64,000 nt of DNA from an uncultured bacterium (GTDB taxonomy: Bacteria; Omnitrophota; Gorgyraeia; Zapsychrales; Aceulaceae), in assembly GCA_937930175.1 (NCBI GenBank), contig CALGLP010000022.1, forward strand, positions 2,585 through 66,584, in the 5' to 3' direction. The notes under the pieces are model-generated. The model was not told the DNA's origin and did not search any database. It was given only the letters and a program-made list of their open reading frames with translations. Positions 1 to 64,000 of the stretch are shown piece by piece. The translations under genes and the position numbers were made by a program. The first letter of the stretch is position 1. The number at the start of each line of letters is the position of its first letter.

Positions 1-7
1 CTTCTTT

Positions 8-3000
8 GTGCTTTCGACGATTGCTTTTCGTCTTTGGAGAGAAAAGCTTAAGACATCCTTACAATGGCAATGGCTTGCGCTTTTTGGGTTGTTGCATGGC
101 ATGAGCAAATGGCTTGGCATGCTTGCCATGAGCGCCTCTTTTTATTTTTCCTTAAGAATTTTTACGCTGATCATGATGGCGGTTTCGTTTTGTTGCTTGT
201 TTGAATTTGGTCGACGGTCTTGTCGGGATGACAAAGGGCATTCCTTGGTTGGGATATGGATGTATGCGCCCCTGATTCTTTTGTGCAGTGTTTGTGGGTT
301 ACATGGGCTAACAGGTTGGAATATTGGGTTTCGTTATTCTTTTGGTTTGTTTGGTGGTCTGCTTGCTGGCCTTGCGTTCTTTCTTCGCGCGAAGGATACG
401 CCTTTTGATCATAAAGAATGGTTGCGTATGGGAGCTGTAGGTTTCTTTCTTTATGCGATAGCCTCTGGCTTTGTTGTTCCTCGGCTAGATTTTTTTCCTG
501 CCTCTATTGTTAATGATGATGCCTTTCTTCGTTTAACAGGGGTGGTTGTTCAGGTTATTCGGGCTTTGTGCGCAGGGCTGATCGCCTTTTTTTGTTTTCT
601 TATTTTTATTAATTTAAGGATCTCATGGTCTTCTGAAAGTGTACGTAGGCATATCAAGAGAGTTTTTCTTTGGCAAGCATTGATTTTGATTACTTTTGTT
701 ATTTTGGGTTGGTTTTTTGTTCATAAAGTATCGGAAGAAAAGATTGCGTCTAAGAAAGAATATCTTTTAAAGCAAGCACGTATTTTGTCGAAGTCTATTA
801 ATCCTGAGCATATTATGGCTCTTAAGGGAACAAAGGATGATGTGCTTTTGCCTCAGTATATTCGTATTTGGGGTCAGCTACAAAAGATTGTTGAGATCTT
901 TCCAGAATATCGATTTGCTTATCTTATGTCAAGCCAAGATCGAAGGCTTGTCTTTTTAGTTGATTCTGAGCCCTTAGGATCTGCGGATCGTTCAATGCCC
1001 GGGGATGTTTATGATGATGCTTCGGCTGATTTTCAAAATGCTTTTGTAAGGAAAGAAGAAAGTTTTTCCGGTCCTGATACGGATCAATGGGGGACGTGGG
1101 TTACTTTAACTGTGCCTATTTTTGATCCCCGTACAGGTAGTTTGCTGGCGATGTTTTGTCTTGATCAAGATGCTCAAGATTGGACGACTAGTTTTTTTCA
1201 GGATCGCTTGAAAGGTATCAGTTTGGTTTTAATTTTATCTATTTTTGTTTTGTTAGGGTTTTTTATTTTTGGAAGGGATAGACCTTTGGGCAAAAGGTTC
1301 TTTTACGCGGAGACCTTTTATGTTGCAGGATTTTGTTTACTCATGGCAGCTTGCGTTTTTCTTTCAGTTTTTTCTAAAAGTCGTGAGGATCTTTTTGATA
1401 AATTTCAACAAGTTGCCATCAATGCAGAACAGATCTTTTATTCAGAAATGAATAGTGTGCGGACGGATCTCGATTATTTATCAAGATTTTTCCGCGCTTC
1501 ACAGAATGTGGATCGAGCGGAATTTCATTTTTATGCTTTAGGGCTTGTTCGCGATTATCTCGGGCGTCAGGCCTTTGCGTGGTTGCCCCGTGTTAAGCAG
1601 GAAGAGGTTGCGCTTTACGAGGAAAAGGCTAGGGAAGATGGCTTAAGTGATTTTTTTATTTTTGAGAAATCTACGACAGGGGAAAAGAGACAGGTTGCTG
1701 GGAGGCCTGAATATTTTCCGTTGTATTATTTGGAGCCTCGTTCGGATAATAAGTCGGCTTTAGGCTTTGATGCTTATTCGGAGCCTTTGCGTCGCGATGC
1801 TTTGATGCGCGCGCAAGAATCCGGTCTTAGGTGCGCAACGGGGTGGATTGATTTTGTTGTGCATCAAAAAGAACGAAAGAGCGGTTTTCTGGTCTATCAA
1901 CCTATTGACGAGAACCAAATGATGTCAGCCGATGTGGAAGGTTCTCCCAGGGCGCTTAAAGGTTTTCTTATGGCTGCGATTCGTCCTCAGGCGATCCTCG
2001 AGACCGGGCTTTTGGGTGGGCCCCGCGGAAGAAAGCAGTTGGCCCAGATCATTGTTCTAGACCTTAATGATCCCTCGGGGATTAAGATGATCGCTTCCTA
2101 TCCTCACATGGATGACCGGGGCAAAGAGAAGCTTAAGGATTTTCTTAAAAGAAAACCTGGTGAACTTAAAGAAGTAACATTAAACACCTTTTTTGGGAAT
2201 TCTTATGCTATCGTGGCTATTCCAACAAAAGCATTTTTTGACGAATACCCCCAAAATTTACCTTGGGTTATATGTTTGGGAGGGCTATTTCTTACAACTG
2301 TTTTATCAGCCTTGTCATTTGTTTTGCAAAATGCACGTCGGCATGCAGAGAAAATAGTTGAGCAGCGGACCGCGGAACTATTTGAAAGTGAGCAGCGCTT
2401 TCGAAGCCTTTTTGACAATATGGCTGATGGTGTGGCGATTTATAAGGGTATTGATGACGGACAAGACTTTATTTTTGTTGATATCAATAAGGCGGGAGAA
2501 AGACTTTCTCAGGTTAGCCGCAAGGATGTTGTTGGTAAGCGGGTGACTCATGTTTTTCCGGGAGTCCAAGATCTTGGGCTCCTGAAGGCGTTTACCCGCG
2601 TTTGGAAAACAGGCACTTCTGAGATCTGCCCGCAAAGCCTTTACAAAGATGGGCGTATTGAGCAATGGGTGGAAAACTTTGTTTGCAAGGTTTCAAAAGA
2701 TCTTGTTGCCGCGATTTATACTGACATGACGAATTTGAAGCGTTCGCAAGAGGCTTTGAGTCGGGCGCACAAGGATCTTGCGTCGATTATGGATGCGGCA
2801 ACGCGCGTTTCTATTATTTCAACGGATCTTTCTGGGATTATTAAAACATTTAATAAGGGCGCAGAAAATCTTTTAGGGTATCGTTCAGAAGAGGTGGTTG
2901 GGAAGAAAGTTTATTCGTTGATTCATCTTGAGTCAGAGATGGTGGCCTACGACAAAGTGCTTTCGCAAGAGTTTGGTTATCACGTCAGCGGATTTGAAAC

Positions 3001-3334
3001 TTTTGTCGCCCGTGTTAAGCGCGGCTTGCATGAAGAGCATGAATGGACGTATCTTAAGAAAGATGGGGCATCTTTGACGGTTAATCTTGTGGTCACGGCG
3101 ATTAAAGATGAGAAAGGGGCTATGACGGGATTCTTGGGGATTGCCACAGACGTAACCGAGCGCAAACAATCCGATGAACGTTTAAAAAGAAGCCTTGCCG
3201 ATTTGCAGCAATTTCACGCTGCAACGATCAATCGTGAATCACGCGTTATTGAATTAAAGAAAGAAATCAACGCGCTGTCTTTGAAGTTGGGTCAACAACC
3301 TCCTTACGACCTATCTTTTTTAAGTGAGAGCTAA
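8..3334 (+). CDS. Membrane sensor protein: N-terminal multi-TM region, extracytoplasmic CHASE domain, two cytoplasmic PAS domains. No histidine-kinase, GGDEF or other output domain detected. N-terminus may be truncated by the window edge.
   Basis: 1108-aa ORF. Hydrophobic TM stretches in the first ~230 aa and around aa 400-445. CHASE-like region (AWLPRVKQEEV...EYFPLYYLEP...ALGFDAYSEP). PAS-like segments (DGVAIYKGIDDGQDFIFVDINKAGERLS; SIISTDLSGIIKTFNKGAENLLGY). C-terminus is a coiled-coil and ends without HisKA/HATPase motifs. Confidence 0.65.
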   Translation: MLSTIAFRLWREKLKTSLQWQWLALFGLLHGMSKWLGMLAMSASFYFSLRIFTLIMMAVSFCCLFEFGRRSCRDDKGHSLVGIWMYAPLILLCSVCGLHGLTGWNIGFRYSFGLFGGLLAGLAFFLRAKDTPFDHKEWLRMGAVGFFLYAIASGFVVPRLDFFPASIVNDDAFLRLTGVVVQVIRALCAGLIAFFCFLIFINLRISWSSESVRRHIKRVFLWQALILITFVILGWFFVHKVSEEKIASKKEYLLKQARILSKSINPEHIMALKGTKDDVLLPQYIRIWGQLQKIVEIFPEYRFAYLMSSQDRRLVFLVDSEPLGSADRSMPGDVYDDASADFQNAFVRKEESFSGPDTDQWGTWVTLTVPIFDPRTGSLLAMFCLDQDAQDWTTSFFQDRLKGISLVLILSIFVLLGFFIFGRDRPLGKRFFYAETFYVAGFCLLMAACVFLSVFSKSREDLFDKFQQVAINAEQIFYSEMNSVRTDLDYLSRFFRASQNVDRAEFHFYALGLVRDYLGRQAFAWLPRVKQEEVALYEEKAREDGLSDFFIFEKSTTGEKRQVAGRPEYFPLYYLEPRSDNKSALGFDAYSEPLRRDALMRAQESGLRCATGWIDFVVHQKERKSGFLVYQPIDENQMMSADVEGSPRALKGFLMAAIRPQAILETGLLGGPRGRKQLAQIIVLDLNDPSGIKMIASYPHMDDRGKEKLKDFLKRKPGELKEVTLNTFFGNSYAIVAIPTKAFFDEYPQNLPWVICLGGLFLTTVLSALSFVLQNARRHAEKIVEQRTAELFESEQRFRSLFDNMADGVAIYKGIDDGQDFIFVDINKAGERLSQVSRKDVVGKRVTHVFPGVQDLGLLKAFTRVWKTGTSEICPQSLYKDGRIEQWVENFVCKVSKDLVAAIYTDMTNLKRSQEALSRAHKDLASIMDAATRVSIISTDLSGIIKTFNKGAENLLGYRSEEVVGKKVYSLIHLESEMVAYDKVLSQEFGYHVSGFETFVARVKRGLHEEHEWTYLKKDGASLTVNLVVTAIKDEKGAMTGFLGIATDVTERKQSDERLKRSLADLQQFHAATINRESRVIELKKEINALSLKLGQQPPYDLSFLSES

Positions 3335-3373
3335 GAAAGGGTAGGGCGTTAAGGCCTGTCTATTATAAATATT

Positions 3374-5251
3374 ATGCAGCATTCTTTATTTTTACCCATG
3401 TTTCCAGACGATATAAAAGCTCGAGGATGGAGAGAGCTTGATGTTCTTATCATTAGCGGTGACGCCTATGTAGATCATCCTTCATATGGCACGGCAGTCA
3501 TTGGTCGGGTTTTAGAGGATCAGGGATATAAGGTTGGCATCATTGCTCAGCCGGATTGGCGAAGCCTTGAGGATTTTAAGCGGCTTGGTCGGCCACGACT
3601 TTGTGCCTGCATTACCTCTGGGAATGTTGATTCGATGGTGGCGCATTATACGGCCAACAAGCGTAAGCGTCATGGCGATGACTATACTCCCGGCGGGGTG
3701 GAGGGTAAGCGTCCAGATCGTGCCTTGATCGTTTATAGCCATCGCATACGCGAGGCGTTTAAAGGAATTCCCATTATTTTAGGTGGTCTTGAAGCGAGCA
3801 TGAGGCGGCTTGCGCATTATGATTATTGGGATGATGCTCCTCGGCGTTCGGTTTTGCTTGATGCGAAAGCGGATATGATTGTTTACGGCATGGGAGAGCG
3901 ACAAATCGTTGACGTTGTTAAGCGCCTTGATGGCGGTGAAATGATTGGCACCATGGTCAATGTACGTGGAACTGCGGTTAACGTTAAAAAAGAAAACATT
4001 CCTCAAGATGCTATTGTAATTCCTTCTTTTGAAGACGTGCAAAAAAGTCTTGAAGCTTTTAACAAGGCTTTTGTCGTTATAAATCAGCAGCTGAGCCCTG
4101 CGAAGGCTCGGGCGATTGTGCAGCTGCATAAGGATCAGTATGTGTTGCAGAATCCACCAGCATTACCTTTGACAACTAAAGAGCTTGACCATAGCTATGC
4201 TCTTCCTTATCAGCGTGCGTGGCACCCCTTTTATGATGCCTTAGGCGGGATCAAAGGTTTTGAAACTGTGCGTTGGTCGATCATTGCCTTACGTGGTTGT
4301 CCTGGCGAGTGCAGTTTTTGCGGACTAGGCATGCATCAGGGACGGATTGTGCAGAGTCGCAGCGAGGAATCGATTTTGAAAGAGGCAAGGCTTTTGGCTA
4401 GTCTACCTGGATTTCGGGGCACTATTACTGATCTTGGTGGTCCAACGGCAAATCTTTATCTTGCCACGTGTGCCAAATGGGATGCGCAGGATCCCTGTGC
4501 CTCAAGGCAATGTTTGATGCCGCAGAAATGTCCGTCTTTGAAATTAGGCTATAGCAAGACCCTGGCGCTTTATCGCGCGATCAAAAAGATTCCTGGCGTT
4601 AAACATCTTTTTATTGAAAGCGGCATTCGCTATGATTTGTTGGTTGAGTCGCAGGCGCAAGAATATCTTCGGGAGTTGTGCGCCAATTATATTAGCGGCC
4701 AGATGAAGGTGGCCCCGGAACATACCGATGAGGGTGTTTTGAAGCTAATGAATAAGCCTTCGTATAAAGTATATGAGGCCTTTGTTCATCAATTTGAAAA
4801 AGTGAATGCGCGGCTTGAAAAGAAAAGATTTCTTGTGAATTATTTTATCAGCGCGCATCCTGGAAGCCGTTTGAACGAAGCCTTGTCATGCGCCACAAGA
4901 CTTTTGTCGCGCAATATTTATCCTGAGCAAATTCAAGATTATTTGCCTCTTCCTATGACACTCGCGAGTTGCCTATATTATACCGGCGTTCACCCTGTAA
5001 GCGGAGAATCTGTTTTTGTTGCCAAGGATTCGCAGGAGCGCTTGATGCAGCGCGCGTTGTTGCAGTCGCAGAATTCTGAGAACCGTCCCTTGATTCAGAA
5101 GGCTTTGCGTATTCTTGGCCGGGAAGACCTGGAGGGCTATTTTTTTCCGCGTAGACCAAGAGAGCGCAAAATAATATCGAGGTATTTAGCATATCGTAAA
5201 AAACAAAAGAGTGGCGATCGAAGGGCGTTAAAAAAATCTAAAAGGAGGTAG
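3374..5251 (+). CDS. ygiQ: YgiQ family radical SAM protein (UPF0313)
   Basis: N-terminus MFPDDIKARGWRELDVLIISGDAYVDHPSYGTAVIGRVLEDQGYKVGIIAQPDW is the characteristic YgiQ N-terminal domain. 625 aa with Cys-rich radical SAM core (GCPGECSFCG). Confidence 0.88.
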   Translation: MQHSLFLPMFPDDIKARGWRELDVLIISGDAYVDHPSYGTAVIGRVLEDQGYKVGIIAQPDWRSLEDFKRLGRPRLCACITSGNVDSMVAHYTANKRKRHGDDYTPGGVEGKRPDRALIVYSHRIREAFKGIPIILGGLEASMRRLAHYDYWDDAPRRSVLLDAKADMIVYGMGERQIVDVVKRLDGGEMIGTMVNVRGTAVNVKKENIPQDAIVIPSFEDVQKSLEAFNKAFVVINQQLSPAKARAIVQLHKDQYVLQNPPALPLTTKELDHSYALPYQRAWHPFYDALGGIKGFETVRWSIIALRGCPGECSFCGLGMHQGRIVQSRSEESILKEARLLASLPGFRGTITDLGGPTANLYLATCAKWDAQDPCASRQCLMPQKCPSLKLGYSKTLALYRAIKKIPGVKHLFIESGIRYDLLVESQAQEYLRELCANYISGQMKVAPEHTDEGVLKLMNKPSYKVYEAFVHQFEKVNARLEKKRFLVNYFISAHPGSRLNEALSCATRLLSRNIYPEQIQDYLPLPMTLASCLYYTGVHPVSGESVFVAKDSQERLMQRALLQSQNSENRPLIQKALRILGREDLEGYFFPRRPRERKIISRYLAYRKKQKSGDRRALKKSKRR

Positions 5252-5255
5252 GGTT

Positions 5256-5675
5256 ATGGCAGGCATTGGTGCCTTTTTTTATCAATGGTTGAACTTTTTC
5301 TTGGGCAAGATCACTATTTTTATGGTTATTTTTGCTTGGATCTTTATTATGAGTGGAGTTTTAATGGTTATCTGGCCAGAACGTGCTAGAAAAAAACTTA
5401 TGCGTATTGGGTTTCGACCACTTAAATTTCTTTTGTTTGCTGTTGCTTTTTTTGTTATAACAAAATTATTATCGTCCATTAGTATTTTAAGAATGAGTCT
5501 TATTGTGTCAGGACTTATTGGCATTATTTGTTTATATTATTCTTTAAAGAAAATGATTTATGAAAAAATGAGCCGTGCCTTAGCAAAAGCCCCTGTGTCC
5601 TTGTTAAGGGGTTTTGCTTTGGCCCAGATCGGTGCTGGTCTTTTGATGCTTGTTTTTCAAAAAAGAATTTGGTAG
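5256..5675 (+). CDS. Hypothetical integral membrane protein (about 4 TM)
   Basis: 139-aa hydrophobic ORF immediately after ygiQ, preceded by AAGGAGG RBS. Confidence 0.5.
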   Translation: MAGIGAFFYQWLNFFLGKITIFMVIFAWIFIMSGVLMVIWPERARKKLMRIGFRPLKFLLFAVAFFVITKLLSSISILRMSLIVSGLIGIICLYYSLKKMIYEKMSRALAKAPVSLLRGFALAQIGAGLLMLVFQKRIW

Positions 5676-5713
5676 GATAAGTTAATATTTATCATTTTAT
5701 GAAAGGAGGGTGT

Positions 5714-5881
5714 ATGAAAATATTGAAGATTGTTTTGGCTATTTTTTTGCCACCGGTAGCTGCGTATATGCAAGTTGGTATTAGTACGCATTTTTGGATT
5801 AATATTGTGGCGACTCTTTGCCTTGGTGTTCCAGGCGTGATTCACGCTCTTTGGCTTGTTTTGACAGATAAAAAAGCGTGA
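5714..5881 (+). CDS. YqaE/Pmp3 family small membrane proteolipid (UPF0057)
   Basis: MKILKIVLAIFLPPVAAYMQVGISTHFWINIVATLCLGVPGVIHALW matches the Pmp3/YqaE two-TM proteolipid pattern. The GGAGG RBS lies inside the track ORF (5699), so the real start is likely ATG 5714. Confidence 0.75.
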   Translation: MKILKIVLAIFLPPVAAYMQVGISTHFWINIVATLCLGVPGVIHALWLVLTDKKA

Positions 5882-5906
5882 TATTTTTTTAGAGGGGTCT
5901 TTATGA

Positions 5907-5945
5907 GGGCCTTCTTGTCAAGATTTGACAAGAAGGCCCTTTTTA
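5907..5945 (+). terminator. Rho-independent terminator
   Basis: Perfect 14-bp stem GGGCCTTCTTGTCA/TGACAAGAAGGCCC with 5-nt loop, followed by TTTTT. Confidence 0.8.
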
Positions 5946-6166
5946 AAATAATTCATTTTTGATCATTTTAACTTCGATTGGTTTGTATGAATTCATCATG
6001 AGAATGAAAAAACATGTGATAGAATACTTTGTTTATGGTCCAGCAAAGAATAACTGTCAGGCAAAAAGATATTGCGCGTTTGTTGCGCAATCAGCGTAAA
6101 AATTGTAAAGCAAAGATAAAAATGGCGAAAGATCTTAAAACACGTTCTCGGTAATTAAAGGTTGCC

Positions 6167-7801
6167 ATGAATCCCATTATTCAAATAAGAAATCTTAAGA
6201 AAACATTTACGTCGCAGACAAGCGGCATTGACAAGATCAAGGCTGTGGATGGTATCAGCTTGGACATCCTTCAAGGAGAGGTCTTGGGGATCTTGGGTCC
6301 CAATGGCGCCGGTAAAACAACCTTTCTGAATATTCTTTCGACCCTTCTTTTAGCCGATAGCGGGATGGTGCAGATCGATGGGGTTCCTCTTGCGCCAAAA
6401 TATTTTAAGCGCCTAAGGAAAATCCTTAACATGTCCTCGGGTCATCCTAATTTTCCTTGGAGCTTGACCGTGGATGAGAATTTGAAGTTTTATGCCCTTC
6501 TTTACGGTCTTCGTGGCGGGGCTCTTGAGAGCAAATTGGGCGAACTTAAAGAGATGTTTAATCTTGGGCCTATTGCTCGTCAGCGCTTTGATGAGCTATC
6601 TAGCGGAAGCAAACAAAAAGTTTCCCTGGCGAAGGCTCTTCTTAATGATCCTAAAATAATTTTTCTTGATGAGCCAACCGTAGGTCTTGATCCGGATGTG
6701 GCGATGAAGATCCGTGAACGCATTTTGGATGTTTTTAAAAGAAAGAAGCTGACCATTTTATTGACGACGCATAACATGGCTGAGGCGGAGGCTATGTCAA
6801 ACCGTATTGCGTTTATCCGTCATGGGCGCTTGTTGCGCCTGGCCAAGCCCGCTGATTTAAAAGCCCTTGAGGGCAGGGCAAGCCTCGAAGAAGTTTTTTT
6901 AAAGCTTGTGGCGCAGCGTGAAGAGGTTCAGGGCGAGAAGGCTTTTTTCAGTGCAGAGGCGATGGCCTCATCCTCGTCAGAATCCATAAAAGAGCATGCT
7001 ATAGTTGATTCTAAGAGCATGCGGCTGTGGTTTCAGCGGACCTTTGCCTTTACGTATCGTAACTATAAATTTGCCGTTCGTAATTTTTTTGCCTTTGTCG
7101 AGCTTATTTTCTGGCCCCTCGTGAGTTTAGTATCGATTGGTCTGATGGGACATTTTCTTGAACTGAAAGAAAACGCCCTGGCCTTTGTCATGACCGGTGC
7201 GATTGCCGCGGGTGTTTTACAGGTGACACAACTGGATGTGGCATACAGCTTGCTTTATGAGGTTTGGTCCAAAAGCATGAAGCACACCTTTTTGACGCCG
7301 GTGGGTTTGAGTGAAAATCTTTTTGGATCATGGGTGATTGGCATAGCCCGAGGAAGCATTATTTTTGGTATTCTTTCTGTGTGCGCCACGTTTCTTTTTG
7401 GGTTTCATTTTCCGTCGATAGGGATCCTTGCGGTCTTTTTATTTGGTATTTTCTCTTCTGCCTTGTTGCTAGGCCTTTTAGTAAGCGTTTTGATCCTGAC
7501 CTTTGGACAAAAAGCTGAGATTACCGCTTGGATGTTTGCTTATCTTTTTATGCTCGTGAGTGGTATTTATTATCCGGTCAATACCTTGCCGCCCTTTTTC
7601 TACTATCTTGCTCAACTGCTGCCGATTACGTATTTCTTAGAATTCTTTCGTGCGAGTTTTGGCTTTGAGCCCCTGTTTTCGTTTGGGCTCGTTAAGGGCT
7701 TCTTGCTGATTGTGGTCTATTTAATCTTAGGACTTCAGGCCATGCGTTATGCTTTTTATCAGGCGAGGAAAAAAGGAATCATTGTTCGCCTTTCAGAATA
7801 A
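6167..7801 (+). CDS. ABC transporter, fused ATP-binding domain and ABC-2 type permease domain
   Basis: Walker A GPNGAGKTT, ABC signature LSSGSKQKVSLAKAL, Walker B IIFLDEPT in the N-terminal ~250 aa. C-terminal ~270 aa has six hydrophobic helices typical of ABC-2 permeases. Confidence 0.85.
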   Translation: MNPIIQIRNLKKTFTSQTSGIDKIKAVDGISLDILQGEVLGILGPNGAGKTTFLNILSTLLLADSGMVQIDGVPLAPKYFKRLRKILNMSSGHPNFPWSLTVDENLKFYALLYGLRGGALESKLGELKEMFNLGPIARQRFDELSSGSKQKVSLAKALLNDPKIIFLDEPTVGLDPDVAMKIRERILDVFKRKKLTILLTTHNMAEAEAMSNRIAFIRHGRLLRLAKPADLKALEGRASLEEVFLKLVAQREEVQGEKAFFSAEAMASSSSESIKEHAIVDSKSMRLWFQRTFAFTYRNYKFAVRNFFAFVELIFWPLVSLVSIGLMGHFLELKENALAFVMTGAIAAGVLQVTQLDVAYSLLYEVWSKSMKHTFLTPVGLSENLFGSWVIGIARGSIIFGILSVCATFLFGFHFPSIGILAVFLFGIFSSALLLGLLVSVLILTFGQKAEITAWMFAYLFMLVSGIYYPVNTLPPFFYYLAQLLPITYFLEFFRASFGFEPLFSFGLVKGFLLIVVYLILGLQAMRYAFYQARKKGIIVRLSE

Positions 7802-7816
7802 TTTAAAGAAACTATT

Positions 7817-8674
7817 ATGACTTCCGAGCCCTTAGCTTTTCATCATAAGGATAAGCTTCACGAGCGCCTTAAAGCCGTTCCTACCTTTTTGTCGGAATAT
7901 AGTTTTGCCAATCTCTATCTTTTTCGCCATGCGCACAACTTTCATCTTGTTGTCGATGGCCAAGAGATGTGGCTGACGGGTAAAACGTATGATGGACACT
8001 CCTTTGTGATGCCCACCTGTGATATTCGTACGCAAAGTGTGGAACCGCTTTTAAAGGTGGCGAGGGGTTATGATTTTATTTTTCCTATTGATGAAGCCTG
8101 GTTGAGCTCTTTTGATCCCAAGGGTGTCCGCGTGGAATTTGATGAAGGCGATTCTGATTATATTTATACAACGCAACAAATGGCGACCTATCAGGGACCC
8201 AAGATGCACGGGAAAAAGAATTTGTTGAATCAGTTTATGGCGCTGTATACGCCGGAGGCAAAACCTTTAACCAAAGAGCGCATGGCGGATGCGCGCGATG
8301 TCTTGGACGCATGGCAGGCAGATATGGCGGAATCTAAGGAAGAGACGGATTATGCGGCGTGCCTGGAAGCCTTTGACCTTTACGATGAGCTTGTTTTATG
8401 TGGAGGGATTTACTACGTGAATCAGGAACCTGCGGGGATCATCATGGGTGAGGAATTTAATCAAACAATGTTTACGCTGCATTTTGCCAAAGGAAAACGA
8501 AAATTTAAGGGCATGTACCAGTATATGTTTAATCATTTTACCAAGATGCTGCCGCATCACTATGAGTTTCTTAATCTTGAGCAAGACTTAGGCAAGCTGG
8601 CCTTAAAGATTGCCAAGGCGTCGTATCATCCGGAGCGGATGCTTAAGAAGTATCGTGTCCGTGTTTTAGCGTAG
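7817..8674 (+). CDS. DUF2156-like protein (resembles the C-terminal aminoacyl-phosphatidylglycerol synthase domain of MprF; GNAT-like fold)
   Basis: 285 aa. Motifs FANLYLFRH...GKKNLLNQF recall DUF2156/LPG_synthase_C. Assignment from memory of the family pattern only. Confidence 0.4.
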   Translation: MTSEPLAFHHKDKLHERLKAVPTFLSEYSFANLYLFRHAHNFHLVVDGQEMWLTGKTYDGHSFVMPTCDIRTQSVEPLLKVARGYDFIFPIDEAWLSSFDPKGVRVEFDEGDSDYIYTTQQMATYQGPKMHGKKNLLNQFMALYTPEAKPLTKERMADARDVLDAWQADMAESKEETDYAACLEAFDLYDELVLCGGIYYVNQEPAGIIMGEEFNQTMFTLHFAKGKRKFKGMYQYMFNHFTKMLPHHYEFLNLEQDLGKLALKIAKASYHPERMLKKYRVRVLA

Positions 8675-8693
8675 TGGCTGTGGGGTTTTTATT

Positions 8694-9356
8694 TTGGTGG
8701 GCTTTAATAAAATGAAAAGATTAAAAGACGGTTTATCGGATTTTAGTTCTCAGAACTTTGCCGCGGCCAAGGTTTTCCTGTTCATGGCTTTTTTTGTTTT
8801 GGGGGCATCGTCGATGGCCTGCGCTCAAGAGGCCAAGGTTTTTTTCTCGCCCAAGGGTGGATGCACGCAAGCCATTGTTGATCAATTATCTCAAGCCCGT
8901 CGGTCTGTTGACATTGCGATTTATTCATTAAGCAGCGAGGATATCGCACGGGAAATAGTTCGTTTAAAGAATAAAAAGGTTAACATCCGGATTCTTTCCG
9001 ATAGGGCTCAAAGCGCGCAAAAAGCTTCAAAAACCAAAGACCTTAAAGCGCAAGGCGTTGACGTGCGTCTTTATACCGGCGGCGGCTTAATGCATAATAA
9101 ATTTGCCGTGATTGATCGCAAGGTGTTGATCACAGGGAGTTTTAATTGGACGCAAAATGCCGAGGAAGATAACGCGGAGAATCTGCTGATCCTTGAGGAT
9201 CAGAAACTTATTGTACGATATACAAAGGAATTTGACTATTTGTGGGCCAGGGGAGAAGCGGAAGAAGGCCAAAGGAGCTTGAGTAAAACCGCACGAAATC
9301 TTTTCCGTTTTCTTGAAAAGATTTTAAAGCAAATCATTAAGGCCTTGCGGCATTAG
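8694..9356 (+). CDS. Phospholipase D family protein, single-HKD Nuc-like endonuclease/phosphodiesterase, secreted
   Basis: HKD motif HNKFAVIDRKVLITGSFNWT. N-terminal signal peptide (FLFMAFFVLGASSMACAQE). Confidence 0.8.
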   Translation: MVGFNKMKRLKDGLSDFSSQNFAAAKVFLFMAFFVLGASSMACAQEAKVFFSPKGGCTQAIVDQLSQARRSVDIAIYSLSSEDIAREIVRLKNKKVNIRILSDRAQSAQKASKTKDLKAQGVDVRLYTGGGLMHNKFAVIDRKVLITGSFNWTQNAEEDNAENLLILEDQKLIVRYTKEFDYLWARGEAEEGQRSLSKTARNLFRFLEKILKQIIKALRH

Positions 9357-9439
9357 ATCAAAAGCTACCAGGGTCGTTAAGATGTTTTTTGGTATTTAGC
9401 ATCGCAGCAAATCTCTGTTATTTTTAGCAAAGAAAATCT

Positions 9440-10570
9440 ATGATCAATAATCTTATTTGCCAAGAGTGTCCTAACGGTTGTTCCCTCATTGTGGAATGGA
9501 GCGATGAATTTCATGCTGTGATTGCTGGCAATCAATGTAGCCGAGGCGTCGGGTACGTTGGTCGGATTTTACGACAGGATAAGAAAATTTACGTTCTTTC
9601 TAAGGAAAAGATGCCAAGCTTTAGCACAGCTGCTCTTCAAGATATTGCGCTTTTGTGGGGAATCAAAGTGGCAGGGGCGCGATATGATATTTCTGTTCAA
9701 GGCAGCCCTGAGCGCAGCGCCTTTCGTGTGGTTGTGGAAGATGAGGAGAAAAAGCTTTTTGTCATGGAACAGCTTTTGCTTAAGAGTCTGGCAATTAAAA
9801 AGAATATTGCGAGAACTTTAGAGTTTTTGTCAGAGCGTAAACTTAGGCAGGTCAAGCCGTATATCCCAAACGCGCAAGGCGAGGCTATTGTTAAATATAA
9901 AAGTAGTTTCTGGCAGATCATGCCATTTATTTCCGGCGTTGAGCTTGATCGAGCGAAATATATGGATGATGCATGGCGCGGCCCTGTTTTGGCCAAGTTT
10001 TTAATTGATTTGCGAGAAAAATCTAAAGATATTCCTTTCTTTAATCCTCAAAGAAGTTTTTCCCTTAAAGACTATATCGATCGTTTAGTTGGCCATGTCA
10101 AAATGTATAAGACTTCTCTTCGAGAGGAAGTTGTCGGCGTTATGGATTTTCTTGAGAAGGAATTCATGCCCTCTTACGCAAAGCTGCCAGTTGCTTTTTG
10201 TCATGGGGATTATCACCCGATGAATATTATTTGGTCAGAAGATGACATCCATTGCGTGATTGATTGGGAATTTACAGGATATAAGAGTGAAATTTATGAT
10301 GTGGCCAATCTTATTGGTTGCGTTGGAGTTGAAGACCCTTTAGCCTTGACAGGGGAATTTATACAAAGTTTTATTGCGGCTATGCAAAAGGCAAGAATCA
10401 TTTCAGATGTCAGCTGGGATTGTTTAGTCCAGTTTATTGTGGCGCTCCGCTTTGCTTGGCTATCGGAATGGCTGAGGCGTCGTGATGAAGAAATGATTAC
10501 CCTTGAGATGGATTATATGCGTTTGCTGATGGAAAACAAAAAAGCGCTGCGTGAGTCTTGGCAACTGTAG
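9440..10570 (+). CDS. Fusion: N-terminal Cys-rich DUF1667-like domain + aminoglycoside-phosphotransferase/choline-kinase-like (APH) kinase domain
   Basis: N-terminus CQECPNGCSLIV...GNQCSRGVGY (DUF1667-like CxxCPxGC...GNxCxRG). C-terminus has APH catalytic motifs FCHGDYHPMNII and VIDWEF. Confidence 0.6.
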   Translation: MINNLICQECPNGCSLIVEWSDEFHAVIAGNQCSRGVGYVGRILRQDKKIYVLSKEKMPSFSTAALQDIALLWGIKVAGARYDISVQGSPERSAFRVVVEDEEKKLFVMEQLLLKSLAIKKNIARTLEFLSERKLRQVKPYIPNAQGEAIVKYKSSFWQIMPFISGVELDRAKYMDDAWRGPVLAKFLIDLREKSKDIPFFNPQRSFSLKDYIDRLVGHVKMYKTSLREEVVGVMDFLEKEFMPSYAKLPVAFCHGDYHPMNIIWSEDDIHCVIDWEFTGYKSEIYDVANLIGCVGVEDPLALTGEFIQSFIAAMQKARIISDVSWDCLVQFIVALRFAWLSEWLRRRDEEMITLEMDYMRLLMENKKALRESWQL

Positions 10571-10627
10571 GCTAAGGACAAATTAATTAAGCGCGTCGTC
10601 AAAAGTGTGGTAAAATGATTCACTTTT

Positions 10628-10897
10628 ATGGGGAAAAAGATGTCTTTAGGTCATGAGCGTATGAAAAAAATACCATTATCTCAAATCAAGGAAGCACAAA
10701 AAGTTTTTGTCTCTGATATTGACGGGGGGAGTATTTTTGTTAACCGTATGATGAGCTTGGGTATTTATCAAGGCCGAGAAATTGCTGTGCTGAGCCGTTT
10801 AGCATTAAGAGGCCCAACTGTTGTGAAGGTGGGGCGTTCGACCTTTGCCCTGGGCCGTAGCATGGCGGCAAAGATTTTAGTTGAGATCAAATCATGA
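10628..10897 (+). CDS. feoA: FeoA ferrous iron transport protein A
   Basis: FeoA SH3-like domain (KVFVSDIDGGSIFVNRMMSLGIYQGREIAV). Internal ATG at 10661 (MKKIPLS) is an alternative start. The 3' end overlaps the feoB start (ATGA). Confidence 0.8.
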   Translation: MGKKMSLGHERMKKIPLSQIKEAQKVFVSDIDGGSIFVNRMMSLGIYQGREIAVLSRLALRGPTVVKVGRSTFALGRSMAAKILVEIKS

Positions 10898-12624
10898 AAA
10901 AACTTTTTCTGATCGGCAACCCTAACGTTGGCAAAAGCACTGTTTTTTCACGGTTAACAGGCGTGGATGTTGTTTCATCGAATTATCCTGGCACAACCAT
11001 TGAGATTGCTAAGGGACAGTTGATCTTTGAAGGCGAGACCTGGGATGTGATTGACTTGCCTGGCATCTATTCTCTCGAGGCTGGATCAAAAGCGGAAGAG
11101 GTAGCTCTGTCTTTGTTGCGAGAGACCCCCAAGGAAGACATGGTGGTCTTGGACGTGATTGACTCGACTAACCTCGAGCGTAATCTTTATCTGACGTTTC
11201 AGCTTCTCGAGGCTCAATTTCCTGTTGTTGTCTGTCTTAATATGCATGATGATGGCATTCATCGTGGGATTACTATTGATGAAAAAGCTTTGGAAAAAAT
11301 CCTTGGTGTTGTGTGTGTGTCGACATGCGCGATCACAGGGTCTGGCATTAAAAGACTGATCGCTCAGCTTAAAGATGTCCGGATGGCGTTTCGTGAGCCT
11401 TTGGATCACCAAGGCCGCTGGCAGAGCATTGGTCAAGCCGTGGCATTCGCGCAAACCCTTGCGCACCGTCATCATAGCCTTCGAGAACATTTAGAAGATG
11501 CTTCGGTGCATCCATTTTCTGGCGCCGTGATCGCGATGAGCGTTCTTGTGTTGAGTTTTTGGGTTGTGCGCACCATCGGAGAATTTCTTGTCACGCGCGT
11601 GGCCGATCCTATTTTCTTTTTGTTTTACAAGCCTTTTTTAAATAAAATTAGTATTATTTTAGGGCCCGAGACGCTTTGGCATCATCTTTTGATTGGGGAT
11701 TTTGTGGGTGGGCAAATTGATTTTAAGCAATCGTTGGGGCTCTTGACAACAGCGCCATATATTGAATTTGCCATGGTCTTGCCCTATATTGTTTCGTTCT
11801 ATTTTGTTTTGAGCTTGCTTGAAGATATTGGCTTTCTTCCTCGTCTAGCGATGTTGCTCGATGGCCTTCTTCATCGTCTTGGACTCCATGGCTTCTCCAT
11901 TGTTCCTGTCTTTCTTGGGATCGGATGCAACGTCCCAGGAATCTTGTCTACACGTACGCTTGAATCACGACGTGAGCGCTTTATTGCGGCCACCTTGATC
12001 TCGATTGGCGTGCCGTGTGTGCCCCTGCAGGCCATGATCTTTGGCGTGATGGGGCAGTTTTCTGGTTTTTATGTCTTAGGCGTGTATTTGGTTTTATTCG
12101 CGGTGTGGCTTATTTTGGGATTAATGCTTAACCGCGTTATGAAAGGTTATAGTCCTGAGCTTTTGGTTGAGATTCCAAGCTATCGTATTCCTGACCTTAA
12201 GGCCTTGATCCAGAAACTATGGACGCGTGTGAAAGGATTTATCGTCGAGGCTATGCCGGTTGTGCTTGCGGGTGTTTTTGTAGTCAATGCTATGCTTTAT
12301 TTTCATTGGCTTGATGTTGCCACGTCATTTCTCGCGCCATTGATGAATAAGATCTTTGGCTTGCCTAAAGAAGCAGCCGTGGCCTTGGTTGTTGGTTTTT
12401 TCCGTAAGGATGTAGCGGTGGGGCTTCTCTTGCCGCTTGGACTTTCCATAAAGCAGTTTTTTATTGCGACGGTTCTTTTGGCCATTTCGTTTCCGTGTAT
12501 TGCGACCTTTGTCATTCTTTTGCGCGAGCTTGGGCTTAAAGACTTTTTAAAGTCTGTTGCGATCATGCTGGCTACAGGCTTGATCGTTGGGGCGTTGCTT
12601 AACGTTGCGATTGTTTCCATTTAG
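10894..12624 (+). CDS. feoB: FeoB ferrous iron transporter, GTPase + membrane domain
   Basis: N-terminal G-domain LFLIGNPNVGKSTVFSRLTG and DLPGIYSL, followed by a polytopic membrane domain. Translationally coupled to feoA. Confidence 0.9.
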   Translation: MKKLFLIGNPNVGKSTVFSRLTGVDVVSSNYPGTTIEIAKGQLIFEGETWDVIDLPGIYSLEAGSKAEEVALSLLRETPKEDMVVLDVIDSTNLERNLYLTFQLLEAQFPVVVCLNMHDDGIHRGITIDEKALEKILGVVCVSTCAITGSGIKRLIAQLKDVRMAFREPLDHQGRWQSIGQAVAFAQTLAHRHHSLREHLEDASVHPFSGAVIAMSVLVLSFWVVRTIGEFLVTRVADPIFFLFYKPFLNKISIILGPETLWHHLLIGDFVGGQIDFKQSLGLLTTAPYIEFAMVLPYIVSFYFVLSLLEDIGFLPRLAMLLDGLLHRLGLHGFSIVPVFLGIGCNVPGILSTRTLESRRERFIAATLISIGVPCVPLQAMIFGVMGQFSGFYVLGVYLVLFAVWLILGLMLNRVMKGYSPELLVEIPSYRIPDLKALIQKLWTRVKGFIVEAMPVVLAGVFVVNAMLYFHWLDVATSFLAPLMNKIFGLPKEAAVALVVGFFRKDVAVGLLLPLGLSIKQFFIATVLLAISFPCIATFVILLRELGLKDFLKSVAIMLATGLIVGALLNVAIVSI

Positions 12625-12642
12625 GTATAAAGGGCGGTTAGG

Positions 12643-13764
12643 GTGAATTGGTTGAGGATGACTTTTATGGAGCAGAGATGGTTATTAAAGAAATATTTTA
12701 ATCTTATTATTTGTTTTTTGATGGGGGTGACGATGACAGCTAGCGTTTTAGCGCAAGACAAACAACAAAAAGCAACCTTTGCCGGCGGATGTTTTTGGTG
12801 CATGGAAGAGCCTTTCGAAAGTCTTGAGGGGGTTGTGTCGGTCATGGCAGGTTATGAGGGAGGTAAAAAAGAAAATCCTTCTTATGAAGAGGTTTCAACT
12901 GGGGCAACTGGTCATCGTGAGGCGATCGAGATCGTCTTTGACCCATCGCGCGTTAGCTATGAGGAACTTCTTGATGTCTTTTGGAAAAGCGTTGACCCGA
13001 CCGACTCAAGCGGCCAATTTGCCGATCAAGGGAGCCAATACAAAACAGCTATCTTTTATCACAACGACGAGCAAAAGGTTTTAGCAGAGCGCTCCAAGCA
13101 GGCGCTTCAAGACGCGAAGATTTTTGCAAGGCCGATTGCCGTTGACATTCTTCCTGCCGAAAAGTTTTATCCTGCTGAAAGCTACCATCAAGATTATTAC
13201 AAGACAAATGCGTTGCATTATCAAGCTTATAAAAAAGGCTCAGGCCGAGCAGATTTCTTAAAGAAGACCTGGAAGGGTAGGGAAGATATCCCAATCTGTC
13301 CTATACGCTCTAGCCCAAAGGCAGCTTATGCCAAGCCTAATGCTAGCGCAATCAAGGCAAAGCTTAGCGCTAAGCAATATCACGTGACCCAAGAATGTGG
13401 TACCGAGGTCCCTTTTGCCAATGAATATTGGAACAATAAGCGAGATGGCATTTATGTTGATGTGGTTTCTGGCGAGCCGCTTTTTCTTTCGCTTGATAAA
13501 TTTGATTCTGGCACAGGATGGCCAAGTTTTACCAAGCCCTTAGAACCAGCCAATATTGTTGAGAAAAAAGATCAAGCGCTTGGCATGACCCGCACTGAAG
13601 TTCGCAGTAAAAACGCGGATTCGCATCTGGGCCATGTTTTTAACGATGGGCCACAGCCCACTGGAGAGCGTTATTGCATCAATTCCGCCGCGCTTCGTTT
13701 TATTCCTAAAGAGGATTTGGAAATAGAAGGGTATGGGCAATATTTAAGATATTTTGCTAAGTGA
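12643..13764 (+). CDS. msrAB: Bifunctional peptide methionine sulfoxide reductase MsrA/MsrB, secreted
   Basis: MsrA motif [12 protein letters not shown]. MsrB zinc/active-site region [10 protein letters not shown]...RYCINSAAL. Signal peptide present. Start (GTG 12643 vs ATG 12664) uncertain. Confidence 0.88.
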
Positions 13765-13767
13765 TAT

Positions 13768-14082
13768 ATGAAGAAGAAAGCAAAAAGGAAAAAGGCTAAG
13801 GGTGTAAAGAGGGTTAATAAGAAATCGATTGGCGATTGGAAAGTTTATATTCTTGAAACGGATAAACATCAGCTCTATACCGGTATCACGAACAATCTTG
13901 AGCATAGGCTTGCAACGCATAAAAAAGGCAAAGGCGCTCTTTTTACAAAATTTTTCGGTGTGAAGGAGCTTTTATATACAGAAAATTATCCTACGCGTTC
14001 GGCAGCGCTTATTCGTGAGCATGAAATTAAAACCTGGCCTCGCAGTAAAAAGGTTGAGCTCATTCAAACAAAAAATAATTAA
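13768..14082 (+). CDS. GIY-YIG nuclease family protein (UPF0213/YhbQ-like) with Lys-rich N-terminal tail
   Basis: GIY-YIG core YILETDKHQLYTGITNNLEHRLATHKKGKG. N-terminus MKKKAKRKKAKGVKR. Confidence 0.75.
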   Translation: MKKKAKRKKAKGVKRVNKKSIGDWKVYILETDKHQLYTGITNNLEHRLATHKKGKGALFTKFFGVKELLYTENYPTRSAALIREHEIKTWPRSKKVELIQTKNN

Positions 14083-14094
14083 GGAGAGTCCGCT

Positions 14095-14295
14095 ATGCCC
14101 GTTGTCATTATCGAAGGACCGCATCTGGAATTGGATGTCAAGAGAGTGCTTGTCAAGGACGTAACTGATGCTTTAGAGAAGGCCTACACCTTTCCTCGCC
14201 CTGCTTATGGGATTATTATCAAAGAGAATGCTTCGGAAAATGTCGCTAACGGCGGGGAGTTGGTCTTTGATCGCAAGAACAAACAAAGGTCTTGA
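14095..14295 (+). CDS. 4-oxalocrotonate tautomerase family protein
   Basis: 66 aa beginning MPVVIIEG (catalytic Pro1). AAGGAG RBS 8 nt upstream. Confidence 0.75.
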   Translation: MPVVIIEGPHLELDVKRVLVKDVTDALEKAYTFPRPAYGIIIKENASENVANGGELVFDRKNKQRS

Positions 14296-14339
14296 GCGTG
14301 CCTAATTTTTAGGCAGAAATCCCGTTGGTTCTTAAGAAA

Positions 14340-14690
14340 TATTACTGAACAGCTTCTTGCTTAAGCGGGGCGTGCTGACATTATCCTTCGCTCACACACC
14401 CTAGCCCCCAGATTTGACTAAAAAGGAACGAAGAAGATCTGAGGGCTAGGAAACTCGCGAGAGGACAATGCCAGCACGCCTTTCAAGCTTCGGTGATCTT
14501 TTAATCAAGACTGTTGCCAAAAAAATGTTCGAGATTGTCTTGCTTCGAGAAGGACGTTGGGCAGGCTTCGCGGGCATGGTCTTTGCCCTGTCTTTGGGCA
14601 AAGGAGCGAAGCCGAACATCGAGCGAAATGTTCCACGCTGGGGAACATAAGCGCTCCTGCGAAAAGAAGACAATCTCGAAAAACAAGTTA
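14340..14690 (-). ncRNA. Candidate structured non-coding RNA (class unidentified), probably transcribed from the minus strand
   Basis: Long GC-richer non-coding gap between the tautomerase gene and carB. Nested helices: 18-bp 14370-14387/14463-14480 and 13-bp 14400-14412/14437-14449, whose only three mismatches (A-C, A-C, C-A on plus) all become G-U wobbles on the minus strand. Further helices: 14-bp 14529-14542/14666-14679, 8-bp 14564-14571/14605-14612, and competing hairpins GAACAT/ATGTTCC/GGAACAT at 14613-14648. Overlapping short ORFs on both strands, none with RBS. No RNase P, tmRNA or SRP signature motifs seen. Confidence 0.4.
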
Positions 14691-14774
14691 GTGTTAATTA
14701 TGAACCAACAAATCAGTTTTTAGGATCGCTCTGTAATATTTGATATGGCCCAATGCGAAATCAATTTTTTAAAT

Positions 14775-14802
14775 TTGTACCCTTTTTATTTTATGCTACA
14801 AT
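14775..14802 (+). promoter_or_regulatory. Putative sigma70 promoter (TTGTAC-16 nt-TACAAT) driving a ~215-nt carB leader
   Basis: -35 TTGTAC at 14775-14780, -10 TACAAT at 14797-14802. The inverted-repeat element copy 1 lies just downstream, before the carB start at 15028. Confidence 0.4.
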
Positions 14803-14833
14803 GCTTCAAATTGAAATTGGAGTACAGAAGAGT

Positions 14834-14943
14834 GCACCCCGTTAGAGAATTGCATACTAATGGTTTTTTTATAAAGGGTAAAGATATCGCCAGCCATGCA
14901 GATCTATCAACGTTATTATCGGCACTCTTCTCTAACGGGGTGC
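14834..14943. repeat. Inverted-repeat element copy 1: perfect 16-bp terminal inverted repeats GCACCCCGTTAGAGAA / TTCTCTAACGGGGTGC enclosing 78 nt, in the carB leader
   Basis: Arms read directly at 14834-14849 and 14928-14943. A second copy with the same 14-15-nt arms is at 56343-56458. Confidence 0.7.
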
Positions 14944-15027
14944 AAGCTGTAAAGCCTTCCCAAAACCTACAACGTCGTGATCAAATAAAAATCATTCTTC
15001 AATTCTTTTTTACAAGAAAGGGTTTCT

Positions 15028-18000
15028 ATGCCAAGGCGTAATGACATTCATAAGATTCTTATTATTGGTTCTGGTCCGATTATCATTGGCCAGGCATGTG
15101 AGTTTGATTATTCTGGCACGCAGGCCTGCAAAGCGCTTCGTAAAGAAGGCTACGAGGTTGTTCTTGTCAATTCTAACCCAGCCACCATTATGACAGATCC
15201 CGAGATGGCGGATAAAACTTATATTGAGCCTTTAACTCTTGAATCTTTAGAGCGCATTATTGCTAAAGAGAGGCCTGATGCGTTGTTGCCTAACTTGGGA
15301 GGGCAAACGGGGCTTAATTTGTCGTCGGGATTATATAAGGCAGGCATTTTGGAGAAATATGGAGTTCAGATCATTGGTGTCAAGGCCGATGCGATTGAAC
15401 GGGGCGAAGATCGCGAGATTTTTAAAGCAACTATGAAGCGGCTTGGTATTCCTGTGCCTCAATCAGAGATCGCTGAGTCTGTGGAAGCTTCAGAAGCTAT
15501 TGCCCAGAGCCTTGGATATCCTGTCGTTATCCGCCCAGCTTATACTATGGGGGGCACAGGCGGCGGGATTGCTTATAACGTTGAAGAATTGCGCGCTATT
15601 GCCTTGCGTGGGCTTACCGTGAGCATTGCCCACCAGGTCTTGATCGAGGAAGCGGTCGTGGGCTGGGAAGAGCTTGAGCTTGAAGTGGTGCGCGATGAAA
15701 AGAATCAAAAGATCACCGTATGTTTTATTGAAAATATTGATGCTATGGGTGTGCACACCGGCGATAGTTTCTGTGCCGCGCCTATGTTGACAGTGCCCGT
15801 TGAACTTCAAAAGAAGATGCAGGATTTTTCGTATAAGATCGTTGATGCCATTGGCGTGGTGGGTGGGACCAATGTCCAATTTGCCCACAATAAAAAAGAT
15901 GGCCGTCTAGTTGTTATTGAAATTAATCCCCGCACCTCACGCTCCTCAGCGCTTGCATCCAAAGCCACAGGATTTCCTATCGCCATGGTCTCGACGCGTC
16001 TGGCTGCAGGATTTACCATGGATGAAATTCCTTATTGGCGCAATGGAACGCTGGAAAAGTATACGCCCAGCGGCGATTATGTGGTGATCAAGTTTGCGCG
16101 ATGGGCTTTTGAAAAATTTCCCCAAGCCAAGGATATTTTAGGAACGCAGATGAAGGCTGTTGGGGAAGTCATGAGTATTGGCAAGACATTTAAAGAGGCC
16201 TTCCAAAAGGCCATTCGTTCGCTTGAAACAAGCCGCTATGGTTTGGGCGGGGCGAAGAACTTTAAAACTCTTTCCGTAGAGCAATTGCGTGAAAAGCTTC
16301 GCAACCCATCGAGTGAACGCATTTTCTTGATGTACGAAGCCTTGCGTCAAGGCCTTGGCGTGGCAGAGCTTCATGCCATGACGCACATTGGCGAATGGTT
16401 TATTAAGGAAATGAAAGATTTGGTGGATTTTGAAGAGGCCATGATCAAAACGTCTTGGGCCAAGCTTTCCGATCAAGATTTTATCAAGGCCAAGGAGTGG
16501 GGATTTTCAGATAGATATCTGGCGGGCTTGTTTGGGGTCAATGAAAAAGATGTGCGCGCCAGACGCTTAAAGCTTGGCAAGATCGCGCGTTACGAAGCTG
16601 TGCCTGTGAGCGGAGTTCAAAATGCCGCGTATTATTATTCAACGTATAGCCCGGGCAAAGACGAGGTCAAGGTTTCAAACAAAAAGAAGATCATGATCTT
16701 AGGCGGTGGCCCAAACCGTATTGGACAGGGGATTGAGTTTGATTATACTTGCGTGCACGCTGCCTTTGCGTTGCGTGAGGCAGGGTACGAAACGATCATG
16801 ATCAATTGTAATCCAGAAACAGTCTCAACCGATTACGATACTTCGGATAAGCTTTATTTTGAGCCGTTAACCGTCGAGGATGTTTTAACAATTTATGAAA
16901 AAGAAAAGCCCGAGGGCGTGATCGTGCAGTTTGGCGGACAAACCCCGCTTAACATCGCAGACCAGCTTAAAGAAAATGGGGTCAAGATTTTAGGTACAAC
17001 GCCGGAAAGCATTGCTTTTGCTGAAGACCGTGAACTCTTCCGTCAGAAAATGATTGACCTTAATATTTTACAGCCAGAGAGTGGCACTGCGCGATCGCTT
17101 GAGGAAGCGTTAGCGATTGCTCAAAAGATCGGCTATCCGTTAATGGTGCGGCCGTCGTTTGTTTTGGGTGGACGCGGCATGGAAATTATTTATGATGAAG
17201 GAATGCTTAAGAAATATGCCATTGAGGCGATCAAGGTGAGCCCCGAACATCCGATGTTGATTGACCGCTTTCTTGAACAAGCCCTGGAATGCGAAGTCGA
17301 TGCCCTTTGTGATGGCAGCGAGACCTTTATTCCGACGGTAATGGAGCATATTGAGTGGGCTGGGGTGCATTCAGGGGATTCCGCGTGTTCAATCCCAAGC
17401 CGCAATATTAGCAATAAGCATTTAGAAGAAATCAAGAAATTTACTGCCATTATTGCCAAAGAGTTAAAGGTTGTCGGGATCATTAATATTCAGTATGCGA
17501 TTTGTCACGATAAGCTTTACATTTTGGAGGCCAATCCGCGGGCCTCGCGCACCGTGCCGATTGTCTCCAAGGTCATGGGGGTTCCCATTGCGCGTATTGC
17601 GACATTCTTAATGTTGGGCAAGAAATTAAAAGACTTTCCGGAAATTAAAAAGATTAAAGCTGTGTTTGTTGGCGTGAAAGAAGCCGTGTTTCCTTTTAAT
17701 ATGTTTCCCGAAGTGGATCCGCTCTTGGGCCCAGAGATGCGTGCCACCGGCGAGGTTATGGGCATTGGCGATACCTTTGGGGCTGCGTTTGCCAAGGCCC
17801 AAGAAGCCGTTGGCTCGAAGCTTCCTTGGGCAGGAACTGTACTTTTGACGATAGCGGAAAAAGACAAGAAATTGCTTTTGTCCATTGCGCGGGAACTTAG
17901 TCGGCTTGGATTTAAGATCCGCGCCACCACAGGGACCAGTGCGTTTTTGGATAAAAATCATATTGTCAACACGCGCATTCAGAAGCTTCATGAAGGCCGT

Positions 18001-18234
18001 CCCAATATCGCGGATGCCATCAAGAATAATGAATTGCAATTGATCATCAATACACCGATTGGCCGCGATAGTAAGCATGATGATAGCTATGTGCGCATGA
18101 TGGCGATTCAGCGCAAAATTCCGTATGTGACATCTATGGCCGCGGCTCAGGCCACGGTTGAGGGGATCGCGGCGATGAAAAAAGGCGATCAAGCGCCAAA
18201 ATCATTACAAGAGCATCATAAGGGTTTAGCTTAA
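15028..18234 (+). CDS. carB: Carbamoyl-phosphate synthase large subunit
   Basis: 1068 aa. N-terminus MPRRNDIHKILIIGSGPIIIGQACEFDYSGTQACKALRKEGYEVVLVNSNPATIMTD, duplicated ATP-grasp halves, C-terminal MGS-like domain. No carA adjacent. Confidence 0.97.
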   Translation: MPRRNDIHKILIIGSGPIIIGQACEFDYSGTQACKALRKEGYEVVLVNSNPATIMTDPEMADKTYIEPLTLESLERIIAKERPDALLPNLGGQTGLNLSSGLYKAGILEKYGVQIIGVKADAIERGEDREIFKATMKRLGIPVPQSEIAESVEASEAIAQSLGYPVVIRPAYTMGGTGGGIAYNVEELRAIALRGLTVSIAHQVLIEEAVVGWEELELEVVRDEKNQKITVCFIENIDAMGVHTGDSFCAAPMLTVPVELQKKMQDFSYKIVDAIGVVGGTNVQFAHNKKDGRLVVIEINPRTSRSSALASKATGFPIAMVSTRLAAGFTMDEIPYWRNGTLEKYTPSGDYVVIKFARWAFEKFPQAKDILGTQMKAVGEVMSIGKTFKEAFQKAIRSLETSRYGLGGAKNFKTLSVEQLREKLRNPSSERIFLMYEALRQGLGVAELHAMTHIGEWFIKEMKDLVDFEEAMIKTSWAKLSDQDFIKAKEWGFSDRYLAGLFGVNEKDVRARRLKLGKIARYEAVPVSGVQNAAYYYSTYSPGKDEVKVSNKKKIMILGGGPNRIGQGIEFDYTCVHAAFALREAGYETIMINCNPETVSTDYDTSDKLYFEPLTVEDVLTIYEKEKPEGVIVQFGGQTPLNIADQLKENGVKILGTTPESIAFAEDRELFRQKMIDLNILQPESGTARSLEEALAIAQKIGYPLMVRPSFVLGGRGMEIIYDEGMLKKYAIEAIKVSPEHPMLIDRFLEQALECEVDALCDGSETFIPTVMEHIEWAGVHSGDSACSIPSRNISNKHLEEIKKFTAIIAKELKVVGIINIQYAICHDKLYILEANPRASRTVPIVSKVMGVPIARIATFLMLGKKLKDFPEIKKIKAVFVGVKEAVFPFNMFPEVDPLLGPEMRATGEVMGIGDTFGAAFAKAQEAVGSKLPWAGTVLLTIAEKDKKLLLSIARELSRLGFKIRATTGTSAFLDKNHIVNTRIQKLHEGRPNIADAIKNNELQLIINTPIGRDSKHDDSYVRMMAIQRKIPYVTSMAAAQATVEGIAAMKKGDQAPKSLQEHHKGLA

Positions 18235-18268
18235 TTGTGAAGGGCATTGGTCAGGACAGGGGGAGGAG

Positions 18269-18871
18269 ATGGGGGCCTTAATTGTTCTTTTCATTTTGGG
18301 GATGTTGTTTGTTCTTCTTGTTTTTCCTCTTTGGATGATCATTCATTGCGTCATGGCCGAGGATAGGAAGCTTGTTTTTAAAGTGTTATGGATTATTTTT
18401 ATTTTTTTTAGTTGGGTCTTAGGAAGCCTTATTTATGGGTTGTTTGCTTCGCGTAAAGCACTGATCCAGTGGATTGCAGGAAGTATTCTTGTTGTAGGGT
18501 TTCTGAGTATTTTTTTTATTGTGAATACTCTTTATCAAGTAGCGCGTAGCGTATCGCTGGAGTCTGTGCAGAAAGTATCTACGCTTGTTTCGCAGGATCT
18601 TTCGCTAGAGCATGTTAAGAAGCTTAAGGGTTGTTTGATGACGCTGCGTCAAGAACTTAATGATGCCAAGGGCTTGAAGTCTGTGTATTTGATTCAGGAG
18701 ACGTATAAAGATATGATGCTTAATCAGGTTTTTGTTGTTATGATGGATGATGGACAGATGAGTATTTCTGAATATAATGCGTGGATTGAGAAATTTGACA
18801 ATAGAAGGCGCTTGGATGCAAGAGTGCTCAGTGCGTATTTAAAGAGCCTAGGACAAGCGAAAAAGGAATAG
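18269..18871 (+). CDS. Hypothetical membrane protein (three N-terminal TM helices + soluble C-terminal domain)
   Basis: 200-aa ORF with hydrophobic N-terminus. No recognisable motif. Confidence 0.5.
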   Translation: MGALIVLFILGMLFVLLVFPLWMIIHCVMAEDRKLVFKVLWIIFIFFSWVLGSLIYGLFASRKALIQWIAGSILVVGFLSIFFIVNTLYQVARSVSLESVQKVSTLVSQDLSLEHVKKLKGCLMTLRQELNDAKGLKSVYLIQETYKDMMLNQVFVVMMDDGQMSISEYNAWIEKFDNRRRLDARVLSAYLKSLGQAKKE

Positions 18872-18917
18872 GTTTAAAAGAGCAAAGGGATGTTGATCAA
18901 AGAAAGGAATGAAGGAT

Positions 18918-19022
18918 ATGGGAAAAGGGGATAAACGCACACGCCGTGGAAAGATTTGGCAAAAGACCTATGGCAAGCTTCGTCCTAAGAAGAAGAACGA
19001 AGTGAAGAAAGCCAAGGCATAG
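18918..19022 (+). CDS. 30S ribosomal protein bTHX (Thx)
   Basis: 34-aa [37 protein letters not shown], near-identical in pattern to Thermus Thx ([26 protein letters not shown]). GGA-rich RBS, terminator immediately downstream. Absent from the ORF track (<60 aa). Confidence 0.8.
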
Positions 19023-19051
19023 TTCTTGGAAATTGAGCTAGAAGGCTTGGT

Positions 19052-19092
19052 AAAGACATCCATTAACACGAATGGGTGTCTTTTTGTTTGTC
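19052..19092 (+). terminator. Rho-independent terminator after the bTHX gene
   Basis: Stem AAAGACATCC/GGGTGTCTTT (one mismatch), then TTTTTGTTTG. Confidence 0.7.
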
Positions 19093-19188
19093 TATTTTGA
19101 TTCGTGGAAACTGGTACTAAAATCTAGACAGCCTGTTTTTTGTTTGTTAATATGCATATATTATTAATATATATAGCTAGGAGGGTTT

Positions 19189-20892
19189 ATGTTAAAGGTC
19201 ATGCGGTTTGTTCTTGTCGGAGCCTTTCTTTCTCTTTCTTTTAACATTTGCTTCGCTGAAGTGATCACCCCTGAATCAACCATTACCCGCGTTAGCGTCT
19301 ATCCTGGGTCCGCACGGATCACTCGTCAAGCGCAAGTCAACCTCTCCGAAGGTGAGCATACTATTGTTTTTGACAACATTATCCCGATGATCGATCAGAA
19401 TTCGCTTTCCATTTCTGGGCAGGGAAATGCGCAGGTTAAGCTTTATGGCGCAAGCTTTAAAACAACACAGTTAGCTGTTGTTGCTGATGAGCGCGTCAAG
19501 GATCTTGACGCTCAGATTGAAATATTGGCAGATCAGATTAGCCTTCAGAACATGAAGATGACGATCGTGAATCAGCAAAAAGAGTTTATTAATTCGGTTA
19601 AGTTGACTGCCAACCAGCAAATTCCTGAAGATATTATGACCAAGATGCCGACAGCTCAAGACTTAAGCGGCATTTTTGATTTTATCGGCAATGGATTGCA
19701 GGGTTTAAATGATAAGCAAGAAGCGATTCGCCTTGAGATCCGACGACTTTCTAAAGAGAAAGATGTGCTTGAGCGCGAGATGAGTCAATTGCGCGGAGGC
19801 AATGCACAAAAAGCCAAGCGTTCCATCGAAGTGGAATTGTCATGTCAGGCGGCAGGGGCGTTTACCTTGGAAACATCGTATATGGTCATGGGGCCTGGTT
19901 GGCGTCCGGTTTATGACGCGCGCGCAGGATTTAACCCATCGCAAGTTGAAATGGTGCAATACGCCATGGTGCAGCAGAATACCGGTGAGGATTGGTCCAA
20001 TGTGGATGTTACCTTGTCAACGGTCCAACCTCTCTTGGGCGGCCGCATGCCGTATGTGGATTCGTGGATTGTGAGGCCTGCTGAGACTAGAAGGTCCGAG
20101 GGTGGGATGTTAGGTAGGGCTTTAAAAGGATCACTTCGCGAAGCTGCTGTGCAATATGAGGCGTATTCTGATTCTAACGGGGTGAAACAGTTTGCCACGC
20201 CCACGCAGAACATCGAAACAAAAGCTGAGATTAATTACGCAAGTGTTGTTCAAAAAGGTGTTTCGGTTGTTTTTAACATTGCGCGGCCAATCATGCTAGC
20301 TTCTGATGGAACCGAGCGGAAATTTCCTGTGACAACGCAAATGCTCAAAGCGGATTATGAATACGCAACCTTCCCTAAGGTGGCTAGCTTGGCCTACCTT
20401 GGCAGCCGCGTGATCAATAGCGACGAGCTAAGTTTTTTGTCCGGGGAAGTGAATTTGTTTGTCGAAGGCGATTATATTGGAAAGTCCAGCATTGATAATG
20501 TTGGGCCCGGCGAAACCTTTGATCTTTATTTGGGCGCGGATGAAAATGTCAAGGTTAAGCGTGAGATGATCAAGAAGGAAATAGACAAGACCTTGTTCGC
20601 CAACATTGATGCCATGAATCGTAAGGTGACGTATACTTACAAGCTCACGGTTGAAAATTATAAGTCCCGAGACATTAAGGTCAAACTTTTTGAATCCATG
20701 CCTACGGCTCAAGACGACCGCATCAAGACCAAAGTCTTTGACGTTAGCGATGAGCCTAGCCAGAAGGACTGGAAAGATCGTCAAGGTGTTTGGCTCTGGG
20801 AATTTTCATTGAAGCCTAAGGAGAAGAAAGAGATTCGTTATTCTTTTGTGATCGATCATCCTAAGAATCTTCAACTTCCGGAGGTTGATTAA
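19189..20892 (+). CDS. Secreted DUF4140/DUF4139-type protein (mucoidy-inhibitor-A-like family) with central coiled coil
   Basis: Signal peptide, N-terminal VSVYPGSARITRQAQVNLSEGEHTIVF block, central coiled coil, large C-terminal beta-rich domain. Family assignment from recollection of the architecture. Confidence 0.5.
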   Translation: MLKVMRFVLVGAFLSLSFNICFAEVITPESTITRVSVYPGSARITRQAQVNLSEGEHTIVFDNIIPMIDQNSLSISGQGNAQVKLYGASFKTTQLAVVADERVKDLDAQIEILADQISLQNMKMTIVNQQKEFINSVKLTANQQIPEDIMTKMPTAQDLSGIFDFIGNGLQGLNDKQEAIRLEIRRLSKEKDVLEREMSQLRGGNAQKAKRSIEVELSCQAAGAFTLETSYMVMGPGWRPVYDARAGFNPSQVEMVQYAMVQQNTGEDWSNVDVTLSTVQPLLGGRMPYVDSWIVRPAETRRSEGGMLGRALKGSLREAAVQYEAYSDSNGVKQFATPTQNIETKAEINYASVVQKGVSVVFNIARPIMLASDGTERKFPVTTQMLKADYEYATFPKVASLAYLGSRVINSDELSFLSGEVNLFVEGDYIGKSSIDNVGPGETFDLYLGADENVKVKREMIKKEIDKTLFANIDAMNRKVTYTYKLTVENYKSRDIKVKLFESMPTAQDDRIKTKVFDVSDEPSQKDWKDRQGVWLWEFSLKPKEKKEIRYSFVIDHPKNLQLPEVD

Positions 20893-20897
20893 GGGTT

Positions 20898-22214
20898 ATG
20901 AAAATTAATGTTTTTGGATTAGGCTATGTTGGCAATGTTGTGGCCTTGAAGCTCGTGGATATGGGTCACGAGGTCACGGGCGTCGAAGTTGTGGCGCGCA
21001 AGGTCGAAGCCCTTAAAAAAGGTCGCTTATCGATCTTTGAGCCGGGGCTTCAAGAGCTTTTGTCAACGGCCCTTAAGAATAAGACTAAGGGCAAGCTTGC
21101 CGTTGTTACAGAACTTTCCCTGTCCGATTTTAAGAAATCCGAGGGATCCATTGTTTGCGTAGGCACACCAAGCTTGTCCTCGGGAGAAGTGGATTTGGGC
21201 CAGCTACGTGCAACATTAAGAACGATTGGTGCGGCTCTCAAAGAATCCAGCCGCTGGCACAATGTTATTATCCGCAGTACCGTTCCACCGGGAACAACCG
21301 AAGATGTCCTGATCCCGATCCTTGAGGCGGAAAGCCAGAAAAAAGCAGGAAAAGATTTTGGTGTTGGTTTTTATCCTGAATTCCTGCGGGAGGGCACGGC
21401 GGTCAAAGATTTTTCTTCTCCCAGCCTTAATGTCCTCGGGTTTTATGGCGCCAAGACATTTTCTTTTGTTGAGCGTGCTTTTCGCGTGAAAAAGAAATTA
21501 AAAAACGTCAGCCTTCGCACCGCAGAGATGATCAAGTACGCCAACAATAGTTTTCATGCCCTGAAGGTGACTTTTGCGAACGAAATCGGAACGTTGTGCA
21601 AGGCCTACGGCGTGGATAGCGACGATGTGATGGATGTTTTCTTAAGTGATACAACGCTTAATCTTTCGCCGTATTATTTGCATCCAGGCTTTGCCTTTGG
21701 TGGATCTTGTTTTCCTAAAGAGCTTAGGGCGGTTTCTTCGCTTTTTCTTCAAAAAGGTGTCAAGGCGCCCTTGATCAATAGCATTGCACCTAGCAACGAC
21801 GAGCATATCAGCCGGTTGATCAGCCTTATTCAGTCTCAAGACGTTGCGAGTGTCGGCTTTTTAGGGGTAACGTTTAAACCAGATACTGACGATGTTCGCG
21901 AAAGCCCCTTGTTAAAAGTGCTGGCGTCGCTTTTGGCTATTCCTTCGTATAAAAAGACAACACGCTTGATGGTTTGTGATTCACTCTTGGTGATGGATCG
22001 GGTCAAGAAAGATTTTGCTTCGACGGCGATCAGTTGCTATGTCAATCCGCTGAGTCTTTTTGACAAGGCGCAAATGCTCATCGTTGGCCCTTTGAGACTT
22101 AGCCCACGTGAGCTTAAGCAATTAGCTCTCTTTTCAGGGCCGATTATTGATTTGAAATATTTAGATTTGCCCCAAGAGATCAAAAACAAACCACATTATC
22201 ACGCTTTTTGTTAG
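20898..22214 (+). CDS. Nucleotide-sugar dehydrogenase (UDP-glucose/GDP-mannose dehydrogenase family)
   Basis: N-terminal Rossmann MKINVFGLGYVGNVVA. Catalytic Cys motif GGSCFPKE. Confidence 0.85.
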   Translation: MKINVFGLGYVGNVVALKLVDMGHEVTGVEVVARKVEALKKGRLSIFEPGLQELLSTALKNKTKGKLAVVTELSLSDFKKSEGSIVCVGTPSLSSGEVDLGQLRATLRTIGAALKESSRWHNVIIRSTVPPGTTEDVLIPILEAESQKKAGKDFGVGFYPEFLREGTAVKDFSSPSLNVLGFYGAKTFSFVERAFRVKKKLKNVSLRTAEMIKYANNSFHALKVTFANEIGTLCKAYGVDSDDVMDVFLSDTTLNLSPYYLHPGFAFGGSCFPKELRAVSSLFLQKGVKAPLINSIAPSNDEHISRLISLIQSQDVASVGFLGVTFKPDTDDVRESPLLKVLASLLAIPSYKKTTRLMVCDSLLVMDRVKKDFASTAISCYVNPLSLFDKAQMLIVGPLRLSPRELKQLALFSGPIIDLKYLDLPQEIKNKPHYHAFC

Positions 22215-22229
22215 GTTAAAGGAGTTTAA

Positions 22230-23168
22230 ATGACTAAAAAGATCTGCGCTGTGATTCCGACGAAAAATGAGCAAGCCAGCATTGAAAAGGTTGTTCGTGA
22301 TTTACGCGCTGAAGTTGACCGTCTTGATCATGAATTAGTCGGTGTCATTATTACCGACGATTCTACGGATCAAACGCGCAAGATCGCTAAAGCCATGGGT
22401 GCGACGGTTGTGATCGGTGAGGGCAAGGGTTTAGGCTATGCGATGTGGAAAGGCTTAAAGGCAGCGCTTAAATTTAACCCAGAGATCATTATTTCTATGG
22501 ATGCGGATGGCCAAAGCGAGATCAAGGAACTTGGGCGTTTCTTAGCGCCGATCCTTAGCGATGAGGCGGATCTCGTTTTGGGTTCACGTTTTAAGGCTAA
22601 GGGACTCATTGCTTATGCGTATCATTGGAAAAATCGACTGGGTATTCGTATCCTTGTGAAGATTTTGCGGTATCTGACCAAATTGCCGCTGACGGATTCT
22701 CACGGCGGATTGCGTGCCATGGTTCCCGATGTCGCAAGAGAACTTGAGATGGTTGGCACCCACACCTATGTCCAAGAAACCATTATCGACGCCAAAGAAA
22801 AGGGTTTCCGCATTCAAGAAATTGAAAGCGCCTGGCGCGAACGCAAGGAAGGATCATCTCGCGTTGTGTCGTCGATCCCGGTCTATGTTTTCTATACGCT
22901 TCCGGTCCTTATTTTACGCGCGGGCCAGCATATTAAATTTCTTTATCCTATGGGGCTTCTTTTTATCGCGTTATCTTTTCTTGATTTTTGTTATGTCCTC
23001 TGGGACACGCAGTTTAGTTTGGCTGAAATGATTCATCGGCAATCGTTTCATTTGATTTTTCTTCTTTTGTCCATTGGCCTCAATATGTTTTTCATGGGAT
23101 TTTCTCTTGAGCTCATCAACCGTATCAAGTGTCGACTGGATAAAGCCTACGGCAGTTTGTATCTGTAA
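22230..23168 (+). CDS. Glycosyltransferase family 2 (Dpm1-like), C-terminal membrane anchor
   Basis: ICAVIPTKNEQASIEKVV...ITDDSTDQT...MDADGQ (DxD region). Two hydrophobic helices at the C-terminus. Confidence 0.8.
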   Translation: MTKKICAVIPTKNEQASIEKVVRDLRAEVDRLDHELVGVIITDDSTDQTRKIAKAMGATVVIGEGKGLGYAMWKGLKAALKFNPEIIISMDADGQSEIKELGRFLAPILSDEADLVLGSRFKAKGLIAYAYHWKNRLGIRILVKILRYLTKLPLTDSHGGLRAMVPDVARELEMVGTHTYVQETIIDAKEKGFRIQEIESAWRERKEGSSRVVSSIPVYVFYTLPVLILRAGQHIKFLYPMGLLFIALSFLDFCYVLWDTQFSLAEMIHRQSFHLIFLLLSIGLNMFFMGFSLELINRIKCRLDKAYGSLYL

Positions 23169-23174
23169 CGCCTT

Positions 23175-24842
23175 ATGAACAGTACAAGTCCAAACCATTA
23201 TCTCGAAGCTGTTTTGCCGCAAATCCCACGGATTTTATCTTTGCAAGACCGCAATCCTTTTTCACAAACCTATGGATGTTTTGATCGTGGGTTTTGGTTG
23301 CATCGGACCAGTGATTTCCCCAGTGCCATCAACCAAATGGGTTCCTCGATCCTTGCCCTTGTGTGGGCGAAGAAGTTTGAAAACAATCCTTATTACCAGA
23401 ATCCAAAAATTTTAGAATGGTGTATCGCGAGCATCCGCTATTGGGCGAGTATCCAGCATGGCGATGGGTCATTTGACGAATGGTATCCTAACGAACGAGG
23501 ATGGGCTGGTCCAACCGGGTATTTGCTTAACGCCATGGCCGATAGCTATGCCTTACTCGAGGATGTCTTCCCTCAGGATCTCAGGGAATCTTTTTTTGTC
23601 GCCGTTGCCAAGGCCGGGCGCTATTTAGTTGATTATAATGAAGAGTTTGTCTTGGCCAATCATTACGTGATGGCGCTTCTTCCGATTTATCAAGCGTATC
23701 TTTTGACCAAGGATGAGTATCTGCTCAAAGGATTTAAACAGAAATTTGCCGCATTGGAAACCTACTGTTATGACGAAGGCTGGTGTTTAGAGTATGACGG
23801 TGCGGATATTGGATATTTGTCGGGGACGATTAGTTTTCTAGCCCGGCTTTATCAGCTTTGGCCAGACAAGCGCATTGAACGGATTGTTGAAAAGGCCATT
23901 GAGTTTAGCAGTTACTTTTTGTATCCTGATGGATTTTTTGGTGGCGCCATGGGCAGTCGCGAGACAGGGCATTTTTACCATTTTGGATACGAATTCTGGG
24001 GCAAGCAATTTCCCCTTGCTGCGAAAATGGCGGAAGAAGGTTTAAAAAGTCTACAGGCGCACAAACTCGTTTCTCCGTCGACACAAGAAGATCATTATGT
24101 CTTGTATCGCTTGGCAGAATACCTCAAAGCGCACGGCGAATACGTGCCACGCCCTTCTCATTTGCCAAATTTACCTTTTGAACGCCAGGATTTTGAAAAG
24201 ACGTTTCCGCGCGCAGGTATTTTTGTTAAGAAAGCAGGATCGATGTATTGCGTGGTCAATTTAGCTCGCGGCGGCATTGTGAAGGCTTTTGATTGTAATA
24301 GCAAAAAACTTTTCTTTAATGATTCAGGATGGATGGCCAAGCTCATAAATGGCAAGGTCGTGACGTCGAAGTGGAATGATTCCACATATCAAATTATTAT
24401 GCAAGCCAACAAGGTTGCGGTCGGGGGCCCGGGGCATTATGTTGTGATGAAGACCTTTACGCCCGTCACGATGATCCTATTTCGTTTTTTTATGTTGGTG
24501 TTTGGCTGGCAAACACAGATCGCCTATTATATTAAGGCGCTCATTCGTAAACTTTTAACTGTAGGATCTCGACCGGCACCGATCGGTTTTAAAAGGACAA
24601 TCGAGTTTAATCGCGAAGGGCTTGTGATCGAAGATGAATGGACGCTCAAAGATCACGCGCGCATTGAAAATATTTATCTTGGCGATGAAATCCCTGTCCG
24701 CTATGTTCCGCAGTCGCGTTATTTTCAGGCCTTTGAGCTTGGAGTGAAGGGTGAGTATTTGTCAGTTCAAGATATCGCGCGTCTTAATTTCGATAAAAAG
24801 ATTTCGATTGTTCGTCCAATCAAATTTCCCGGGCACTCCTAA
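23175..24842 (+). CDS. Hypothetical cytoplasmic protein in the polysaccharide-type locus (possibly a glycan-modifying or lyase-like enzyme)
   Basis: 555-aa ORF, no signal peptide, no motif I can assign. Operon context only. Confidence 0.45.
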   Translation: MNSTSPNHYLEAVLPQIPRILSLQDRNPFSQTYGCFDRGFWLHRTSDFPSAINQMGSSILALVWAKKFENNPYYQNPKILEWCIASIRYWASIQHGDGSFDEWYPNERGWAGPTGYLLNAMADSYALLEDVFPQDLRESFFVAVAKAGRYLVDYNEEFVLANHYVMALLPIYQAYLLTKDEYLLKGFKQKFAALETYCYDEGWCLEYDGADIGYLSGTISFLARLYQLWPDKRIERIVEKAIEFSSYFLYPDGFFGGAMGSRETGHFYHFGYEFWGKQFPLAAKMAEEGLKSLQAHKLVSPSTQEDHYVLYRLAEYLKAHGEYVPRPSHLPNLPFERQDFEKTFPRAGIFVKKAGSMYCVVNLARGGIVKAFDCNSKKLFFNDSGWMAKLINGKVVTSKWNDSTYQIIMQANKVAVGGPGHYVVMKTFTPVTMILFRFFMLVFGWQTQIAYYIKALIRKLLTVGSRPAPIGFKRTIEFNREGLVIEDEWTLKDHARIENIYLGDEIPVRYVPQSRYFQAFELGVKGEYLSVQDIARLNFDKKISIVRPIKFPGHS

Positions 24843-24844
24843 GC

Positions 24845-26773
24845 ATGTGTGGCATTTTAGGGCTTCTTCATTTTAACGGTCGTCAGGCTCAAGCGCACAG
24901 CCTCCATGAGGCTTTGCAGTGGATGCATCATCGCGGCCCCGATGATGAAGGCGTTTGGGTCAAAGGGGCGATTGGTTTAGCACATAAACGGCTTTCGATT
25001 CTTGACCTTTCCTCGGCGGGCCATCAGCCTATGGTTTCTCCCCATGGCCAGGCCGTCATTGTCTATAATGGCGAGTGCTACAATTTCCAAGAGCTTCGGC
25101 AAGATTTAGAGAAAAAAGGTCATGTCTTTCGCTCGCGCACAGACACAGAGGTCATTTTGTATGGGATACAAGAGTATGGCCCAGGCTTTGTCACAAAGAT
25201 GAATGGCATGTTTGCCTTTGCGCTCTGGCTCGAAAAAGACAAAGAGCTTTTGATTTTTCGTGACAGGCTTGGCGTGAAGCCTGTTTATCTGTATCATGAT
25301 TTAGAAAAGTTTTGTTTTGCGTCGGAAATCAAACCTCTTTTAAGCTTAGGTGTTGACCCTCGGCTTGAAGAAAGTGCGGTTAGTTCTTTTTTTAGTCTTC
25401 GCTATTGCCCAGGAGAACAGACGCTTTTTAAATCCATTACAAAGTTGTCGTCGGGATCTTTTTTGCGCATTAAGCAAAGTGGCGAGGTGCAAGAGCATTG
25501 CTATTGGTCTTTGGATGATTGCTCTTCTATGGCGGATTGTTCCTTTTTCCAGGCGCAAGAAAAGTTTTTTGATCTTTTAGATTCTGCCGTGTCCCTACGC
25601 CAAATCGCGGATGTTCCCGTTGGCGCATTTCTTTCTGGAGGCATTGATTCCAGCGCGATTGTGGCCCTGATGCGTAAGCACGAGCCCAATGTCCAAAGCT
25701 TTACGATGGCCATGGGAGGCGATGTTGATGAGTCTTTGGCAGCCAAACGGGTTGCGGATTTTGTTGGGATCACCAACGAGGTGATCGCGCTTCAAAAAGA
25801 TGATTATCGTTTTTATGAAAAAGCCCTTTGGCATCTGGAAGAACCCATTGGCGATTCCATTATTGTTCCCACCTATCTTTTGGCTCAGCATGCCGCCAAG
25901 AGCCTTAAAGTCATTGAGCTTGGTGAAGGCGCCGACGAAATTCTCGGCGGTTATGTGCACCAGCTGGCTATGACCTATGGGAGTGAGCTTCGCGCATCAT
26001 TGCCAGGATTTATGTTTGGGTTGATTCCTAAAGTTTTGCAAGCCCTGCCTCAAGGCCTGGTGGAAAAAGTTTTTCCGTATCCTGCGAAATTAGGCGCTTC
26101 GGGAACGCAGAAGGTGATTCGCTATCTTCAATCGATTGATAATGTAGCCACAAGTTATTTTGATCTCGTTGGACTTTTTGGTGAAGGAAGAAAGCAGGAT
26201 ATTTTTTCTCAAGAATTCTTTGAGGGCTCTGTCCGCGACGCTGATCCTTCAAGCATTTTTTCAGGGTTTTTAGCTCGCCAGAAGAATCCTGTTTTCCAAA
26301 ATCGATTGCTTGCCCTTGATTTGAGGTATTGGAACGCAGACTACACGCTTTTACGTATGGATAAATTGACCATGGCGCATTCCCTGGAGGCTAGGGTTCC
26401 GTATTTAGATTATCGCTTGGTGGAGTTTTGCTTGAGCTTGCCGCGTTCGTTTAAGACAAAAGGTTTTCAGCAAAAGATTTTATTACGTAAAGCACTTGCG
26501 CCAAAGAATCTTCTTCCCAAGACAACGATCCAGGCGCCGAAGAAAGCTTTTTATTTGCCGGTTGAAAAATGCTTTGATCGTGGGTTTGAGCAATATGCGC
26601 GCGACGTGCTATCGGCTGAAAATCTTAAGAAGCGAAAGATTTTTAATGTGGCGAACGTTCAGAAGCTTTTGGACAAGGTGGAGCGCGAGCTCATTGGTAA
26701 CAAAGAAATCATGGTTTTGCTTATGTTTGAACTTTGGGCGCAAACTTTTCTTGACGGAAAATGGGATAAGTAG
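24845..26773 (+). CDS. asnB: Asparagine synthetase (glutamine-hydrolysing)-family amidotransferase, polysaccharide-locus type
   Basis: N-terminal nucleophile MCGILGL (class II GATase). PP-loop SGGIDSS. 642 aa. Confidence 0.88.
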   Translation: MCGILGLLHFNGRQAQAHSLHEALQWMHHRGPDDEGVWVKGAIGLAHKRLSILDLSSAGHQPMVSPHGQAVIVYNGECYNFQELRQDLEKKGHVFRSRTDTEVILYGIQEYGPGFVTKMNGMFAFALWLEKDKELLIFRDRLGVKPVYLYHDLEKFCFASEIKPLLSLGVDPRLEESAVSSFFSLRYCPGEQTLFKSITKLSSGSFLRIKQSGEVQEHCYWSLDDCSSMADCSFFQAQEKFFDLLDSAVSLRQIADVPVGAFLSGGIDSSAIVALMRKHEPNVQSFTMAMGGDVDESLAAKRVADFVGITNEVIALQKDDYRFYEKALWHLEEPIGDSIIVPTYLLAQHAAKSLKVIELGEGADEILGGYVHQLAMTYGSELRASLPGFMFGLIPKVLQALPQGLVEKVFPYPAKLGASGTQKVIRYLQSIDNVATSYFDLVGLFGEGRKQDIFSQEFFEGSVRDADPSSIFSGFLARQKNPVFQNRLLALDLRYWNADYTLLRMDKLTMAHSLEARVPYLDYRLVEFCLSLPRSFKTKGFQQKILLRKALAPKNLLPKTTIQAPKKAFYLPVEKCFDRGFEQYARDVLSAENLKKRKIFNVANVQKLLDKVERELIGNKEIMVLLMFELWAQTFLDGKWDK

Positions 26774-26781
26774 GGGCACGC

Positions 26782-28344
26782 ATGTCTTTTCCTAAGAAAG
26801 CTTATAAGAAAAATATCATCGTTCACCGTCCTCGCAAGGACAGGGCGGATGTTTTGCTTGTCTATCCTATTTGGGCGTCTAATGAAGGCCGTGTTCGTTT
26901 GCAGCGCATGTTACCGCCCTTAGGTATTTTGTCCATTGCCTCCTATTTAGAAGAAAAAGGTTTTGAGGTGCATGTCCTTGATCTTCACGGAGAACAATTG
27001 AGCCCTGAAGATTTCCGGCGCACGATCCAAGTCCTCAAGCCGCGTATTGTTGGCATAACGGTCTTAGCTGCGCATTTTATTCCAGCGCATTATGTGGCTA
27101 CGATCTGTAAAGAGGAAGTCAGTGATGTGAAAGTTTACGTCGGTGGTCCACACGCGGAATCGAATCCAGAGCAGATGCTGCAAAATAAAAACATTGATGC
27201 GGTTTGCCAAGGCGACGGGGAAGAGATCATGCTTGATTTGGCGCGTGGCGTGGCTTATGAGGATGTCCTGGGCCTGGCTTATCGGGGCAAAGACGGCAAG
27301 GTTGTTGTCAATCCGCCAAGGCCCATCGAGCACAATCTTGATAAATATCCTTTTCCAGCTTATCACTTGATTGATTTTGATAACTATTTTCCAGCTATTG
27401 GCACGTACCGAGATTTACCAGCGGCGAATGTTTTGATGACGCGAGGTTGTCCTGGCAAATGCACTTTTTGTAATTCCGCGAATACGCCCTTGCGTAGCCG
27501 TTCGGTTGAGAAAATGATTGAGTTGATCAAATGTCTGCGCTATGACTACGGCATGCGGCAGATTAATTTTTATGATGATACCTTTACCGCTAATATCCAA
27601 AGCGTTCGCGCGATTTGTGAGCAGTTGATCGCTCAAAAAATTGATATTAAATTTGTTTGTTATGTCCGTGGGGACATGATGAATGAACGCTTGGCAGAGC
27701 TTCTGGCCAAGGCTGGCTGTCACCAGCTCTTGATTGGCATTGAGTCTGGCAGTAAGCTTTTACGTGAGAAAATAAATAAGCCTATCAACGAGGAGAAATA
27801 TAAAGAAACTGTGCGCCTGGCCCACAAATACGGCATGGAGGTGCGCGGTTCGTTTATTATCGGGCATATTGAGGAAACTAAGGAAACGCTGAGGGAAACC
27901 TTGGAGTCTGCGATCAATCTCGACGTGGATTTTCTTCAACCGTGTATCATGACCCCGTATCCCGGCACGCAACTTTATCGGGAAGCCAAGCAAAATCATT
28001 TACTGGAACATGAAAACTACGAATTGTATGGCCAAGGCCAGCCGATCTTGAAAATGAAGCATTTGACGCACAAAGACATCATGTGGTTTCAAACCTATTC
28101 ATTTTTTCGTTTCTATTTTCGGCCCAAAGCGATTTGGCGTCAGCTCAAGAGTTTGAAACGTTGGGCGCATGTGGTTGACTTGTTTAATGCGTTTTACGTG
28201 ATCTTGATCGAAGGTATTTCTAGCCGCGGCAAGAATCGTTTGCGCCAATGGATGGATTTTGATTTGAGCACTGTCAGAGATTCCTTGGTTGTTGTGCCAG
28301 AAACGCCGCGATTGACGTGGGAAGTGCGGGAAGGAAAAGGATAA
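26782..28344 (+). CDS. B12-binding domain-containing (class B) radical SAM protein
   Basis: N-terminal B12-binding-like Rossmann region (VLLVYPIW...VGITVLAAH). Radical SAM motif MTRGCPGKCTFCNS (CxxxCxxC). Confidence 0.85.
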   Translation: MSFPKKAYKKNIIVHRPRKDRADVLLVYPIWASNEGRVRLQRMLPPLGILSIASYLEEKGFEVHVLDLHGEQLSPEDFRRTIQVLKPRIVGITVLAAHFIPAHYVATICKEEVSDVKVYVGGPHAESNPEQMLQNKNIDAVCQGDGEEIMLDLARGVAYEDVLGLAYRGKDGKVVVNPPRPIEHNLDKYPFPAYHLIDFDNYFPAIGTYRDLPAANVLMTRGCPGKCTFCNSANTPLRSRSVEKMIELIKCLRYDYGMRQINFYDDTFTANIQSVRAICEQLIAQKIDIKFVCYVRGDMMNERLAELLAKAGCHQLLIGIESGSKLLREKINKPINEEKYKETVRLAHKYGMEVRGSFIIGHIEETKETLRETLESAINLDVDFLQPCIMTPYPGTQLYREAKQNHLLEHENYELYGQGQPILKMKHLTHKDIMWFQTYSFFRFYFRPKAIWRQLKSLKRWAHVVDLFNAFYVILIEGISSRGKNRLRQWMDFDLSTVRDSLVVVPETPRLTWEVREGKG

Positions 28345-28445
28345 AGGAAGCCCCTCGGTCGCTAACGCTACCTTAGGGTAAATTCGCCTAGCAAACTTAT
28401 GTTCGCTAGAACTCCGTAAGTTTGGGGCTCATTTAAGGAGGCATT

Positions 28446-28598
28446 ATGAAAGTATGTGGCAAATCCGTGAAGGTGTTTAAGATCAAGAATCGTAGTGGAT
28501 ACGCAGCGCTTTGCAATGATCATTTAACGGAAGGCGCAACCCCTACCCAGGCCTGTGCGCGCATGGAAAAGGCGTTGAAGAGGACTTCGAAAAAGTGA
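28446..28598 (+). CDS. Small hypothetical protein (50 aa, three Cys), strong RBS
   Basis: TTAAGGAGGCATTATG; MKVCGKSVKVFKIKNRSGYAALCNDHLTEGATPTQACARMEKALKRTSKK. Not in the ORF track (<60 aa). Lies immediately downstream of the B12-radical SAM gene. Confidence 0.4.
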   Translation: MKVCGKSVKVFKIKNRSGYAALCNDHLTEGATPTQACARMEKALKRTSKK

Positions 28599-28675
28599 AA
28601 ATAAATAAGTAAGTGTTTTTTTCTATTGGATTCTTAGATAGTCCTGGTGTGCGGATTAAATAAGGGAGGTGTTTT

Positions 28676-30118
28676 ATGCGTAGGGTGATATGTTTTGTGC
28701 TCTGTCTGCTCACGTGTTGCTTGACCGGCTGTGCTAAAAAATCAGTTGTCCCTGAATGGTTTCTTCCGACTTCTCAGGACCCGTATGCTGTTTTTAACGC
28801 ATGGCGTCATCTCACAACAAGAGAGGCTGTTTTGGTTCTTGGCAAGGATTGGAAAGTATGCGCTGGTGTTCTGCAAGATAAGAAGGGAGAGCCGATCAGC
28901 AATTGTGTTTTGGGCTTCACTTTTTTCGATGGAATACGACCCCATTCTGCCGTTTTAAAGACTGATGCAAATGGCCGTTTCATTATCTATTCACCGTATG
29001 GCGGGTTGTCTCTGAAGACTGATCATGTTTCTTTTTCCGCTGCGCCGTTGGGTTGTCCATTCCCTGCAATTCCTGCAACAGACATGGACTTTGTCGCTAT
29101 GCGTATTATCCCTGTTTCCAAGGATAGGTGCTTTTGTGTTTTAACCAGTGCGCGTCAAAGCAAATATAGTGAGGCGGAAGCTAAGGAATCTGTGGAACGT
29201 CAAATGATAGAATGGAAGAATCGCCAGCTTGCCCCGTATCGGGAAGAGCCGCGGACGCGAGAAGGCACTGTCGGTCGCGGGATACGCAACGAATATTCGA
29301 TTAAAGTTGTCGCACCTGGAGGAGTCGCGATCTCGAATGCGGGATTGAAGTTTTCGGCGTATGATCAGTATGAGGGTAATTATCAGGTGGTACGTACGGA
29401 TGCCGACGGAAAATGCACCTTGACAGAGGAACTCCTTTCTGGTCAAAATTCCGATTATTACGCTCGAGTTCAAAGATGGTTAACACTTGACATTCCAGGA
29501 TATGCAGTGGGTCCTATGTCGTTCAATTTTAAAACAAATGAGTTGAATGTTGTCACCGCAAAGGAGGGGGCGCGAGTTTGCGGCAGGGTGATCGATTGGA
29601 ACGGGAATCCTTTCCGGCGGCGTGTTCGTGTTGTGTATAGGAACAAAAACCATGTCTCCTTTGAACTTTATGTTCTCTCGGATCCGGAAGGTTATTTTGT
29701 TATTGATCGGATTATGCCTGGAGAACCCTTTAAACTTCTCGTTGAGGGAAGGTGTCAAAGCTTCGCCTCAGGACCTAATGTCTGGTCAGATACATTCAAT
29801 CTTAAGGATAGGCAAATACTGAACGACGTAGTTCTGAAGGTGCCACAAGCAGCGGCGTTGCGAGGTATTGTCGTGGATGAGGAGGACCGCCCTGTGACCA
29901 GTATTTGGCAGGTTGAGTTTCAAGGTCAAGATGATTATTGGGTAGATCATAAAACTGCTGACGGCAAGTTTGGAGCCTTCGGCGTTACCCCTGGCCCTTT
30001 GAAAATTAAGGTGAGGGCAGATGGATTTGTGCCTTATATGAGTGAGCAGATCCAACTGGAGCCAGGAGAGTTGCGCTTCGTCAAAGTGGTGATGAAAAAG
30101 GAGGCTCTGAAGCCTTAG
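28676..30118 (+). CDS. Lipoprotein with repeated carboxypeptidase-regulatory-like / Ig-like beta-sandwich domains
   Basis: Lipobox LLTCCLTGCAKK after a signal peptide. Repeated segments GRVIDWNGNPF, GIVVDEEDRPV, IKVRADGFVPY typical of CarboxypepD_reg-like folds. Confidence 0.55.
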   Translation: MRRVICFVLCLLTCCLTGCAKKSVVPEWFLPTSQDPYAVFNAWRHLTTREAVLVLGKDWKVCAGVLQDKKGEPISNCVLGFTFFDGIRPHSAVLKTDANGRFIIYSPYGGLSLKTDHVSFSAAPLGCPFPAIPATDMDFVAMRIIPVSKDRCFCVLTSARQSKYSEAEAKESVERQMIEWKNRQLAPYREEPRTREGTVGRGIRNEYSIKVVAPGGVAISNAGLKFSAYDQYEGNYQVVRTDADGKCTLTEELLSGQNSDYYARVQRWLTLDIPGYAVGPMSFNFKTNELNVVTAKEGARVCGRVIDWNGNPFRRRVRVVYRNKNHVSFELYVLSDPEGYFVIDRIMPGEPFKLLVEGRCQSFASGPNVWSDTFNLKDRQILNDVVLKVPQAAALRGIVVDEEDRPVTSIWQVEFQGQDDYWVDHKTADGKFGAFGVTPGPLKIKVRADGFVPYMSEQIQLEPGELRFVKVVMKKEALKP

Positions 30119-30167
30119 TAAAACCCACTAAAGCGTTTCTATTTAACCTTTTGAAAGTAGAAAGGTT

Positions 30168-31235
30168 TTGAAGGACGTGACCAAATCCCTTGCGACTCAA
30201 TCCTACCCCACCCTTATCACCCAACTCAAGAAAGTTTTTATTGAAGGCCTGCAAAGGATTGAAGAAGAAAAGGTCAAAGCGTATTGGCAAACAGGCAAGC
30301 TGATTTCTGAGCACCTTCTTACGAACAAAGACCGCGCGGATTATGGCACAACGCTTTTGGGAAAGCTTTCCGATGATCTCAACATTGACCTGAGCACTTT
30401 ACAGCGTATTGTCAGGTTTTACCGCACCTTCCCAATTTCCGCCACGTGGCCTAAATTGACCTGGTCGCACCACCGAGAGCTGATCACGATCGGGGACAAA
30501 AAACAACGGGAATATTTTGCGGATCAGGCTATCAAGAAAGAATGGGACGCTAGGCGTTTGGCGCAAGCCATTCATCTGGAGAGGGTGAGCATTGAGGATG
30601 CGCAGTTGCCTTTGTCCAAAACCACTCCCGCTGTGCCTAAACTTTCCGTGTCGCGCGCTCGCCTTTTTACCTATCGGGTTATGGAGCCGTCGTTTATTCA
30701 TCCTGTGGAAGAAAAGATGGTTGTTGACCTGGGGTTTAGCGTTTTTGTCCACACGGAGATCAAGGGGATCAAATTAAAGGATGGAGAAATACTGGAGTCA
30801 GCGAAAAAGGGTGAAGGGTATTCTTTTAAGCATTCCGACGCAGGCCCTAAAGAGCTCTACACTTACAAAGCACTTGTGGAAAGAGTTATTGACGCAGATA
30901 CGCTTGTACTCAACATTGACTTAGGTTTTAGTTCGTGGGTCAGGGAAAAGGTGCGCTTGCGTGGGATTGACGCGCCAGAACTCGCCACGCCCGAAGGCAA
31001 AAAAGCAAAAGCCTTTGTTGAGGCGCGATTGAAGGAAGTTGATTTTGTCATTGTCAAGACACATAAAAACGATAAATACGGACGATTTGTGGTGGATGTG
31101 TTTTATCAGCCCGGCGAGGAAAGGGAGGAAGTTTCTCGGGAAGGGGCGAGCGAAGCGAGCCCCGAAGATGTTTTGAGCAAGGGCGCTTTTCTGAACCAGG
31201 AATTGCTCAGCCTTGGTTTCGCGGTTCTTATGTAG
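30168..31235 (+). CDS. Fusion protein: YhcG-type N-terminal domain (DUF1016_N) + staphylococcal-nuclease (SNase/thermonuclease)-like domain
   Basis: N-terminus KAYWQTGKLISEHLL...ADYGTTLLGKLSDDL...LQRIVRFYRTFP...LTWSHHRELI matches the YhcG N-terminal region. C-terminus VIDADTLVLNIDLG...VRLRGIDAPELATPEGKKAKAFVEARL...NDKYGRFVVDV matches the SNase fold in place of the usual PDDEXK domain. TTG start per the track. Confidence 0.6.
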   Translation: MKDVTKSLATQSYPTLITQLKKVFIEGLQRIEEEKVKAYWQTGKLISEHLLTNKDRADYGTTLLGKLSDDLNIDLSTLQRIVRFYRTFPISATWPKLTWSHHRELITIGDKKQREYFADQAIKKEWDARRLAQAIHLERVSIEDAQLPLSKTTPAVPKLSVSRARLFTYRVMEPSFIHPVEEKMVVDLGFSVFVHTEIKGIKLKDGEILESAKKGEGYSFKHSDAGPKELYTYKALVERVIDADTLVLNIDLGFSSWVREKVRLRGIDAPELATPEGKKAKAFVEARLKEVDFVIVKTHKNDKYGRFVVDVFYQPGEEREEVSREGASEASPEDVLSKGAFLNQELLSLGFAVLM

Positions 31236-31383
31236 AGAGATCCCGCGATCGTTTGCGTTCCCGGGGATAAATTTGGCCATAAATGATGGCCTCATTTAAA
31301 GATGATGGTCATTTGAAAAGAGAATATTTGATTTATCGTGCACATGCGTGGTATTATTTTATTAGGCTGACAACACGGAGGCA

Positions 31384-31920
31384 TTGCTTATGACAACGAA
31401 GGTGAAGAGAAAAATAGTTCCCGCCCGCAGTCAAGCATCCCAAGAAATGATCGAGGGTATGATCTATTTTATCCGGGGCCGTAAGGTCATGTTTGATGTG
31501 GATCTGGCTTCGCTTTATGGCGTAGAGACCAAGCAGCTTAAAAGAGCCGTGCGGCGTAACATTACCCGGTTTCCAGAAGATTTTATGTTTGAGCTTACCT
31601 TGAGTGAATACAACTCTTCAAGGTGCCAATTTGGCACCTTGAAAAGAGGCGCAAACATTAAATATCTTCCGTATGTTTTTACAGAGCAGGGAGTGGCTAT
31701 GCTTTCGAGTGTCTTAAAGAGCGAAAGGGCTATCCATGTTAATATTGATATTATGAGGACCTTTACGCGATTAAGGCGGACGATCCTTTTGCATAAAGAT
31801 TTAAAAGAAAAGATTGATAAGATGGAAGAGAAGTATGATGCGCAATTTCAGGTTGTTTTTAGAGCCATGAGGGAGTTACTGGATCCTCCGGAAAAGCCAA
31901 AAGGAAAATTAGGATTTTGA
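31384..31920 (+). CDS. ORF6N (KilA-N-like) domain DNA-binding protein, phage antirepressor-associated family
   Basis: IYFIRGRKVMFDVDLASLYGVETKQLKRAVRRNITRFPEDFMFELT...YVFTEQGVAMLSSVLKSERAIHVNIDIMRTFTRLR is the ORF6N domain pattern. Confidence 0.7.
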   Translation: MLMTTKVKRKIVPARSQASQEMIEGMIYFIRGRKVMFDVDLASLYGVETKQLKRAVRRNITRFPEDFMFELTLSEYNSSRCQFGTLKRGANIKYLPYVFTEQGVAMLSSVLKSERAIHVNIDIMRTFTRLRRTILLHKDLKEKIDKMEEKYDAQFQVVFRAMRELLDPPEKPKGKLGF

Positions 31921-31972
31921 CGAAAAATGTGCCAGGCACTTAAGCGTAAGCGGGGAAGAGAACGGATGATCA

Positions 31973-32902
31973 ATGTTGTTCGCTGAATGGATAGGGATTG
32001 TAGCCATTGCTGTTGCAATGGTTTTTGTTGTACGGCATGAAGTGATGTTTTTCTTTTCCTGGGTTCGTAGACAGGAAATCCCTCAGACAAAAGTTTCTTT
32101 ATTTGTTCACTGTGTTTTCTTGATCGGCATTGTGCTTTTAGCCTATGCCTTTTTTGTTGAGCCTTATTGGCTGGAAGTAAAGCATGTTGAGATTAGCACG
32201 GAAAAGCTCAAGCGAGTGGATTTTACGCTTGTTCAGATCGCCGATTTGCATTGCGATGTTCAGCAAAGAAATGAGAGAAAAATTGTTGAGCTAGTTAACA
32301 AGATCAATCCAGACATTATTGTATTCACCGGGGATTCAATCAACGTCCCGCAAGCTCTACCCGTTTTTAAGCATGTTCTGAGTAACTTAACGGCGCGATT
32401 GGGGAAAATCGCAGTTAAAGGCAATTGGGACGTTTGGTATTGGAAAGATTTTGATCTTTTTAACGAAACAGGATTTCAAGAGCTTAATGGAAAAGCAGAA
32501 ACATTTTTAAAAGAGGGTGAGGCGATTTCCATTGCTGGTTTTAATCCGGATGAGCAAATAAGCGCTAGCAACATTTTTGATCTAGCTTTTCCAGATATGT
32601 ACAACATTCTTTTGTATCATTATCCTGGCATTAACGAAGAAATTGAGAATAACCCGTTTAATCTTATTTTGTCAGGGCACACGCATGGCGGACAGGTTGC
32701 GTTGCCATTTTATGGCGCTATCATAACGCTTTCTCAGTATGGCAAGAAATATGAGTCTGGCGTGTATCTTCTTGCTCGTGATAAAATGTTATATGTCAGT
32801 CGAGGCGTTGGCATGGAGGGGGGAGCCGCGCCGAGGGTGAGGTTTTTATCTCGACCTGAGATAACTGTTTTCCACATTAAACCAGAAAAGACAAAAGAAT
32901 AG
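31973..32902 (+). CDS. Membrane-anchored metallophosphoesterase (calcineurin-like)
   Basis: Two N-terminal TM helices. MPP motifs VQIADLHCD, IVFTGDSIN, GNWD, LSGHTHGGQV. Confidence 0.8.
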   Translation: MLFAEWIGIVAIAVAMVFVVRHEVMFFFSWVRRQEIPQTKVSLFVHCVFLIGIVLLAYAFFVEPYWLEVKHVEISTEKLKRVDFTLVQIADLHCDVQQRNERKIVELVNKINPDIIVFTGDSINVPQALPVFKHVLSNLTARLGKIAVKGNWDVWYWKDFDLFNETGFQELNGKAETFLKEGEAISIAGFNPDEQISASNIFDLAFPDMYNILLYHYPGINEEIENNPFNLILSGHTHGGQVALPFYGAIITLSQYGKKYESGVYLLARDKMLYVSRGVGMEGGAAPRVRFLSRPEITVFHIKPEKTKE

Positions 32903-32912
32903 AAAGCAAAGA

Positions 32913-33470
32913 ATGAAAAAACTTTCTGAAGAAATTTTATTTAAAGGTAAGTGGCTGTCAGTCAAGCACGCGCATTTTTTGAATTCCCGTGGGCAGGAAG
33001 TCATGTGGGAAACCGTGGTGCGCAACAAAAAGGAAAGTAGCGTCATCATTGTGCCTGTGTTGATGCCAAGCCGACGTATTGTTTTGATCAAGCAGTATCG
33101 TTTGCCTCTAGAGGATTATGTGATTGGTTTTCCCGCTGGTATGACGGATGGAAATCCCGATCAAGCGTTTAAGGAGCTTAAAGAAGAAACAGGTTATGTT
33201 GGAAAAATTGTTGGAGAAAGCCCGGCCCTGCAGGTCAACTCCGGGTTGTTAGATGAAAAGACCAAAATTGTTGTGATGCATATTGATGAAAACGACCCCC
33301 TTAACCAGAATCCTCGTCAGGCCTTAGAACCTACCGAAGAAATCGAAGTCTTGCTTGTTCCTCATGATCAAGTTTATTCTTTTTTGCTTGCCCAAGGCAA
33401 AAGAGGCATGCGCATTGCTGCCGGCGTATGGAATGTTTTTGGCGTGCAGCTTCATATCAATAACCAATAA
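32913..33470 (+). CDS. NUDIX hydrolase (ADP-ribose pyrophosphatase-like)
   Basis: Nudix box GFPAGMTDGNPDQAFKELKEETGYVG. Confidence 0.8.
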   Translation: MKKLSEEILFKGKWLSVKHAHFLNSRGQEVMWETVVRNKKESSVIIVPVLMPSRRIVLIKQYRLPLEDYVIGFPAGMTDGNPDQAFKELKEETGYVGKIVGESPALQVNSGLLDEKTKIVVMHIDENDPLNQNPRQALEPTEEIEVLLVPHDQVYSFLLAQGKRGMRIAAGVWNVFGVQLHINNQ

Positions 33471-33536
33471 CCAAGACGCAAGATACAAACAAAAGATCCA
33501 ATCACCAATGTTTGGTTATTGGTTATTGGATTTTGG

Positions 33537-34520
33537 TCATTGCTTGGTCATTGTGTCTTGGTGTTTGGGTATTGATGACAACGCGACATGCTTCATATCG
33601 TCATAGACTTTTTTGTTGGCGGGAACGGGGATGTTGTGCTTTTGGGCAAGTTCAAGCACGACGCCGGTCAAGGCTTCGATTTCAATGCGTTTGCCCAAGC
33701 GCAGGGCTTGTAGCGTCGAGGAGCGATGGTTAGCTGTAGCTGGAACAAGCTTGTCGTAGAAAGTTTTTGTATATTCTTGCGCTGTGGCCCAATGCGTTTG
33801 ATAGCCAGACGCCTGCATCACGCAAAAGATTTCCTTGATGATCTCTTCCATGATTTTTCGTGTTTCTTCCTTTTCTGCTAAAGCCCCGTAGGAAACACCA
33901 AGAACAGCGCCCAAGGGATTGAGCGCGCAATTGTAAATAAGTTTGGCCCAAAGGTCCTTGGCGATGTCGTTGACCACAATACAGGGAAGACCGCCTTGCG
34001 TGATGGCTTGGGCTAGGGGTTGCAAACAATCGAGCGGAGTACTAAAAAGAGATCCGATGTGCACATCGTCGGCATGAACCGTCACCACAACTTGATTGGG
34101 TTTGGGCCGTGTAAAACCTGTAATGATGCGAATGCTGTAGATTTGATTCTTAGGAAAATACTGAGCAAAGATTTCCGCGTTGCCCCAGCCGTTTTGGCAG
34201 AGGATGAGCTTGGTGTCTTTACCGAAAATATTTTTATGTTGGCTTAAATCGTTAGCCGCGCTTTGAGAATCGTAGGATTTGACTGAGACGATGACAAAGT
34301 CGTAATCGGCATCTGGGATGTCAGAAAGTTTGCTGAATGCCCGAAAGCTGTTTGGCGCAGCCGTGAAATCGCCAAAAATTCCTGAACGCGTAAAGCCTTC
34401 TTTATTTAAAAGCTCAGCGGTTTCTTGGCGAGCTATCACATCAACCGTCTGGCCGCTTTTGATTAGGCAGCTATCTAATCCTAATCCGACCGCCCCAGCA
34501 CCATAATTTAAGATCTTCAT
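33537..34520 (-). CDS. 2-dehydropantoate 2-reductase (ketopantoate reductase, ApbA/PanE) family
   Basis: N-terminal Rossmann MKILNYGAGAVGLGL. 327 aa with ApbA_C-like C-terminal half. Confidence 0.65.
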   Translation of the reverse strand: MKILNYGAGAVGLGLDSCLIKSGQTVDVIARQETAELLNKEGFTRSGIFGDFTAAPNSFRAFSKLSDIPDADYDFVIVSVKSYDSQSAANDLSQHKNIFGKDTKLILCQNGWGNAEIFAQYFPKNQIYSIRIITGFTRPKPNQVVVTVHADDVHIGSLFSTPLDCLQPLAQAITQGGLPCIVVNDIAKDLWAKLIYNCALNPLGAVLGVSYGALAEKEETRKIMEEIIKEIFCVMQASGYQTHWATAQEYTKTFYDKLVPATANHRSSTLQALRLGKRIEIEALTGVVLELAQKHNIPVPANKKVYDDMKHVALSSIPKHQDTMTKQ

Positions 34521-34652
34521 TGGACACCTCTTTTGTTATTATAGGGATTTTTTCCTAAAAGACAAAAATTTTCCTATTTGGCATGAAGATTGCTATAATA
34601 AATTTTCATGAAAACCATTTTTTTGTCGTCATTTTAAAAAGGAGGCATATCT

Positions 34653-35228
34653 ATGAAATATCTGGTCGTCTATGCTCATCCAAATCCAAAAAGTTTTTGT
34701 CACGCGATCAAAGAAGAGATCGTTGTTAGGCTTAAGGAGCAGGGAGCGATTGTGGACGTGCGAGATTTGTATCAGATGGGGTTTAATCCTGTCTTAAGCG
34801 CAAATGATTTTATGCAACTTGCTCAAAAAAAGATACCGGCGGATATTCAAAAAGAACAAGATCTTGTTGCTGGGGCGGATACGATTATTTTCATTTATCC
34901 TGTTTGGTGGTTTAGCATGCCCGCGATATTAAAAGGGTATGTTGACCGTGTCTTTATGCGAGGATTTGCCTATGACATGAAAGGGCACATGCTCCAGGGG
35001 CTTTTAAAGGGCAAGAAGGCTATGCTGTTCTCAACGACCGGTGGCCCGCGCTTTGCTTATTATCTTCTTGGCTATTTGGTTGCCATGAAAATCGCCATTG
35101 ATGCGGGGGTCTTTAATTTTTGCGGCTTGAAAGTCGCGTTGCATAAATATTTTTACGCTGTGCCGACGATTAGTGATGGGGCAAGACGGCAGATGTTAGC
35201 TAGTATTAAGAATATTAAGTTTTCATGA
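34653..35228 (+). CDS. NAD(P)H-dependent oxidoreductase, Flavodoxin_2 / NQO-like family
   Basis: MKYLVVYAHPNPKSFCHAIKEEI...IIFIYPVWWFSMPAILKGYVDRVF. Confidence 0.75.
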   Translation: MKYLVVYAHPNPKSFCHAIKEEIVVRLKEQGAIVDVRDLYQMGFNPVLSANDFMQLAQKKIPADIQKEQDLVAGADTIIFIYPVWWFSMPAILKGYVDRVFMRGFAYDMKGHMLQGLLKGKKAMLFSTTGGPRFAYYLLGYLVAMKIAIDAGVFNFCGLKVALHKYFYAVPTISDGARRQMLASIKNIKFS

Positions 35229-35238
35229 AAAGGCATTT

Positions 35239-35832
35239 TTGAGAGGGTCCAGGAGACTTTATCCCATGGGAAAAACAATGATCAAGGTGGTTTTCGTATT
35301 TCTTTGCGCTTTGATGGTGAGCTCGGCTTGGGCACAGGAGCAGATTCCAGAAAAGCCAAAGGTTTTGGTGGTCTATTATTCGCGTGAAGGCCATACGAAG
35401 CAGGTGGCCCAAGAGTTGGCAAAGAAATTTAACGCGGATCTTGAACAATTGATCGATAAGAAAAAAAGGATTGGGCCGATCGCGTTTAGTGCCGCTGGAA
35501 AAGACGCTGTTGCCGGTAATCTGACAAAGCTTGAGCCGTTAACGCATGATCCGCAGCAATACGAGATCATTTTGATTGGTACGCCCAGCTGGTTTGGCAA
35601 TGTCACGCCCGCGGTCAGAACCTTTATTACTCAACATGATCTTTCCAAAAAGCGTATCGGGGTTTTTGGTACAACGCATTTGACCGGGGTTGAAAATGCG
35701 CTTAGCCAGGCCGCAACGCTCCTAGCCCCGGACAGAGCAGGGGAAATCCCAAGTCTCCCTCTTCGGCATCGCGACTTGGTGCCAGAGGTCTTGCCCTCAA
35801 AGATCGACGCCTTTTATCAACAATTGAAATAA
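35239..35832 (+). CDS. Flavodoxin-like protein with N-terminal signal peptide (putatively exported)
   Basis: Signal peptide MIKVVFVFLCALMVSSAWAQE, then flavodoxin-like KVLVVYYSREGHTKQVAQELA...IILIGTPSWFGNV. Real start probably ATG 35266 or 35278. Confidence 0.6.
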   Translation: MRGSRRLYPMGKTMIKVVFVFLCALMVSSAWAQEQIPEKPKVLVVYYSREGHTKQVAQELAKKFNADLEQLIDKKKRIGPIAFSAAGKDAVAGNLTKLEPLTHDPQQYEIILIGTPSWFGNVTPAVRTFITQHDLSKKRIGVFGTTHLTGVENALSQAATLLAPDRAGEIPSLPLRHRDLVPEVLPSKIDAFYQQLK

Positions 35833-35851
35833 TGTTTAGGTGAAATAAAGC

Positions 35852-36646
35852 ATGGCGGACGTAAGAACACAAAAAGAAGAGGACGACACCCAGGCGGTCC
35901 GTCAGGTTTTTGACCAGATCGCGTTTCGCTATGATTTCTTAAATGATCTTTTTTCAGGCTTCATTCATCATCACTGGATGAGGGTCCTTGTTCGAGAAGA
36001 GCCTTGCAGCGTCGAGACCAAGGTCCTCGATGTCTGCACGGGAACTGCTGATGTCGCTATCGCGATAGCGCGGCACAATTCGAAAGCCCGTATTGTTGGC
36101 CTTGATATCAGTGAAAAGATGTTAAGTTTGGCCAAGGCAAAGATCGCCCGGCTTAAGCTTGAGGATCGGATTGAGCTTTGCTGGGGTGACGGATTGGCGA
36201 TGCCGCTTGCGGATCAAAGCGTGGATGTGGTTTTTAATAGTTTTGGCTTAAGGAATCAAGGTGATTATAAAAAAGCTTTAACAGAAATGGCTCGCGTTCT
36301 TAAATTTCAGGGCCGGATCAACATCCTGGAGTTTACGCGGCCTGCCAATATTGTTATTCGAAGCGTCTATCTGTTTTATTTAACTAGGATCATGCCCGTG
36401 GTGAGCCGGTTTTTCTTAAAAGAGCGAGCATCGTTTGATTATTTATCGAGGACCATTAAGCATTTTCCTGCACCGGATGTCGTGGCACAGTTGATGCGTG
36501 ATTGTGGTTTTGCGCAGGTTTGTGTTAAACCTTTGACCGGCGGAATCGCTTGCCTTTACCGGGCAACGCGAGTTCCGGCGGATGGTGGGCAGGGCCCTCG
36601 CGGGGCTCAAGGGAAAAGCTGTTATCATGAGGATCGGAGCCGATGA
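35852..36646 (+). CDS. Class I SAM-dependent methyltransferase, UbiE/MenG (COQ5) family
   Basis: UbiE-type N-terminus VFDQIAFRYDFLNDLFSGFIHHHWMRVLV. SAM motif VLDVCTGTADVA. Stop overlaps the next gene start (ATGA). Confidence 0.8.
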   Translation: MADVRTQKEEDDTQAVRQVFDQIAFRYDFLNDLFSGFIHHHWMRVLVREEPCSVETKVLDVCTGTADVAIAIARHNSKARIVGLDISEKMLSLAKAKIARLKLEDRIELCWGDGLAMPLADQSVDVVFNSFGLRNQGDYKKALTEMARVLKFQGRINILEFTRPANIVIRSVYLFYLTRIMPVVSRFFLKERASFDYLSRTIKHFPAPDVVAQLMRDCGFAQVCVKPLTGGIACLYRATRVPADGGQGPRGAQGKSCYHEDRSR

Positions 36647-39600
36647 AGATCACCTTTATTTATCCGCGTTTTGAAAAGTTTCTAAGTACAAATAAAGATT
36701 TAGACCAGGGGTTGGTGGATTATTTTCTTGGTGATTTTACGACGCCGCCATCTTTGGGTATCCCTATTTTGGCGTCATGGACACCGGCTGATGTTGACGT
36801 CGAGCTGGTGGATGATAACAGCGGGGATCCTGTTGATTTTAACGCTGCTACGGATCTGGTGGCGATCAATTGTTTTACCCCTCAGGCGACGCGGGCTTTT
36901 GAGATCGCGGATGGGTATCGTGCTTGTGGTAAAAAAGTTGTTATGGGTGGTTTTTTTCCTTCGTTTATGGCGGAGGAATGTCTTAAGCACGCGGATGCGG
37001 TTTGTGTCGGTGAGGCGGAGCCTGTTTGGGAAGCGATTGTCGCGGATGCGCGCGCGGGACAGCTTAAGAAAAAATATATTGGTGGCTGCCGCTTTGACTT
37101 AGCCAAGATGCGTATCCCTAGGCGTGCAATCTTTTATAATAAAAAGAATTATGACTGGGATGAAGATCTCGTGCAGATTACCCGGGGATGTTCTTATAAT
37201 TGCGCGATGTGCGCGATCCCCGCCCATATGGGAAGCCATATTCGTTTTCGGCCTATTGACCATATCGTTGAGGAGATGAGAACGCTTAAGTATGACAATG
37301 TGTATCTTGCGGATGATGTGCTCTTTTTTCCGCATAAACGCATTCATGATTATGTGAAGGCATTATTGCAGGAGCTGATCCCTCTTAAGAAGAAGTATTT
37401 TGTCTCCTCGACCATGGCGTTGCGCTCGGAGCCTGCGTTTCTGGACCTTGCGGCTAAGGCGGGCGTCCGTAATTTTTATTGTACGATGAATGTTGACCCG
37501 GTTTCGATCCAGGCGCTGCAAGGGGGAGCAAAAGAACAGCAGATCTTGTGCGACTTGGTCAAGAACATGGAAGATCGTGGTATTCGTTTTTTTGGGTCGT
37601 TTGCCGTTGGCCGCGATTGGGATGATACGAGCATTGCCGATCGGATTATTGATTTGAGCAACAAAGCGAATATTCGCACATCGGAATTCTTTCTTTTTAC
37701 TCCTTATCCGGGCACGGTGCATTGGGATCGACTTGAGCGCCAGGGCAGGATTTTTGATAGGACTTGGAAGCATTATAATGGGGCGCATATTGTCGCGCAC
37801 CATCCAACGATGAGCGACGAAGAGCTTTATGGACAATTTCTTAAGGTGTGGAGAGAATTCTTTAAAAAGAATAAGGATCAGCACGCTGTGCATTTGGCGC
37901 CAATTGTTTATGAGGGTGAAAACGTTGTGGTGGGCAAGCAATTGGCGAAGAAAGGTGTGCGTGGCCAGGCTGCGATTACAGGGGTAGGATTTCTCAGCCC
38001 GATCGGTCACGAAAAAGAAACGATGATCGAGGCTCTCAAGGAAGGCCGTCACGGGATAGCGCCCATCACAAAGCTTGATACCTCTTCCTTTAGTACAAAT
38101 CTCGGCGGAGAAATAAAAGATTTTGATCCTTTGGATCACATGAGCCCGGTGGAATGTCATGATTTTGATGATCCTTATATTCAGCATGCTGTCGTCGCCT
38201 CGCGTAAGGCGATCAAGGATGCGGGCTTGGTGTTGGACAAACATGCCATCAATCGCGATATTGCAGTTGTTTTAGGTACGTGCAACGGTGGGCTGGTTTC
38301 TGGCGAAAAAGAATATCGCTGGATCCACGGGAAGTCCGATGTTCCCTTTGATGAGAAAATGAATCTTTTGGTGAAGTATTACGGATTAGGTAAGGCGATC
38401 GCGCAAGCCCTTAAGATCGGCGGGGAAACGTGGATGGTGACAACGGCCTGCTCTTCCACCACAGCGGCATTGGGGCTGGCTCAGATGTTGATCCGTCGGG
38501 GTTATTATAAAAAGGTGCTGGTAGGCGGCTCGGACAGCTTGAGCCTAGCCAACATTTCTGGGTTTAATGGATTAAAAGCGTTATCGTCTGGCCAGATCGC
38601 GCCTTTTTCAATGCCCTATGGATTGAATATTGGTGAAGCGGCCTGCTTTTGGGTTGTGGAAGAGATGGAGCATGCCCTTTTACGTAACGCTAGATGTTAT
38701 GGTAAGATCATCGGTCATGCTACGACCTCGGATGCCTATCATCCTACGACTCCGGATCCTCGTGGTGAAGGCGTTTTTAAAACGCTCGATCATGCCTTGC
38801 GGAACGCGGGAATTCCTTTAAAGGACATTGCTTATATTAATGCCCATGGAACAGGGACGGAAGCCAATGATCGCGCGGAAAGTAAGGGGATCGCGAAATT
38901 TATTAAAGATGAGCCTGTACCGGTTGTTTCATTAAAATCTTTTTTTGGCCATTGCATGGGAACTGCTGGTATTTTAGAGGCGACATGCAGCTTGTTAAGC
39001 ATGAACGAGGGTTTTATTCCCCCTACGGTCAATTTTTCCAGCGCTCGTCCGGGATGCACGCTTGATTATGTGCCTCAGACATCACGCCCAAAAGAACATC
39101 AGGCTTTTATTTCTGCAAATTATGCTTTTGGCGGGAATAACGCTGCTGTTGTTATTTCCAAATGGGATTTTCCAACACCGGCCATAGAACGGAAAAGCCA
39201 GCGTGTTGTTATTACAGGCCTTGGTGCTATTACATCGCTAGGATTATCGGTCAAGGAGACGCTGGTGGCCTTGCGTCAAAGCAAAAAAGGTCTTGGTTCC
39301 ATTGAACGCTTACAGCTTAAGGGTGTTGGGTCTGCCTTGGCTGGCCTTGTTCCAGATTTTAAAGCAGCACAGATCGATAGGCGCCTTGACTTCTCTTCGT
39401 TAAATCTTATAAGCAAGTTTGCCACGGCTGCAGCCAAGTTGGCTTTAGATCACGCGGGAATTCGTGTGGGAACAAGTAATGCTGATCAGGTTGGTATCGT
39501 CATGGGAGTTTGCAATGGTCCATCGGAGTCAGGCCACATGGACAGTGTTTTTACGTCTGAAAATTACCAGCCGCATATCAGCAGTTTTTCAAATATCACG

Positions 39601-40422
39601 GCTAATTCCACAGCTGGATGGGTGTCCAATCTTTTGTATTTAAAGGGTGTGAATATCTCTTTGGCGCCGGGGCAGCACGCAGGGCTTCAGGCCTTAGCCT
39701 ATGCCTATGATTTTTTAGCAGAAGGGCAGGCTCAGTTTTTGGTCGTGGGAGCAGCGGATGAGGTTTATCCAAGGCATTATTGGAAATATGACGTTATCCA
39801 TTATTTGTATCAAGGGCCAGAGGAGCGGGATTATCGACTGCGACTGGATCATGAAAAGCAAAAAGTAGTTGGTGAAGGCGCGGGGATGATCGTTATGGAA
39901 ACACTTGATCAGGCTAAAGAGCGAGGCGCTCATATCTTAGGCGAGGTTTTAGGCTATGGAATGTCGATGGATGCCGGGCCGTTTATCGGGCAAAATCTTG
40001 ACGTGGAGGGCCTTTTGCATGCCTGTAAGCTTGCCATGGAAAGGGCGCAGATTGTTCGTGACCAGGTTGGCCTTGTTGTGTGGGCTCCTCAGGGCAATGT
40101 CCAGGATCAAAAGGTTATGGATGCGTGCAAGAATATTTTTGCTGCGCGCTACGAAGAAATTCCCCTTGTTACGACAACTTTCAACACAGGATACCTGGAG
40201 AGCGCGTCGATCATGGTGACCCTGGGGTGCGTGCTTGCAGCTTTTGAGCAAGGTTTTGATCTTTGGCCTCAGGTCACAGGGGTTTCAGAGATTGATCGCA
40301 AGGTTCTTGTTAAGTCGCCTGAGCATATTCTTGTGATCGGCAGTAGTGACGTGGGATACAACTTTGCCGTTGTTATTAAGCGTGAACTGTCTACGTTGAA
40401 GGTTCTTTCTGTCAGTGCTTAG
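36643..40422 (+). CDS. Tri-domain protein: B12-binding-like domain + radical SAM core, fused to beta-ketoacyl synthase (KS) and a second KS-like (KS-beta/CLF-like) domain
   Basis: aa 1-150 B12-binding-like (IPILASWTPADVDVELVDDN...VVMGGFFPS...VCVGEAEPVW). Radical SAM CxxxCxxC at ITRGCSYNCAMCAIP. KS domain from about aa 435 (AITGVGFLSPIG) with active-site TACSSTTAALG, NAHGTGTEANDRAE and KSFFGHCMGTAG. Second KS-like domain from about aa 850 (VVITGLGAITSLG...VMGVCNGPSESG). Continuous 1259-aa ORF, no internal stops. Confidence 0.8.
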   Translation: MKITFIYPRFEKFLSTNKDLDQGLVDYFLGDFTTPPSLGIPILASWTPADVDVELVDDNSGDPVDFNAATDLVAINCFTPQATRAFEIADGYRACGKKVVMGGFFPSFMAEECLKHADAVCVGEAEPVWEAIVADARAGQLKKKYIGGCRFDLAKMRIPRRAIFYNKKNYDWDEDLVQITRGCSYNCAMCAIPAHMGSHIRFRPIDHIVEEMRTLKYDNVYLADDVLFFPHKRIHDYVKALLQELIPLKKKYFVSSTMALRSEPAFLDLAAKAGVRNFYCTMNVDPVSIQALQGGAKEQQILCDLVKNMEDRGIRFFGSFAVGRDWDDTSIADRIIDLSNKANIRTSEFFLFTPYPGTVHWDRLERQGRIFDRTWKHYNGAHIVAHHPTMSDEELYGQFLKVWREFFKKNKDQHAVHLAPIVYEGENVVVGKQLAKKGVRGQAAITGVGFLSPIGHEKETMIEALKEGRHGIAPITKLDTSSFSTNLGGEIKDFDPLDHMSPVECHDFDDPYIQHAVVASRKAIKDAGLVLDKHAINRDIAVVLGTCNGGLVSGEKEYRWIHGKSDVPFDEKMNLLVKYYGLGKAIAQALKIGGETWMVTTACSSTTAALGLAQMLIRRGYYKKVLVGGSDSLSLANISGFNGLKALSSGQIAPFSMPYGLNIGEAACFWVVEEMEHALLRNARCYGKIIGHATTSDAYHPTTPDPRGEGVFKTLDHALRNAGIPLKDIAYINAHGTGTEANDRAESKGIAKFIKDEPVPVVSLKSFFGHCMGTAGILEATCSLLSMNEGFIPPTVNFSSARPGCTLDYVPQTSRPKEHQAFISANYAFGGNNAAVVISKWDFPTPAIERKSQRVVITGLGAITSLGLSVKETLVALRQSKKGLGSIERLQLKGVGSALAGLVPDFKAAQIDRRLDFSSLNLISKFATAAAKLALDHAGIRVGTSNADQVGIVMGVCNGPSESGHMDSVFTSENYQPHISSFSNITANSTAGWVSNLLYLKGVNISLAPGQHAGLQALAYAYDFLAEGQAQFLVVGAADEVYPRHYWKYDVIHYLYQGPEERDYRLRLDHEKQKVVGEGAGMIVMETLDQAKERGAHILGEVLGYGMSMDAGPFIGQNLDVEGLLHACKLAMERAQIVRDQVGLVVWAPQGNVQDQKVMDACKNIFAARYEEIPLVTTTFNTGYLESASIMVTLGCVLAAFEQGFDLWPQVTGVSEIDRKVLVKSPEHILVIGSSDVGYNFAVVIKRELSTLKVLSVSA

Positions 40423-40552
40423 AGGAGCGGTGGATCGACTTAAGACGTGATTTGACATTTGACATGCTTGGGAATATCGGGTATCCTGTTTTTTAAGTTT
40501 TGTGATCAATGAGTTATTCACGTTAAAAGCTTTAAAGGAGGGACAATCGAGA

Positions 40553-40849
40553 ATGGATCAGTCTATGCAGGCAACGATTGATGAGCGCGTTGCTGTTATT
40601 CAAGCCATTAAGGAGGAGCTTATTCGGCGTTTAAATCTGCCTTATAAGCCTGAAGATTTACACGAAGATGTTTCGTTGTTTGGGGCAGGGCTAGGCCTGG
40701 ATTCCCTCGATGCCCTCGAGGTTGTTTTGTGTGTTGAAAATTGTTTTGGCATCAGGATCCCGGACAATAATATTGCGATCTTGCGTTCGATCAATACGTT
40801 AGCTGATTATGTTTTAGAGCACAAAGCTAAGCAAGGAGGCGCCGCATGA
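40553..40849 (+). CDS. Acyl carrier protein
   Basis: Phosphopantetheine attachment motif GLDSLDALEVV. AAAGGAGGG RBS 8 nt upstream of ATG 40553 (track start 40502 is inside the RBS region). Stop overlaps next start (ATGA). Confidence 0.75.
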   Translation: MDQSMQATIDERVAVIQAIKEELIRRLNLPYKPEDLHEDVSLFGAGLGLDSLDALEVVLCVENCFGIRIPDNNIAILRSINTLADYVLEHKAKQGGAA

Positions 40850-41955
40850 GAATATCAGCGTTGCGTGACCTCTTGTCCCAGCAGGGGGCTTCGTTTAAAG
40901 AGCGTTTTGGTGTAGAGGTTCCGTCGGTTATCAGTGACCTTAAAACAGAATATCATGCGATTCGTGACCATGTCGGCATTACAGATTTTTCATCCATGCA
41001 GAAGTTTCGGATCACTGCGGAACGGGGAGTTGATTTCTTGGAAAATCTTTTTCCGGGAAATGTAGCGAAGATCCGTTTTTGTCGAGTTTTGCATACTTTT
41101 TTGTCCGATGAAAATGGTAACTTGATCGCAGACTGCTATATTGCTAACAATGATGAAGATTTTATTGTGCTTTGTGACAGCGTTGTTGATGATGCGACGC
41201 TTAAGGCCCTTATGAATAAATATGGCGCTCAGGAGTTTGGGCTTGAGGATATCACCGCGACACATGTTGTTTTTAGCGTCGACGGATATAAAGCCTGGGC
41301 GGTTGTTAAAGAGCTTTGCGGTGCTGATGTCTTAGGCTTGCCGTATCTCTCTGTCGAGACCTATCGCTTTGAAGAAGCCCCGTTTTCTCTTTTCCGAGCT
41401 GGCAAAACATCAGAATTTGGATATTTGATCTTGGCTACTAAGGACATGGGCCCTAAGTTGTTAGCAAAGTTGATTGCGCTTGCGCAAAAAAACGAGGGTG
41501 GCCTTTGTGGGACAACAATTCATGATACCTTGCGTCTTGAGGGGCGCTTCTTTAATATTTTTGCGGAAGGCCTGTCTGTCAAAGATCCGTTGGCCTTGGG
41601 TTTGCAGTGGATGATCGATTTTGATAAGGAGGTCTTTATTGGCCGCGATCCTATTGTTACTAGGCGAGAAAAAGGATTGACGCATAAAATCATCGGTGTC
41701 AAGGCCGAGAGTGCCCTTGAGGATCTTAAAGCCGGCGCTTTCATTTTTCATGAAGGAAAACAAGTCGCTCAAGTGCAGGCTGCCTGCTTTTCGTATGGAC
41801 TCAATGCATGGATTGGCTTGGCGCTTTTTCCAGTTGCTATCGCCTATCCGTATCTGTCTTTTAATCTTGAAAAGCCTGATGGGCTTACGATCGCCACGAT
41901 TGCGATGCCGCCGATCATGCCCAAAAGCTTAACTGTGAAACTCGATGAGCTCTAA
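40846..41955 (+). CDS. Glycine-cleavage T-protein (aminomethyltransferase GcvT/YgfZ/DmdA) family folate-binding protein
   Basis: GcvT-fold signatures HVGITDFSSMQKFRITAERGVDFLENLF and TIHDTLRLEGRFFNIFAEG. Confidence 0.6.
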   Translation: MRISALRDLLSQQGASFKERFGVEVPSVISDLKTEYHAIRDHVGITDFSSMQKFRITAERGVDFLENLFPGNVAKIRFCRVLHTFLSDENGNLIADCYIANNDEDFIVLCDSVVDDATLKALMNKYGAQEFGLEDITATHVVFSVDGYKAWAVVKELCGADVLGLPYLSVETYRFEEAPFSLFRAGKTSEFGYLILATKDMGPKLLAKLIALAQKNEGGLCGTTIHDTLRLEGRFFNIFAEGLSVKDPLALGLQWMIDFDKEVFIGRDPIVTRREKGLTHKIIGVKAESALEDLKAGAFIFHEGKQVAQVQAACFSYGLNAWIGLALFPVAIAYPYLSFNLEKPDGLTIATIAMPPIMPKSLTVKLDEL

Positions 41956-41969
41956 AGTGTGGAGGCATT

Positions 41970-42404
41970 ATGGATAATGCAAAGGGAAGGCTTATTAAGC
42001 GCAAGCTGTCGATCATCCCACGCTTGTGCGATATTGATATGGTTGGTGTGGTTTATAATGTTAATCATTTCAAGTGGTTTGATGAGGGGCGCTTTGCTAT
42101 TATTTCTGAAATGATCAGCTTAGATGAGATCGTTGAAACTGGAATGACGTTTATGATCGCGGAAAATCATTGTAAGTATGAGAACTATGCGACTTATGGC
42201 GAGCCGTTGATTTTATACACCACGCATCGTGTCCAATCTGCTTACCAGGGTCGTTTTGATTTTACGCATTCGATTATCCATGAAAAGAAAAAGACCGAGA
42301 TCGCGAGTGGATCCTCGAGCATGGTGGTCGTTAATTACAAAACACGGCAATTACTTAAAGAACTACCGGATTTTATGTGGCAACGTTATCTTAAAATGCA
42401 ATAG
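41970..42404 (+). CDS. Hotdog-fold acyl-CoA/acyl-ACP thioesterase (4HBT/YbgC-like)
   Basis: 144 aa; IPRLCDIDMVGVVYNVNHFKWFDEGRFAII 4HBT-type pattern. Confidence 0.65.
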   Translation: MDNAKGRLIKRKLSIIPRLCDIDMVGVVYNVNHFKWFDEGRFAIISEMISLDEIVETGMTFMIAENHCKYENYATYGEPLILYTTHRVQSAYQGRFDFTHSIIHEKKKTEIASGSSSMVVVNYKTRQLLKELPDFMWQRYLKMQ

Positions 42405-43151
42405 GTGCCAAATATGCTTCTTGAAGGTCGTATCGCAGTGGTGACTGGGGGTTCTCGGGGGATTGGCCGGGCGATCGTCACCGAATTTGTGCGGAATAAA
42501 GCCAAGGTTTATTTTACCTACCACAAGGATGATGCCGCGGCCAATGAAGTGCGAGATCTCTGCGGTGCTATTCCTGTTAAATGTTCCCAGACGAATTTGG
42601 AAGAGGTCGAAAAGACGATCGCATTTATTTTGGCAGAGAGCGGCAGGATCGATATTTTGGTGAATAATGCGGGCATTACCTCGGATCAGTTTCTGATGAT
42701 GATGCCTTTTGATCAATGGGACAAAGTGATCAATGTTAATCTCAATGGCGCGTATCGCTGGGTCAAGGCGGTGAGCCGGACCATGATCTCTGCGGGAAAA
42801 GGTGTCATCATCAATGTGGCTTCGATCGCGGGTTTGGTGGGTACCCCGGGGCAGAGTAATTATGCAGCCTCCAAAGGGGGCTTGATCGCTTTTACGCGGT
42901 CGCTAGCAGCAGAGCTTGGAACCAAGGGAATTCGTGTGAATGCAATCGTTCCTGGTTTTATTGAAACGGATATGACCGCGGTGATGCCACGGCAGATCAA
43001 AAAGCAAAACATGGAAAGAATTCTTTTAAAGCGATTTGGGAAGCCTGAAGAAATTGCCCCGATCGCTTTATTTTTAGCCTCTGAAGGATCTTCTTATATT
43101 GCAGGTCAAGCAATTGTCGCGGATGGAGGATTGTCGGCCACCGCGGTCTAA
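42405..43151 (+). CDS. fabG: 3-oxoacyl-ACP reductase (SDR family, FabG-like ketoreductase)
   Basis: GRIAVVTGGSRGIGRAIV cofactor motif. Catalytic NVASIAG...YAASKGG (S-Y-K). GTG 42405 or ATG 42414 start. Confidence 0.8.
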   Translation: MPNMLLEGRIAVVTGGSRGIGRAIVTEFVRNKAKVYFTYHKDDAAANEVRDLCGAIPVKCSQTNLEEVEKTIAFILAESGRIDILVNNAGITSDQFLMMMPFDQWDKVINVNLNGAYRWVKAVSRTMISAGKGVIINVASIAGLVGTPGQSNYAASKGGLIAFTRSLAAELGTKGIRVNAIVPGFIETDMTAVMPRQIKKQNMERILLKRFGKPEEIAPIALFLASEGSSYIAGQAIVADGGLSATAV

Positions 43152-43187
43152 TCAAAAATGATGTACATAAGCGATCGTTTTTAAATA

Positions 43188-44135
43188 ATGGCAAAAACTG
43201 TATTCTTATTCCCAGGTCAGGGATCGCAAGAAGTTGGTATGGCGCGCGATTTATTTCATGGTGATGAGTATTTTTTGTCTCTGATTGCTCAGGCGAGCCG
43301 GATCACAGGGGAGGATCTTGCCAGGCTTTGTTTAAAGGGTCCTGAAAAAAGGCTTGCCAATGCGCGTTTTTTGCAGCCCTTGATTGTTGCCGTGTCGCTT
43401 GGCTATCTGAGGCGCGTTCAAGAAAAAGGGATCAAGCCAGATTATTTACTAGGACATTCTTTAGGTGAGATCACTGCCTTGGCTGCGGCAGGCGTTATCA
43501 GCGATGATCTCGCGGTTGTGATGGCTGCTCAGCGTGGGGCGCTTATGGATGAAGCCGCCCAACTTTGCGACGGAGCCATGATGGCGGTATCCGCGCAGGT
43601 CAACGATATTGAAGCCCTTATTGAGGCTCTAGGATTAAGCAATCAAGTGTTCATCAGTAATATTAATTCACCAGAGCAAATAGTCCTTTCGGCAGACAAG
43701 ACATCGTTAAGCATTATGTCCTCCAGGATCCACGCTCAAGGGGGTAAATATAAAATGCTCAATATCGCAGGGCCTTGGCACAGCCCCTATATGGCGAGCG
43801 CTTATGAAAAATTTAAAGTGTGGGCAAAGACCTTGATCCTCCAAGAGCCCTGCACGCCGATTATTTTTAACGCCATGGCCAAACCTGAATCAAATCCGGA
43901 AAAAATAAAAGAATATATAACCGTGCAGATGAAAAGTCCTGTGCATTTTAAGCAGTGCATGGAATATCTTCATCGCGAACCGGTGGAGACTTTTTTAGAA
44001 ATAGGTCCCGGAAGGGTCTTGTCAGGCTTGGTGCGCGCCAATGGTTTTATGCAAGGGACCAAGGTCTTTTGCGTGAATGATCTGCGCGGCGTGGATAACG
44101 CCGCGCGTGAGCTTTCGGTGTCGCGTGACCTTTAG
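43188..44135 (+). CDS. fabD: Malonyl-CoA:ACP transacylase
   Basis: FLFPGQGSQEVGM and active-site GHSLGEITALAAAG. Confidence 0.88.
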   Translation: MAKTVFLFPGQGSQEVGMARDLFHGDEYFLSLIAQASRITGEDLARLCLKGPEKRLANARFLQPLIVAVSLGYLRRVQEKGIKPDYLLGHSLGEITALAAAGVISDDLAVVMAAQRGALMDEAAQLCDGAMMAVSAQVNDIEALIEALGLSNQVFISNINSPEQIVLSADKTSLSIMSSRIHAQGGKYKMLNIAGPWHSPYMASAYEKFKVWAKTLILQEPCTPIIFNAMAKPESNPEKIKEYITVQMKSPVHFKQCMEYLHREPVETFLEIGPGRVLSGLVRANGFMQGTKVFCVNDLRGVDNAARELSVSRDL

Positions 44136-44608
44136 ATGGCGCCTTCCACGCTAGCAAGCATGAGCGTTCCCTTAGCGATGGTTTTCCGACCGGCGATCGC
44201 TTCCACAAGATAGGAATAAAGAACCCCAAATTCTTCTTTGCGTTCTGCGATGAGTTCAAGGGTTTCTCCAGGATATGCGGGAGAAACAAACTTGATATTA
44301 GACGATGCAAGATAAAAAAGGCGCGGTGAGGTTGGTGGCGTCGCGCTCAAGGTCTTTTGGCTAAATCCCATAAGTAACCCGCTTGTTTGCGCTAGGGCGT
44401 CCAGCACGAGCACGCCAGGCATGATCGCTTTTTGTGGAAAATGTCCTTTAAGCCAGGGTTCATCATTGCGTATGGTGCGTTCAGCTACGATCATTTTGTT
44501 GGGGATGAATTTTGTCACGCGATCAACAAAAAGAAAAGGTGGTCTGTGTGGGATGATCGCAAGGATATCGTCTAACCCAAAAATTGTTTTCTTTTCCATG
44601 GCCGGCAT
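44132..44608 (-). CDS. fabZ: 3-hydroxyacyl-ACP dehydratase FabZ (hotdog)
   Basis: IPHRPPFLFVDRV...GHFPQKAIMPGVLVLDALAQTSG. Convergent with fabD, 4-nt overlap. Confidence 0.85.
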   Translation of the reverse strand: MPAMEKKTIFGLDDILAIIPHRPPFLFVDRVTKFIPNKMIVAERTIRNDEPWLKGHFPQKAIMPGVLVLDALAQTSGLLMGFSQKTLSATPPTSPRLFYLASSNIKFVSPAYPGETLELIAERKEEFGVLYSYLVEAIAGRKTIAKGTLMLASVEGAI

Positions 44609-44706
44609 CGATGGTTTTATAAAATATTTATTATTTTAATAACTTAACAAAGATAGTATCATAAGTCAAACAGATTACCGTTAGGCAAAACCTAAAGAGA
44701 TATTAA

Positions 44707-45192
44707 ATGAAGTGCGAAGGCTTGAACTCTACGATTAAACTCGTCATCAGCATATTGATCTGTCAAAGTGCCGGGATCATCGGGTCCTTTTTCACGCGCT
44801 CAGCAATCTCGCCATGGTATGCGTTTCTCAATAAACCAACTTTTAACCCGCCCAACTGGGTCTTTGCGCCGGTATGGACAATTCTTTATACTTTCATGGG
44901 CGTTGCCTTCTTTTTAGTTTGGAGAAAAGGACTTTATGTCCAGGGTGTGAAAAAGGCGCTTCGCGTATTTCTTTTTCAGTTAGTGCTCAACAGCCTTTGG
45001 TCGATCGTCTTTTTTGGCGCGCATTCGATCGTCGGAGGGTTTACGACTATCGTGATCCTTTGGCTAGCCATCGTCTGGACAATCATGGAGTTTTTTTCGG
45101 TCTCAAAATGGGCCGCAGCATTACTGGTCCCGTATATTGCCTGGGTCAGTTTTGCGGCAATTCTAAACGGCGCATTGGTTTTTTTAAATTAA
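44707..45192 (+). CDS. tspO: TspO/MBR family tryptophan-rich sensory protein
   Basis: WYAFLNKPTFNPPNWVFAPVWTILYTFMGVAFFLVWRKG; five TM helices. Confidence 0.8.
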   Translation: MKCEGLNSTIKLVISILICQSAGIIGSFFTRSAISPWYAFLNKPTFNPPNWVFAPVWTILYTFMGVAFFLVWRKGLYVQGVKKALRVFLFQLVLNSLWSIVFFGAHSIVGGFTTIVILWLAIVWTIMEFFSVSKWAAALLVPYIAWVSFAAILNGALVFLN

Positions 45193-45219
45193 AGTAATTT
45201 TTATATTTAGCGGTTTAAA

Positions 45220-45894
45220 ATGGCTTTAATCAAAGAAAAACGCTTTATCATTGTGTTCGCAAAAGAGCCTCAGCGCGGAAAGATTAAAACCCGCCTGAAT
45301 AATGACCTCTCTCAAAAGAGCATTGTGGGTCTTTACAAGGCATTTCTTAAAGATACCGTTGCGGCAATTAACACATATAAAAACGTTCATAAAATAATGG
45401 CTTATTGTTCTGAAGGTCATCCTGTTTATTTAAAAAGGATTGCCCCAGGCTATATTTTATATAAGCAAGAAGGTGTTTCTTTAGGACAAAGACTTTATGC
45501 CGCGTTTGTATTCGCAAAAAATCAAGGAGCCACCAAAATTGTTGTCGTTGGCTCAGACGCGCCGGATCTTCCTTGCGCGTATATTAAAACAGCTTTTCGT
45601 AAGCTTGCGCGGCATGATGTGGTTTTCGGGCCATCCACCGATGGGGGGTATTATTTGGTGGCTTTAAAAAAACCTGTACGGAATATCTTTCAAGGAATAA
45701 AATGGAGCACATCCAGCGTGCTTGCGGAAAGTTTACGCAAGGCCAAAGGGGCTCGTCAAAAAGTGTCTTTGCTCAAACCCTGGCGTGATATAGACCAATA
45801 TGAAGATCTTGAAGCGCTCAGGACATCAGTAAAGAAAAACAAAGCTTGTGCCAGGCATACCCGGGAGTTTCTCTATGGAACGTGTTTCAAGTAA
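45220..45894 (+). CDS. DUF2064 family nucleotidyl/glycosyl-transferase-like protein (TIGR04282-like)
   Basis: RFIIVFAKEPQRGKIKTRL...IVVVGSDAPDLP...VVFGPSTDGGYYLVALKKP. Recognised from memory as the DUF2064 pattern. Confidence 0.55.
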   Translation: MALIKEKRFIIVFAKEPQRGKIKTRLNNDLSQKSIVGLYKAFLKDTVAAINTYKNVHKIMAYCSEGHPVYLKRIAPGYILYKQEGVSLGQRLYAAFVFAKNQGATKIVVVGSDAPDLPCAYIKTAFRKLARHDVVFGPSTDGGYYLVALKKPVRNIFQGIKWSTSSVLAESLRKAKGARQKVSLLKPWRDIDQYEDLEALRTSVKKNKACARHTREFLYGTCFK

Positions 45895-46207
45895 TTTGGT
45901 TATCATTACTCAATATAAATGGGCGGGGCAGATGGGGCCTTTCAAGATCCGTTCGACGTGTGAAGAGTGCGACATGACCACGCATCGGCTTAAAAAGATC
46001 ATAGGGGAATATTTTGCCGCTGAGCCTGTTGCTTTTGAAATTAAGCCATGGCTTGATCATGCGTTTTATTGTTTATCTAAAGGAACCTTTCATCCGCCGA
46101 TCATTTTGATCAACGGAAGAAAATTTTATCAATTTAGCCACGCGCATCCGGCTTTTGATCAAGAAAAGTTTATTGCACGGGTCCACCAGTTGCTGAAAGG
46201 AGAATAA
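45875..46207 (+). CDS. Hypothetical small protein with CEEC motif (possibly thioredoxin/glutaredoxin-like fold)
   Basis: ORF in a different frame, overlapping the 3' end of the previous gene. STCEECDMT and PPIILINGRKF loosely Grx-like. Start ambiguous (45848, 45875 or ~45940). Confidence 0.35.
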   Translation: MERVSSNLVIITQYKWAGQMGPFKIRSTCEECDMTTHRLKKIIGEYFAAEPVAFEIKPWLDHAFYCLSKGTFHPPIILINGRKFYQFSHAHPAFDQEKFIARVHQLLKGE

Positions 46208-46214
46208 ACGTAAT

Positions 46215-47216
46215 ATGGTCATCAACGATATCATTAACAAATCTTTAAACGGGGAAGCATTGGAAGCTTTGGAAATCAAAAAGCTTTTTGAGGTCGATCT
46301 TTTTACCGAAGAAAGCGCGTTGGTGCAGGTGGCGTCTTATCAGAAAAGCCAGAAGGCTTGCCATGGCAAGGCGGAGGTGCATGCGCAGGTGGGGATCAAT
46401 ATTGCGCCGTGTCCCAGGGATTGTTTGTTTTGTGCCTTTGCTGCAGTGAATAAAGTTTTTAAAGAATCATCGCAGTTAACCCCGCAGCAGGCTGTTGAGA
46501 AGTTACGTCAATTTGAGCAAGATGGTGCGAATGCGGTTTTTGTGATGGCCACGGGCAATTATCCGGTGGAAAAGTTTTTTGAGGTTTCGCAGGAGATTCG
46601 TCGCGGTTTAAAACCGCAAACGATCTTGATCGCGAATGTGGGTGATTTTTCGCTCGCTGAAGCCAGGCGGTTAAAAGCGTGCGGGTATGCGGGAATTTAT
46701 CATGCGGTGCGTTTAGGCGAGGGACGAGATACAAAGATCAAGAAAGAAAAACGTTTGGAAACTTTTCGCTATGCGAAAGAAGCAGGACTCCTTTTGGGAA
46801 CATGTCTTGAGCCTGTGGGAACCGAGCATTCGGTGGATGAGCTGGTTGAAAAAACGATCATCACCCGCGATGCCAAACCGGTTTATAGCGGCGCGGCCCG
46901 GCGCATTCCGATCCCTAACACCAAGCTTGGTTCCTATCCGATCGTTAGCGAAGCAAAGATGGCGCATATTTTAGCGGTTGTTCGATTGGCCCTTGGCTAC
47001 GATATTCCCGGTAACTGTACCCATGAGCCCAACGTGATCGGCTGTGCTGCCGGCGCGAACTTGCTTTGGGCGGAAGTCGGCTCTAATCCGCGCGACACGC
47101 ATCAGGAGACCCAGCAGGCACGCGGAATGAACGTGCTTCAGTGCCGGAATGTTCTTAAGGAAGCGCATTGGGACGTGCTCGACGGGCCTTCTGTTTTTTA
47201 TTCGGGAAAAAATTAA
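46215..47216 (+). CDS. Radical SAM protein of the BioB/HydE/PylB-like family
   Basis: Cluster-binding motif NIAPCPRDCLFCAFA (CxxxCxxC). BioB-like LKACGYAGIYHAV...GTCLEPVG layout. 333 aa. Confidence 0.65.
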   Translation: MVINDIINKSLNGEALEALEIKKLFEVDLFTEESALVQVASYQKSQKACHGKAEVHAQVGINIAPCPRDCLFCAFAAVNKVFKESSQLTPQQAVEKLRQFEQDGANAVFVMATGNYPVEKFFEVSQEIRRGLKPQTILIANVGDFSLAEARRLKACGYAGIYHAVRLGEGRDTKIKKEKRLETFRYAKEAGLLLGTCLEPVGTEHSVDELVEKTIITRDAKPVYSGAARRIPIPNTKLGSYPIVSEAKMAHILAVVRLALGYDIPGNCTHEPNVIGCAAGANLLWAEVGSNPRDTHQETQQARGMNVLQCRNVLKEAHWDVLDGPSVFYSGKN

Positions 47217-48007
47217 TCGTTGCTGTAAGAAAGAATGTTGGTAGAGTGGCGGCCGGTCTCTAGGCCTTGATATTGGACCCATTGAAAAGGATAAGTTCTT
47301 TGGTACCAGACAAAGGTTGCGGGAACATATTGATCAAAAACATTATCCAGAATGCCCATATCGGCAATGAGGCGAATTTTGACACAGTCATAACTGCGGC
47401 CGCTGGGTAGTGTAATAGTTTCTTGGCCTTGTTGTTTGACAAGAACTTTGTAGAGAGCGGGTTCGAATGTTATTAAATAAAATGATTGGTTGTTCTTTTC
47501 GTTTAGATAAGGAATAAAGCTTTTCACAAAATTTGTTAAGCAGATTTCATCGATAGTCGGGCCTTTGATCGGAAAAGTGTAGTTTTTAACCCGTGCTCTT
47601 TTTGGGTTACGGCGGTCATCGATCTTAATGGTGATTTTCTTTTTTTCGTAATCAAAGTCTTTTTGGGCCTGGTAGAGCGTGTTACCTTCAAGATCTTTGA
47701 TGACGCACAATGATTTTTTTTGGATCAGGCGTCTGTCTTTGATGGTCCCGGTTGCCTCCGCGAGCCAGTCAACGAGCTCAAAGTGATCAAAAGCGCCGCG
47801 TCCTTTTTTCTGGGCTGTAAAGGAGTCACTGGTAACCGTAAAAGAGTGCGAGGAGGCAGAGCGCGGTGTTTGTGTCGGGAAATTAAGGATCGCGGCCGAT
47901 CCTGCTTGCTGAAAATCAGTCCAAGACGCCTCGGTCGCGAAAGCCGGAACACAAACGCTGATAAGCCAAAGACAAGATAAGAGTATTATTTTCATTGGAA
48001 GTTTCAT
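47213..48007 (-). CDS. Hypothetical secreted protein
   Basis: Signal peptide MKLPMKIILLSCLWLISVCVPAFA. Non-repetitive 264-aa ORF convergent with the radical SAM gene. Confidence 0.5.
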   Translation of the reverse strand: MKLPMKIILLSCLWLISVCVPAFATEASWTDFQQAGSAAILNFPTQTPRSASSHSFTVTSDSFTAQKKGRGAFDHFELVDWLAEATGTIKDRRLIQKKSLCVIKDLEGNTLYQAQKDFDYEKKKITIKIDDRRNPKRARVKNYTFPIKGPTIDEICLTNFVKSFIPYLNEKNNQSFYLITFEPALYKVLVKQQGQETITLPSGRSYDCVKIRLIADMGILDNVFDQYVPATFVWYQRTYPFQWVQYQGLETGRHSTNILSYSND

Positions 48008-48053
48008 CAGTTCATATCATAAGGAAAAGTTTAAAGAAAGCCAACAAGAATTT

Positions 48054-48737
48054 ATGCCTTATTATTCATTGATTGTGATCACTCTTAAAGCGGACAGCGC
48101 GCTTTTGCAGAAAACACGGATTCTGCTTGAGCGTTATCCGGATTTGGAAGTTATCATTGTTCAAGCGGACGGCTCTAAAGAATGTCCTGCGTCCTGGTCT
48201 TCGCGTCTTTGTTTAGCGCAGGCCCCCAAGGGAAGAGGTCTGCAGTGCAACGCGGGTGCGCGTCTTGCCAGCGGCGAGAATTTGATCTTCCTGCATGCAG
48301 ATACGGAGTTACCACAAAAGGCGTTTGAGGTTATTGATAAAGTGTTTCAAGATCCGAAAGTTCAGTTGGCGTGTTTTCGTTTGCGCTTCGATATGGCGCA
48401 TGGACTTCTAAAGTTTTATAGTTTTTTTACACGTTTTGATTCTTTTTGGACGAGTTTTGGAGATCAGGGGATTGTCGTTCGGCGAACATTTTTTGATCGG
48501 GTTAAAGGTTTTCCGGATTGGCCATTGCTTGAGGATGTGGAGTTCTTTAGGCGCGCTAGAAAGTTTACAAAAGTTGTTAAGCTGCCGCTCTCGGTTACGA
48601 CATCGGCTATTCGCTATAAAGAGAATGGAATCTTACGTCAACAACTTAAGAATGCTTGGTTGCTGATCCGATACCGCTTGGGTGCTTCCCCTTGGGACTT
48701 GGTCAAAGAATATGAAAAGAAAAGAGGCGGCCTGTGA
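48054..48737 (+). CDS. Small glycosyltransferase family 2 protein (TIGR04283-like)
   Basis: SLIVITLKADSALL...VIIVQADGS...IFLHADTELP GT2 signature; about 227 aa. Confidence 0.6.
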   Translation: MPYYSLIVITLKADSALLQKTRILLERYPDLEVIIVQADGSKECPASWSSRLCLAQAPKGRGLQCNAGARLASGENLIFLHADTELPQKAFEVIDKVFQDPKVQLACFRLRFDMAHGLLKFYSFFTRFDSFWTSFGDQGIVVRRTFFDRVKGFPDWPLLEDVEFFRRARKFTKVVKLPLSVTTSAIRYKENGILRQQLKNAWLLIRYRLGASPWDLVKEYEKKRGGL

Positions 48738-49501
48738 AATTTAAGATAGCATTTTTTTTGATGATATTTTCTTTGTTTTCTGTTAACGCGCAAGCCCTGA
48801 ACCATGATCTTTTTACGGGTGTGCTTCAAAGTTATGTCACCGAGGGTATGGTTGATTATAAGGGGATGTGCGGGGATATGCGCTTAGCGCAGTACATTGA
48901 TCAAATAAGCCAGGCAGACCCGGAAAAGATTACCGATAACAAGGCGCGCTTAGCTTTTTGGCTGAATGCGTACAATGCCTGGACGCTCAAGATTATTTGT
49001 GATCATTATCCTTTAAAAAGTATTAATGAGCTGCATTCCGGCGGGCTGGCCGTCGGGATGATCCTTAAAACGACCGTTTGGGATAAGAAAATAGTTACAA
49101 TTAATAACCAGAAAACCTCTTTGAGCCGTATCGAACACAAAATCATTCGCCCTGTTTTTAAAGATCCCCGCATTCATTTTGCCGTTGTTTGCGCAGCGAA
49201 GGGCTGTCCACCTCTAAGAAATGAGGCATATGAAGCCAAGGTATTGGATCAGCAGCTTGATAGTCAAGGCAGCATATTTCTTGCTCAAGAGAAGAAGAAC
49301 TCATTTAATTTTGAAACTAAAACAGCCAATATTTCGCCTATTTTCGGTTGGTTCAAGGAAGATTTTGGAGGGAAGCCCGAAGCGGTTTTGCGTTTTATTG
49401 CCGGCTATTTACCTGAAGAAGAAGGGAAGATCCTTTCTCAAGATGCAGCCAGATGGAAAATCAAATATACGTTTTACGATTGGAGCTTAAATGAGCAGTG
49501 A
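48734..49501 (+). CDS. DUF547 domain protein, secreted
   Basis: Signal peptide. DUF547 core LAFWLNAYNAWTLKIICDHYPLKSINEL. Confidence 0.6.
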   Translation: MKFKIAFFLMIFSLFSVNAQALNHDLFTGVLQSYVTEGMVDYKGMCGDMRLAQYIDQISQADPEKITDNKARLAFWLNAYNAWTLKIICDHYPLKSINELHSGGLAVGMILKTTVWDKKIVTINNQKTSLSRIEHKIIRPVFKDPRIHFAVVCAAKGCPPLRNEAYEAKVLDQQLDSQGSIFLAQEKKNSFNFETKTANISPIFGWFKEDFGGKPEAVLRFIAGYLPEEEGKILSQDAARWKIKYTFYDWSLNEQ

Positions 49502-50267
49502 TCTAATCGCGGGAACCGTATTCCTGATACTGTTCCTTATCCTAGAGAACACTTGGCCTTTTTATAAGGGACGCAAGGAAGTCCTTACGCATGGCTTTCG
49601 GAACTTGTCGATTGCTGCTTTGAATGGGCTTATCAATGTTGCTTTTGGGCCTTTAATCATAATGGTCATTTTGTGGGGGCAGGCCAATAAGATTAGTATT
49701 CATCAATGGCTTGGTCTTTCAGGGGCGTTTTCCTGGATCATCATGTTTTTACTTTTTGACGCATGGATGTACATCTGGCATCGTCTTAATCATACATGGT
49801 TTTTTTTGTGGCCTTTTCATGCAATGCACCATGCGGACACACAAATGGACTCGACGACTGCGTTACGATTTCATCCGGCAGAGATCGTTTTCTCGAATAT
49901 TTTAAATATCGGTGTTTTATGTTTGCTTGGCATGAGCTTGGAACAGTTTGTTTTTTATAAAACCGCATTATTTCTGGTTATTATTTTTCATCATAGCAAT
50001 ATCAATTTGAGTGAAAGATTGGATCGCGGGTTGAAAAGATTCATCGTAAGTCCCTCCATGCACAGGGTCCATCATTCCCGGAAAATAGAGGAGCTTAATA
50101 CCAACTACGGTAGTGTTTTTTCTTTTTGGGATAGATTTTTTAAGTCTTTTTGTCAACGGAATGATATGGAAGCCGTTGAGTTCGGCCTTGGCCTGCCGTT
50201 CGACAGAAGCGGGGGAACATTGGTTGGGATGCTGAAGATTCCCTTGGCCAAAAAGATATCACAATGA
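49491..50267 (+). CDS. Fatty acid hydroxylase / sterol desaturase superfamily membrane protein
   Basis: Histidine boxes HRLNH, HAMHHAD and HRVHHS. Confidence 0.75.
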   Translation: MSSDLIAGTVFLILFLILENTWPFYKGRKEVLTHGFRNLSIAALNGLINVAFGPLIIMVILWGQANKISIHQWLGLSGAFSWIIMFLLFDAWMYIWHRLNHTWFFLWPFHAMHHADTQMDSTTALRFHPAEIVFSNILNIGVLCLLGMSLEQFVFYKTALFLVIIFHHSNINLSERLDRGLKRFIVSPSMHRVHHSRKIEELNTNYGSVFSFWDRFFKSFCQRNDMEAVEFGLGLPFDRSGGTLVGMLKIPLAKKISQ

Positions 50268-50323
50268 ACCCCTGATAATACATTTTTTGTTTTAAAAAAG
50301 GCTGTGAAAGAAGAGTTTTTATT

Positions 50324-51226
50324 ATGCGATTAGGACTGTGTTGTAAATTTCTAGAACAACCGATAAAATTTTCTACAACAACAGCGACATCCATTTTGAG
50401 AATGCGGCGTAAAGATGCCCTGGCGAAACTCTCGGGGTTATGTTTTGAAAACGCCTGCGCCTTAGAAAAAGCTATCCAATATTGCGCCGGTCATGGTATC
50501 GGCTCTTTCCGCATCAACAGCCAAATTTTGCCTGTCAAGACCCATCCCAGGGCTGGCTATGACATCAAGGACTTGCCTTTGGCTGAGGAGATCGTCTTGA
50601 AATTCAAAGAATGCGGTCAATGGGCCAAGAAAAACAATGTACGCCTGACGTTTCATCCGGATCAATTTATTGTGCTAAGCTCTAAAAACAATGATGTTGT
50701 TGATCGTTCTATTGTTGACTTAGAATATCATGCCTTGGTGAGTGAATGGGTTGGCGCCGATGTGATTAATATCCATGGGGGAGGGGCTTATGGCGATAAG
50801 AGGTCTGCGCTTAAAAGGGTTATGAAGAATGTTAAGAAGTTGTCTCAAAAAGTACGGTGTCGCCTGACGTTTGAGAATGATGAGAAAGTTTATTCACCGG
50901 TAGATTTGATTCCGCTTTGTCAAGCAACAGGCGCCGGCTTTGTTTATGATGTGCATCATCATCGGTGCCGGCCGGACGGTTGTTCCGTGGAAGAGATAAC
51001 CAAGAAAGCCGTTAAGACCTGGAACCGTGAGCCGTTGTTTCATATTTCTTCGCCTATTCATGGATGGCGGAAAAAGAATACCGCATATCATCATGACTAC
51101 ATCAATATTAAAGATTTTCCTAAATGTTGGCTAGGGCTTGATGTGACCGTTGACATTGAAGCTAAAGCAAAAGAACTTGCCATTTTTCGCTTGCAAAAAG
51201 ATTTAAAAAGAATAGAGAAGAAATGA
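50324..51226 (+). CDS. uvsE: UV damage endonuclease (UvdE/UvsE family)
   Basis: N-terminus MRLGLCCKF, TIM-barrel-type motifs (LTFHPDQF, INIHGGG) typical of UVDE. Confidence 0.7.
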   Translation: MRLGLCCKFLEQPIKFSTTTATSILRMRRKDALAKLSGLCFENACALEKAIQYCAGHGIGSFRINSQILPVKTHPRAGYDIKDLPLAEEIVLKFKECGQWAKKNNVRLTFHPDQFIVLSSKNNDVVDRSIVDLEYHALVSEWVGADVINIHGGGAYGDKRSALKRVMKNVKKLSQKVRCRLTFENDEKVYSPVDLIPLCQATGAGFVYDVHHHRCRPDGCSVEEITKKAVKTWNREPLFHISSPIHGWRKKNTAYHHDYINIKDFPKCWLGLDVTVDIEAKAKELAIFRLQKDLKRIEKK

Positions 51227-52323
51227 CTAACCATTTTTTAACCTGCCAGTGGAAGAATCTTGCCATGGTCAATTTTGAAATGGACCCGGAGCTTCTGTTG
51301 CCTTTTGTGCCAGCTGGTACGGAACTGGATCTTTGGGAAGGTAAAACATTCGTGAGCCTCGTGGGATTTCAATGGGATGATGCTTGTCTTAAGGGTTGCA
51401 AGATCTTCGGCCATAGTAAATTTGAGGAAATGAATTTAAGATTTTATGTCAAGCGCCAAGCGCCTGAGGGTTGGCGTCGGGGCGTTTGTTTTATTCGGGA
51501 ATTCATTGGCTTGCCGGCCGCGGCTTTAGTCGCCAATATCTGTTACGGCGAGAAATTCCGTATCCGTACCGTTGCCTCCTGCCTTGAGCAAAAGGCGCTT
51601 GGCACTTATATTCAATACCGCGTTGAAGATCGTAGGCGGCCAAGCATCCTCGATATGGTGGCAAATTCTGCCATGCAGAATATCCGTTCTGGTAGCTTTG
51701 AAGAATTTATCATCGGCCACGCGTGGGCCTATGCGTCTTTAAAGAATGGTAGGACGCTCGAATACCGCATCGAGCGGCCTGATTGGCATTTTGCCGAAGC
51801 CAATTTTGTGCATGTGGGTTTTGACGGCGCTGGGCTTTATGGTCCGGCCCTGGGACACGTGATCCGCGGAAAACCGCACTCAGCTTTCTTGGTCGATGGT
51901 TCTGCGGTCAAGGTTGTGGCCCCTCAAAAGATCCCTTATGCGATCCGGCATTCGATCGTGATCTTTGACGGTGTTTGCCATTTGTGCAACGGGTTTGTTG
52001 ATTTCATTCTAAAGCATGATAAAAATAAGAACTTTCGTTTATTACCCAACCAGTCATCGGCAGCAGGGAAAATGTTGTCTGTGTTTGGATTAGTTTCGCA
52101 GATCAATGATTCCGTGTATTTGATCCAGGGAGGGAAGGTTTACAAAGAATCGGCAGCCGGTTTGCGGATCTTAAGAACATTAGGGGTTCCTTTTAACTTG
52201 TGTTATGTTTTTATGGTTGTCCCGTCTTTTTTGCGTAATATTGTCTATCGGATCATTGCTCAAAATCGTTATCGTTGGTTTGGAAAAAGAGAATCTTGCA
52301 GGCTTTTACTGCCTCAAGAATAA
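51223..52323 (+). CDS. Fusion: DUF2071 domain + DCC-family thiol-disulfide oxidoreductase (DUF393)
   Basis: N-terminal block FEMDPELLLPFVPAGTELDLWEGKTFVSLVGFQW (DUF2071-like). C-terminal VIFDGVCHLCNGFVDFILKHD (DCC CxxC motif). Confidence 0.55.
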   Translation: MTNHFLTCQWKNLAMVNFEMDPELLLPFVPAGTELDLWEGKTFVSLVGFQWDDACLKGCKIFGHSKFEEMNLRFYVKRQAPEGWRRGVCFIREFIGLPAAALVANICYGEKFRIRTVASCLEQKALGTYIQYRVEDRRRPSILDMVANSAMQNIRSGSFEEFIIGHAWAYASLKNGRTLEYRIERPDWHFAEANFVHVGFDGAGLYGPALGHVIRGKPHSAFLVDGSAVKVVAPQKIPYAIRHSIVIFDGVCHLCNGFVDFILKHDKNKNFRLLPNQSSAAGKMLSVFGLVSQINDSVYLIQGGKVYKESAAGLRILRTLGVPFNLCYVFMVVPSFLRNIVYRIIAQNRYRWFGKRESCRLLLPQE

Positions 52324-52343
52324 TAGAATAGAAAGGAGGCAAG

Positions 52344-52895
52344 ATGAAAACCGTTTTGTTGAGTTTTGCAACATTAGGATTTTTTATGCTGGTGGCCGCA
52401 CCGGTTAAGGCTCAAAAACCAGCGGATATCTACGGATTTACAGTTTCTGACATTGATGGAAAACCTGTGCCGCTTGCTGATTATAAAGGCAAGGTTTTGC
52501 TCATTGTCAACACCGCTTCCCGCTGTGGATTTACATCTCAATATAAAACCTTGGAGGATCTTTATCAAAAATATAAAGAGCGGGGTTTTGTGGTTTTGGG
52601 ATTTCCAGCGAATAATTTTATGGGCCAGGAGCCGGGTAGCAACGAAGAGATCAAGAATTTTTGTTTTATGAATTACAAGACGACCTTTCCCTTGTTTGCC
52701 AAGATCAGCGTCAAGGGTGCGGATATCGCGCCGTTATATGCCTATTTGACAGGTGTTCCCGGCTTTGAAGGAGGCATCATCTGGAATTTCAATAAATTCT
52801 TGATCGATCGCAATGGCAAAGTCGTTGCCCGTTTCGCCAGCCCTGTGGATCCGATGTCTCCAGAGCTGGTCAATGCTGTCGAACAACAATTATAA
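52344..52895 (+). CDS. gpx: Glutathione peroxidase, secreted
   Basis: VNTASRCGFTSQYKTLEDLYQKY...LGFPANNF; signal peptide. Confidence 0.88.
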   Translation: MKTVLLSFATLGFFMLVAAPVKAQKPADIYGFTVSDIDGKPVPLADYKGKVLLIVNTASRCGFTSQYKTLEDLYQKYKERGFVVLGFPANNFMGQEPGSNEEIKNFCFMNYKTTFPLFAKISVKGADIAPLYAYLTGVPGFEGGIIWNFNKFLIDRNGKVVARFASPVDPMSPELVNAVEQQL

Positions 52896-53105
52896 ATGAA
52901 AGGAAAAGTTTCTATGTTTCAGATGATCGAAGTGATTGGGGTGTCCAAGGAAGGTTTTAGTCAGGCGGTTGATCAGGCAGTGAGCGATGTGGCGAAGACA
53001 AAGAAGAATATTCATTTTTTTGAAGTGACAGAGCAACGGGGTTGTGTCCACGAGGGTAAGATCAAAGAGTTTCAGGTCAAGGTTAAGGTGGCATTTATTG
53101 AATAA
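52896..53105 (+). CDS. Dodecin family flavin-binding protein
   Basis: MIEVIGVSKEGFSQAVDQAVSDVAKTKKNIHFFEVTEQRGCVHEGKIKEFQVKVKVAF matches the dodecin pattern. Probable true start ATG 52914. Confidence 0.75.
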   Translation: MKGKVSMFQMIEVIGVSKEGFSQAVDQAVSDVAKTKKNIHFFEVTEQRGCVHEGKIKEFQVKVKVAFIE

Positions 53106-53106
53106 C

Positions 53107-54459
53107 ATGAATTTAGCGCGTAGGCGTCAACTCAACTCGTTTGATTATTCAAGTGGGCCGGTTGTTTATTGGATGAGTCGGGACCAGCGGTTTGCGGATA
53201 ACTGGGCGCTTATTTACGCCCAGGAGCTCGCGCTTAAGAATAAAGTGCCGCTGGTGATTGGTTTTACGCTTGCGCCGGGTTTTTTGGGCGCGACACAACG
53301 TCAGTATGCTTTTATGCTCAAAGGTTTAAGTGATGTGGCCTCTGCTAGCTCCCAGAAAAATATCCCGTTTTTTCTTTTGCTCGGCAATCCGTCAGAGGCA
53401 ATTGTTAAGTTTATAAAAAAATATAAGGTTGGTGCGCTTGTTTGCGACTTTGACCCTTTAAGGGTCAAAGTCGCTTGGAAAAAGGCTGTCGCGCGCAGCA
53501 TCGATATCCCTTTCTACGAAGTGGATGCGCATAATATTGTGCCGTGTTGGATTGCCTCGCCTAAACAAGAGTTTGGCGCCTACACGTTGCGGCCTAAGAT
53601 CAACCGTTTAGTGGATCAATTTTTGGAAGATTTTCCGCTTGTCAGAAAACATCCCTTTTCTTTTGATGTTAAGCCCACATTGATCGATGTTGATCAGATC
53701 TTGCGTACTTTAGATATCGATAAGAGTGTTGCTGAGCTTTCTTGGATCAAGCCCGGAGAGATGGAAGCGCACAAAGCCTTGCGCGATTTTGCGCAGGAAA
53801 GATTGTCTGATTATAACGTAAAGCGCAATGATCCATGTCTTAAGGGCCAATCCGATCTCTCACCGTATTTGCACTTTGGCCAATTGTCAGCCCAGCGCGT
53901 GGCGCTCGCTGTCGCTCGCGCAAAAGCTAACGAAAACTCGAAGCAGGCATTCTTGGAAGAACTTATTATCCGACGGGAACTGGCGGATAATTTTTGTTTT
54001 TACAATCTGTATTATGATTCCACAAAAGGTGCACCAGCCTGGGTCCAGAAAACCTTGCTTGAACATCGCAAGGATAAGCGAGAGTATTGTTATTCGCTCA
54101 AAGAGCTTGAGGCTGCCAAGACCCATGATGATCTCTGGAATGCGGCACAATCGGAAATGGTAGCAATTGGCAAGATGCATGGGTTTATGCGTATGTACTG
54201 GGCCAAAAAGATTTTAGAGTGGACGCCCGTTGCGGACAAGGCCTTTGCCGCTGCGGTTTATTTAAATGATAAATATGAGCTCGACGGCCGCGACCCCAAT
54301 GGTTATGCTGGCATTGCCTGGTCCATCGCCGGCGTGCACGATCGCGCCTGGGGCGAGCGCGCGGTTTTTGGGAAAATCCGGTATATGAGCTATCAGGGGT
54401 GCAAAAATAAATTTGATGTGGATAAATATATCGAGAAAGTTAGAAAAATGAAAGGCTAG
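53107..54459 (+). CDS. phr: Deoxyribodipyrimidine photolyase, class II CPD photolyase
   Basis: FDYSSGPVVYWMSRDQRFADNWALIYAQ class II N-terminus. FAD-binding C-terminal domain (WNAAQSEMVAIGKMHGFMRMYWAKKIL). Start moved to ATG 53107; the track ORF overlaps dodecin. Confidence 0.88.
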   Translation: MNLARRRQLNSFDYSSGPVVYWMSRDQRFADNWALIYAQELALKNKVPLVIGFTLAPGFLGATQRQYAFMLKGLSDVASASSQKNIPFFLLLGNPSEAIVKFIKKYKVGALVCDFDPLRVKVAWKKAVARSIDIPFYEVDAHNIVPCWIASPKQEFGAYTLRPKINRLVDQFLEDFPLVRKHPFSFDVKPTLIDVDQILRTLDIDKSVAELSWIKPGEMEAHKALRDFAQERLSDYNVKRNDPCLKGQSDLSPYLHFGQLSAQRVALAVARAKANENSKQAFLEELIIRRELADNFCFYNLYYDSTKGAPAWVQKTLLEHRKDKREYCYSLKELEAAKTHDDLWNAAQSEMVAIGKMHGFMRMYWAKKILEWTPVADKAFAAAVYLNDKYELDGRDPNGYAGIAWSIAGVHDRAWGERAVFGKIRYMSYQGCKNKFDVDKYIEKVRKMKG

Positions 54460-54462
54460 CTT

Positions 54463-55386
54463 ATGGACCGTGAATTAAAAGAAAAAATCCGTATCGGCAT
54501 CAGCGAATGTAATTTTGGTGGACAGGTGCGCTGGAATCACATTGGTTGGGATCGAGTTGCGCGCCTGGAAAGAGAGCGAAATGATTATGTTTGGATCCCT
54601 GTCTGCCCCGAGGTCTTAAGCGGCTTGGGTGTGCCGCGTCATCCAATGAAGCTCGTTGTTGGAACCGGCGATGATTTCTGGCAAGATAAGGCCAGGATGA
54701 AAAATCGTAAGGGCCAAGATGTCTCTGCGAATCTGCGTGTTGGGGCTTTAAATGCGCTTGAGATCGTAGAGCGCTCTCAAGCTGAGGCCTTTGCGTTTAT
54801 GGAGGGCAGTCCATCGTGTGGGGTTTATCGCACGACATTAAAGGATAAAAGGCTTGGTCGTCCGCCAGGAGTTTTTGGATCGCTACTTTTGAAACAAGAT
54901 CTATTTCTTATTCCTGTTTTGGATTTTGATAGCCCATGGAAATGGTGGGACTGGTCCAGGCGCCTACATGCCTTTGTGTGGCTCAAGCGCTTAGAAATTA
55001 AGGGCAAGCAGGAATTATATGAGGCCTGGCATATGCTTAAATTTATTTGCCAGGAGGCGCACGAGAAGAGCGCGCGGGATTTGGGTGCTGTTTTGGCTGC
55101 TGCTCCTAAAAGATTGACTCAGGAATTTATCAGCACTTGGAAAACACAGGCTTTTCAGCTGTTGCGTCGGCCTTCTACTTTGCAGCGTATTCAGGCGGTT
55201 ATGGTCAAGCATTATGCCCACTATCGTAAAGTCTTTGGCCTAAGCGTTAAAGACGTTGCGGCGCCAACCTTGGATGTCAATAAGCATGCATTTATCGAGG
55301 AGCTAAAGAAGATGGAGCGCAAGGCCTTTGACCAAGGGTATTTATTTGTAGGCCATCCCATCGTTTATCGTCCAGAGGAGAGGTAG
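54463..55386 (+). CDS. DUF523/DUF1722 two-domain protein (YbbK/YbgA-like; photolyase-associated)
   Basis: N-terminus RIGISECNFGGQVRWNHIGWD (DUF523). C-terminal half is DUF1722-like. Sits directly downstream of the photolyase, as ybgA does in E. coli. Confidence 0.65.
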   Translation: MDRELKEKIRIGISECNFGGQVRWNHIGWDRVARLERERNDYVWIPVCPEVLSGLGVPRHPMKLVVGTGDDFWQDKARMKNRKGQDVSANLRVGALNALEIVERSQAEAFAFMEGSPSCGVYRTTLKDKRLGRPPGVFGSLLLKQDLFLIPVLDFDSPWKWWDWSRRLHAFVWLKRLEIKGKQELYEAWHMLKFICQEAHEKSARDLGAVLAAAPKRLTQEFISTWKTQAFQLLRRPSTLQRIQAVMVKHYAHYRKVFGLSVKDVAAPTLDVNKHAFIEELKKMERKAFDQGYLFVGHPIVYRPEER

Positions 55387-55413
55387 TTAATAGTGTTTTG
55401 AAAGGAGTTTTAG

Positions 55414-55566
55414 ATGAAAATGAGTGCTTATCAGGTCGTCGCAGCTTTAGGTTCATCGCTTTTGATGGTGTCGGGATTGTTAAGATATCTTCAATTTGGG
55501 AATCCCAAGGAATTGATCATCGGGGTTTTATATTTTATTGCAAATATCTTTATATTTTGCTTATAA
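55414..55566 (+). CDS. Small hydrophobic protein (50 aa, two predicted TM)
   Basis: GAAAGGAG RBS 7 nt upstream. MKMSAYQVVAALGSSLLMVSGLLRYLQFGNPKELIIGVLYFIANIFIFCL. Different frame from the track ORF 55398. Confidence 0.4.
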   Translation: MKMSAYQVVAALGSSLLMVSGLLRYLQFGNPKELIIGVLYFIANIFIFCL

Positions 55567-55607
55567 AGACAGTATATATTACTCCATAATATGTTCTGAT
55601 AGGATAT

Positions 55608-55650
55608 AAAATAGGGATTCTGATATCAGAATCCCTATTTTATTCTGTAT
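55608..55650. terminator. Bidirectional rho-independent terminator between convergent genes
   Basis: Perfect 16-bp stem AAAATAGGGATTCTGA/TCAGAATCCCTATTTT with 3-nt loop, T/A-rich on both sides. Confidence 0.75.
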
Positions 55651-55693
55651 TTTACTCCACTTCTAGAGTAAGATACCTATAAGTCTATATTTT

Positions 55694-56155
55694 TCAATTA
55701 CTTAAGTAAGTTTTAAGTACTTCCCACGTCTTTGCACCTACAATGCTATCCCCCTTAAGATTATTGGCTTTTTGGAATGCAGCAATAGCGGAAATGGTAT
55801 TTGGGCCAATTTTTCCATCAATATTGCCAGTATAGTAGCCAGCTGATTTTAAGGCGCTTTGAACATCCGTGACCTTGACAGGGACCCGGATAATACCGAT
55901 ATGATCTTTATTGTCGGTAGAAAGGGATCCTGCGGATACCGCCTTATTTTTACTGCCAACTTGTTGGCTTAATTCATCAACCTGATCCTTAAGGCTGTTG
56001 ATCTCCTTGTCCTTTTCTTCTAAGGCGTTTTCAAGCGTCTGGACTTGGCTTGAGAGAGAATCGACTTGTTGTTTGTGGCCTTGCGTTGTTTGACAGCCGG
56101 TTAACGTCATGGTTATGGCAAAGAGGCCGATAAGAATGAAGATATTTTTCTGCAT
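55694..56155 (-). CDS. Lipoprotein with coiled-coil region and C-terminal peptidoglycan-binding (PG_binding_1) domain
   Basis: Lipobox LTGC after signal peptide (MQKNIFILIGLFAITMTLTGC). PG_binding_1-like VQSALKSAGYYTGNIDGKIGPNTISAIAAFQKANNL. Start trimmed to the ATG with AAAGGAG RBS. Confidence 0.65.
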   Translation of the reverse strand: MQKNIFILIGLFAITMTLTGCQTTQGHKQQVDSLSSQVQTLENALEEKDKEINSLKDQVDELSQQVGSKNKAVSAGSLSTDNKDHIGIIRVPVKVTDVQSALKSAGYYTGNIDGKIGPNTISAIAAFQKANNLKGDSIVGAKTWEVLKTYLSN

Positions 56156-56320
56156 AAAAATGCTCCTTTTTGGTTGGTTTTCATTTATTATAGGTGAATT
56201 TGATGGCTTGTCTAGATGATTTATGAAATAATTCTCTCTCCTTTTATTACTAGATTTGAAATCGATTGACAAAAGTTTTATTTAACCATACCATAAATTA
56301 TTAAACATATGGAGGAGACG

Positions 56321-56563
56321 ATGACGCAGGACAAAAACCCTATTCACCCCGTTAGAGAATTAAATGATTCGGCGGTTGGTGTTGACAAGAAGGTTCCACT
56401 TGATGGCGAGTCACCCCTAATGGGAAATCTACGGCTGACGTATTTCTCTAACGGGGTAAAGAAATTTTTTAAAGATTTGTTGGAAAAGCTGGACCAAAAG
56501 ATGCTCGAGAAAGCAAAGACAAAGCCTTGCTGCGCAAAAAGCAAGCCTAAGGATGCCTCGTGA
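56321..56563 (+). CDS. Possible small leader ORF (80 aa) spanning inverted-repeat element copy 2; coding status doubtful
   Basis: GGAGGAG RBS before ATG 56321. C-terminus ...KTKPCCAKSKPKDAS. Its stop overlaps the permease start. Similarity to the analogous ORF at copy 1 is limited to the inverted-repeat arms, so the conservation is at nucleotide level. Confidence 0.2.
   Translation: MTQDKNPIHPVRELNDSAVGVDKKVPLDGESPLMGNLRLTYFSNGVKKFFKDLLEKLDQKMLEKAKTKPCCAKSKPKDAS
56343..56458. repeat. Inverted-repeat element copy 2 (arms TCACCCCGTTAGAGAATT / ATTTCTCTAACGGGGTA, enclosing about 84 nt) in the leader of the ArsP-like permease gene
   Basis: Left arm 56345-56359 and right arm 56444-56456, identical over 14-15 nt to copy 1. 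Interior unrelated to copy 1. Confidence 0.7.
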
Positions 56564-57519
56564 TCAAACCCATCATTGATTGGTTTTTTTATTCGCTGTT
56601 TCAGCTTGACCCTGAATCTCACGTCGTGGGAGCGCTGCATTTTTTTATTTATGACACGATTAAGATCATGGTGCTTCTTTTTGTGATGATTTCTTTTTTG
56701 GGTTTCTTGCGATCGTTTCTTGATCAAAAACGTATTAAGCAATGGCTGAGCCACAATTCCTTTTTTGCTAGCGTCTATGCCGCGATATTTGGCGCGATTA
56801 CGCCTTTTTGTTCGTGCTCCTCGATCCCCATTTTTTTAAGTTTTGTCAAAATGGGCATTCCTCTGGGCGTGATGTTTTCTTTTCTGATTACTTCCCCGAT
56901 GATTAACGAGTATCTGGTTGTTCTGATGTTAATTTTTTTTGGTTGGAAAATCACCTTGGTTTATGTTGTGAGTGGCATGGTCATCGGTATTGGCTCAGGC
57001 CTTATCCTAGGACGGATGAATCTTGAGAAATACTTGGAGCGAGATCTTTTTTTAACAGCAGAGGAGTCTCAAGAAGAAAAGGGGCCGAAGACGTTAGGAG
57101 AGCGGATCAACTTTGGTCTGGGCGAGGCCAAGACCATTTTGGCGCGGCTTTGGATATGGATTATGGTTGGTGTTGGGTTGGGTGCTTTGATCCATAATTA
57201 TATTCCTGAAGAAGCGATTCATGCTGCGATTAATAAAACAGGGCCATTTTCTGTGCCGATCGCCGTGGCCTTGGGTGTGCCGATGTATGGCAGCTGTGCC
57301 GCGATTGTTCCGATTGCCGTGGCCCTTTTTCACAAAGGTGTTCCTTTAGGGACAGCGCTTAGCTTTATGATGGCGACAAGCGCCTTGAGTCTTCCTGAGA
57401 TGGTTATTCTCCGTCGAGCCATGAAATTAAAGTTGATCATTATCTTTTTTGCCATTACGACCTTGGGAATTATTTTTACAGGGTATCTCTTTAATATTTT
57501 GCAAAAGGTGTTAATATAA
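56560..57519 (+). CDS. COG0701/DUF318-family permease (ArsP-like), with TPFCSCS motif
   Basis: 319 aa polytopic. ITPFCSCSSIPIFLSFVKMGIPLGVMFSFLITSPMINEYLVVLML matches the predicted-permease (ArsP) family. Confidence 0.75.
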   Translation: MIKPIIDWFFYSLFQLDPESHVVGALHFFIYDTIKIMVLLFVMISFLGFLRSFLDQKRIKQWLSHNSFFASVYAAIFGAITPFCSCSSIPIFLSFVKMGIPLGVMFSFLITSPMINEYLVVLMLIFFGWKITLVYVVSGMVIGIGSGLILGRMNLEKYLERDLFLTAEESQEEKGPKTLGERINFGLGEAKTILARLWIWIMVGVGLGALIHNYIPEEAIHAAINKTGPFSVPIAVALGVPMYGSCAAIVPIAVALFHKGVPLGTALSFMMATSALSLPEMVILRRAMKLKLIIIFFAITTLGIIFTGYLFNILQKVLI

Positions 57520-57561
57520 ATAAAGTATTTGATCAACAAACCATTCAATCAAGGAGGACGC

Positions 57562-57861
57562 ATGAAAGTGCAGGAGATTGGCAAGAGGCTCGAGATTTGG
57601 CAAGCGATTGTTTTAGTGGAGCTTGTAATGATTATTTTCTTAGGACTTTATTCAAGTTATCAGGGCAAGGCTTTAGCAGCTCAATCTACGTATGCGTCTA
57701 AGGTTGAACAAGTGGTAGCGGATAAGGATAGGCGCGAGAAAGAACTTTCTGCAAGGCTCACGGCCGTTATGACGCTTTTACAAAGAGCCGTTAATGATCT
57801 TAATCAAGGCCAGCCGAGTGGCGCTATTAATAATATGCCGGCTCCAGGAGTTGTTAAGTAG
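57562..57861 (+). CDS. Hypothetical single-TM protein
   Basis: AAGGAGG RBS before ATG 57562. TM helix AIVLVELVMIIFLGLY. Confidence 0.45.
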   Translation: MKVQEIGKRLEIWQAIVLVELVMIIFLGLYSSYQGKALAAQSTYASKVEQVVADKDRREKELSARLTAVMTLLQRAVNDLNQGQPSGAINNMPAPGVVK

Positions 57862-57975
57862 CAAAGAGTACGTTTTTTGGGTGCCTTAAAAATCTGCTTT
57901 TCCTATTCTTTTATGCTATATTTATAGTAGCAGTATCGCTCTTTTATAATATCGGTTGTAGTATTTTCTTAGCCA

Positions 57976-58015
57976 AGCCCCGCCAAGGCGTATCCTTGGT
58001 GGGGCTTTTGTGTAA
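57976..58015 (+). terminator. Rho-independent terminator-like hairpin
   Basis: 14-bp stem AAGCCCCGCCAAGG/CCTTGGTGGGGCTT (one G-U on plus strand), followed by TTTTGTGT. Confidence 0.5.
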
Positions 58016-58076
58016 AGAGTTTTTGAGTTGATTTTCAAGAGTTTTGAGTATAATAAAACAAAGGATTGCAAAAGTT

Positions 58077-58769
58077 ATGTCGACCAAAGATTTGATTATT
58101 GTTTTTTCTGTTTTGTGCATTGTTGTCTTTATTGTCTTTACGATCTTTTTCCCTCCAGAGGAGAGTCGAAGGCGTAAGCGGCGAAAGCTTGAAGCGCCGC
58201 AAGAGACTCTTTCTAAGGAGGAGAAGGGTTGGCAGGAGGCGGCCTTTCGACTTAAGGAGCATGTGATTAAACACAAGCAAGAAATTCTTGCGCTTAAAGA
58301 GGAAGAAAAACAGCTTCGCGAGAAAATCAAAGATGAAGAGCAGAAGACGCAGAAATTTGAAGAAAAGCTAAAGCGCGAAAAGCAATGGCTTGCTGAGCAG
58401 GAGTCATCACTAGATCGGCGTACCAAAGAAATGCGTCATGTCAAGATTGATTTGACCAAGGCCCAAACAGATCGCGAGCATGAGTATTCTTTACGTCTAG
58501 CCGCAGAACGCGATAAAAAAGAGATCCAGGTTGCGCTAGAAAAGCTTACCAAGGAGCGCAATGATCTTGTTTTAAAAGTAACGAATCTAGAATTTATTTT
58601 ACGTACACAAAAGGAAGAGCTTGCGGATTTGCGTAAGACCAACGCGAGTCTTCAGAAGAAAAAAGAGGAAGATCAGTGGGTTGCCAAATCTGAATTTGAT
58701 AAGCTTGAGATGCAGCTTAAGCAAAAAGAAAAAGAAATTCAAAAATTGCATGATGATCTGAAACGTTAA
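58077..58769 (+). CDS. Membrane-anchored coiled-coil protein (E/K-rich)
   Basis: N-terminal TM (LIIVFSVLCIVVFIVFTIFF), then about 200 aa of charged heptad-like sequence. Confidence 0.6.
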   Translation: MSTKDLIIVFSVLCIVVFIVFTIFFPPEESRRRKRRKLEAPQETLSKEEKGWQEAAFRLKEHVIKHKQEILALKEEEKQLREKIKDEEQKTQKFEEKLKREKQWLAEQESSLDRRTKEMRHVKIDLTKAQTDREHEYSLRLAAERDKKEIQVALEKLTKERNDLVLKVTNLEFILRTQKEELADLRKTNASLQKKKEEDQWVAKSEFDKLEMQLKQKEKEIQKLHDDLKR

Positions 58770-58776
58770 GTCTCCT

Positions 58777-59946
58777 ATGTTTTCTCACCGCACGAATTGG
58801 CCTTTTGATTCAAATCCGTTGATGCTTCGGCTTCAAGAACTCAAAGAACGCCATGTTAAGATTTTTGACCTGACAGAGTCCAATCCAACCCGTGCTGGGT
58901 TTGTGTATCCGCAGAAAGAAATTCTCAAATCCTTTGGCAAAGCGGCAAATATGCTCTATCAGCCGCAAGCCTTTGGGGATATGAAGGCGAGAGAAGCGAT
59001 TTGCCGGATGTACCGCAATCAAGGGATGGACGTGAAGCCGTCACAGGTTATTTTGACGTCGAGTTCGAGCGAGGCGTATTCCTTCTTGTTTCGTTTACTG
59101 CTCAATCCTCAAGACGTTGTTTTGTTCCCAAGCCCGAGTTATCCGTTGTTTGATTGTTTAGCACAGCTCAATGATGTCGAAATTAAGCAGTATCCGCTTG
59201 TTTACCATGAGACTTGGGAGATTGACCAAAAGCGATTAAGGGCCGCTGTGACAGAAAAAACAAAGGCCTTGGTGCTCGTAAGCCCCAACAACCCTACGGG
59301 TTCGTGTGTGAATGAAAAAGAATTGAGTGTGATCGATCAGGTTTGTCGCGAAAAGAATTTAGCGATTATTTGTGATGAGGTTTTCTTTGATTATGTTTTT
59401 GAGGGCGAAAAAAACAAGACAAGAAGCTTGGCAGGTCATAAGCCTGTTTTGACTTTTACTCTAGGAGGACTTTCTAAAAGCCTCGGGCTTCCGCAGATGA
59501 AATTGTCCTGGATTGTTGTAAGCGGCCCTCAGGAGCACGTGACCCAGGCTTTACAGCGTCTAGAGATCATTGCTGATACCTATCTTTCAGTTAATACGCC
59601 TTCGCAAAATGCCCTTGCAGATTGGCTTTTGCAAAAAGAATATATGCAGAGGCAAGTCAAGGATCGCATTGAAAAGAATAAAAAAGTGTTGGGCGCCTTT
59701 TGCCCAAAGGCGCCCTTAGAGCTTTTACATGCCCAAGGGGGATGGTATGGCATGGTGCGTCTTCTCAAAGCGACTTCGGAGGAAGTCTGGGTGTTGGATC
59801 TTCTTGAGCGTGCGCATGTCCTTGTTCATCCGGGATATTTCTTCGACGTGCAGCATGGTGCGCATATCATTTTAAGCTATTTGACCCCTGAAGATATTTT
59901 TAAAGAAGGGCTTGCACAGATTGGTCAATATAACGCGCATTTTTAG
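58777..59946 (+). CDS. Pyridoxal-phosphate-dependent aminotransferase, class I/II (AlaC/AspC-like)
   Basis: PLP-lysine region LGGLSKSLGLPQMKLSW. 389 aa typical fold-type I layout. Confidence 0.82.
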   Translation: MFSHRTNWPFDSNPLMLRLQELKERHVKIFDLTESNPTRAGFVYPQKEILKSFGKAANMLYQPQAFGDMKAREAICRMYRNQGMDVKPSQVILTSSSSEAYSFLFRLLLNPQDVVLFPSPSYPLFDCLAQLNDVEIKQYPLVYHETWEIDQKRLRAAVTEKTKALVLVSPNNPTGSCVNEKELSVIDQVCREKNLAIICDEVFFDYVFEGEKNKTRSLAGHKPVLTFTLGGLSKSLGLPQMKLSWIVVSGPQEHVTQALQRLEIIADTYLSVNTPSQNALADWLLQKEYMQRQVKDRIEKNKKVLGAFCPKAPLELLHAQGGWYGMVRLLKATSEEVWVLDLLERAHVLVHPGYFFDVQHGAHIILSYLTPEDIFKEGLAQIGQYNAHF

Positions 59947-60053
59947 ATTTCTAGGGTTTGTTTTGATTCAAGCCTTGCAAACATCCAGAAGCTGCATATA
60001 ATATTAATATATTAATATAAAATAAATTATCATAATCAATACGGAGAGATACT

Positions 60054-60527
60054 ATGGCACGACCATCTTGGGATGAATATTTTTTAAAATTAGCAATGCT
60101 TGCGTCTGAACGAGCGACTTGTCCGCGGATGCATTGTGGATGTGTTTTAGTGAAAGATAAAAACGTGATTGCCACTGGCTACAATGGATCAATTCCTGGG
60201 GATGACCATTGTGAAGATGTGGGATGCCTGGTTGTGGATAATCATTGTATCCGCACCAATCACGCGGAGATGAACGCCTTAACGCAAGCGGCGAAAAAAG
60301 GGCATCCGACGGATGGCGCAACCGCGTATGTGACGAATATGCCTTGTACGAGCTGTGCGAAAGCCTTGATTGCCGCGGGGATCAAGCGGGTTGTTGTTTT
60401 TTCTGATTTTCACGATACCATGGCCAAGACATTCTTTGAGAAGGCGCATGTTTCGATCGATAAAATAACCAAGCCGTGTAATGAGATCAATTATAATCTC
60501 GATAGTTATTCTTCAGCGAGGAAGTAG
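60054..60527 (+). CDS. dCMP deaminase (CMP/dCMP deaminase zinc-binding family)
   Basis: HAEMNAL and PCTSCAKALIAAGIKRVV zinc-ligand motifs. Confidence 0.85.
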   Translation: MARPSWDEYFLKLAMLASERATCPRMHCGCVLVKDKNVIATGYNGSIPGDDHCEDVGCLVVDNHCIRTNHAEMNALTQAAKKGHPTDGATAYVTNMPCTSCAKALIAAGIKRVVVFSDFHDTMAKTFFEKAHVSIDKITKPCNEINYNLDSYSSARK

Positions 60528-60541
60528 CCTTCGATTGTTTG

Positions 60542-60587
60542 ATCAGCAGGAACATTGTGGAAAGCATGCCTGCTGATTGTTTTTTAA
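60542..60587 (+). terminator. Rho-independent terminator
   Basis: Stem ATCAGCAGG/CCTGCTGAT followed by TGTTTTTT. Confidence 0.65.
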
Positions 60588-60609
60588 GAAATGTCAAAAG
60601 TGAAGAAAC

Positions 60610-61410
60610 ATGAAAATTTTAGTTTTAATCATTACGTGTTTTGTTCTTTCTTTTCTTTTCATTCGTTATCTTGAAAGGGCAAGCCTTTTCTTTCCTCAGA
60701 AAGAGATGGATTTTGACCCAGCCCAACAAGGCGTAGTCTTCGAGGATATTTTTTTAAAGACTGAAGATCATCTTTTACTGAACGGATGGTTTTTTAAAGC
60801 ACCGTCAGCCAAAGCCACGATTCTTTTTTTTCATGGCAATGCGGGCAATATGAGCCATCGGCTTGAGAAAATTTTCTGGTTTCGCGATCTCGGCGTCAAT
60901 GTTTTTATTATTGATTATCGTGGTTATGGGAAGAGCCAGGGAGTCCCAAGCGAAGAGGGTCTTTACAAGGATGCTCGCGCGGCTTTTGATTATGTCAGTC
61001 AACGACAGGATGTTGATAAAAAGTGTATCGTTGGCTATGGGGAATCGTTGGGTGGGGCCGTTGTGGCTGACTTGGCCTTGCACCGGCCATTGGCGAGCAT
61101 GATTGTGGATTCTTCTTTTTCGTCAGCCGCGGACATGGCGCGTCGATACTATCCTCTGATTCCCGCTTTTTTACTTAAGACAAGAATGGATTCGGCGGCA
61201 AAGGTTAAAGAAATACAATTGCCAAAACTTTTTATTCATAGTAAGGATGACGAGATTGTCCCATATGCTTTAGCCAAAAAGCTTTTTGATGCTGCGCAGA
61301 AACCCAAAACCTTTTTAGAGATTAACGGTGATCACAACGGTGGTTATGCGTTATCTAAGGAACGTTATTTATCAGGGATCAAAGACTTTCTTATAAGCCA
61401 AGGATTGTAA
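60610..61410 (+). CDS. Alpha/beta hydrolase (S33/BAAT-like), N-terminal membrane anchor
   Basis: ILFFHGNAGNM oxyanion region. Nucleophile elbow GYGESLGGAV. Confidence 0.7.
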   Translation: MKILVLIITCFVLSFLFIRYLERASLFFPQKEMDFDPAQQGVVFEDIFLKTEDHLLLNGWFFKAPSAKATILFFHGNAGNMSHRLEKIFWFRDLGVNVFIIDYRGYGKSQGVPSEEGLYKDARAAFDYVSQRQDVDKKCIVGYGESLGGAVVADLALHRPLASMIVDSSFSSAADMARRYYPLIPAFLLKTRMDSAAKVKEIQLPKLFIHSKDDEIVPYALAKKLFDAAQKPKTFLEINGDHNGGYALSKERYLSGIKDFLISQGL

Positions 61411-61411
61411 C

Positions 61412-62608
61412 ATGAACGACCCATTCTTAAGAACACACAAGACACATATCGTGGATGCGCAAGGACGCAAGGTGATGCTGCGGGGGGTTAATCTGGGCGG
61501 ATGGTTGATGATGGAGGGTTATTTTATGCAAGCTCCTAATATCGCTGTACGCCAATTTAAGAAAACATTTGCATCAGCCTTGGGAGAAAAAACCCTCAAA
61601 GATTTTGAACGCAATTTTTACGCGACCTTTATTCAAGAAAAAGATTTTCAAGAGATTGCTAAGCTGGGATTTAATTGTATTCGTTTGCCATTTCATCATG
61701 GCCTCGTTGAGACACGACCCTATCATTATAGTCTGGAGGGCTTGGCGTATCTTGATCGGGCGATTGCGTGGGCGAAGAAGTATCATCTCTATGTTATTTT
61801 AGATCTTCATGCCGCGCCAGGATCTCAGAATCATGATTGGCATTCAGACAGCTTGGGCCAGGCAGAGTTGTGGAAAAAGAAAATATTTCAGGCGCGAACC
61901 TTTGCATTGTGGGAATTTCTCGCTCATCGCTATAAAGACAATGTAACCATTGCCGGTTATGATCTGTTAAATGAAGCGGTAATCAACGATGTCAAGGGTT
62001 TGAATGATTTCTATGCAACGCTCATCAAGCGTATTCGTGCGGTTGACCCACGTCACATCCTTTTTGTGGAAGGCAATACATGGGCCACGGACCTTAAGTC
62101 TCTCGATAAATTCTACGACGATCGTATAGCCTTGAGCATTCATTTTTATCATCCGATGGATTTTACATTTAATTTTGTTCCGCTCTTGTCGTATCCTTTG
62201 CGGTATCAGGGTATTCGCTGGGACAAGGCGATGCTTAGGCGCATGGTGGCCTCCTATGCAAAGATTGCCAAGGATTATCCTGCCCCAGTTTTTGTTGGAG
62301 AGTTTGGTGTGCAATCCCGGGATAATCGCGAGGGAGAGCTTGACTGGCTTTCCGATGTGGTGCAGTGTTTTAACGAAAAGGATTTCCATTGGACCTATTG
62401 GACCTATAAGGCAGTCAAAAATACAATCTTTCCCGATGGGATCTTAAGTTATTATCCTAATGATCCTTGGATCAACCGTCAGGGGCCCCAGGTGGGTTGG
62501 GATACTTATGCGAAACTTTGGCCGACGCATAAGGAGCAAATCATTGAGTCTTGGAAGAGTAAGCATTTTACCCTCAATCAAAAAGTTGCCCGGGCGCTCC
62601 AATCATGA
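61412..62608 (+). CDS. Glycoside hydrolase family 5 (cellulase/exo-beta-1,3-glucanase-like)
   Basis: VNLGGWLMMEGY, catalytic DLLNEAV (acid/base Glu) and VGEFG (nucleophile Glu). Confidence 0.75.
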   Translation: MNDPFLRTHKTHIVDAQGRKVMLRGVNLGGWLMMEGYFMQAPNIAVRQFKKTFASALGEKTLKDFERNFYATFIQEKDFQEIAKLGFNCIRLPFHHGLVETRPYHYSLEGLAYLDRAIAWAKKYHLYVILDLHAAPGSQNHDWHSDSLGQAELWKKKIFQARTFALWEFLAHRYKDNVTIAGYDLLNEAVINDVKGLNDFYATLIKRIRAVDPRHILFVEGNTWATDLKSLDKFYDDRIALSIHFYHPMDFTFNFVPLLSYPLRYQGIRWDKAMLRRMVASYAKIAKDYPAPVFVGEFGVQSRDNREGELDWLSDVVQCFNEKDFHWTYWTYKAVKNTIFPDGILSYYPNDPWINRQGPQVGWDTYAKLWPTHKEQIIESWKSKHFTLNQKVARALQS

Positions 62609-63408
62609 CAGGTATTAAAGAAATTACGAGCTTAAGAAATCCCCAGGTCAAGGCGGTTGTTGATCTTCGCGAGCGAAGATTTCGCGATGAAACAGGCTTG
62701 ATGATCGTGGAGGGTCTGCGTGAGATTGCGCTCGCGCAGAGCGCAGGCGTTGTTTTTTCTCAGGTGTATTTTGAGCAGGGATTTTTTGATGCCAAGGAGA
62801 ATAAAAAGTTTATTGAGGATATCAGCCCCCAATGCAAAGAAATCTTTTTGCTTCCCGAATATGTTTTTGAAAAAATGACCTTTGGCCATCGTCATGAAGG
62901 TGTCCTTGGCGTATGCGTCCAGCCGAAGAAAAAGCTAAAAGACATAAAACTTTCTCCTAATCCGCTTTTGATTGTTGTGGAAGCGGTTGAAAAGCCTGGG
63001 AACCTTGGGGCGATCTTGCGTACTGCCGATGCGGTGGGTGCCGACGGGCTTATTATTTGTGATCCTGTAACAGATGTCTATAATCCCAATGTCATTCGTT
63101 CAAGCTTGGGGTCTATTTTTTCTGTTGGTGTTGTGCAGGCCGGTAACGATGAAGCATGGAAGTTTCTTCACTCAAACAAAATAACCCTTTATGCGACCTT
63201 GCCGCAGGCCAAGGAGTCCTATGCCCATGTTGATATGCGTGGCCCCATGGCGATTGTCATGGGAAGCGAGGAAAAGGGTTTAAGTGAATTTTGGCAGAAC
63301 CATTGCGATAAGGCTGTTTATATTCCGATGAAAGGAAAAGTTGATTCACTTAATGTCTCTGTTTCTGCCGCTGTGATCCTTTATGAAATTATCCGTCAAC
63401 GAGAATAA
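62605..63408 (+). CDS. TrmH/SpoU family RNA 2'-O-methyltransferase (RlmB-like)
   Basis: SpoU motifs LLIVVEAVEKPGNLGAILRTADAVGADGLI and AIVMGSEEKGLS. Confidence 0.85.
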   Translation: MTGIKEITSLRNPQVKAVVDLRERRFRDETGLMIVEGLREIALAQSAGVVFSQVYFEQGFFDAKENKKFIEDISPQCKEIFLLPEYVFEKMTFGHRHEGVLGVCVQPKKKLKDIKLSPNPLLIVVEAVEKPGNLGAILRTADAVGADGLIICDPVTDVYNPNVIRSSLGSIFSVGVVQAGNDEAWKFLHSNKITLYATLPQAKESYAHVDMRGPMAIVMGSEEKGLSEFWQNHCDKAVYIPMKGKVDSLNVSVSAAVILYEIIRQRE

Positions 63409-64000
63409 TAAAATACGTCTTCAGGTCTTTTTGTCGCATAACGGCGTTTGCTCCAGGCGTAAGGCTATGGACCTGATCCAGCAAGGCCATGTAACATTAA
63501 ACGGTAAGCTTGCGCTAGAGCCATCAACCCTTGTGGATCCCAAGAATGATGAGGTTTGTTTTGACGGGCAGATTGTTTGCGCGCAGAAATATGAATATAT
63601 CCTGTTGAATAAGCCGCAGGGCTATACAACGACCACGGAAGATCCTTTTGCCCAAGAAATCGTTCTGGATCTGTTGCCGCATCATTTAAGACATCTGAAT
63701 CCCGTCGGGCGGTTGGACAAGAACACCGAAGGCCTTCTGTTGTTTACCAATGATGGCCAGGTGGCGCAGAAGTTGACACATCCTAGTTTTCATGTTGACA
63801 AAGTGTATTACGTGATCATTGATGGCGTGTTGAGCGCGCAAGACAAGACGCGCCTTGAGCAAGGAGTTATTTTTGACAATCAGAAAACAGCGCCGGCCAA
63901 GATTTTTGACCTGCGTCGCGAGAAAATAGAAACGTCGTTAAGGATCACAATCCATGAGGGGCGCAAGCGTCAAGTGCGCCGTATGTTTGATGCCTTGGGC
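63383..64000 (+). CDS. Pseudouridine synthase, RsuA/RluB family (S4 domain + catalytic domain), 3' end beyond window
   Basis: S4-like LQVFLSHNGVCSRRKAMDLIQQGHVTLNG. Catalytic motif GRLDKNTEGLLLFTNDG. Start ATG 63383 overlaps the trmH end; alternative non-ATG starts possible. Confidence 0.75.
   Translation, partial: MKLSVNENNKIRLQVFLSHNGVCSRRKAMDLIQQGHVTLNGKLALEPSTLVDPKNDEVCFDGQIVCAQKYEYILLNKPQGYTTTTEDPFAQEIVLDLLPHHLRHLNPVGRLDKNTEGLLLFTNDGQVAQKLTHPSFHVDKVYYVIIDGVLSAQDKTRLEQGVIFDNQKTAPAKIFDLRREKIETSLRITIHEGRKRQVRRMFDALG

Follow-up and report, generated by a model that had tools for sequence, protein, structure and literature searches.

The self-complementary region upstream of carB in the window, the 64,000-nucleotide stretch of DNA from an uncultured bacterium analysed here, was found to be an insertion (insertion 1) with inverted-repeat ends, copies in unrelated contexts and no conserved reading frame. 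Its internal hairpins (A and B) are kept between copies of the A/B family by compensatory substitutions. We put at about one half the probability that the helices flagged in this region make up a 434-nt non-coding, MITE-like inserted element, which belongs to a small unclassified family of Omnitrophota-type genomes. The main rival to this reading is an RNA gene that has moved between loci. The preliminary description had taken the region for an unclassified structured RNA; it is indeed real, non-coding and structured, lacks an Rfam match and carries compensatory changes, but it is absent from the spacer of four relatives and is not a resident RNA gene.

The spacer upstream of carB

The source genome of the window appears Omnitrophota-like, and the first 500 residues of its carB product had 79–81% identity to carB of Candidatus Omnitrophota MAGs. 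Contigs identical to the window were present in ENA and Logan assemblies. The gene order FeoB-MsrAB-GIY-YIG-tautomerase-carB was common to the window and four related species (L088–L091; L092/L093; L094; L215), whose contigs were reached via tautomerase homologues (tautomerases 79–80% identical); a fifth relative (L216) had a different neighbour. In four of four related species with the same order the tautomerase-carB gap was only 178–183 nt, against 732 nt in the window, which bears out the earlier remark that this gap is unusually long. It was also GC-richer than its surroundings, as had been described, with a GC content of 0.47–0.50 over positions 14300–14700 versus 0.34–0.39 immediately downstream. 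None of 80 carB loci from GTDB genomes (best identity 79–81%, Omnitrophota) contained sequence similar to the gap, and at that distance the gene order upstream of carB was no longer kept.

Aligned with the relatives, the gap of the window comprised the whole ancestral spacer (~180 nt) and two extra blocks, so that the flagged region is lineage-specific inserted DNA and not a conserved feature upstream of carB. Three large hairpins were located in the gap by repeat search (A and B in insertion 1, and C at 14833–14944), and the helices listed in the preliminary description were all present, with coordinates off by no more than 1 nt. All features are given in Table 1.

Table 1. Features of the tautomerase-carB region, in window coordinates
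Feature	Position	Strand	Description
Tautomerase gene	14095–14295		directly before the gap
Tautomerase-carB gap	14296–15027		732 nt
Short hairpin TGCCTAATTTTTAGGCA	14299–14315	+	just past the tautomerase stop; ancestral spacer, outside insertion 1; conserved in L088, L092 and L094
Left direct repeat GAAATC	14316–14321		possible target-site duplication of insertion 1; read from sequence
Left terminal inverted repeat	14320–14348		29 nt, 72% complementary to 14730–14758; equally 3' half of a closing helix
Insertion 1	about 14322–14755	- (most likely sense strand)	434 nt, non-coding, structured; holds hairpins A and B; end sequence GCATTGGGCCATAT...
Hairpin A	14369–14480	-	112 nt, nearly continuous helix of ~46 bp, U-rich apical loop
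Hairpin A, outer arms	14369–14387 / 14462–14480		19 nt, 89% complementary
Hairpin A, inner arms	14400–14413 / 14437–14450		14 nt, 93% complementary
Linker between domains A and B	14481–14527	-	present in L217; ~30 nt deleted in L140
Domain B	14528–14680	-	14-bp outer helix around a multi-branch region with hairpins b1 and b2
Domain B, long-range helix	14528–14541 / 14667–14680		14 nt, perfect
Hairpin b2, GGCTTCGC / GCGAAGCC	14564–14613	-	inner hairpin at 14582–14602
Hairpin b1, ATGTTCC / GGAACAT (plus strand)	14628–14648	-	loop CCAGCGN (minus sense) conserved
Right terminal inverted repeat	14730–14758		equally 5' half of a closing helix; end conserved in L217 and L218
Right direct repeat GAAATC	14756–14761		abuts the other end of insertion 1; read from sequence
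Likely carB promoter TTGTAC-16 nt-TGcTACAAT	14775–14802	+	ancestral spacer; block kept in all relatives
Upstream ORF (uORF) in carB leader	14832–15041	+	GGAG at 14819–14822, then GTG start; 69 codons
Insertion 2 (hairpin C)	14837–14944		108 nt; 13-nt ends CCCCGTTAGAGAA / TTCTCTAACGGGG; 78-nt interior; TGCA on both flanks
Hairpin C, arms	14833–14849 / 14928–14944		17 nt, perfect
carB	15028–18234		directly after the gap

Insertion 1 was missing from the same 178–183-nt spacer in the four related species, and its imperfect 29-nt inverted-repeat arms sit at the borders set by this comparison and pair with each other in the MFE folds of both strands. After excision of insertion 1 and one GAAATC, the remaining sequence aligned with the uninterrupted spacers of the relatives. 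GAAATC is a possible, weakly indicated target-site duplication of insertion 1, a single instance because only the window copy shows both ends. Given its absence in relatives, the inverted ends, the possible duplication and the unrelated contexts of its copies, insertion 1 behaves as an insertion and not as a resident RNA gene, and that it entered this spacer recently is the best-supported reading.

The promoter-like block at 14775–14802, judged by its match to the consensus, is likely the carB promoter, with insertion 1 a short way upstream and hairpin C a short way downstream. Insertion 1 is probably without effect on carB, sitting as it does between the terminal hairpin of the tautomerase gene and the putative promoter. 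The carB leader of the relatives (L088, L092, L094, L215) also contains a uORF, in which GGAG is followed by TTG or GTG and 25–34 codons; it stops at, or overlaps, the carB start (ATG) and has a T-rich run close to its end. The greater length of the window uORF is explained by hairpin C, which was inserted in frame after the first codon. Pyrimidine or arginine control may involve this conserved uORF, as a leader peptide or for coupling.

Family members and conservation of the fold

Three further metagenome contigs carry relatives of insertion 1, and the surrounding genes differ in each case. The JGI metagenome contig L140 was found by BLAST of insertion 1 against all loci fetched, and L217 and L218 by an exhaustive HMMER search with six-frame peptides of insertion 1 as bait, which recovered the spurious ORFs P0037 and P0038 on these two contigs. 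In the L140 copy, hairpin A was 83% identical over 119 nt (L140 2724–2838) and part of B was 77% identical. The 386-nt gap that holds this copy is bounded by a 428-aa gene without Pfam match and by a UvrD-like helicase gene, and the copy is in the opposite orientation relative to its neighbouring genes when compared with the window copy; it is without the outer regions and has internal deletions of 20 and 30 nt. The L217 copy, which adjoins tRNA-Asp and tRNA-Val, extends from the 5' outer region through B and the linker to the first arm of A, with a stretch of 35 nt of hairpin A identical to the window, before the contig ends. The L218 copy adjoins a divergent Cys/Met-metabolism gene and has, besides the 5' outer region, a variant form of B that includes an additional hairpin; hairpin A is absent. 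Domain B was conserved in L140, L217 and L218 (5' half), and the 5' boundary GC(A/C)TTG(G/A)GCCAT was common to the window, L217 and L218. As L217 comes from the same sample series as the window, it may represent a second copy or a sister species.

No second A/B copy was present in about 71 kb of the genome of the window, including the 1.2 kb and 5.8 kb added by extension, no match to the A/B family was obtained in phage and plasmid collections (distant mode), and a 20-mer of hairpin A was not found in viral contigs. No related transposase-bearing element was found for insertion 1 in the 2.2 Mb of loci searched. Two viral contigs (L220, L221) retrieved with a degenerate pattern of the domain-B core matched that pattern alone and were regarded as chance, and a marginal candidate (P0039 on L219, E 6e-4) was rejected as unrelated, being a 165-nt tandem satellite with a coverage of 1.

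Independent Logan assemblies of the species of the window break at the borders of insertion 1 and hairpin A, with contig ends at window positions 14374 (L083), 14481 (L084 and L085) and 14319 (L087). These breaks would be explained by k-mers shared between family copies (e.g. L217) within one community, and hint at more than one family copy in that community.

Rfam was searched at the gathering score over the whole 64-kb window and at E <= 10 over 14200–15100, in neither case with a match to any of 4227 models, those of RNase P, tmRNA, SRP and 6S RNA, riboswitches, the PyrR site, OLE, GOLLD and HEARO included; a tRNA and tmRNA scan of the window returned nothing. This agrees with the earlier inspection by eye, which had recognised no RNase P, tmRNA, SRP or cobalamin-box signature. 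The same Rfam search on L140 and L217–L219 gave tRNAs and chance matches only.

Gene callers predicted a 60-aa ORF at 14468–14650, which was rejected as a protein on finding no homologue besides itself among 5.8 billion proteins; the statement that the gap has no RBS-led ORF was essentially right. All six frames are open across domain B, P0037 and P0038 are read in different frames, and the window copy has a stop where both are open. The A/B family is non-coding because the frames differ between copies, the window copy contains this stop and the 60-aa ORF is without homologue. A 98-aa ORF in the gap (14745–15041) had no Pfam match.

Dinucleotide shuffles of the 732-nt gap had an MFE near -186, whereas the gap itself reached -236.2 on the plus (z -7.2) and -245.7 on the minus strand (z -6.8), and thus folds far better than shuffles on both strands, as its description as densely self-complementary had implied. 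The z-score of the L140 copy was -9.6.

For the conservation test, the MFE structure computed from the window alone was applied to L140. Among the 94 ungapped pairs, 68 were the same, 7 were changed on one side and still pairing, 10 were compensatory and 9 were broken. The 10 double-changed pairs compare with 0–1 in slid-partner controls and 5.0 ± 1.6 in shuffles, and the covariation score of 0.235 with 0.04–0.08 in slid controls. RNAalifold reported 9, 7 and 6 compensatory pairs for two, three and four sequences, respectively. A sample of 2–4 sequences is below that of an R-scape-grade formal test.

Compared with L140, hairpin A had 2 compensatory and 4 G-C/G-U changes. Domain B had 7 compensatory pairs among three sequences. 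In hairpin b2, whose inner hairpin is missing from L140, the outer stem had two compensatory pairs and the inner stem one, and in hairpin b1, 3/8 pairs covaried across four sequences, so that the ATGTTCC/GGAACAT hairpin proposed in the preliminary description is real. The competing GAACAT pairing proposed beside it was not conserved in L140 or L218 when read from the alignment. Two unpaired segments, the CCAGCGN loop and UCGCUCGAUGUUCGG, were conserved as well. A homology search with a covariation check had been suggested for the helices, and the compensatory changes of the homologues do keep them. In long DNA palindromes, compensatory changes can also arise via template switching during replication, without selection on RNA. 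Because template switching can correct long DNA palindromes, the compensation shows that the hairpins are maintained and not that RNA is the selected form.

The three mismatches of hairpin A, each A.C or C.A when read on the plus strand, turn into G.U on the minus strand, exactly the pattern from which transcription of the minus strand had been proposed. Hairpin A folds at -69.2 kcal/mol on the minus strand, as an almost continuous 46-bp helix, versus -58.7 kcal/mol on the plus strand. With G-U pairs allowed, the strand equivalent to window minus was better than its complement by 12–17 kcal/mol in the window and L140, and in both the difference was gone when G-U pairs were forbidden. All wobble pairs of hairpin A are on the minus strand, some common to the window and L140 and some specific to one copy. 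These two copies face opposite ways with respect to the flanking genes, and the bias is therefore the element's own and does not reflect the direction of replication of the locus. Domain B had no strand preference; L217, which is without a complete A, had no strand bias, and L218 slightly favoured the other strand.

Neither strand of the A/B element, in the window or in L140, showed a sigma-70-like promoter or an intrinsic terminator. In L140 the element starts about 13 nt past the stop codon of the upstream gene and would there need co-transcription. The proposed minus-strand transcription is thus favoured by the G.U pattern of hairpin A in two oppositely oriented copies, but finds no signal in domain B and no promoter or terminator. 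Modelled folds suggest that the sense strand of hairpin A is most likely the window minus strand.

Hairpin C and its family

Insertion 2 was likewise absent from the spacers of the relatives when aligned. It is unrelated to insertion 1 and a separate element in the carB leader. The extension of the candidate RNA to 14834–14943, which had been considered earlier, was discarded, as the hairpin at that place is a separate insertion of a different, widespread small-element family. Members of this family are defined by exact 13-nt inverted ends, an interior in the range of 66–96 nt and a 4-nt flanking repeat, all of which were found in the window copy. Other copies in this genome lie at 56347–56456 of the window and 2.8 kb beyond the window end (L224 11153–11265); the interior spacing of the two window copies is 78 versus 84 nt.

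A metagenome scan with the pattern CCCCGTTAGAGAA-N66-96-TTCTCTAACGGGG returned at least 120 stretches (L095–L214). Among the matches listed, the interiors were 66–92 nt long; many contained two GC-rich hairpins with stems differing between copies, and others were unrelated. An exact 4-nt flanking direct repeat, mostly TTTA or TAAA, was present in 80 of 118 non-redundant copies among the matches listed; the shuffled control averaged 22.5 and did not exceed 37.

Among the matches listed, 18 of 123 copies were within frames without a stop over 150 nt or more on either side, and all 18 had a length divisible by three. Such copies add peptides, e.g. LTPLEN...NSLTG or HPVRE...FSNGV, to the encoded frame. 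The UvrD-like helicase of L140 contains an in-frame copy (3619–3728), which lies between its DEYQD and GDPHQAIYGFRG motifs and splits the Pfam match of the helicase into two stretches. The three copies of the window genome are all within called ORFs (window 14832–15041 and 56321–56563; L224 11140–11280), the one in L224 coding for an HhH-GPD protein. The second of these ORFs (56309/56321–56563, 80–84 aa) has a good ribosome-binding site, the C-terminal sequence KPCCAKSKP and the hairpin-C element in frame; it overlaps the start of an ArsP-type permease gene (56560–57519) by 4 nt and had no match in Pfam.

The same 13-nt arms were also observed around interiors of just 5 to 27 nt, as minimal hairpins (L154 2745–2775 and 8591–8817), in three adjacent tandem units reminiscent of REP clusters. 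A hairpin-C-type arm was present within 80 nt of two of the four A/B family members (window 14755–14837; L217 569–583). The solo arm in L217 is 3 nt from the A/B element and abuts a promoter-like site, TTGACA-17-TAATAT, which is on the other strand and directed towards the tRNA genes. The proximity of these arms to A/B copies could reflect nested insertion or a shared target preference.

Rfam contained no match to the hairpin-C family, its pattern was not found in viral contigs, and a full-text literature search for the hairpin-C motif and Omnitrophota repeats yielded no relevant description, so the family appears undescribed. It is MITE-like, and its behaviour is that of the Rickettsia palindromic elements.

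Competing readings and known systems

Insertion 1 resembles a MITE in being shorter than 500 bp, having terminal inverted repeats and no transposase gene, and being present or absent at a conserved site. Its modular variation across copies, with A missing and an extra hairpin in L218 and internal deletions in L140, is in the style of decaying repeats. Under the MITE-like reading, a transposase in trans would recognise the ends and move the element, a short staggered cut leaving the GAAATC repeat. A function of the element in a folded, single-stranded form may be what maintains the hairpins, and this strand would most likely be RNA from the window minus strand, at least for hairpin A. An RNA function of insertion 1 is plausible; the absence of a strand preference in domain B, with L218 slightly opposite, counts against this reading. 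High copy number is a usual trait of MITEs, and typical MITEs are AT-rich. One copy in ~71 kb of genome, four family members in all and a GC content above that of the surroundings thus count against the MITE-like reading, as do the absence of a related transposase-bearing element from the 2.2 Mb of loci searched and the fact that both ends are visible only in the window copy. The inverted ends might just as well form the helix that closes an RNA.

By the main rival, insertion 1 would be a separate RNA gene of small or medium size (about 315–430 nt) on the minus strand, trans-acting or housekeeping, that was moved by recombination or horizontal transfer, its inverted ends simply being the closing helix. 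Covariation in several helices, conservation of the CCAGCGN loop and UCGCUCGAUGUUCGG though unpaired, the element-intrinsic G-U polarity of hairpin A in two copies of opposite genomic orientation, the GC content and the low copy number all fit such a gene. It is nevertheless missing from the same spacer in four related species, its gene context is not conserved and its architecture varies (L218 without A and with the extra hairpin; the deletions in L140). Promoter- and terminator-like sites are absent on either strand in the window and L140, domain B has no strand signal and Rfam has no match, and on balance we hold this explanation to be possible but rather unlikely.

Selfish repeats typically form long near-perfect hairpins, and the element might be inert DNA made of palindromes, either old insertions nested in one another or the scar of a recombination event, with no functional single-stranded form, its hairpins persisting by DNA-level palindrome correction and shared ancestry. 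The rarity of the family, its modular and partly deleted copies and the neighbouring insertion 2, which shows the spacer to be a place where insertions gather, agree with this. Such an origin is unlikely in view of the 10 compensatory versus 9 broken pairs at ~20% divergence, in short internal as well as long hairpins, the conservation of the b1 loop while the b1 stem changes, and the strand-specific wobble pairs of hairpin A. We consider it quite improbable that the A/B element represents a new class of mobile structured RNA without a protein, with the conserved fold from the element-intrinsic strand needed for its own spread, even though covarying hairpins in changing contexts would be explained in this way; if true, the RNA could serve as guide or recognition molecule to a recombinase whose gene lies at another locus, or could have a regulatory role and travel between sites.

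The position upstream of carB, the six open frames over domain B and the called 60-aa ORF could point to a small-protein gene or to an RNA that regulates carB in cis, be it as leader, riboswitch or antisense regulator, but both are highly improbable. A role in the carB leader was rejected, since the element lies upstream of the conserved promoter block and outside the leader, is absent in relatives, which regulate carB without it, and has its other copies away from carB. For a small protein, there is no homologue of the 60-aa ORF, the frames shift between copies and 14745–15041 lacks a Pfam match. Roles of insertion 1 in carB regulation and as a coding sequence are effectively excluded.

With the MITE-like reading preferred, the "large structured RNA" signal of this gap is mostly insertion history, which calls for caution in RNA discovery in compact uncultured genomes. 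Insertion 1 is nonetheless not plain junk, given its compensated helices and one hairpin of fixed polarity, and offers a rare case for studying how selection acts on the fold of something mobile, whether a small element or an RNA gene.

Several large or mobile-element RNAs in Rfam (HEARO/omega RNA of IS200-IS605, GOLLD, ROOL, OLE and 6S RNA) share with insertion 1 a length of several hundred nt, multiple helices and covariation, and some are carried by mobile DNA. Unlike these, insertion 1 matches no Rfam model, has no gene for a transposase, TnpB or IsrB beside it, and is conserved neither in its context nor in its architecture.

Prokaryotic MITEs are smaller than 500 bp, with inverted-repeat ends, direct repeats and stable stem-loop transcripts (PMC10969869). 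Those with structured transcripts, such as QMITE2 of Coxiella, the Correia elements of Neisseria and ERIC, are, like insertion 1, shorter than 500 bp and non-coding. Insertion 1 further shares with MITEs its ~29-nt inverted ends, a possible short direct repeat, an intergenic position near a promoter, a very stable stem-loop and unrelated contexts. It differs in its apparently low copy number, in lacking a known parent insertion sequence and in a GC content above that of its flanks; PMC10969869 does not mention for MITEs the compensatory substitutions and the strand-specific wobble pattern seen in insertion 1.

REPINs are paired REP sequences moved by RAYT transposases (PMC3116915). They can be likened to insertion 1 as long hairpin-forming non-coding units with conserved ends and a more variable middle, which function as a folded single strand and persist within lineages. 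REPINs are, however, ~100 nt long, abundant per genome and RAYT-linked, whereas insertion 1 has 434 nt and one copy in ~71 kb. Hairpin C is REPIN-like in size, but has 4-nt flanking direct repeats. Such duplications would not normally be expected from RAYT-type single-strand transposition.

Hairpin C can also be likened to the Rickettsia palindromic elements (RPEs; PMC10969869), both being small palindromic elements of about 100–120 nt that are often in frame in protein-coding genes. Hairpin C differs from RPEs in belonging to another sequence family and another phylum, in its exact 13-nt ends and 4-nt duplication, and in that most copies are intergenic. Its in-frame insertion, for example in the UvrD-like helicase, extends the behaviour of RPEs to a very different uncultured lineage.

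Follow-up and report, generated by a model that had tools for sequence, protein, structure and literature searches.

Two inverted repeats at the carB and ArsP permease loci of an Omnitrophota bacterium are probably copies of a hairpin-forming miniature mobile element

Results

Ends common to two repeats of the window

The 64-kb stretch of DNA analysed here (the window) encodes the large subunit of carbamoyl-phosphate synthase (CarB) and an ArsP-type permease, both of which have their nearest proteins in Omnitrophota MAGs, including Candidatus Aceula. An inverted repeat lies upstream of each of the two genes. In an exact 13-mer search of the whole window, CCCCGTTAGAGAA and its reverse complement TTCTCTAACGGGG occur exactly four times and form two inverted pairs, with CCCCGTTAGAGAA starting at 14837 and 56347 and the reverse complement at 14928 and 56444. 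The arms enclose 78 nt in the first pair (copy 1) and 84 nt in the second (copy 2). A 17-mer search tolerating up to three mismatches gave four matches in the window versus 0.11 expected, a number that 0 of 100 shuffles got to, and no further copy was found in the window beyond one doubtful single arm at 20172. The two copies described in the first-pass annotation are thus real, with arms that match exactly over 13 nt and interiors that are unrelated to one another and to those of about 120 other copies of the family presented below (similarity not above shuffles).

Folding predicts a 17-bp closing stem for copy 1 (z = -4.5) and a 14-bp stem for copy 2 (z = -4.8). Open reading frames on the + strand cross both copies and read HPVREL...FSNGV; the earlier conclusion from these peptides, that conservation acts at the nucleotide level, is correct. 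Rfam gave no match to the element on the whole window at its gathering threshold or on the copy 1 region (14250-15060) at E<=1; two unrelated tRNAs were all that the Rfam searches, including that of ten canonical loci described below, returned.

A repeat in the leader of carB

The features around copy 1 are the following.

14775-14802, + strand: carB promoter (TTGTAC, 16-nt spacer, TG-n-TACAAT), upstream of copy 1
14832-14944, no strand assigned: copy 1 including both direct repeats, in the carB 5' UTR, non-coding
14832-14836, no strand assigned: left direct repeat GTGCA, a copy of the target site
14837-14849, no strand assigned: left arm CCCCGTTAGAGAA, exact match
14850-14927, no strand assigned: interior of 78 nt, lineage-specific
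14928-14940, no strand assigned: right arm TTCTCTAACGGGG, exact match
14940-14944, no strand assigned: right direct repeat GTGCA, with G14940 common to arm and repeat
15028-18234, + strand: carB, carbamoyl-phosphate synthase large subunit with CPSase Pfam domains, downstream of copy 1

The repeat is as originally described, but copy 1 extends further outward, into the 5-nt direct repeat GTGCA. Together with these flanks it forms a perfect 17-bp stem, in which TGCACCCCGTTAGAGAA (14833-14849) pairs with 14928-14944. The promoter proposed earlier for carB is missed by a simple consensus scan, yet its extended -10 element TGnTACAAT (14794-14802) shows no variation when aligned with four relatives and is also present in L141. 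Copy 1 lies about 30 nt downstream of this -10 element, which is found in all relatives, and is therefore placed in the carB 5' UTR; with its promoter upstream, it should be transcribed. The contig of a 99%-identical strain stops inside carB.

We compared the region between the tautomerase gene and carB with that of five relatives whose CarB is 89-92% identical. One of them, L130, carries an element at the orthologous place and in the same orientation, and there the reading frame across the element is shut by a TGA, so that copy 1 is regarded as non-coding. In the other four (L131, L132, L133 and L141) the site is uninterrupted and the repeat is present once, e.g. AAGAGTGAGCGTTG; in L132 this is one related stretch, GTGAG. 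Emptied of copy 1, the site of the window would read GAGTGCAAGCTG. The window and L130 agree at 23 of 24 arm positions, compared with 77% identity for the interior, 71-72% for the flanks and 51-55% for third codon positions of carB. Sequence-level constraint acts on the arms. These lineages form a star-like CarB tree, in which L130 is not clearly the sister of the window, and the pattern of presence and absence therefore requires either two gains or precise losses.

A repeat within a small ORF upstream of the permease gene

The second copy belongs to a different setting, with the following features.

56266-56294, + strand: promoter-like site TTGACA-17-TACCAT, upstream of the small ORF, found by promoter scan
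56321-56563, + strand: small ORF hosting copy 2, 80 aa here and about 42 aa in relatives
56345-56458, + strand: copy 2, a 114-nt (38-codon) in-frame insertion, boundaries uncertain by about 3 nt
56347-56359, no strand assigned: left arm, exact match
56444-56456, no strand assigned: right arm, exact match
56560-57519, + strand: ArsP_1/YraQ-type permease gene (PF03773), translationally coupled to the small ORF

Copy 2 had likewise been assigned to a 5' leader. The promoter was indeed recovered, and its TTGACA is kept in relatives, but the copy sits inside a conserved small ORF and not in untranslated sequence. In both the window and the relatives, the stop of this ORF overlaps the start of the permease gene. 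Three relatives (L127, L128 and L129; permease 78-84% identical) are devoid of copy 2, and the comparison with related genomes that had been proposed as a check on mobility thus reveals presence/absence variation at both loci. The ORF of about 42 aa in the relatives reads M..KENP(I/V).KKFF...KLDQK.LEK....CC.K.K, and the ORF of the window equals this ORF plus 114 extra nt in frame; emptied of copy 2, the site would read CCTATT(GTA)AAGAAATTT. Copy 2 lengthens by 38 residues a small protein that is coupled to the ArsP permease. The enlarged 80-aa product is found in identical form on 12 contigs (8 places shown, 8 sample accessions) and has no other homologue among 5.8 billion proteins. The flanks of copy 2, TTCAC and GTAAA, do not form a direct repeat; an identical pair flanks the copy at locus L034.

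A widespread family with common ends

The pattern search suggested in the first-pass annotation was carried out with one genome per species, using CCCGTTAGAGAA-N60-90-TTCTCTAACGGG and demanding exact arms. It yielded at least 118 loci with paired ends in various gene contexts, all in MAGs and spread over at least 12 phyla. Carriers comprise Omnitrophota, many lineages of Patescibacteria including the closed Wolfebacteria genome CP011209.1, Nitrospirota, Thermodesulfovibrionia, Planctomycetota including Scalinduaceae, Elusimicrobia, WOR-3, Stahlbacteria, Ratteibacteria, Auribacterota, a deltaproteobacterium, Bdellovibrionales and Gammaproteobacteria. As exact arms were demanded, part of the invariance of the ends comes from the search itself; what stands out nonetheless is that matches exact over 24 bases occur in a dozen phyla. 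The copies are situated inside genes, directly after stop codons or between genes, and their placement follows no consistent rule. About 14 intergenic copies begin exactly at the TAA stop of a gene, and since this TAA lies within G-TAA-A, insertion there leaves the upstream ORF intact.

The family is defined by ends that are 13-bp perfect inverted repeats (CCCCGTTAGAGAA ... TTCTCTAACGGGG). Its members measure between 30 nt, as bare hairpins, and about 125 nt, have no coding capacity and place their arms between 4 and about 100 nt apart. Minimal copies are bare hairpins with a loop of 4-5 nt; tandem elements having one flank repeat in common also occur, and some copies are nested within others. 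In neighbouring variant copies, the outer ~10 bp (CCCCGTTAGA / TCTAACGGGG) are constant, while inner positions of the stem vary with compensation (GAGAC/GTCTC, GAAAA/TTTTC, GAGAT/ATCTC).

About half of the listed copies have a canonical interior of 108-111 nt, and three hairpins are the commonest form. The layout starts with GTAAA-C CCCGTTAGAGAAC-loop-GTTCTCTAACGG, continues with hairpin H2 (GATGGTGGC-nTTAAA-CCACCATC) and hairpin H3 (CCGCCGAC-TnAA-GTCGGCGG) and ends with C TTTCTCTAACGGG-GTAAA. Across 38 canonical copies the internal hairpins are 88-90% paired, versus at most 51% when the partners are slid, and they contain compensatory pairs such as GC:17/AU:16 and CG:23/UA:12. Mismatches are more often A.C (69) than G.T (40), which weakly favours the strand reading TTTAC as the folded one. 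The remaining copies are made up of other subfamilies and many singleton interiors, both window copies among the latter. Relative to the canonical three-hairpin subfamily, the window copies display a different fold and no interior similarity above shuffles; it is by their ends alone that they are members of the wider family.

Searches beyond these genomes gave no further members. IMG/VR (2.9 million viral contigs) contained no match to three arm spacings and the junction form, and a canonical copy gave no BLAST match in PLSDB or INPHARED. A phage or plasmid vector was considered and rejected, nothing having been found in IMG/VR, PLSDB or INPHARED. Rfam gave no match to the element on ten canonical loci, and Pfam and NCBIfam none to the translated element peptides. 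In the searchable literature the arm sequences are absent by string search, and keyword searches retrieved no description of the family; the REP survey PMC3733652 contains none either.

Target preference and flanking repeats

Identical 4-nt flanks are present in 97 of 120 copies among the matches listed, and about 20% of the copies, copy 2 and L034 among them, are without matching flanks. When 96 copies are oriented alike, they read (A)GTAAA / C...G / GTAAA-N, with no conservation farther out. The flank is a 5-nt direct repeat, mostly GTAAA (TTTAC on the other strand). Where the flank deviates, the variant is usually equal on both sides, as for GTAAG, GTGAA, GTCAA, GTGCA (copy 1) and GCCAG. 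In aligned canonical copies, the repeat is of the GTAAA type and never TTTAC, in one orientation to the interior (38/38). The element therefore occupies a short asymmetric target, which it duplicates, and its orientation there is always the same. Comparison with empty orthologous sites shows that it has inserted, and duplication of the target is shown as well.

Amplification and insertions within genes

Two MAGs contain at least 10 copies each, with median interior identities of 93% and 89%. The 60-nt flanks of the same copies are 56% identical, which equals the background level, and the element has evidently undergone recent amplification within these genomes.

Fifteen copies are located in ORFs whose frame continues without a stop for 60 aa or more to either side, and every one of these insertions has a length that is a multiple of 3. 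We excised the element together with one repeat in silico from host genes encoding ProB (glutamate 5-kinase), UvrD, a MiaB-like radical-SAM protein, a GT2 glycosyltransferase, Gdh (glutamate dehydrogenase) and GlyS. Pfam domains cross the junction in five of the six hosts; the exception is the MiaB-like gene, whose junction is situated between two domains. Depending on orientation, the inserted peptides read FTPLEK...SSLTGF or NPVRE...FSNGV, and the third frame meets TAG or TAA in the arms; examples of element-encoded strings are TPLEKAADFSR and HPVRELNDSAVGVDK. This in-frame pattern is what selection against disruptive insertions would leave. That copies within genes are nearly always open and of a length divisible by three implies that the inserts are probably translated and not spliced; removal in the manner of an intron was considered and ruled out on the same grounds. 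Among the copies that break an ORF restored by excision, L034 is the sole convincing gene and likely a pseudogene, and the ORFs restored at L042, L098, L036, L100 and L001 look spurious.

Discussion

In this study, we propose that a non-autonomous, hairpin-forming miniature mobile DNA element gave rise to both repeats of the window, which would be fixed copies of it, a reading that we consider likely. Three roles had been put forward in the first-pass annotation, and a MITE-like mobile element is the only one that has found support, namely in the presence/absence variation, in the dispersed near-identical copies and in the direct repeats of 97 out of 120 copies. Any effect on the expression of neighbouring genes in the window would be a by-product, and nothing points to a dedicated function.

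Like the bacterial MITEs Correia/NEMIS, RUP, ERIC and Nezha, the element measures about 100 bp, has terminal inverted repeats and a target-site duplication, is without coding capacity of its own and is often co-transcribed with its neighbours. A MITE mobilised by a DDE transposase would insert in either orientation because its transpososome is two-fold symmetric; the insertion orientation of the present element, in contrast, is fixed to an asymmetric target in all 38 canonical copies. In addition, it has no known parent IS and its interior can be almost anything, even a 4-nt loop. The element fits the description of a MITE except for its orientation and the missing parent element.

Rickettsia palindromic elements (RPEs) are palindromic repeats of about 100-150 bp that occur in frame within functional genes or between genes (PMC3733652). 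Survival in frame inside functional genes is a feature in common with the present element, but RPEs are confined to one genus, whereas the element occurs in at least 12 phyla, has a defined 5-nt target and repeat and shrinks to a 30-nt hairpin. NCBIfam includes models of RPE domains, and the element peptides match no NCBIfam or Pfam family. We conclude that the element represents a new family, or a new variant, of miniature palindromic mobile elements, with MITEs, REPs and RPEs as its nearest counterparts.

We infer mobility in trans, a view against which it counts that the 118 flanks of 8 kb, IMG/VR, PLSDB and INPHARED revealed no autonomous element of full length bounded by these ends. The protein involved would recognise the outer ~10 bp of the stem and may work on a folded single strand. 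The flanks (about 800 kb) have no transposase or recombinase gene in common, and neither kind of enzyme recurred when their 1297 ORFs were clustered all against all; the largest cluster is probably artefactual, caused by translation of the element itself or by repeat domains. Our first-ranked but still tentative candidate is a transposase making a 5-nt staggered cut in its target, with an unusual asymmetry. Insertion mediated by a reverse transcriptase is improbable.

The second candidate, possible but doubtful, is a HUH single-strand transposase of the IS200/IS605 or RAYT type. The element would then be comparable to REPs/REPINs or PATEs, i.e., single-stranded DNA moved by a Y1 HUH transposase (RAYT or IS200/IS605 TnpA), inserted 3' of TTTAC and ending in a TTTAC of its own. 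The stem-loop architecture, which accepts any loop, is in line with this mechanism, as are the strand- and orientation-specific insertion beside TTTAC, the single TTTAC that tandem copies have in common and the excess of A.C over G.T mismatches, which speaks for folding of the TTTAC strand. TTTAC resembles TTAC, the target of IS608. PATEs derived from IS200/IS605 also depend on hairpins and insert strand-specifically 3' of a T-rich pentanucleotide, as most copies of the element do with TTTAC, yet they lack the terminal inverted repeats and the target duplication that the element has. A REP is defined by a GTAG (or CGTC) tag ending a palindrome of 20-40 nt, the tags being inverted in REPINs (PMC3733652). 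REPs have been reported to supply stop codons, to reside in uvrD and other repair genes and to be accompanied by RAYT/TIRYT genes (PMC3733652). The element likewise presents a short hairpin with a conserved tag beside the stem, often provides the stop of the upstream gene and has copies in uvrD. Its tag, however, is GTAAA, a direct repeat that co-varies with the target on both sides, not the inverted GTAG...CTAC of REPINs, and REP sequences are species-specific whereas the element spans several phyla. The equality of most variant flanks (GTAAG/GTAAG, GTGAA/GTGAA, GCCAG/GCCAG) fits a true target duplication and does not fit a fixed cleavage site borne by the element; a duplicated, co-varying flank is atypical for HUH systems, and terminal inverted repeats do not fit them either. 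Moreover, no Y1 gene bracketed by the arms was seen at the listed loci. The sole Y1/HUH gene among the 118 listed loci is that of L034, which is broken by a 110-nt copy and has no flanking arms, and tblastn with this transposase matched L034 only.

A site-specific recombinase using a 5-6-nt overlap is an unlikely third candidate. The joined ends of the element, TTCTCTAACGGG-GTAAAC-CCCGTTAGAGAA, would constitute a core of the tyrosine-recombinase type in an attC- or dif-like module, with inverted arms of 12-13 bp around an overlap of 5-6 bp, and integration would take place at sites sharing the overlap. The geometry of this junction matches lox, FRT and dif-type cores. Such a model naturally yields both the orientation specificity and the identical flanking repeats, and the junction form is indeed present in tandem arrays. 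Steric reasons make a double-stranded circle of 35-120 bp implausible, though, and the flanks are of many different sequences and occur with singleton interiors. Integron attC sites have a conserved stem, a variable centre of similar length and boxes containing GTT/AAC, as the element does, but attC reads 5'-RYYYAAC ... GTTRRRY-3', while the element has GTTAGAG at the 5' and CTCTAAC at the 3' side on both strands, a polarity opposite to that of R''/R'. The seventh or last base of its boxes is also G/C instead of Y/R, one base off the consensus. The caution with which the resemblance to attC had been reported was right. Copies are dispersed singly and not in cassette arrays (those of the window are 41 kb apart), and neither cassette arrays nor common integrase genes were seen in the flanks.

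A more speculative and rather unlikely reading is that the family stands for a class of mobile DNA of its own, distinct from both DDE MITEs and REPs driven by RAYT, and new. A minimal hairpin (down to 30 nt) would be inserted strand-specifically at GTAAA with a 5-nt duplication by a conserved, unrecognised enzyme that is either common to Patescibacteria, Omnitrophota, Nitrospirota, Planctomycetota and others or acquired via a vector of very broad host range, and the element would routinely be translated as an insert of about 38 residues in essential proteins.

The other two roles suggested at first did not hold. A cis-regulatory RNA stem in 5' leaders that binds a protein or ligand, or acts through RNase III or stability, and so controls carB and the ArsP operon is very improbable. 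Copy 1 should be transcribed from its conserved upstream promoter, both copies form long stems (z about -4.5 to -4.8) and the interior of copy 1 shares 77% identity with L130 versus 51-55% at carB third positions. Four relatives nevertheless keep the same carB promoter and leader without the element, copy 2 lies in coding sequence and is missing from three relatives, the interiors are unrelated, the element occurs elsewhere in any context without consistent placement, and no Rfam match was obtained even at E<=1. Paired operator half-sites for a DNA-looping transcription factor can be dismissed almost entirely, for the identical 13-bp sites near two promoters stand against an arm spacing of 4 to about 100 nt, copies within coding regions in at least 12 phyla, flanking direct repeats and presence/absence variation.

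Consequences follow at several levels. In annotation, the element, whose ends are invariant across a dozen phyla of mostly uncultivated bacteria, poses a practical problem: it creates spurious or extended ORFs and adds about 38 residues to real proteins, and it probably breaks assemblies. The two promoter-proximal repeats of the window should not be taken as the signal of a common regulon. For protein evolution, the copies lying in frame within glyS, proB, uvrD and gdh offer natural experiments on the tolerance of proteins to insertion, and the mobility of the element points to a machinery or a vector that crosses phylum boundaries. None of the well-studied mechanisms accounts for a bare hairpin together with an asymmetric 5-nt target and a true duplication.

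A further observation concerns the flanks, in which orthologous or paralogous copies at times differ in parallel on both sides. At the carB locus they read GTGCA/GTGCA in the window versus GTGAA/GTGAA in L130, a parallel change on both sides, and the GTGCA form of the window makes the flanks self-complementary and lengthens the stem. Such a change suggests selection or mismatch correction within the hairpin once extruded, or else separate insertion events at orthologous targets that differ slightly. Among nested hairpins, the flanks are GCCAG/GCCAG in L066 versus GCAAG/GCAAG in L107, a difference that stem pairing does not explain.

Flanking repeats and tandem elements

Tandem elements occur at loci L084 (3356-3598) and L026 (698-870), where a single copy of the flanking repeat (GTTTAC / GTAAGC) is common to the neighbours, resulting in a repeat-element-repeat-element-repeat layout. 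Since one repeat lies between the two elements, new copies can land on the end repeat of a resident copy. The two repeats around an element can also differ in parallel from those of a related copy. Copy 1 in the carB leader (window 14832-14944) is flanked by GTGCA/GTGCA, whereas its counterpart in a relative (L130 1306-1418) has GTGAA/GTGAA; likewise, both repeats differ together between the related copies at L066 (GCCAG/GCCAG) and L107 (GCAAG/GCAAG). No one model accounts for both cases. The copy 1 region is missing from L140, a contig of a strain with a 99% identical CarB, because this contig terminates inside the 5' part of carB.

A Y1 transposase gene split by an element

Among the 118 loci listed, L034 alone carries a Y1 gene:
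L034 2078-3126, IS200-like Y1 (HUH) transposase gene, HTH at the C-terminal end

The gene is split by a 110-nt element copy that shifts the frame, and in-silico excision of this copy restores an ORF of 313 amino acids. A search for arms flanking the Y1 gene found none.

A conserved small ORF ahead of the permease gene

The gene for the ArsP_1/YraQ permease is preceded by a small ORF:
window 56321-56563, conserved small ORF, about 42 amino acids in relatives (L127, L128, L129)

In several Omnitrophota this ORF overlaps the permease start codon. The consensus of the three relatives reads M..KENP(I/V).KKFF..KLDQK.LEKAK...CC.K.K, placing a Cys-Cys motif at the end of the small protein, for which Pfam and NCBIfam searches returned no family match.

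A structured segment upstream of the carB promoter

The intergenic region downstream of the tautomerase gene holds a further segment, placed ahead of the carB promoter:
window 14312-14750, segment of about 439 nt

It is missing from the equivalent intergenic region in four relatives, and its folding is exceptionally strong on both strands (z = -10.7 minus, -6.9 plus). Other Omnitrophota-like contigs carry homologues of its core at loci that are unrelated (L030, L134, L138/L139; weaker in L136 and L137), and two of these adjoin UvrD-type helicase genes. The consensus structure, based on four sequences, comprises 52-56 pairs, with compensatory double changes in 14-16 of them. The segment has no Rfam match at E<=1, contains neither a tRNA nor a tmRNA, and matched nothing in a plasmid and phage comparison. 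We regard it as a candidate unnamed structured RNA, which may be encoded on the plus or on the minus strand.

Further element-like sequences

Inside the DUF4139 gene, a lone arm-like TTCTAACGGGG (window 20172-20182) reads in frame as ..SDSNGVK.., with no clear partner arm found. The chance expectation for such 10-mers is about 0.1, and the stretch may have arisen by chance or be what is left of a decayed copy inside the gene. The glutamate dehydrogenase gene of L057 (Sungbacteria) contains two inserts: a 35-aa element copy (APLEN...SLTG) and, near the N-terminus, a shorter stretch, PVRS...TSNGV, which resembles a further member of the family carrying variant arms.

Follow-up and report, generated by a model that had tools for sequence, protein, structure and literature searches.

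A conserved radical SAM-ketosynthase-CLF fusion protein in a putative acyl or polyketide synthase cluster of an uncultured Omnitrophota bacterium

The window, i.e. the whole stretch of 64,000 nucleotides that was analysed, contains a gene cluster built around one 1259-aa protein, in which a radical SAM (rSAM) part is followed by a ketosynthase (KS) and a second, CLF-like KS domain. The cluster is real and conserved, and originates from an uncultured anaerobe. We lean towards reading 34653-44608 as an iterative type II acyl/polyketide synthase with discrete enzymes that is both dedicated and self-contained, and in which the ACP-bound chain would be radically modified in cis with folate one-carbon involvement. 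No characterised protein of rSAM-KS-CLF architecture was found in the literature searched or in NCBIfam, in agreement with the original prediction. The features of the cluster are:

34653..35228, + strand: Flavodoxin_2/FMN_red-type NAD(P)H oxidoreductase (191 aa; Pfam Flavodoxin_2, 166 bits)
35239..35832, + strand: flavodoxin-like protein (188-197 aa; Pfam Flavodoxin_5/_4)
35852..36646, + strand: UbiE/MenG-family SAM methyltransferase, MT (264 aa; Pfam Ubie_methyltran, 193 bits)
36643-40422, + strand: fusion gene, one uninterrupted ORF (1259 aa)
36643..37932, + strand: N-terminal part of the fusion (aa 1-430), B12-binding-like Rossmann region (aa ~1-150) and radical SAM core
37972..39177, + strand: KS domain of the fusion (aa ~444-845), FabF type, triad intact
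39190..40422, + strand: second KS-like domain of the fusion (aa ~850-1259), CLF-like, triad replaced
40553..40849, + strand: ACP (98 aa; GLDSL serine motif; Pfam PP-binding, 39.5 bits)
40846..41955, + strand: GcvT-family (aminomethyltransferase fold) folate-type protein (369 aa; Pfam GCV_T, 122.8 bits)
41970..42404, + strand: hotdog-fold thioesterase (144 aa; Pfam 4HBT_2, 57.5 bits; in 19/40 loci)
42405..43151, + strand: FabG-like beta-ketoacyl-ACP reductase, KR (245-248 aa; Pfam adh_short_C2, 216 bits; in 33/40 loci)
43188..44135, + strand: FabD-like malonyl-CoA:ACP transacylase, MAT (315 aa; Pfam Acyl_transf_1, 128.6 bits; in 26/40 loci)
44132..44608, - strand: FabZ/ApeP-like hotdog dehydratase, DH (155-158 aa; Pfam FabA, 72 bits; in 20/40 loci)

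The ORF re-check bore out the uninterrupted reading frame, and four domains were identified on it: the B12-binding-like Rossmann region, the radical SAM core, the FabF-type KS and the second KS-like domain. Both N-terminal Pfam matches exceeded their cut-offs, marginally for B12-binding (PF02310, aa 37-132, 33.5 bits vs 32.1) and with 34.5 bits vs 29.5 for Radical_SAM (PF04055, aa 178-315), which carries the Cys motif CSYNCAMC at aa 183-190. The ketoacyl-synt N and C domains (aa 444-798, 152 and 122 bits) comprise a complete KS with the active-site residues Cys603 (TACSS), His735 (HGTGT) and His770 (GHCMG). A further ketoacyl-synt stretch follows downstream, being 20% identical to the first KS in internal BLASTP (E 1e-11), with its Cys/His/His positions occupied by Gln1011, Pro1149 and Tyr1184. 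The predicted tri-domain architecture thus proved real, with each feature at its coordinates.

An assembly artefact, which the original prediction had named as grounds for rejecting the fusion, is excluded, because a contig from a separate assembly (Logan SRR3330211, L001) encodes an identical protein in unchanged gene order, and the fusion and its catalytic residues were kept in the 120 best database homologues. These were 60-79% identical, except for one identical database copy, and 116 were full length (99% coverage); the remaining four were shorter, two being encoded on contigs that could not accommodate the whole gene. The rSAM Cys triad and the KS Cys/His/His were invariant in 120/120. 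The fused architecture, with no catalytic residue lost, recurs in at least four phyla: Omnitrophota, Fibrobacterota/Chitinivibrionales, Verrucomicrobiota/PVC and Rokubacteria. Relatives of the rSAM domain were detected in 102 of 185,579 species genomes; the 80 carriers listed were MAGs without exception.

In Myxococcota/'Deltaproteobacteria' MAGs, the same rSAM was encoded unfused, immediately upstream of a KS-CLF gene, which indicates that the rSAM and KS-CLF form a functional pair and that their fusion was a later event. Together with conservation of the intact fusion across the phyla, this makes the predicted action of the rSAM in cis on ACP-bound chains a reasonable proposal.

The fusion KS scored above the cut-off of NF005589 (442.6 vs 387 bits) and below that of TIGR03150 (461.8 vs 493.75 bits), and its best PDB sequence matches were 9s5h_B (238.7 bits) and B. 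subtilis FabF (235 bits). A model of the C-terminal 824 aa (KS and CLF) matched best the PfaC KS-CLF didomain 6riw (TMq 0.71, 930 alignment columns), which likewise holds KS and CLF in a single chain, as the fusion does with its KS and catalytically dead partner. Gln1011 aligned with Cys163 of E. coli FabF. This CLF column was occupied by P (82), H (31), L (4) or Q (1) among the 120 homologues, and Gln is thus peculiar to the sequence studied.

All the neighbouring genes predicted earlier (UbiE-type MT, ACP, GcvT, thioesterase, FabG, FabD and the convergent FabZ) were confirmed by Pfam, and the type II toolkit (KS/CLF, ACP, KR, DH, MAT and thioesterase) is present; no enoyl reductase was encoded within the cluster. 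The probable KR start is ATG 42414, as called in the independent assembly, where DH was called as 44132-44599 with ApeP-like and ApeI-like families listed. The DH gene is convergent with the MAT gene and overlaps it by 4 nt. Like the KS, the KR (TIGR01830, 280 vs 297.75 bits), MAT (TIGR00128, 233 vs 260.9 bits) and DH (TIGR01750, 105 vs 155 bits) fell just under the NCBIfam housekeeping equivalog cut-offs, which argues for a synthase distinct from the housekeeping fatty-acid synthase of the cell.

Neighbourhoods were compared over 40 comparable loci. An ACP homologue was located downstream of the fusion in 36/40, a GcvT homologue was likewise present in 36/40, and in 31/40 the GcvT start was at most 60 nt from the ACP stop; the conserved core is therefore the fusion, the ACP and the GcvT-family protein. 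The Myxococcota versions had no GcvT homologue nearby. Frequent companions were KR, MAT, DH (20/40 being an underestimate, since the flanks stop ca. 7.5 kb downstream), thioesterase, flavoprotein (FMN-reductase-like in 17/40) and acyltransferase (PlsC in 17/40, or 16/40 counting only genes downstream of -4 kb). A second active KS-CLF occurred in 22/40, and in five Omnitrophota loci the gene directly preceding the fusion encoded a PF01553 acyltransferase. In an unbiased clustering of every ORF in these neighbourhoods, no further family recurred. The second KS-CLF protein and acyltransferases of other lineages, and the two flavodoxin-like genes upstream, were absent from the original prediction.

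The ATGA overlaps suggested to couple translation were found at MT/fusion (36643-36646) and ACP/GcvT (40846-40849); the ACP start is most likely ATG 40553, with a AAAGGAGGG ribosome-binding site, instead of GTG 40502, in agreement with the L001 gene call. Of the proposed MT/GcvT pair only GcvT was retained. The MT scored above the TIGR01934 cut-off (216.7 vs 158 bits). Although translationally coupled to the fusion gene in this sequence, it had a homologue in 1/40 loci (L013) and does not belong to the conserved set; GcvT is coupled to the ACP instead. The 41 aligned copies of the GcvT-like protein had many invariant motifs in common, and its PDB sequence matches were GcvT 1yx2 (84.6 bits) and DmdA 3tfh (65 bits). 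However, the first Asp of the T-protein 'DD' pair is missing and the TIGR00528 score (110.7 bits) was far below the equivalog cut-off of 235.85, so that folate use by this protein is itself presumptive.

The operon probably starts at 34653 with the two flavodoxin-like genes. The first follows a 132-nt divergent intergenic region, ends 10 nt ahead of the second and has the same gene order in L001; its Flavodoxin_2-type product may deliver electrons to the rSAM cluster. Homologues of the second were in or beside the cluster in Omnitrophota loci L010, L011 and L013.

The AF2 model of aa 1-430 (pLDDT 83.5, pTM 0.83) gave a predicted fold that matches class-B-type enzymes, as Foldseek ranked AprD4 first (TM 0.75), followed by TsrM, MgmA, CysS, TokK and OxsB. 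AprD4 is a cobalamin-independent dehydratase, and the neighbours ranked after it are cobalamin-dependent methylases. The 'class B, B12-binding' assignment hence stood for architecture and not for cobalamin use, since the closest solved fold itself uses no cobalamin and the Pfam match was marginal; it was graded 'weak' in several homologues. Cobalamin binding by the fusion is putative, and no cobalamin or SAM riboswitch was detected. Cobalamin-dependent C-methylation, yielding methyl-branched chains, is our single best guess for the chemistry, a tentative one of low probability. The radical step could instead be a cyclisation, an O2-independent desaturation or a radical dehydration; B12-rSAM enzymes are known to methylate, cyclise and desaturate lipid chains (bioRxiv 10.1101/2025.10.20.683597).

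Elsewhere, members of the same rSAM clade were fused to, or located beside, phytoene-desaturase-like flavoproteins, which points to hydrocarbon chains as probable substrates; in L006 this context adjoins an ACP and a weak lipid-A-type acyltransferase match. Membership in the ladderane-associated rSAM family was rejected (TIGR04072, 48 bits vs cut-off 360). The ladderane analogy drawn previously is weak as homology, as the cluster also lacks a phytoene-desaturase partner and the best matches included no anammox relatives. For rSAM action on ketoacyl lipids, ladderanes and jawsamycin are the only cases proposed to date (PMC13459092).

In the favoured scheme of a dedicated synthase, the MAT would load malonyl onto the dedicated ACP, the KS with its fused dead partner would initiate and extend the chain, and each beta-keto group would be handled by the KR and DH. 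The rSAM domain would receive electrons from the co-encoded flavodoxin-type proteins, generate a 5'-deoxyadenosyl radical and alter the ACP-tethered chain as it shuttles to the fused KS. T-protein docks on the lipoyl carrier H-protein; by analogy, we propose that the GcvT-like protein, whose synthesis is coupled 1:1 to that of the ACP, docks on this carrier, where it may shuttle a one-carbon unit between tetrahydrofolate and either the tethered intermediate or the cofactor of the rSAM. The thioesterase would free the acid. As the window has a thioesterase and no acyltransferase was found there, the cluster may make a free acid or secondary metabolite instead of a membrane lipid; in relatives, PlsC-type acyltransferases would insert the acid into a membrane lipid.

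The open reading frame at positions 36643-40422 of the forward strand was uninterrupted in the ORF list of the window and encodes a protein of 1259 amino acids, in which a radical SAM (rSAM) half (aa 1-430), a ketosynthase (KS, aa ca. 444-845) and a second, triad-less KS-like domain (CLF, aa ca. 850-1259) follow each other in one chain. The original prediction of a single tri-domain ORF carrying the rSAM triad, the KS motifs and a second KS-like domain was borne out by Pfam and by residue alignment, and the domain families proposed for it (PF02310, PF04055, PF00109/PF02801) all scored above their cut-offs, PF02310 marginally, at the following places.

aa 37-132: B12-binding domain PF02310 (Pfam, 33.5 bits, cut-off 32.1, marginal)
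aa 178-315: Radical_SAM domain PF04055 (Pfam, 34.5 bits, cut-off 29.5)
aa 444-798: complete ketosynthase (Pfam ketoacyl-synt N, PF00109, 152 bits; C, PF02801, 122 bits)
further along the protein: second ketoacyl-synt stretch (Pfam)

The protein belongs to the rSAM superfamily on the basis of the CX3CX2C motif, present as CSYNCAMC at aa 183-190, and of a structural model that matches rSAM structures. The catalytic residues of the KS are Cys603 (TACSS), His735 (HGTGT) and His770 (GHCMG). Both the rSAM Cys triad and the Cys/His/His of the KS were invariant in 120/120 homologues, which represent the best 120 of the 258 relatives retrieved from 5.8 billion proteins. The identical database copy aside, these were 60-79% identical to the window protein, and 116/120 were full length (1246-1317 aa, 99% coverage), the other four being 992-1168 aa long.

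An identical 1259-aa protein, in the same gene order, was present on an independently assembled Logan contig (run SRR3330211). The fusion is not unique to this assembly, and this second copy and the fused domains of all 120 homologues, which stem from numerous projects and at least four phyla, rule out an assembly artefact. A sequencing or assembly error, e.g. a frameshift uniting separate genes, could point to the unfused versions carried by Myxococcota, but its probability is practically nil against this evidence and against the inter-domain linkers (aa ca. 420-440 and ca. 841-855), which are short and, in the homologue alignment, vary more than the domains do.

When a profile of the rSAM domain was scanned against one genome per species (185,579 species), 102 species genomes, or ca. 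0.05% of the species, carried it. All 80 listed of these 102 carriers were metagenome-assembled genomes, with no cultured organism among them, and belonged to Omnitrophota, Fibrobacterota (including Chitinivibrionales and Chitinispirillaceae), Verrucomicrobiota, Victivallales, Kiritimatiellae, Rokubacteria and Myxococcota/'Deltaproteobacteria'; the closest among those listed was Candidatus Aceula meridiana, with 86% identity in the rSAM domain, a degree of similarity that almost certainly assigns the window to Omnitrophota. In Myxococcota/'Deltaproteobacteria' the rSAM is a separate protein of ca. 440-500 aa, and in three (L084, L086, L087) of the four such loci inspected in detail a KS-CLF gene lies directly downstream, with none nearby in the fourth (L075). 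On the basis of this adjacency, the tri-domain protein is regarded as the fused state of an earlier functional pair. One contig labelled 'uncultured Planctomycetales' (L013, CAYZIY010000005.1) had an rSAM domain 81% identical to that of the window and was fully syntenic with the Omnitrophota loci, which makes its label or binning doubtful; a similar taxonomic doubt concerns matches labelled Bifidobacteriaceae (L071, L074) and Bacteroidales (L069). In five loci (L018, L035, L047, L061, L068), an extra standalone paralogue of the rSAM domain preceded the fusion gene at a distance of no more than a few kb.

By Pfam, the genes flanking the fusion encode a UbiE-type methyltransferase (MT), an acyl carrier protein (ACP), a GcvT-family protein, a hotdog thioesterase, a FabG-like ketoreductase (KR), a FabD-like malonyl-CoA:ACP transacylase (MAT) and a convergent FabZ-like dehydratase (DH), which confirms the type II toolkit foreseen for the region, and the anticipated ATGA overlaps were seen at 36643-36646 and 40846-40849. 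For the ACP, the most likely start codon is ATG 40553, which follows the ribosome-binding site AAAGGAGGG. Two further genes directly upstream, followed by gaps of 10 and 19 nt, probably open the operon.

34653-35228: flavodoxin-type gene
35239-35832: flavodoxin-type gene

Sequence scans returned 29 promoter-like sites against a shuffled expectation of 17, and 17 terminator-like sites against 15, and marked no operon boundaries; no riboswitch that could serve as a cofactor clue, cobalamin type included, was found in the window. The only site of note was a promoter-like TTGACA-17-TATCCT at 40459-40487, within the 130-nt gap between the fusion and ACP genes (40423-40552), on account of which ACP, GcvT-like, thioesterase, KR and MAT genes may be transcribed independently too.

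For the conservation of the neighbourhood, ORFs were called in 80 related loci and searched with the window proteins, and partner genes were counted in the 40 loci in which the fusion was complete and the downstream flank measured at least 6.5 kb.

Partner genes of the fusion in 40 comparable loci. Counts of distal genes are too low, since the flanks stop ca. 7.5 kb past the fusion.
GcvT-like protein: 36/40
ACP: 36/40
ACP stop within 60 nt (<=60 nt) of the GcvT-like start: 31/40
KR: 33/40
MAT: 26/40
second KS-CLF protein of ca. 770 aa: 22/40
DH: 20/40
thioesterase: 19/40
361-aa FMN-reductase-like flavoprotein: 17/40
PlsC-type acyltransferase: 16-17/40
UbiE-like MT: 1/40

According to these counts, fusion, ACP and GcvT-like protein make up the core of the system, nearly always accompanied by KR and MAT, and the Pfam-annotated contexts of four other assemblies displayed the same core. 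All-against-all ORF clustering of 59 loci gave no further recurrent neighbour family, the remainder being shadow ORFs inside the fusion gene. The second KS-CLF protein, with Cys/His/His intact in its first half and a degenerate second half, directly follows the fusion gene in most non-Omnitrophota carriers, and three examples are given here.

L002 (related locus), 13753-16035: second KS-CLF protein
L003 (Fibrobacter MAG), 13759-16071: second KS-CLF protein
L004 (related locus), 13765-16068: second KS-CLF protein

It was absent from the Omnitrophota loci, and neither it nor an acyltransferase nor the 361-aa flavoprotein was present anywhere in the 64-kb window. In five Omnitrophota loci a PF01553 acyltransferase is located immediately upstream of the fusion, a place that is taken in the window by the MT and flavodoxin genes.

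The MT is a lineage-specific addition. It falls within the UbiE/MenG subfamily (TIGR01934, 216.7 bits, cut-off 158.35) and just under the UbiE equivalog (NF001244, 206 bits, cut-off 216), and no other quinone-pathway gene was detected among the ca. 45 of 58 window ORFs scanned. With its presence in 1/40 loci, it was rejected as a core member and as partner of the GcvT-like protein, so that the MT/GcvT pair of the original prediction does not hold; the partner of the GcvT-like protein is the ACP. Apart from the window, MT and flavodoxin occurred together in a single Omnitrophota locus (L013), where they lie at the other end of the cluster.

The KS is by PDB sequence search an ordinary FabF-type enzyme, with both thiolase-fold domains and Cys-His-His (NF005589, 442.6 bits, cut-off 387), and it fell short of the housekeeping FabF equivalog (TIGR03150, 461.8 bits, cut-off 493.75). 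KR, MAT and DH were likewise just under their NCBIfam equivalog cut-offs, and such scores fit specialised paralogues. A housekeeping fatty-acid synthase operon into which the fusion has come incidentally would account for FabF-, FabG-, FabD- and FabZ-like genes lying together with an ACP; it is nevertheless very unlikely, as all four score under the equivalog cut-offs, the cluster lacks FabH, FabI and acetyl-CoA carboxylase genes, only 102/185,579 species genomes are involved, and the association with the rSAM domain and the GcvT-like protein is tight.

The C-terminal ca. 410 aa of the fusion are 20% identical to the KS, with Gln1011, Pro1149 and Tyr1184 at the catalytic positions, Gln1011 being aligned with Cys163 of E. 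coli FabF. Across the 120 homologues, the column of the missing Cys was occupied by P (82), H (31), L (4) and Q (1). A canonical 'KS-Q' CLF, in which Gln is the decarboxylation and initiation residue of aromatic polyketide synthases (PKSs), was therefore rejected, the Gln being unique to the window sequence. In the PDB, the AlphaFold2 model of aa 436-1259 (pLDDT 71, pTM 0.82) was best matched by the KS-CLF didomain of PfaC from a PUFA synthase (6riw), with which both of its halves superposed (E 2e-36, TMq 0.71, 930 alignment columns). No other top-ranking match spanned two domains; nearly all remaining listed ones were single KS chains covering half of the model. Accordingly classed as a CLF (KS-beta), the domain has a triad-less KS-like fold and is paired with an active KS, a pairing that is predicted from the model. 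Both PfaC and the fusion carry an active KS and a triad-less KS-like domain in one chain, packed as a pseudo-dimer in PfaC, and both belong to anaerobic, ACP-based chain assembly. PfaC differs in being only 16% identical and part of a type I-like megasynthase with DH domains, with neither rSAM nor GcvT partner, and the PfaA subfamily model gave 72.6 bits against a cut-off of 1010.

The composition of the cluster is shared with highly reducing type II PKSs (ishigamide Iga11/Iga12, aryl-polyene ApeO/ApeC, cispentacin AmcF/AmcG), which combine discrete KS/CLF, ACP, KR and DH without enoyl reductase. The window KS is related to Iga11 (6kxd, 205 bits) and AmcF (256 bits), the DH bears signatures of the ApeI-like and ApeP-like Pfam families, and the KR resembles the flexirubin reductase FlxB (213 bits), whereas in the Iga, Ape and Amc systems KS and CLF are separate and neither rSAM nor folate enzyme is found. 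A non-lipid secondary metabolite, e.g. a polyene or pigment acid of aryl-polyene or ishigamide type on which the rSAM acts as tailoring enzyme, would suit this composition, as well as the presence of a thioesterase without acyltransferase in the window and the classification of such clusters as biosynthetic gene clusters (BGCs) by genome-mining tools (PMC9902471). We consider this unlikely in view of the PlsC-type acyltransferases in 16-17 loci and the other acyltransferase directly upstream in five Omnitrophota loci; moreover, the neighbourhoods held no recurrent adenylation/aryl-starter, glycosyltransferase or exporter genes, and the named PKS families were all matched under cut-off.

The model of the rSAM half (aa 1-432; pLDDT 83.5, pTM 0.83) found its best structural match by Foldseek in AprD4 (6fd2; TMq 0.75, E 9e-17), followed by matches that include TsrM, MgmA (9ccb), CysS and TokK, together with MiaB/RimO and OxsB. 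AprD4, a radical diol dehydratase, carries a B12-type N-terminal domain and is not known to use cobalamin. At the sequence level, MgmA was the sole detectable PDB match (E 2e-6), and no curated NCBIfam rSAM model was reached, the best being TIGR04013 with 61 bits against a cut-off of 251. The class B enzymes TsrM, MgmA, CysS, TokK and OxsB and their look-alike AprD4 have, as the fusion does, an N-terminal Rossmann-like domain and a CX3CX2C TIM barrel, and matched the rSAM model with probability 1.0 and TMq 0.55-0.75 at sequence identities of 12-17%; unlike the window protein, none is fused to a condensing enzyme. Class B architecture, i.e. a Rossmann-type domain before the rSAM core, is thus confirmed at the level of domain profile and modelled fold, and this part of the expected 'class B, B12-binding' assignment stands on PF02310 and the fold, whereas cobalamin use is putative, AprD4 being the top match.

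Two kinds of chemistry can be placed on such a domain. Cobalamin-dependent C-methylation as the specific step is a possibility that we put forward tentatively. It is likewise possible, at a similarly guarded level, that the same synthase carries an rSAM that is non-methylating or cobalamin-independent and performs an AprD4-like dehydration or deoxygenation, an O2-independent desaturation, or a C-C ring closure. AprD4 outranks the methylases structurally, the PF02310 score is marginal (the domain was also marked 'weak' in some homologues), the fusion has a single Fe-S motif, the cluster lacks an enoyl reductase, and relatives of the rSAM are fused to desaturase-family flavoproteins. In addition, B12-type rSAM enzymes are known to desaturate and cyclise lipid chains as well as to methylate them (bioRxiv 10.1101/2025.10.20.683597). 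Against a non-methylating enzyme, the next matches TsrM, MgmA, CysS, TokK and OxsB share the B12-type N-domain and all use cobalamin, 4/5 being methylases; the AprD4 model NF033070 was absent among the 25 listed of 36 NCBIfam matches of the fusion; the Foldseek order may just mirror a similar size without extra domains; and the conserved folate-type partner suits one-carbon chemistry more than dehydration.

A search of 1.84 billion cluster representatives returned standalone rSAM relatives of ca. 430 aa (34-56% identity) and a second type of fusion, of ca. 930 aa, in which an rSAM of the same clade is joined to a flavoprotein of the phytoene-desaturase family (P0129, 38% identical) and which also occurs in Chitinivibrionales and Chitinispirillaceae.

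L005 (related contig), 594-3389: rSAM-desaturase fusion
L006 (related contig), 47-5623: rSAM-desaturase fusion
P0129, P0286-P0299 (related proteins): rSAM-desaturase fusions

In L006 this fusion follows an ACP, a weak match to lipid-A acyltransferase and another desaturase-like gene, and the standalone relative P0127 adjoins a desaturase-like flavoprotein and a serine hydroxymethyltransferase (SHMT). The contexts of two other standalone relatives, P0124 and P0125, were non-lipid or uninformative, by which the rSAM clade is not uniformly lipid-associated at 40-45% identity. The few named close standalone relatives came from Spirochaetota and Hodarchaeota MAGs, and none from anammox bacteria.

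The window contains a second, more canonical B12-binding rSAM of 520 aa (B12-binding 77.9 bits, Radical_SAM 93.3), with HpnJ (212 bits) and BchE (196 bits) as best families, both under cut-off; it is 22% identical to P0129, the relative of the rSAM domain of the fusion. Its location and that of other regions of the window are as follows.

20898-26773, upstream of the 520-aa rSAM: UDP-glucose dehydrogenase, family 2 glycosyltransferase, unassigned 555-aa protein, asparagine synthase
26782-28344, forward strand: 520-aa B12-binding rSAM
45220-50267, directly downstream of the cluster past TspO: TIGR04282/TIGR04283 'arsenosugar biosynthesis glycosyltransferase' pair, both above cut-off, interleaved with a small rSAM protein (46215-47216), DUF3108 and DUF547; then a fatty-acid-hydroxylase/OlsE-like protein
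50324-54459: UV endonuclease UvdE, DUF2071-DCC1 thiol oxidoreductase fusion, glutathione peroxidase, photolyase

The region 45220-50267 may be another lipid- or sugar-modifying module; other loci showed no association of it with the fusion cluster. The repair and redox genes of 50324-54459 are unexpected if the host is a strict anaerobe of dark habitats.

The ladderane systems of anammox bacteria had been invoked as a parallel. Cluster I of these bacteria (KustE3603-3608) encodes amxACP, amxFabZ, an amxFabF2/amxFabFmut heterodimer acting KS/CLF-like, a phytoene-dehydrogenase-like (PDH-like) protein and a B12-type rSAM, and the window cluster thus has in common with it a dedicated ACP and FabZ, a KS with a dead KS homologue and a B12-type rSAM (PMC10139942; bioRxiv 10.64898/2026.05.19.726425; PMC2649909). 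In Kuenenia, the B12-rSAM Kuste2803 is located near the triad-less FabB-like Kuste2805 (PMC2649909), and metagenome work lists expressed antiSMASH 'ladderane' BGCs from Fibrobacterota, Verrucomicrobiota, Omnitrophota, Myxococcota and others, i.e. in the same phyla as the fusion (PMC9902471). A true pathway to cyclobutane lipids, orthologous to the anammox clusters, is nonetheless highly improbable. Membership in the ladderane-associated family TIGR04072 (rSAM_ladder_B12) was rejected, with 48.2 bits from a match confined to aa 89-258, where the cut-off is 360, and the standalone rSAM relatives, which where named are from Spirochaetota and Hodarchaeota MAGs and not from anammox bacteria, reached 43-57 bits. 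No PDH homologue was detected by tblastn in the 64-kb window or in ca. 10 kb around the match in 80 loci. The residues of the dead KS differ, being Q/P/H, P and Y/F here versus V, N, E in Kuste3606 and F, N, E in Kuste2805, and the putative anammox FabF heterodimer (9s5h) has no specific affinity to either KS domain beyond that of ordinary FabF, outscoring B. subtilis FabF by just 3 bits for the KS. Furthermore, the lipids are reported only from anammox bacteria (PMC9902471).

In terms of organisation, the window system is unlike the anammox one in that rSAM, KS and CLF are one protein, that the GcvT-like protein is a conserved extra partner and a PDH is lacking, and that the carriers are non-anammox phyla. 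Family models, gene content and published residues do not support homology with the anammox system, and the ladderane parallel is an analogy. The taxonomic overlap suggests that the fusion family probably accounts for many of the puzzling 'ladderane' BGC calls, and may represent a large part of them.

The protein encoded next to the ACP belongs to the PF01571 fold family (GCV_T, 122.8 bits, cut-off 25.6, profile positions 2-255 of 255), and fell short of the T-protein equivalog TIGR00528 (110.7 bits, cut-off 235.85) and far short of the DmdA, SoxA and trimethylamine N-oxide (TMAO) demethylase cut-offs. A YgfZ-type Fe-S repair identity found no support in the family models, as no YgfZ model matched and the best models were GcvT, TMAO demethylase, SoxA and DmdA, although a function of that type is still conceivable. 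Of solved structures, bacterial T-proteins were nearest (84.6 bits), then DmdA and dimethylglycine dehydrogenase. The 41 aligned copies, i.e. that of the window and 40 from related loci, were well conserved overall, and the 'RxGYTGExG' and 'DTLRLE' regions were recognisable in the window protein. Of the T-protein 'DD' pair, whose catalytic residue is presumed here from the E. coli numbering, the first Asp is replaced by Ala (Asn in DmdA), and the second was invariant in all 41 copies. The protein shares its fold and much of its motif set with the T-protein, DmdA and the folate domain of dimethylglycine dehydrogenase, and the likeness to the T-protein extends to the pairing with a small swinging-arm carrier protein, the partner being lipoyl H-protein there and phosphopantetheine ACP here. 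SHMT, a source of methylene-tetrahydrofolate, was encoded within 3-6 kb of the fusion gene or of a standalone rSAM gene in two loci, a proximity that may be coincidental, SHMT being a housekeeping gene.

L003 (Fibrobacter MAG with the fusion), 2913-4427: SHMT
L091 (locus of a standalone rSAM relative with a desaturase-like neighbour), 4714-5994: SHMT

Full-text literature yielded no description of a GcvT-type partner of a KS/ACP system, nor of an rSAM-KS-CLF fusion, and NCBIfam likewise held no characterised protein of this architecture, in accordance with the original prediction. Jaw5 of jawsamycin biosynthesis is a HemN-like rSAM not known to carry a B12-type domain, a separate protein that works with a type I PKS, and Pfam and NCBIfam scans detected no HemN-type domain, the hallmark of Jaw5/C10P-type cyclopropanases, in the fusion. 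The Jaw4/Jaw5 system is still the nearest conceptual model, as its rSAM cyclopropanase modifies the carrier-bound chain between elongation cycles (PMC13459092).

The cluster presents a complete type II chain-building set without enoyl reductase and with catalytic residues intact. Its condensing enzyme retains the rSAM domain in different phyla; the ACP is its own, with a folate-family protein genetically tied to it, and so are the flavodoxin-type proteins. The general framework that we regard as moderately probable is an iterative type II synthase whose ACP-bound chain is modified by the fused rSAM. In such a system, the MAT would load the ACP, the KS/dead-KS pair would initiate and elongate the chain, and KR and DH would process the beta-carbon. 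The rSAM, reduced by flavodoxin, would take hydrogen from, or methylate, the ACP-bound intermediate visiting the KS, and the GcvT-like protein might bind the ACP much as the T-protein binds its H-protein carrier and exchange a one-carbon unit of the tethered substrate, or of the cofactor, with tetrahydrofolate. Off-loading would take place by the thioesterase, or by acyltransferases in relatives, and the product would most likely be a modified acyl chain for a membrane lipid. Taken as a whole, the original reading is retained in its architecture, its toolkit and its in-cis logic, and is abandoned or weakened in the cobalamin dependence, which is putative, the MT, which lies outside the system, and ladderane homology.

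The fused layout and the folate-family partner are new, a type II synthase with rSAM tailoring is of a known kind, and the chemistry is conjectural. The rSAM modification of fatty-acid-type (ketoacyl) chains is almost unexplored, and the anammox system has been resistant to heterologous work (PMC10139942). A natural fusion of rSAM and KS/CLF fixes their stoichiometry and argues strongly that the ACP-bound growing chain is the substrate of the rSAM, which is a key question in those systems. The ACP-coupled partner of GcvT family suggests that a polyketide or fatty acyl chain undergoes folate one-carbon chemistry while bound to its carrier, a reaction for which we know of no precedent. More speculatively, and with some doubt, both rSAM chemistry and a folate one-carbon unit could be built into the elongation cycle, the rSAM on the condensing enzyme and the T-protein-like enzyme on the ACP, giving rise to a new class of branched or carbocyclic acyl lipids. 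If true, the system would be the first tractable model of cooperation between rSAM and FAS-type enzymes, which is the core of the ladderane problem, and it would concern the lipids of uncultured anaerobes in peat, sediments and digesters and may reveal the makers of orphan biomarker lipids.
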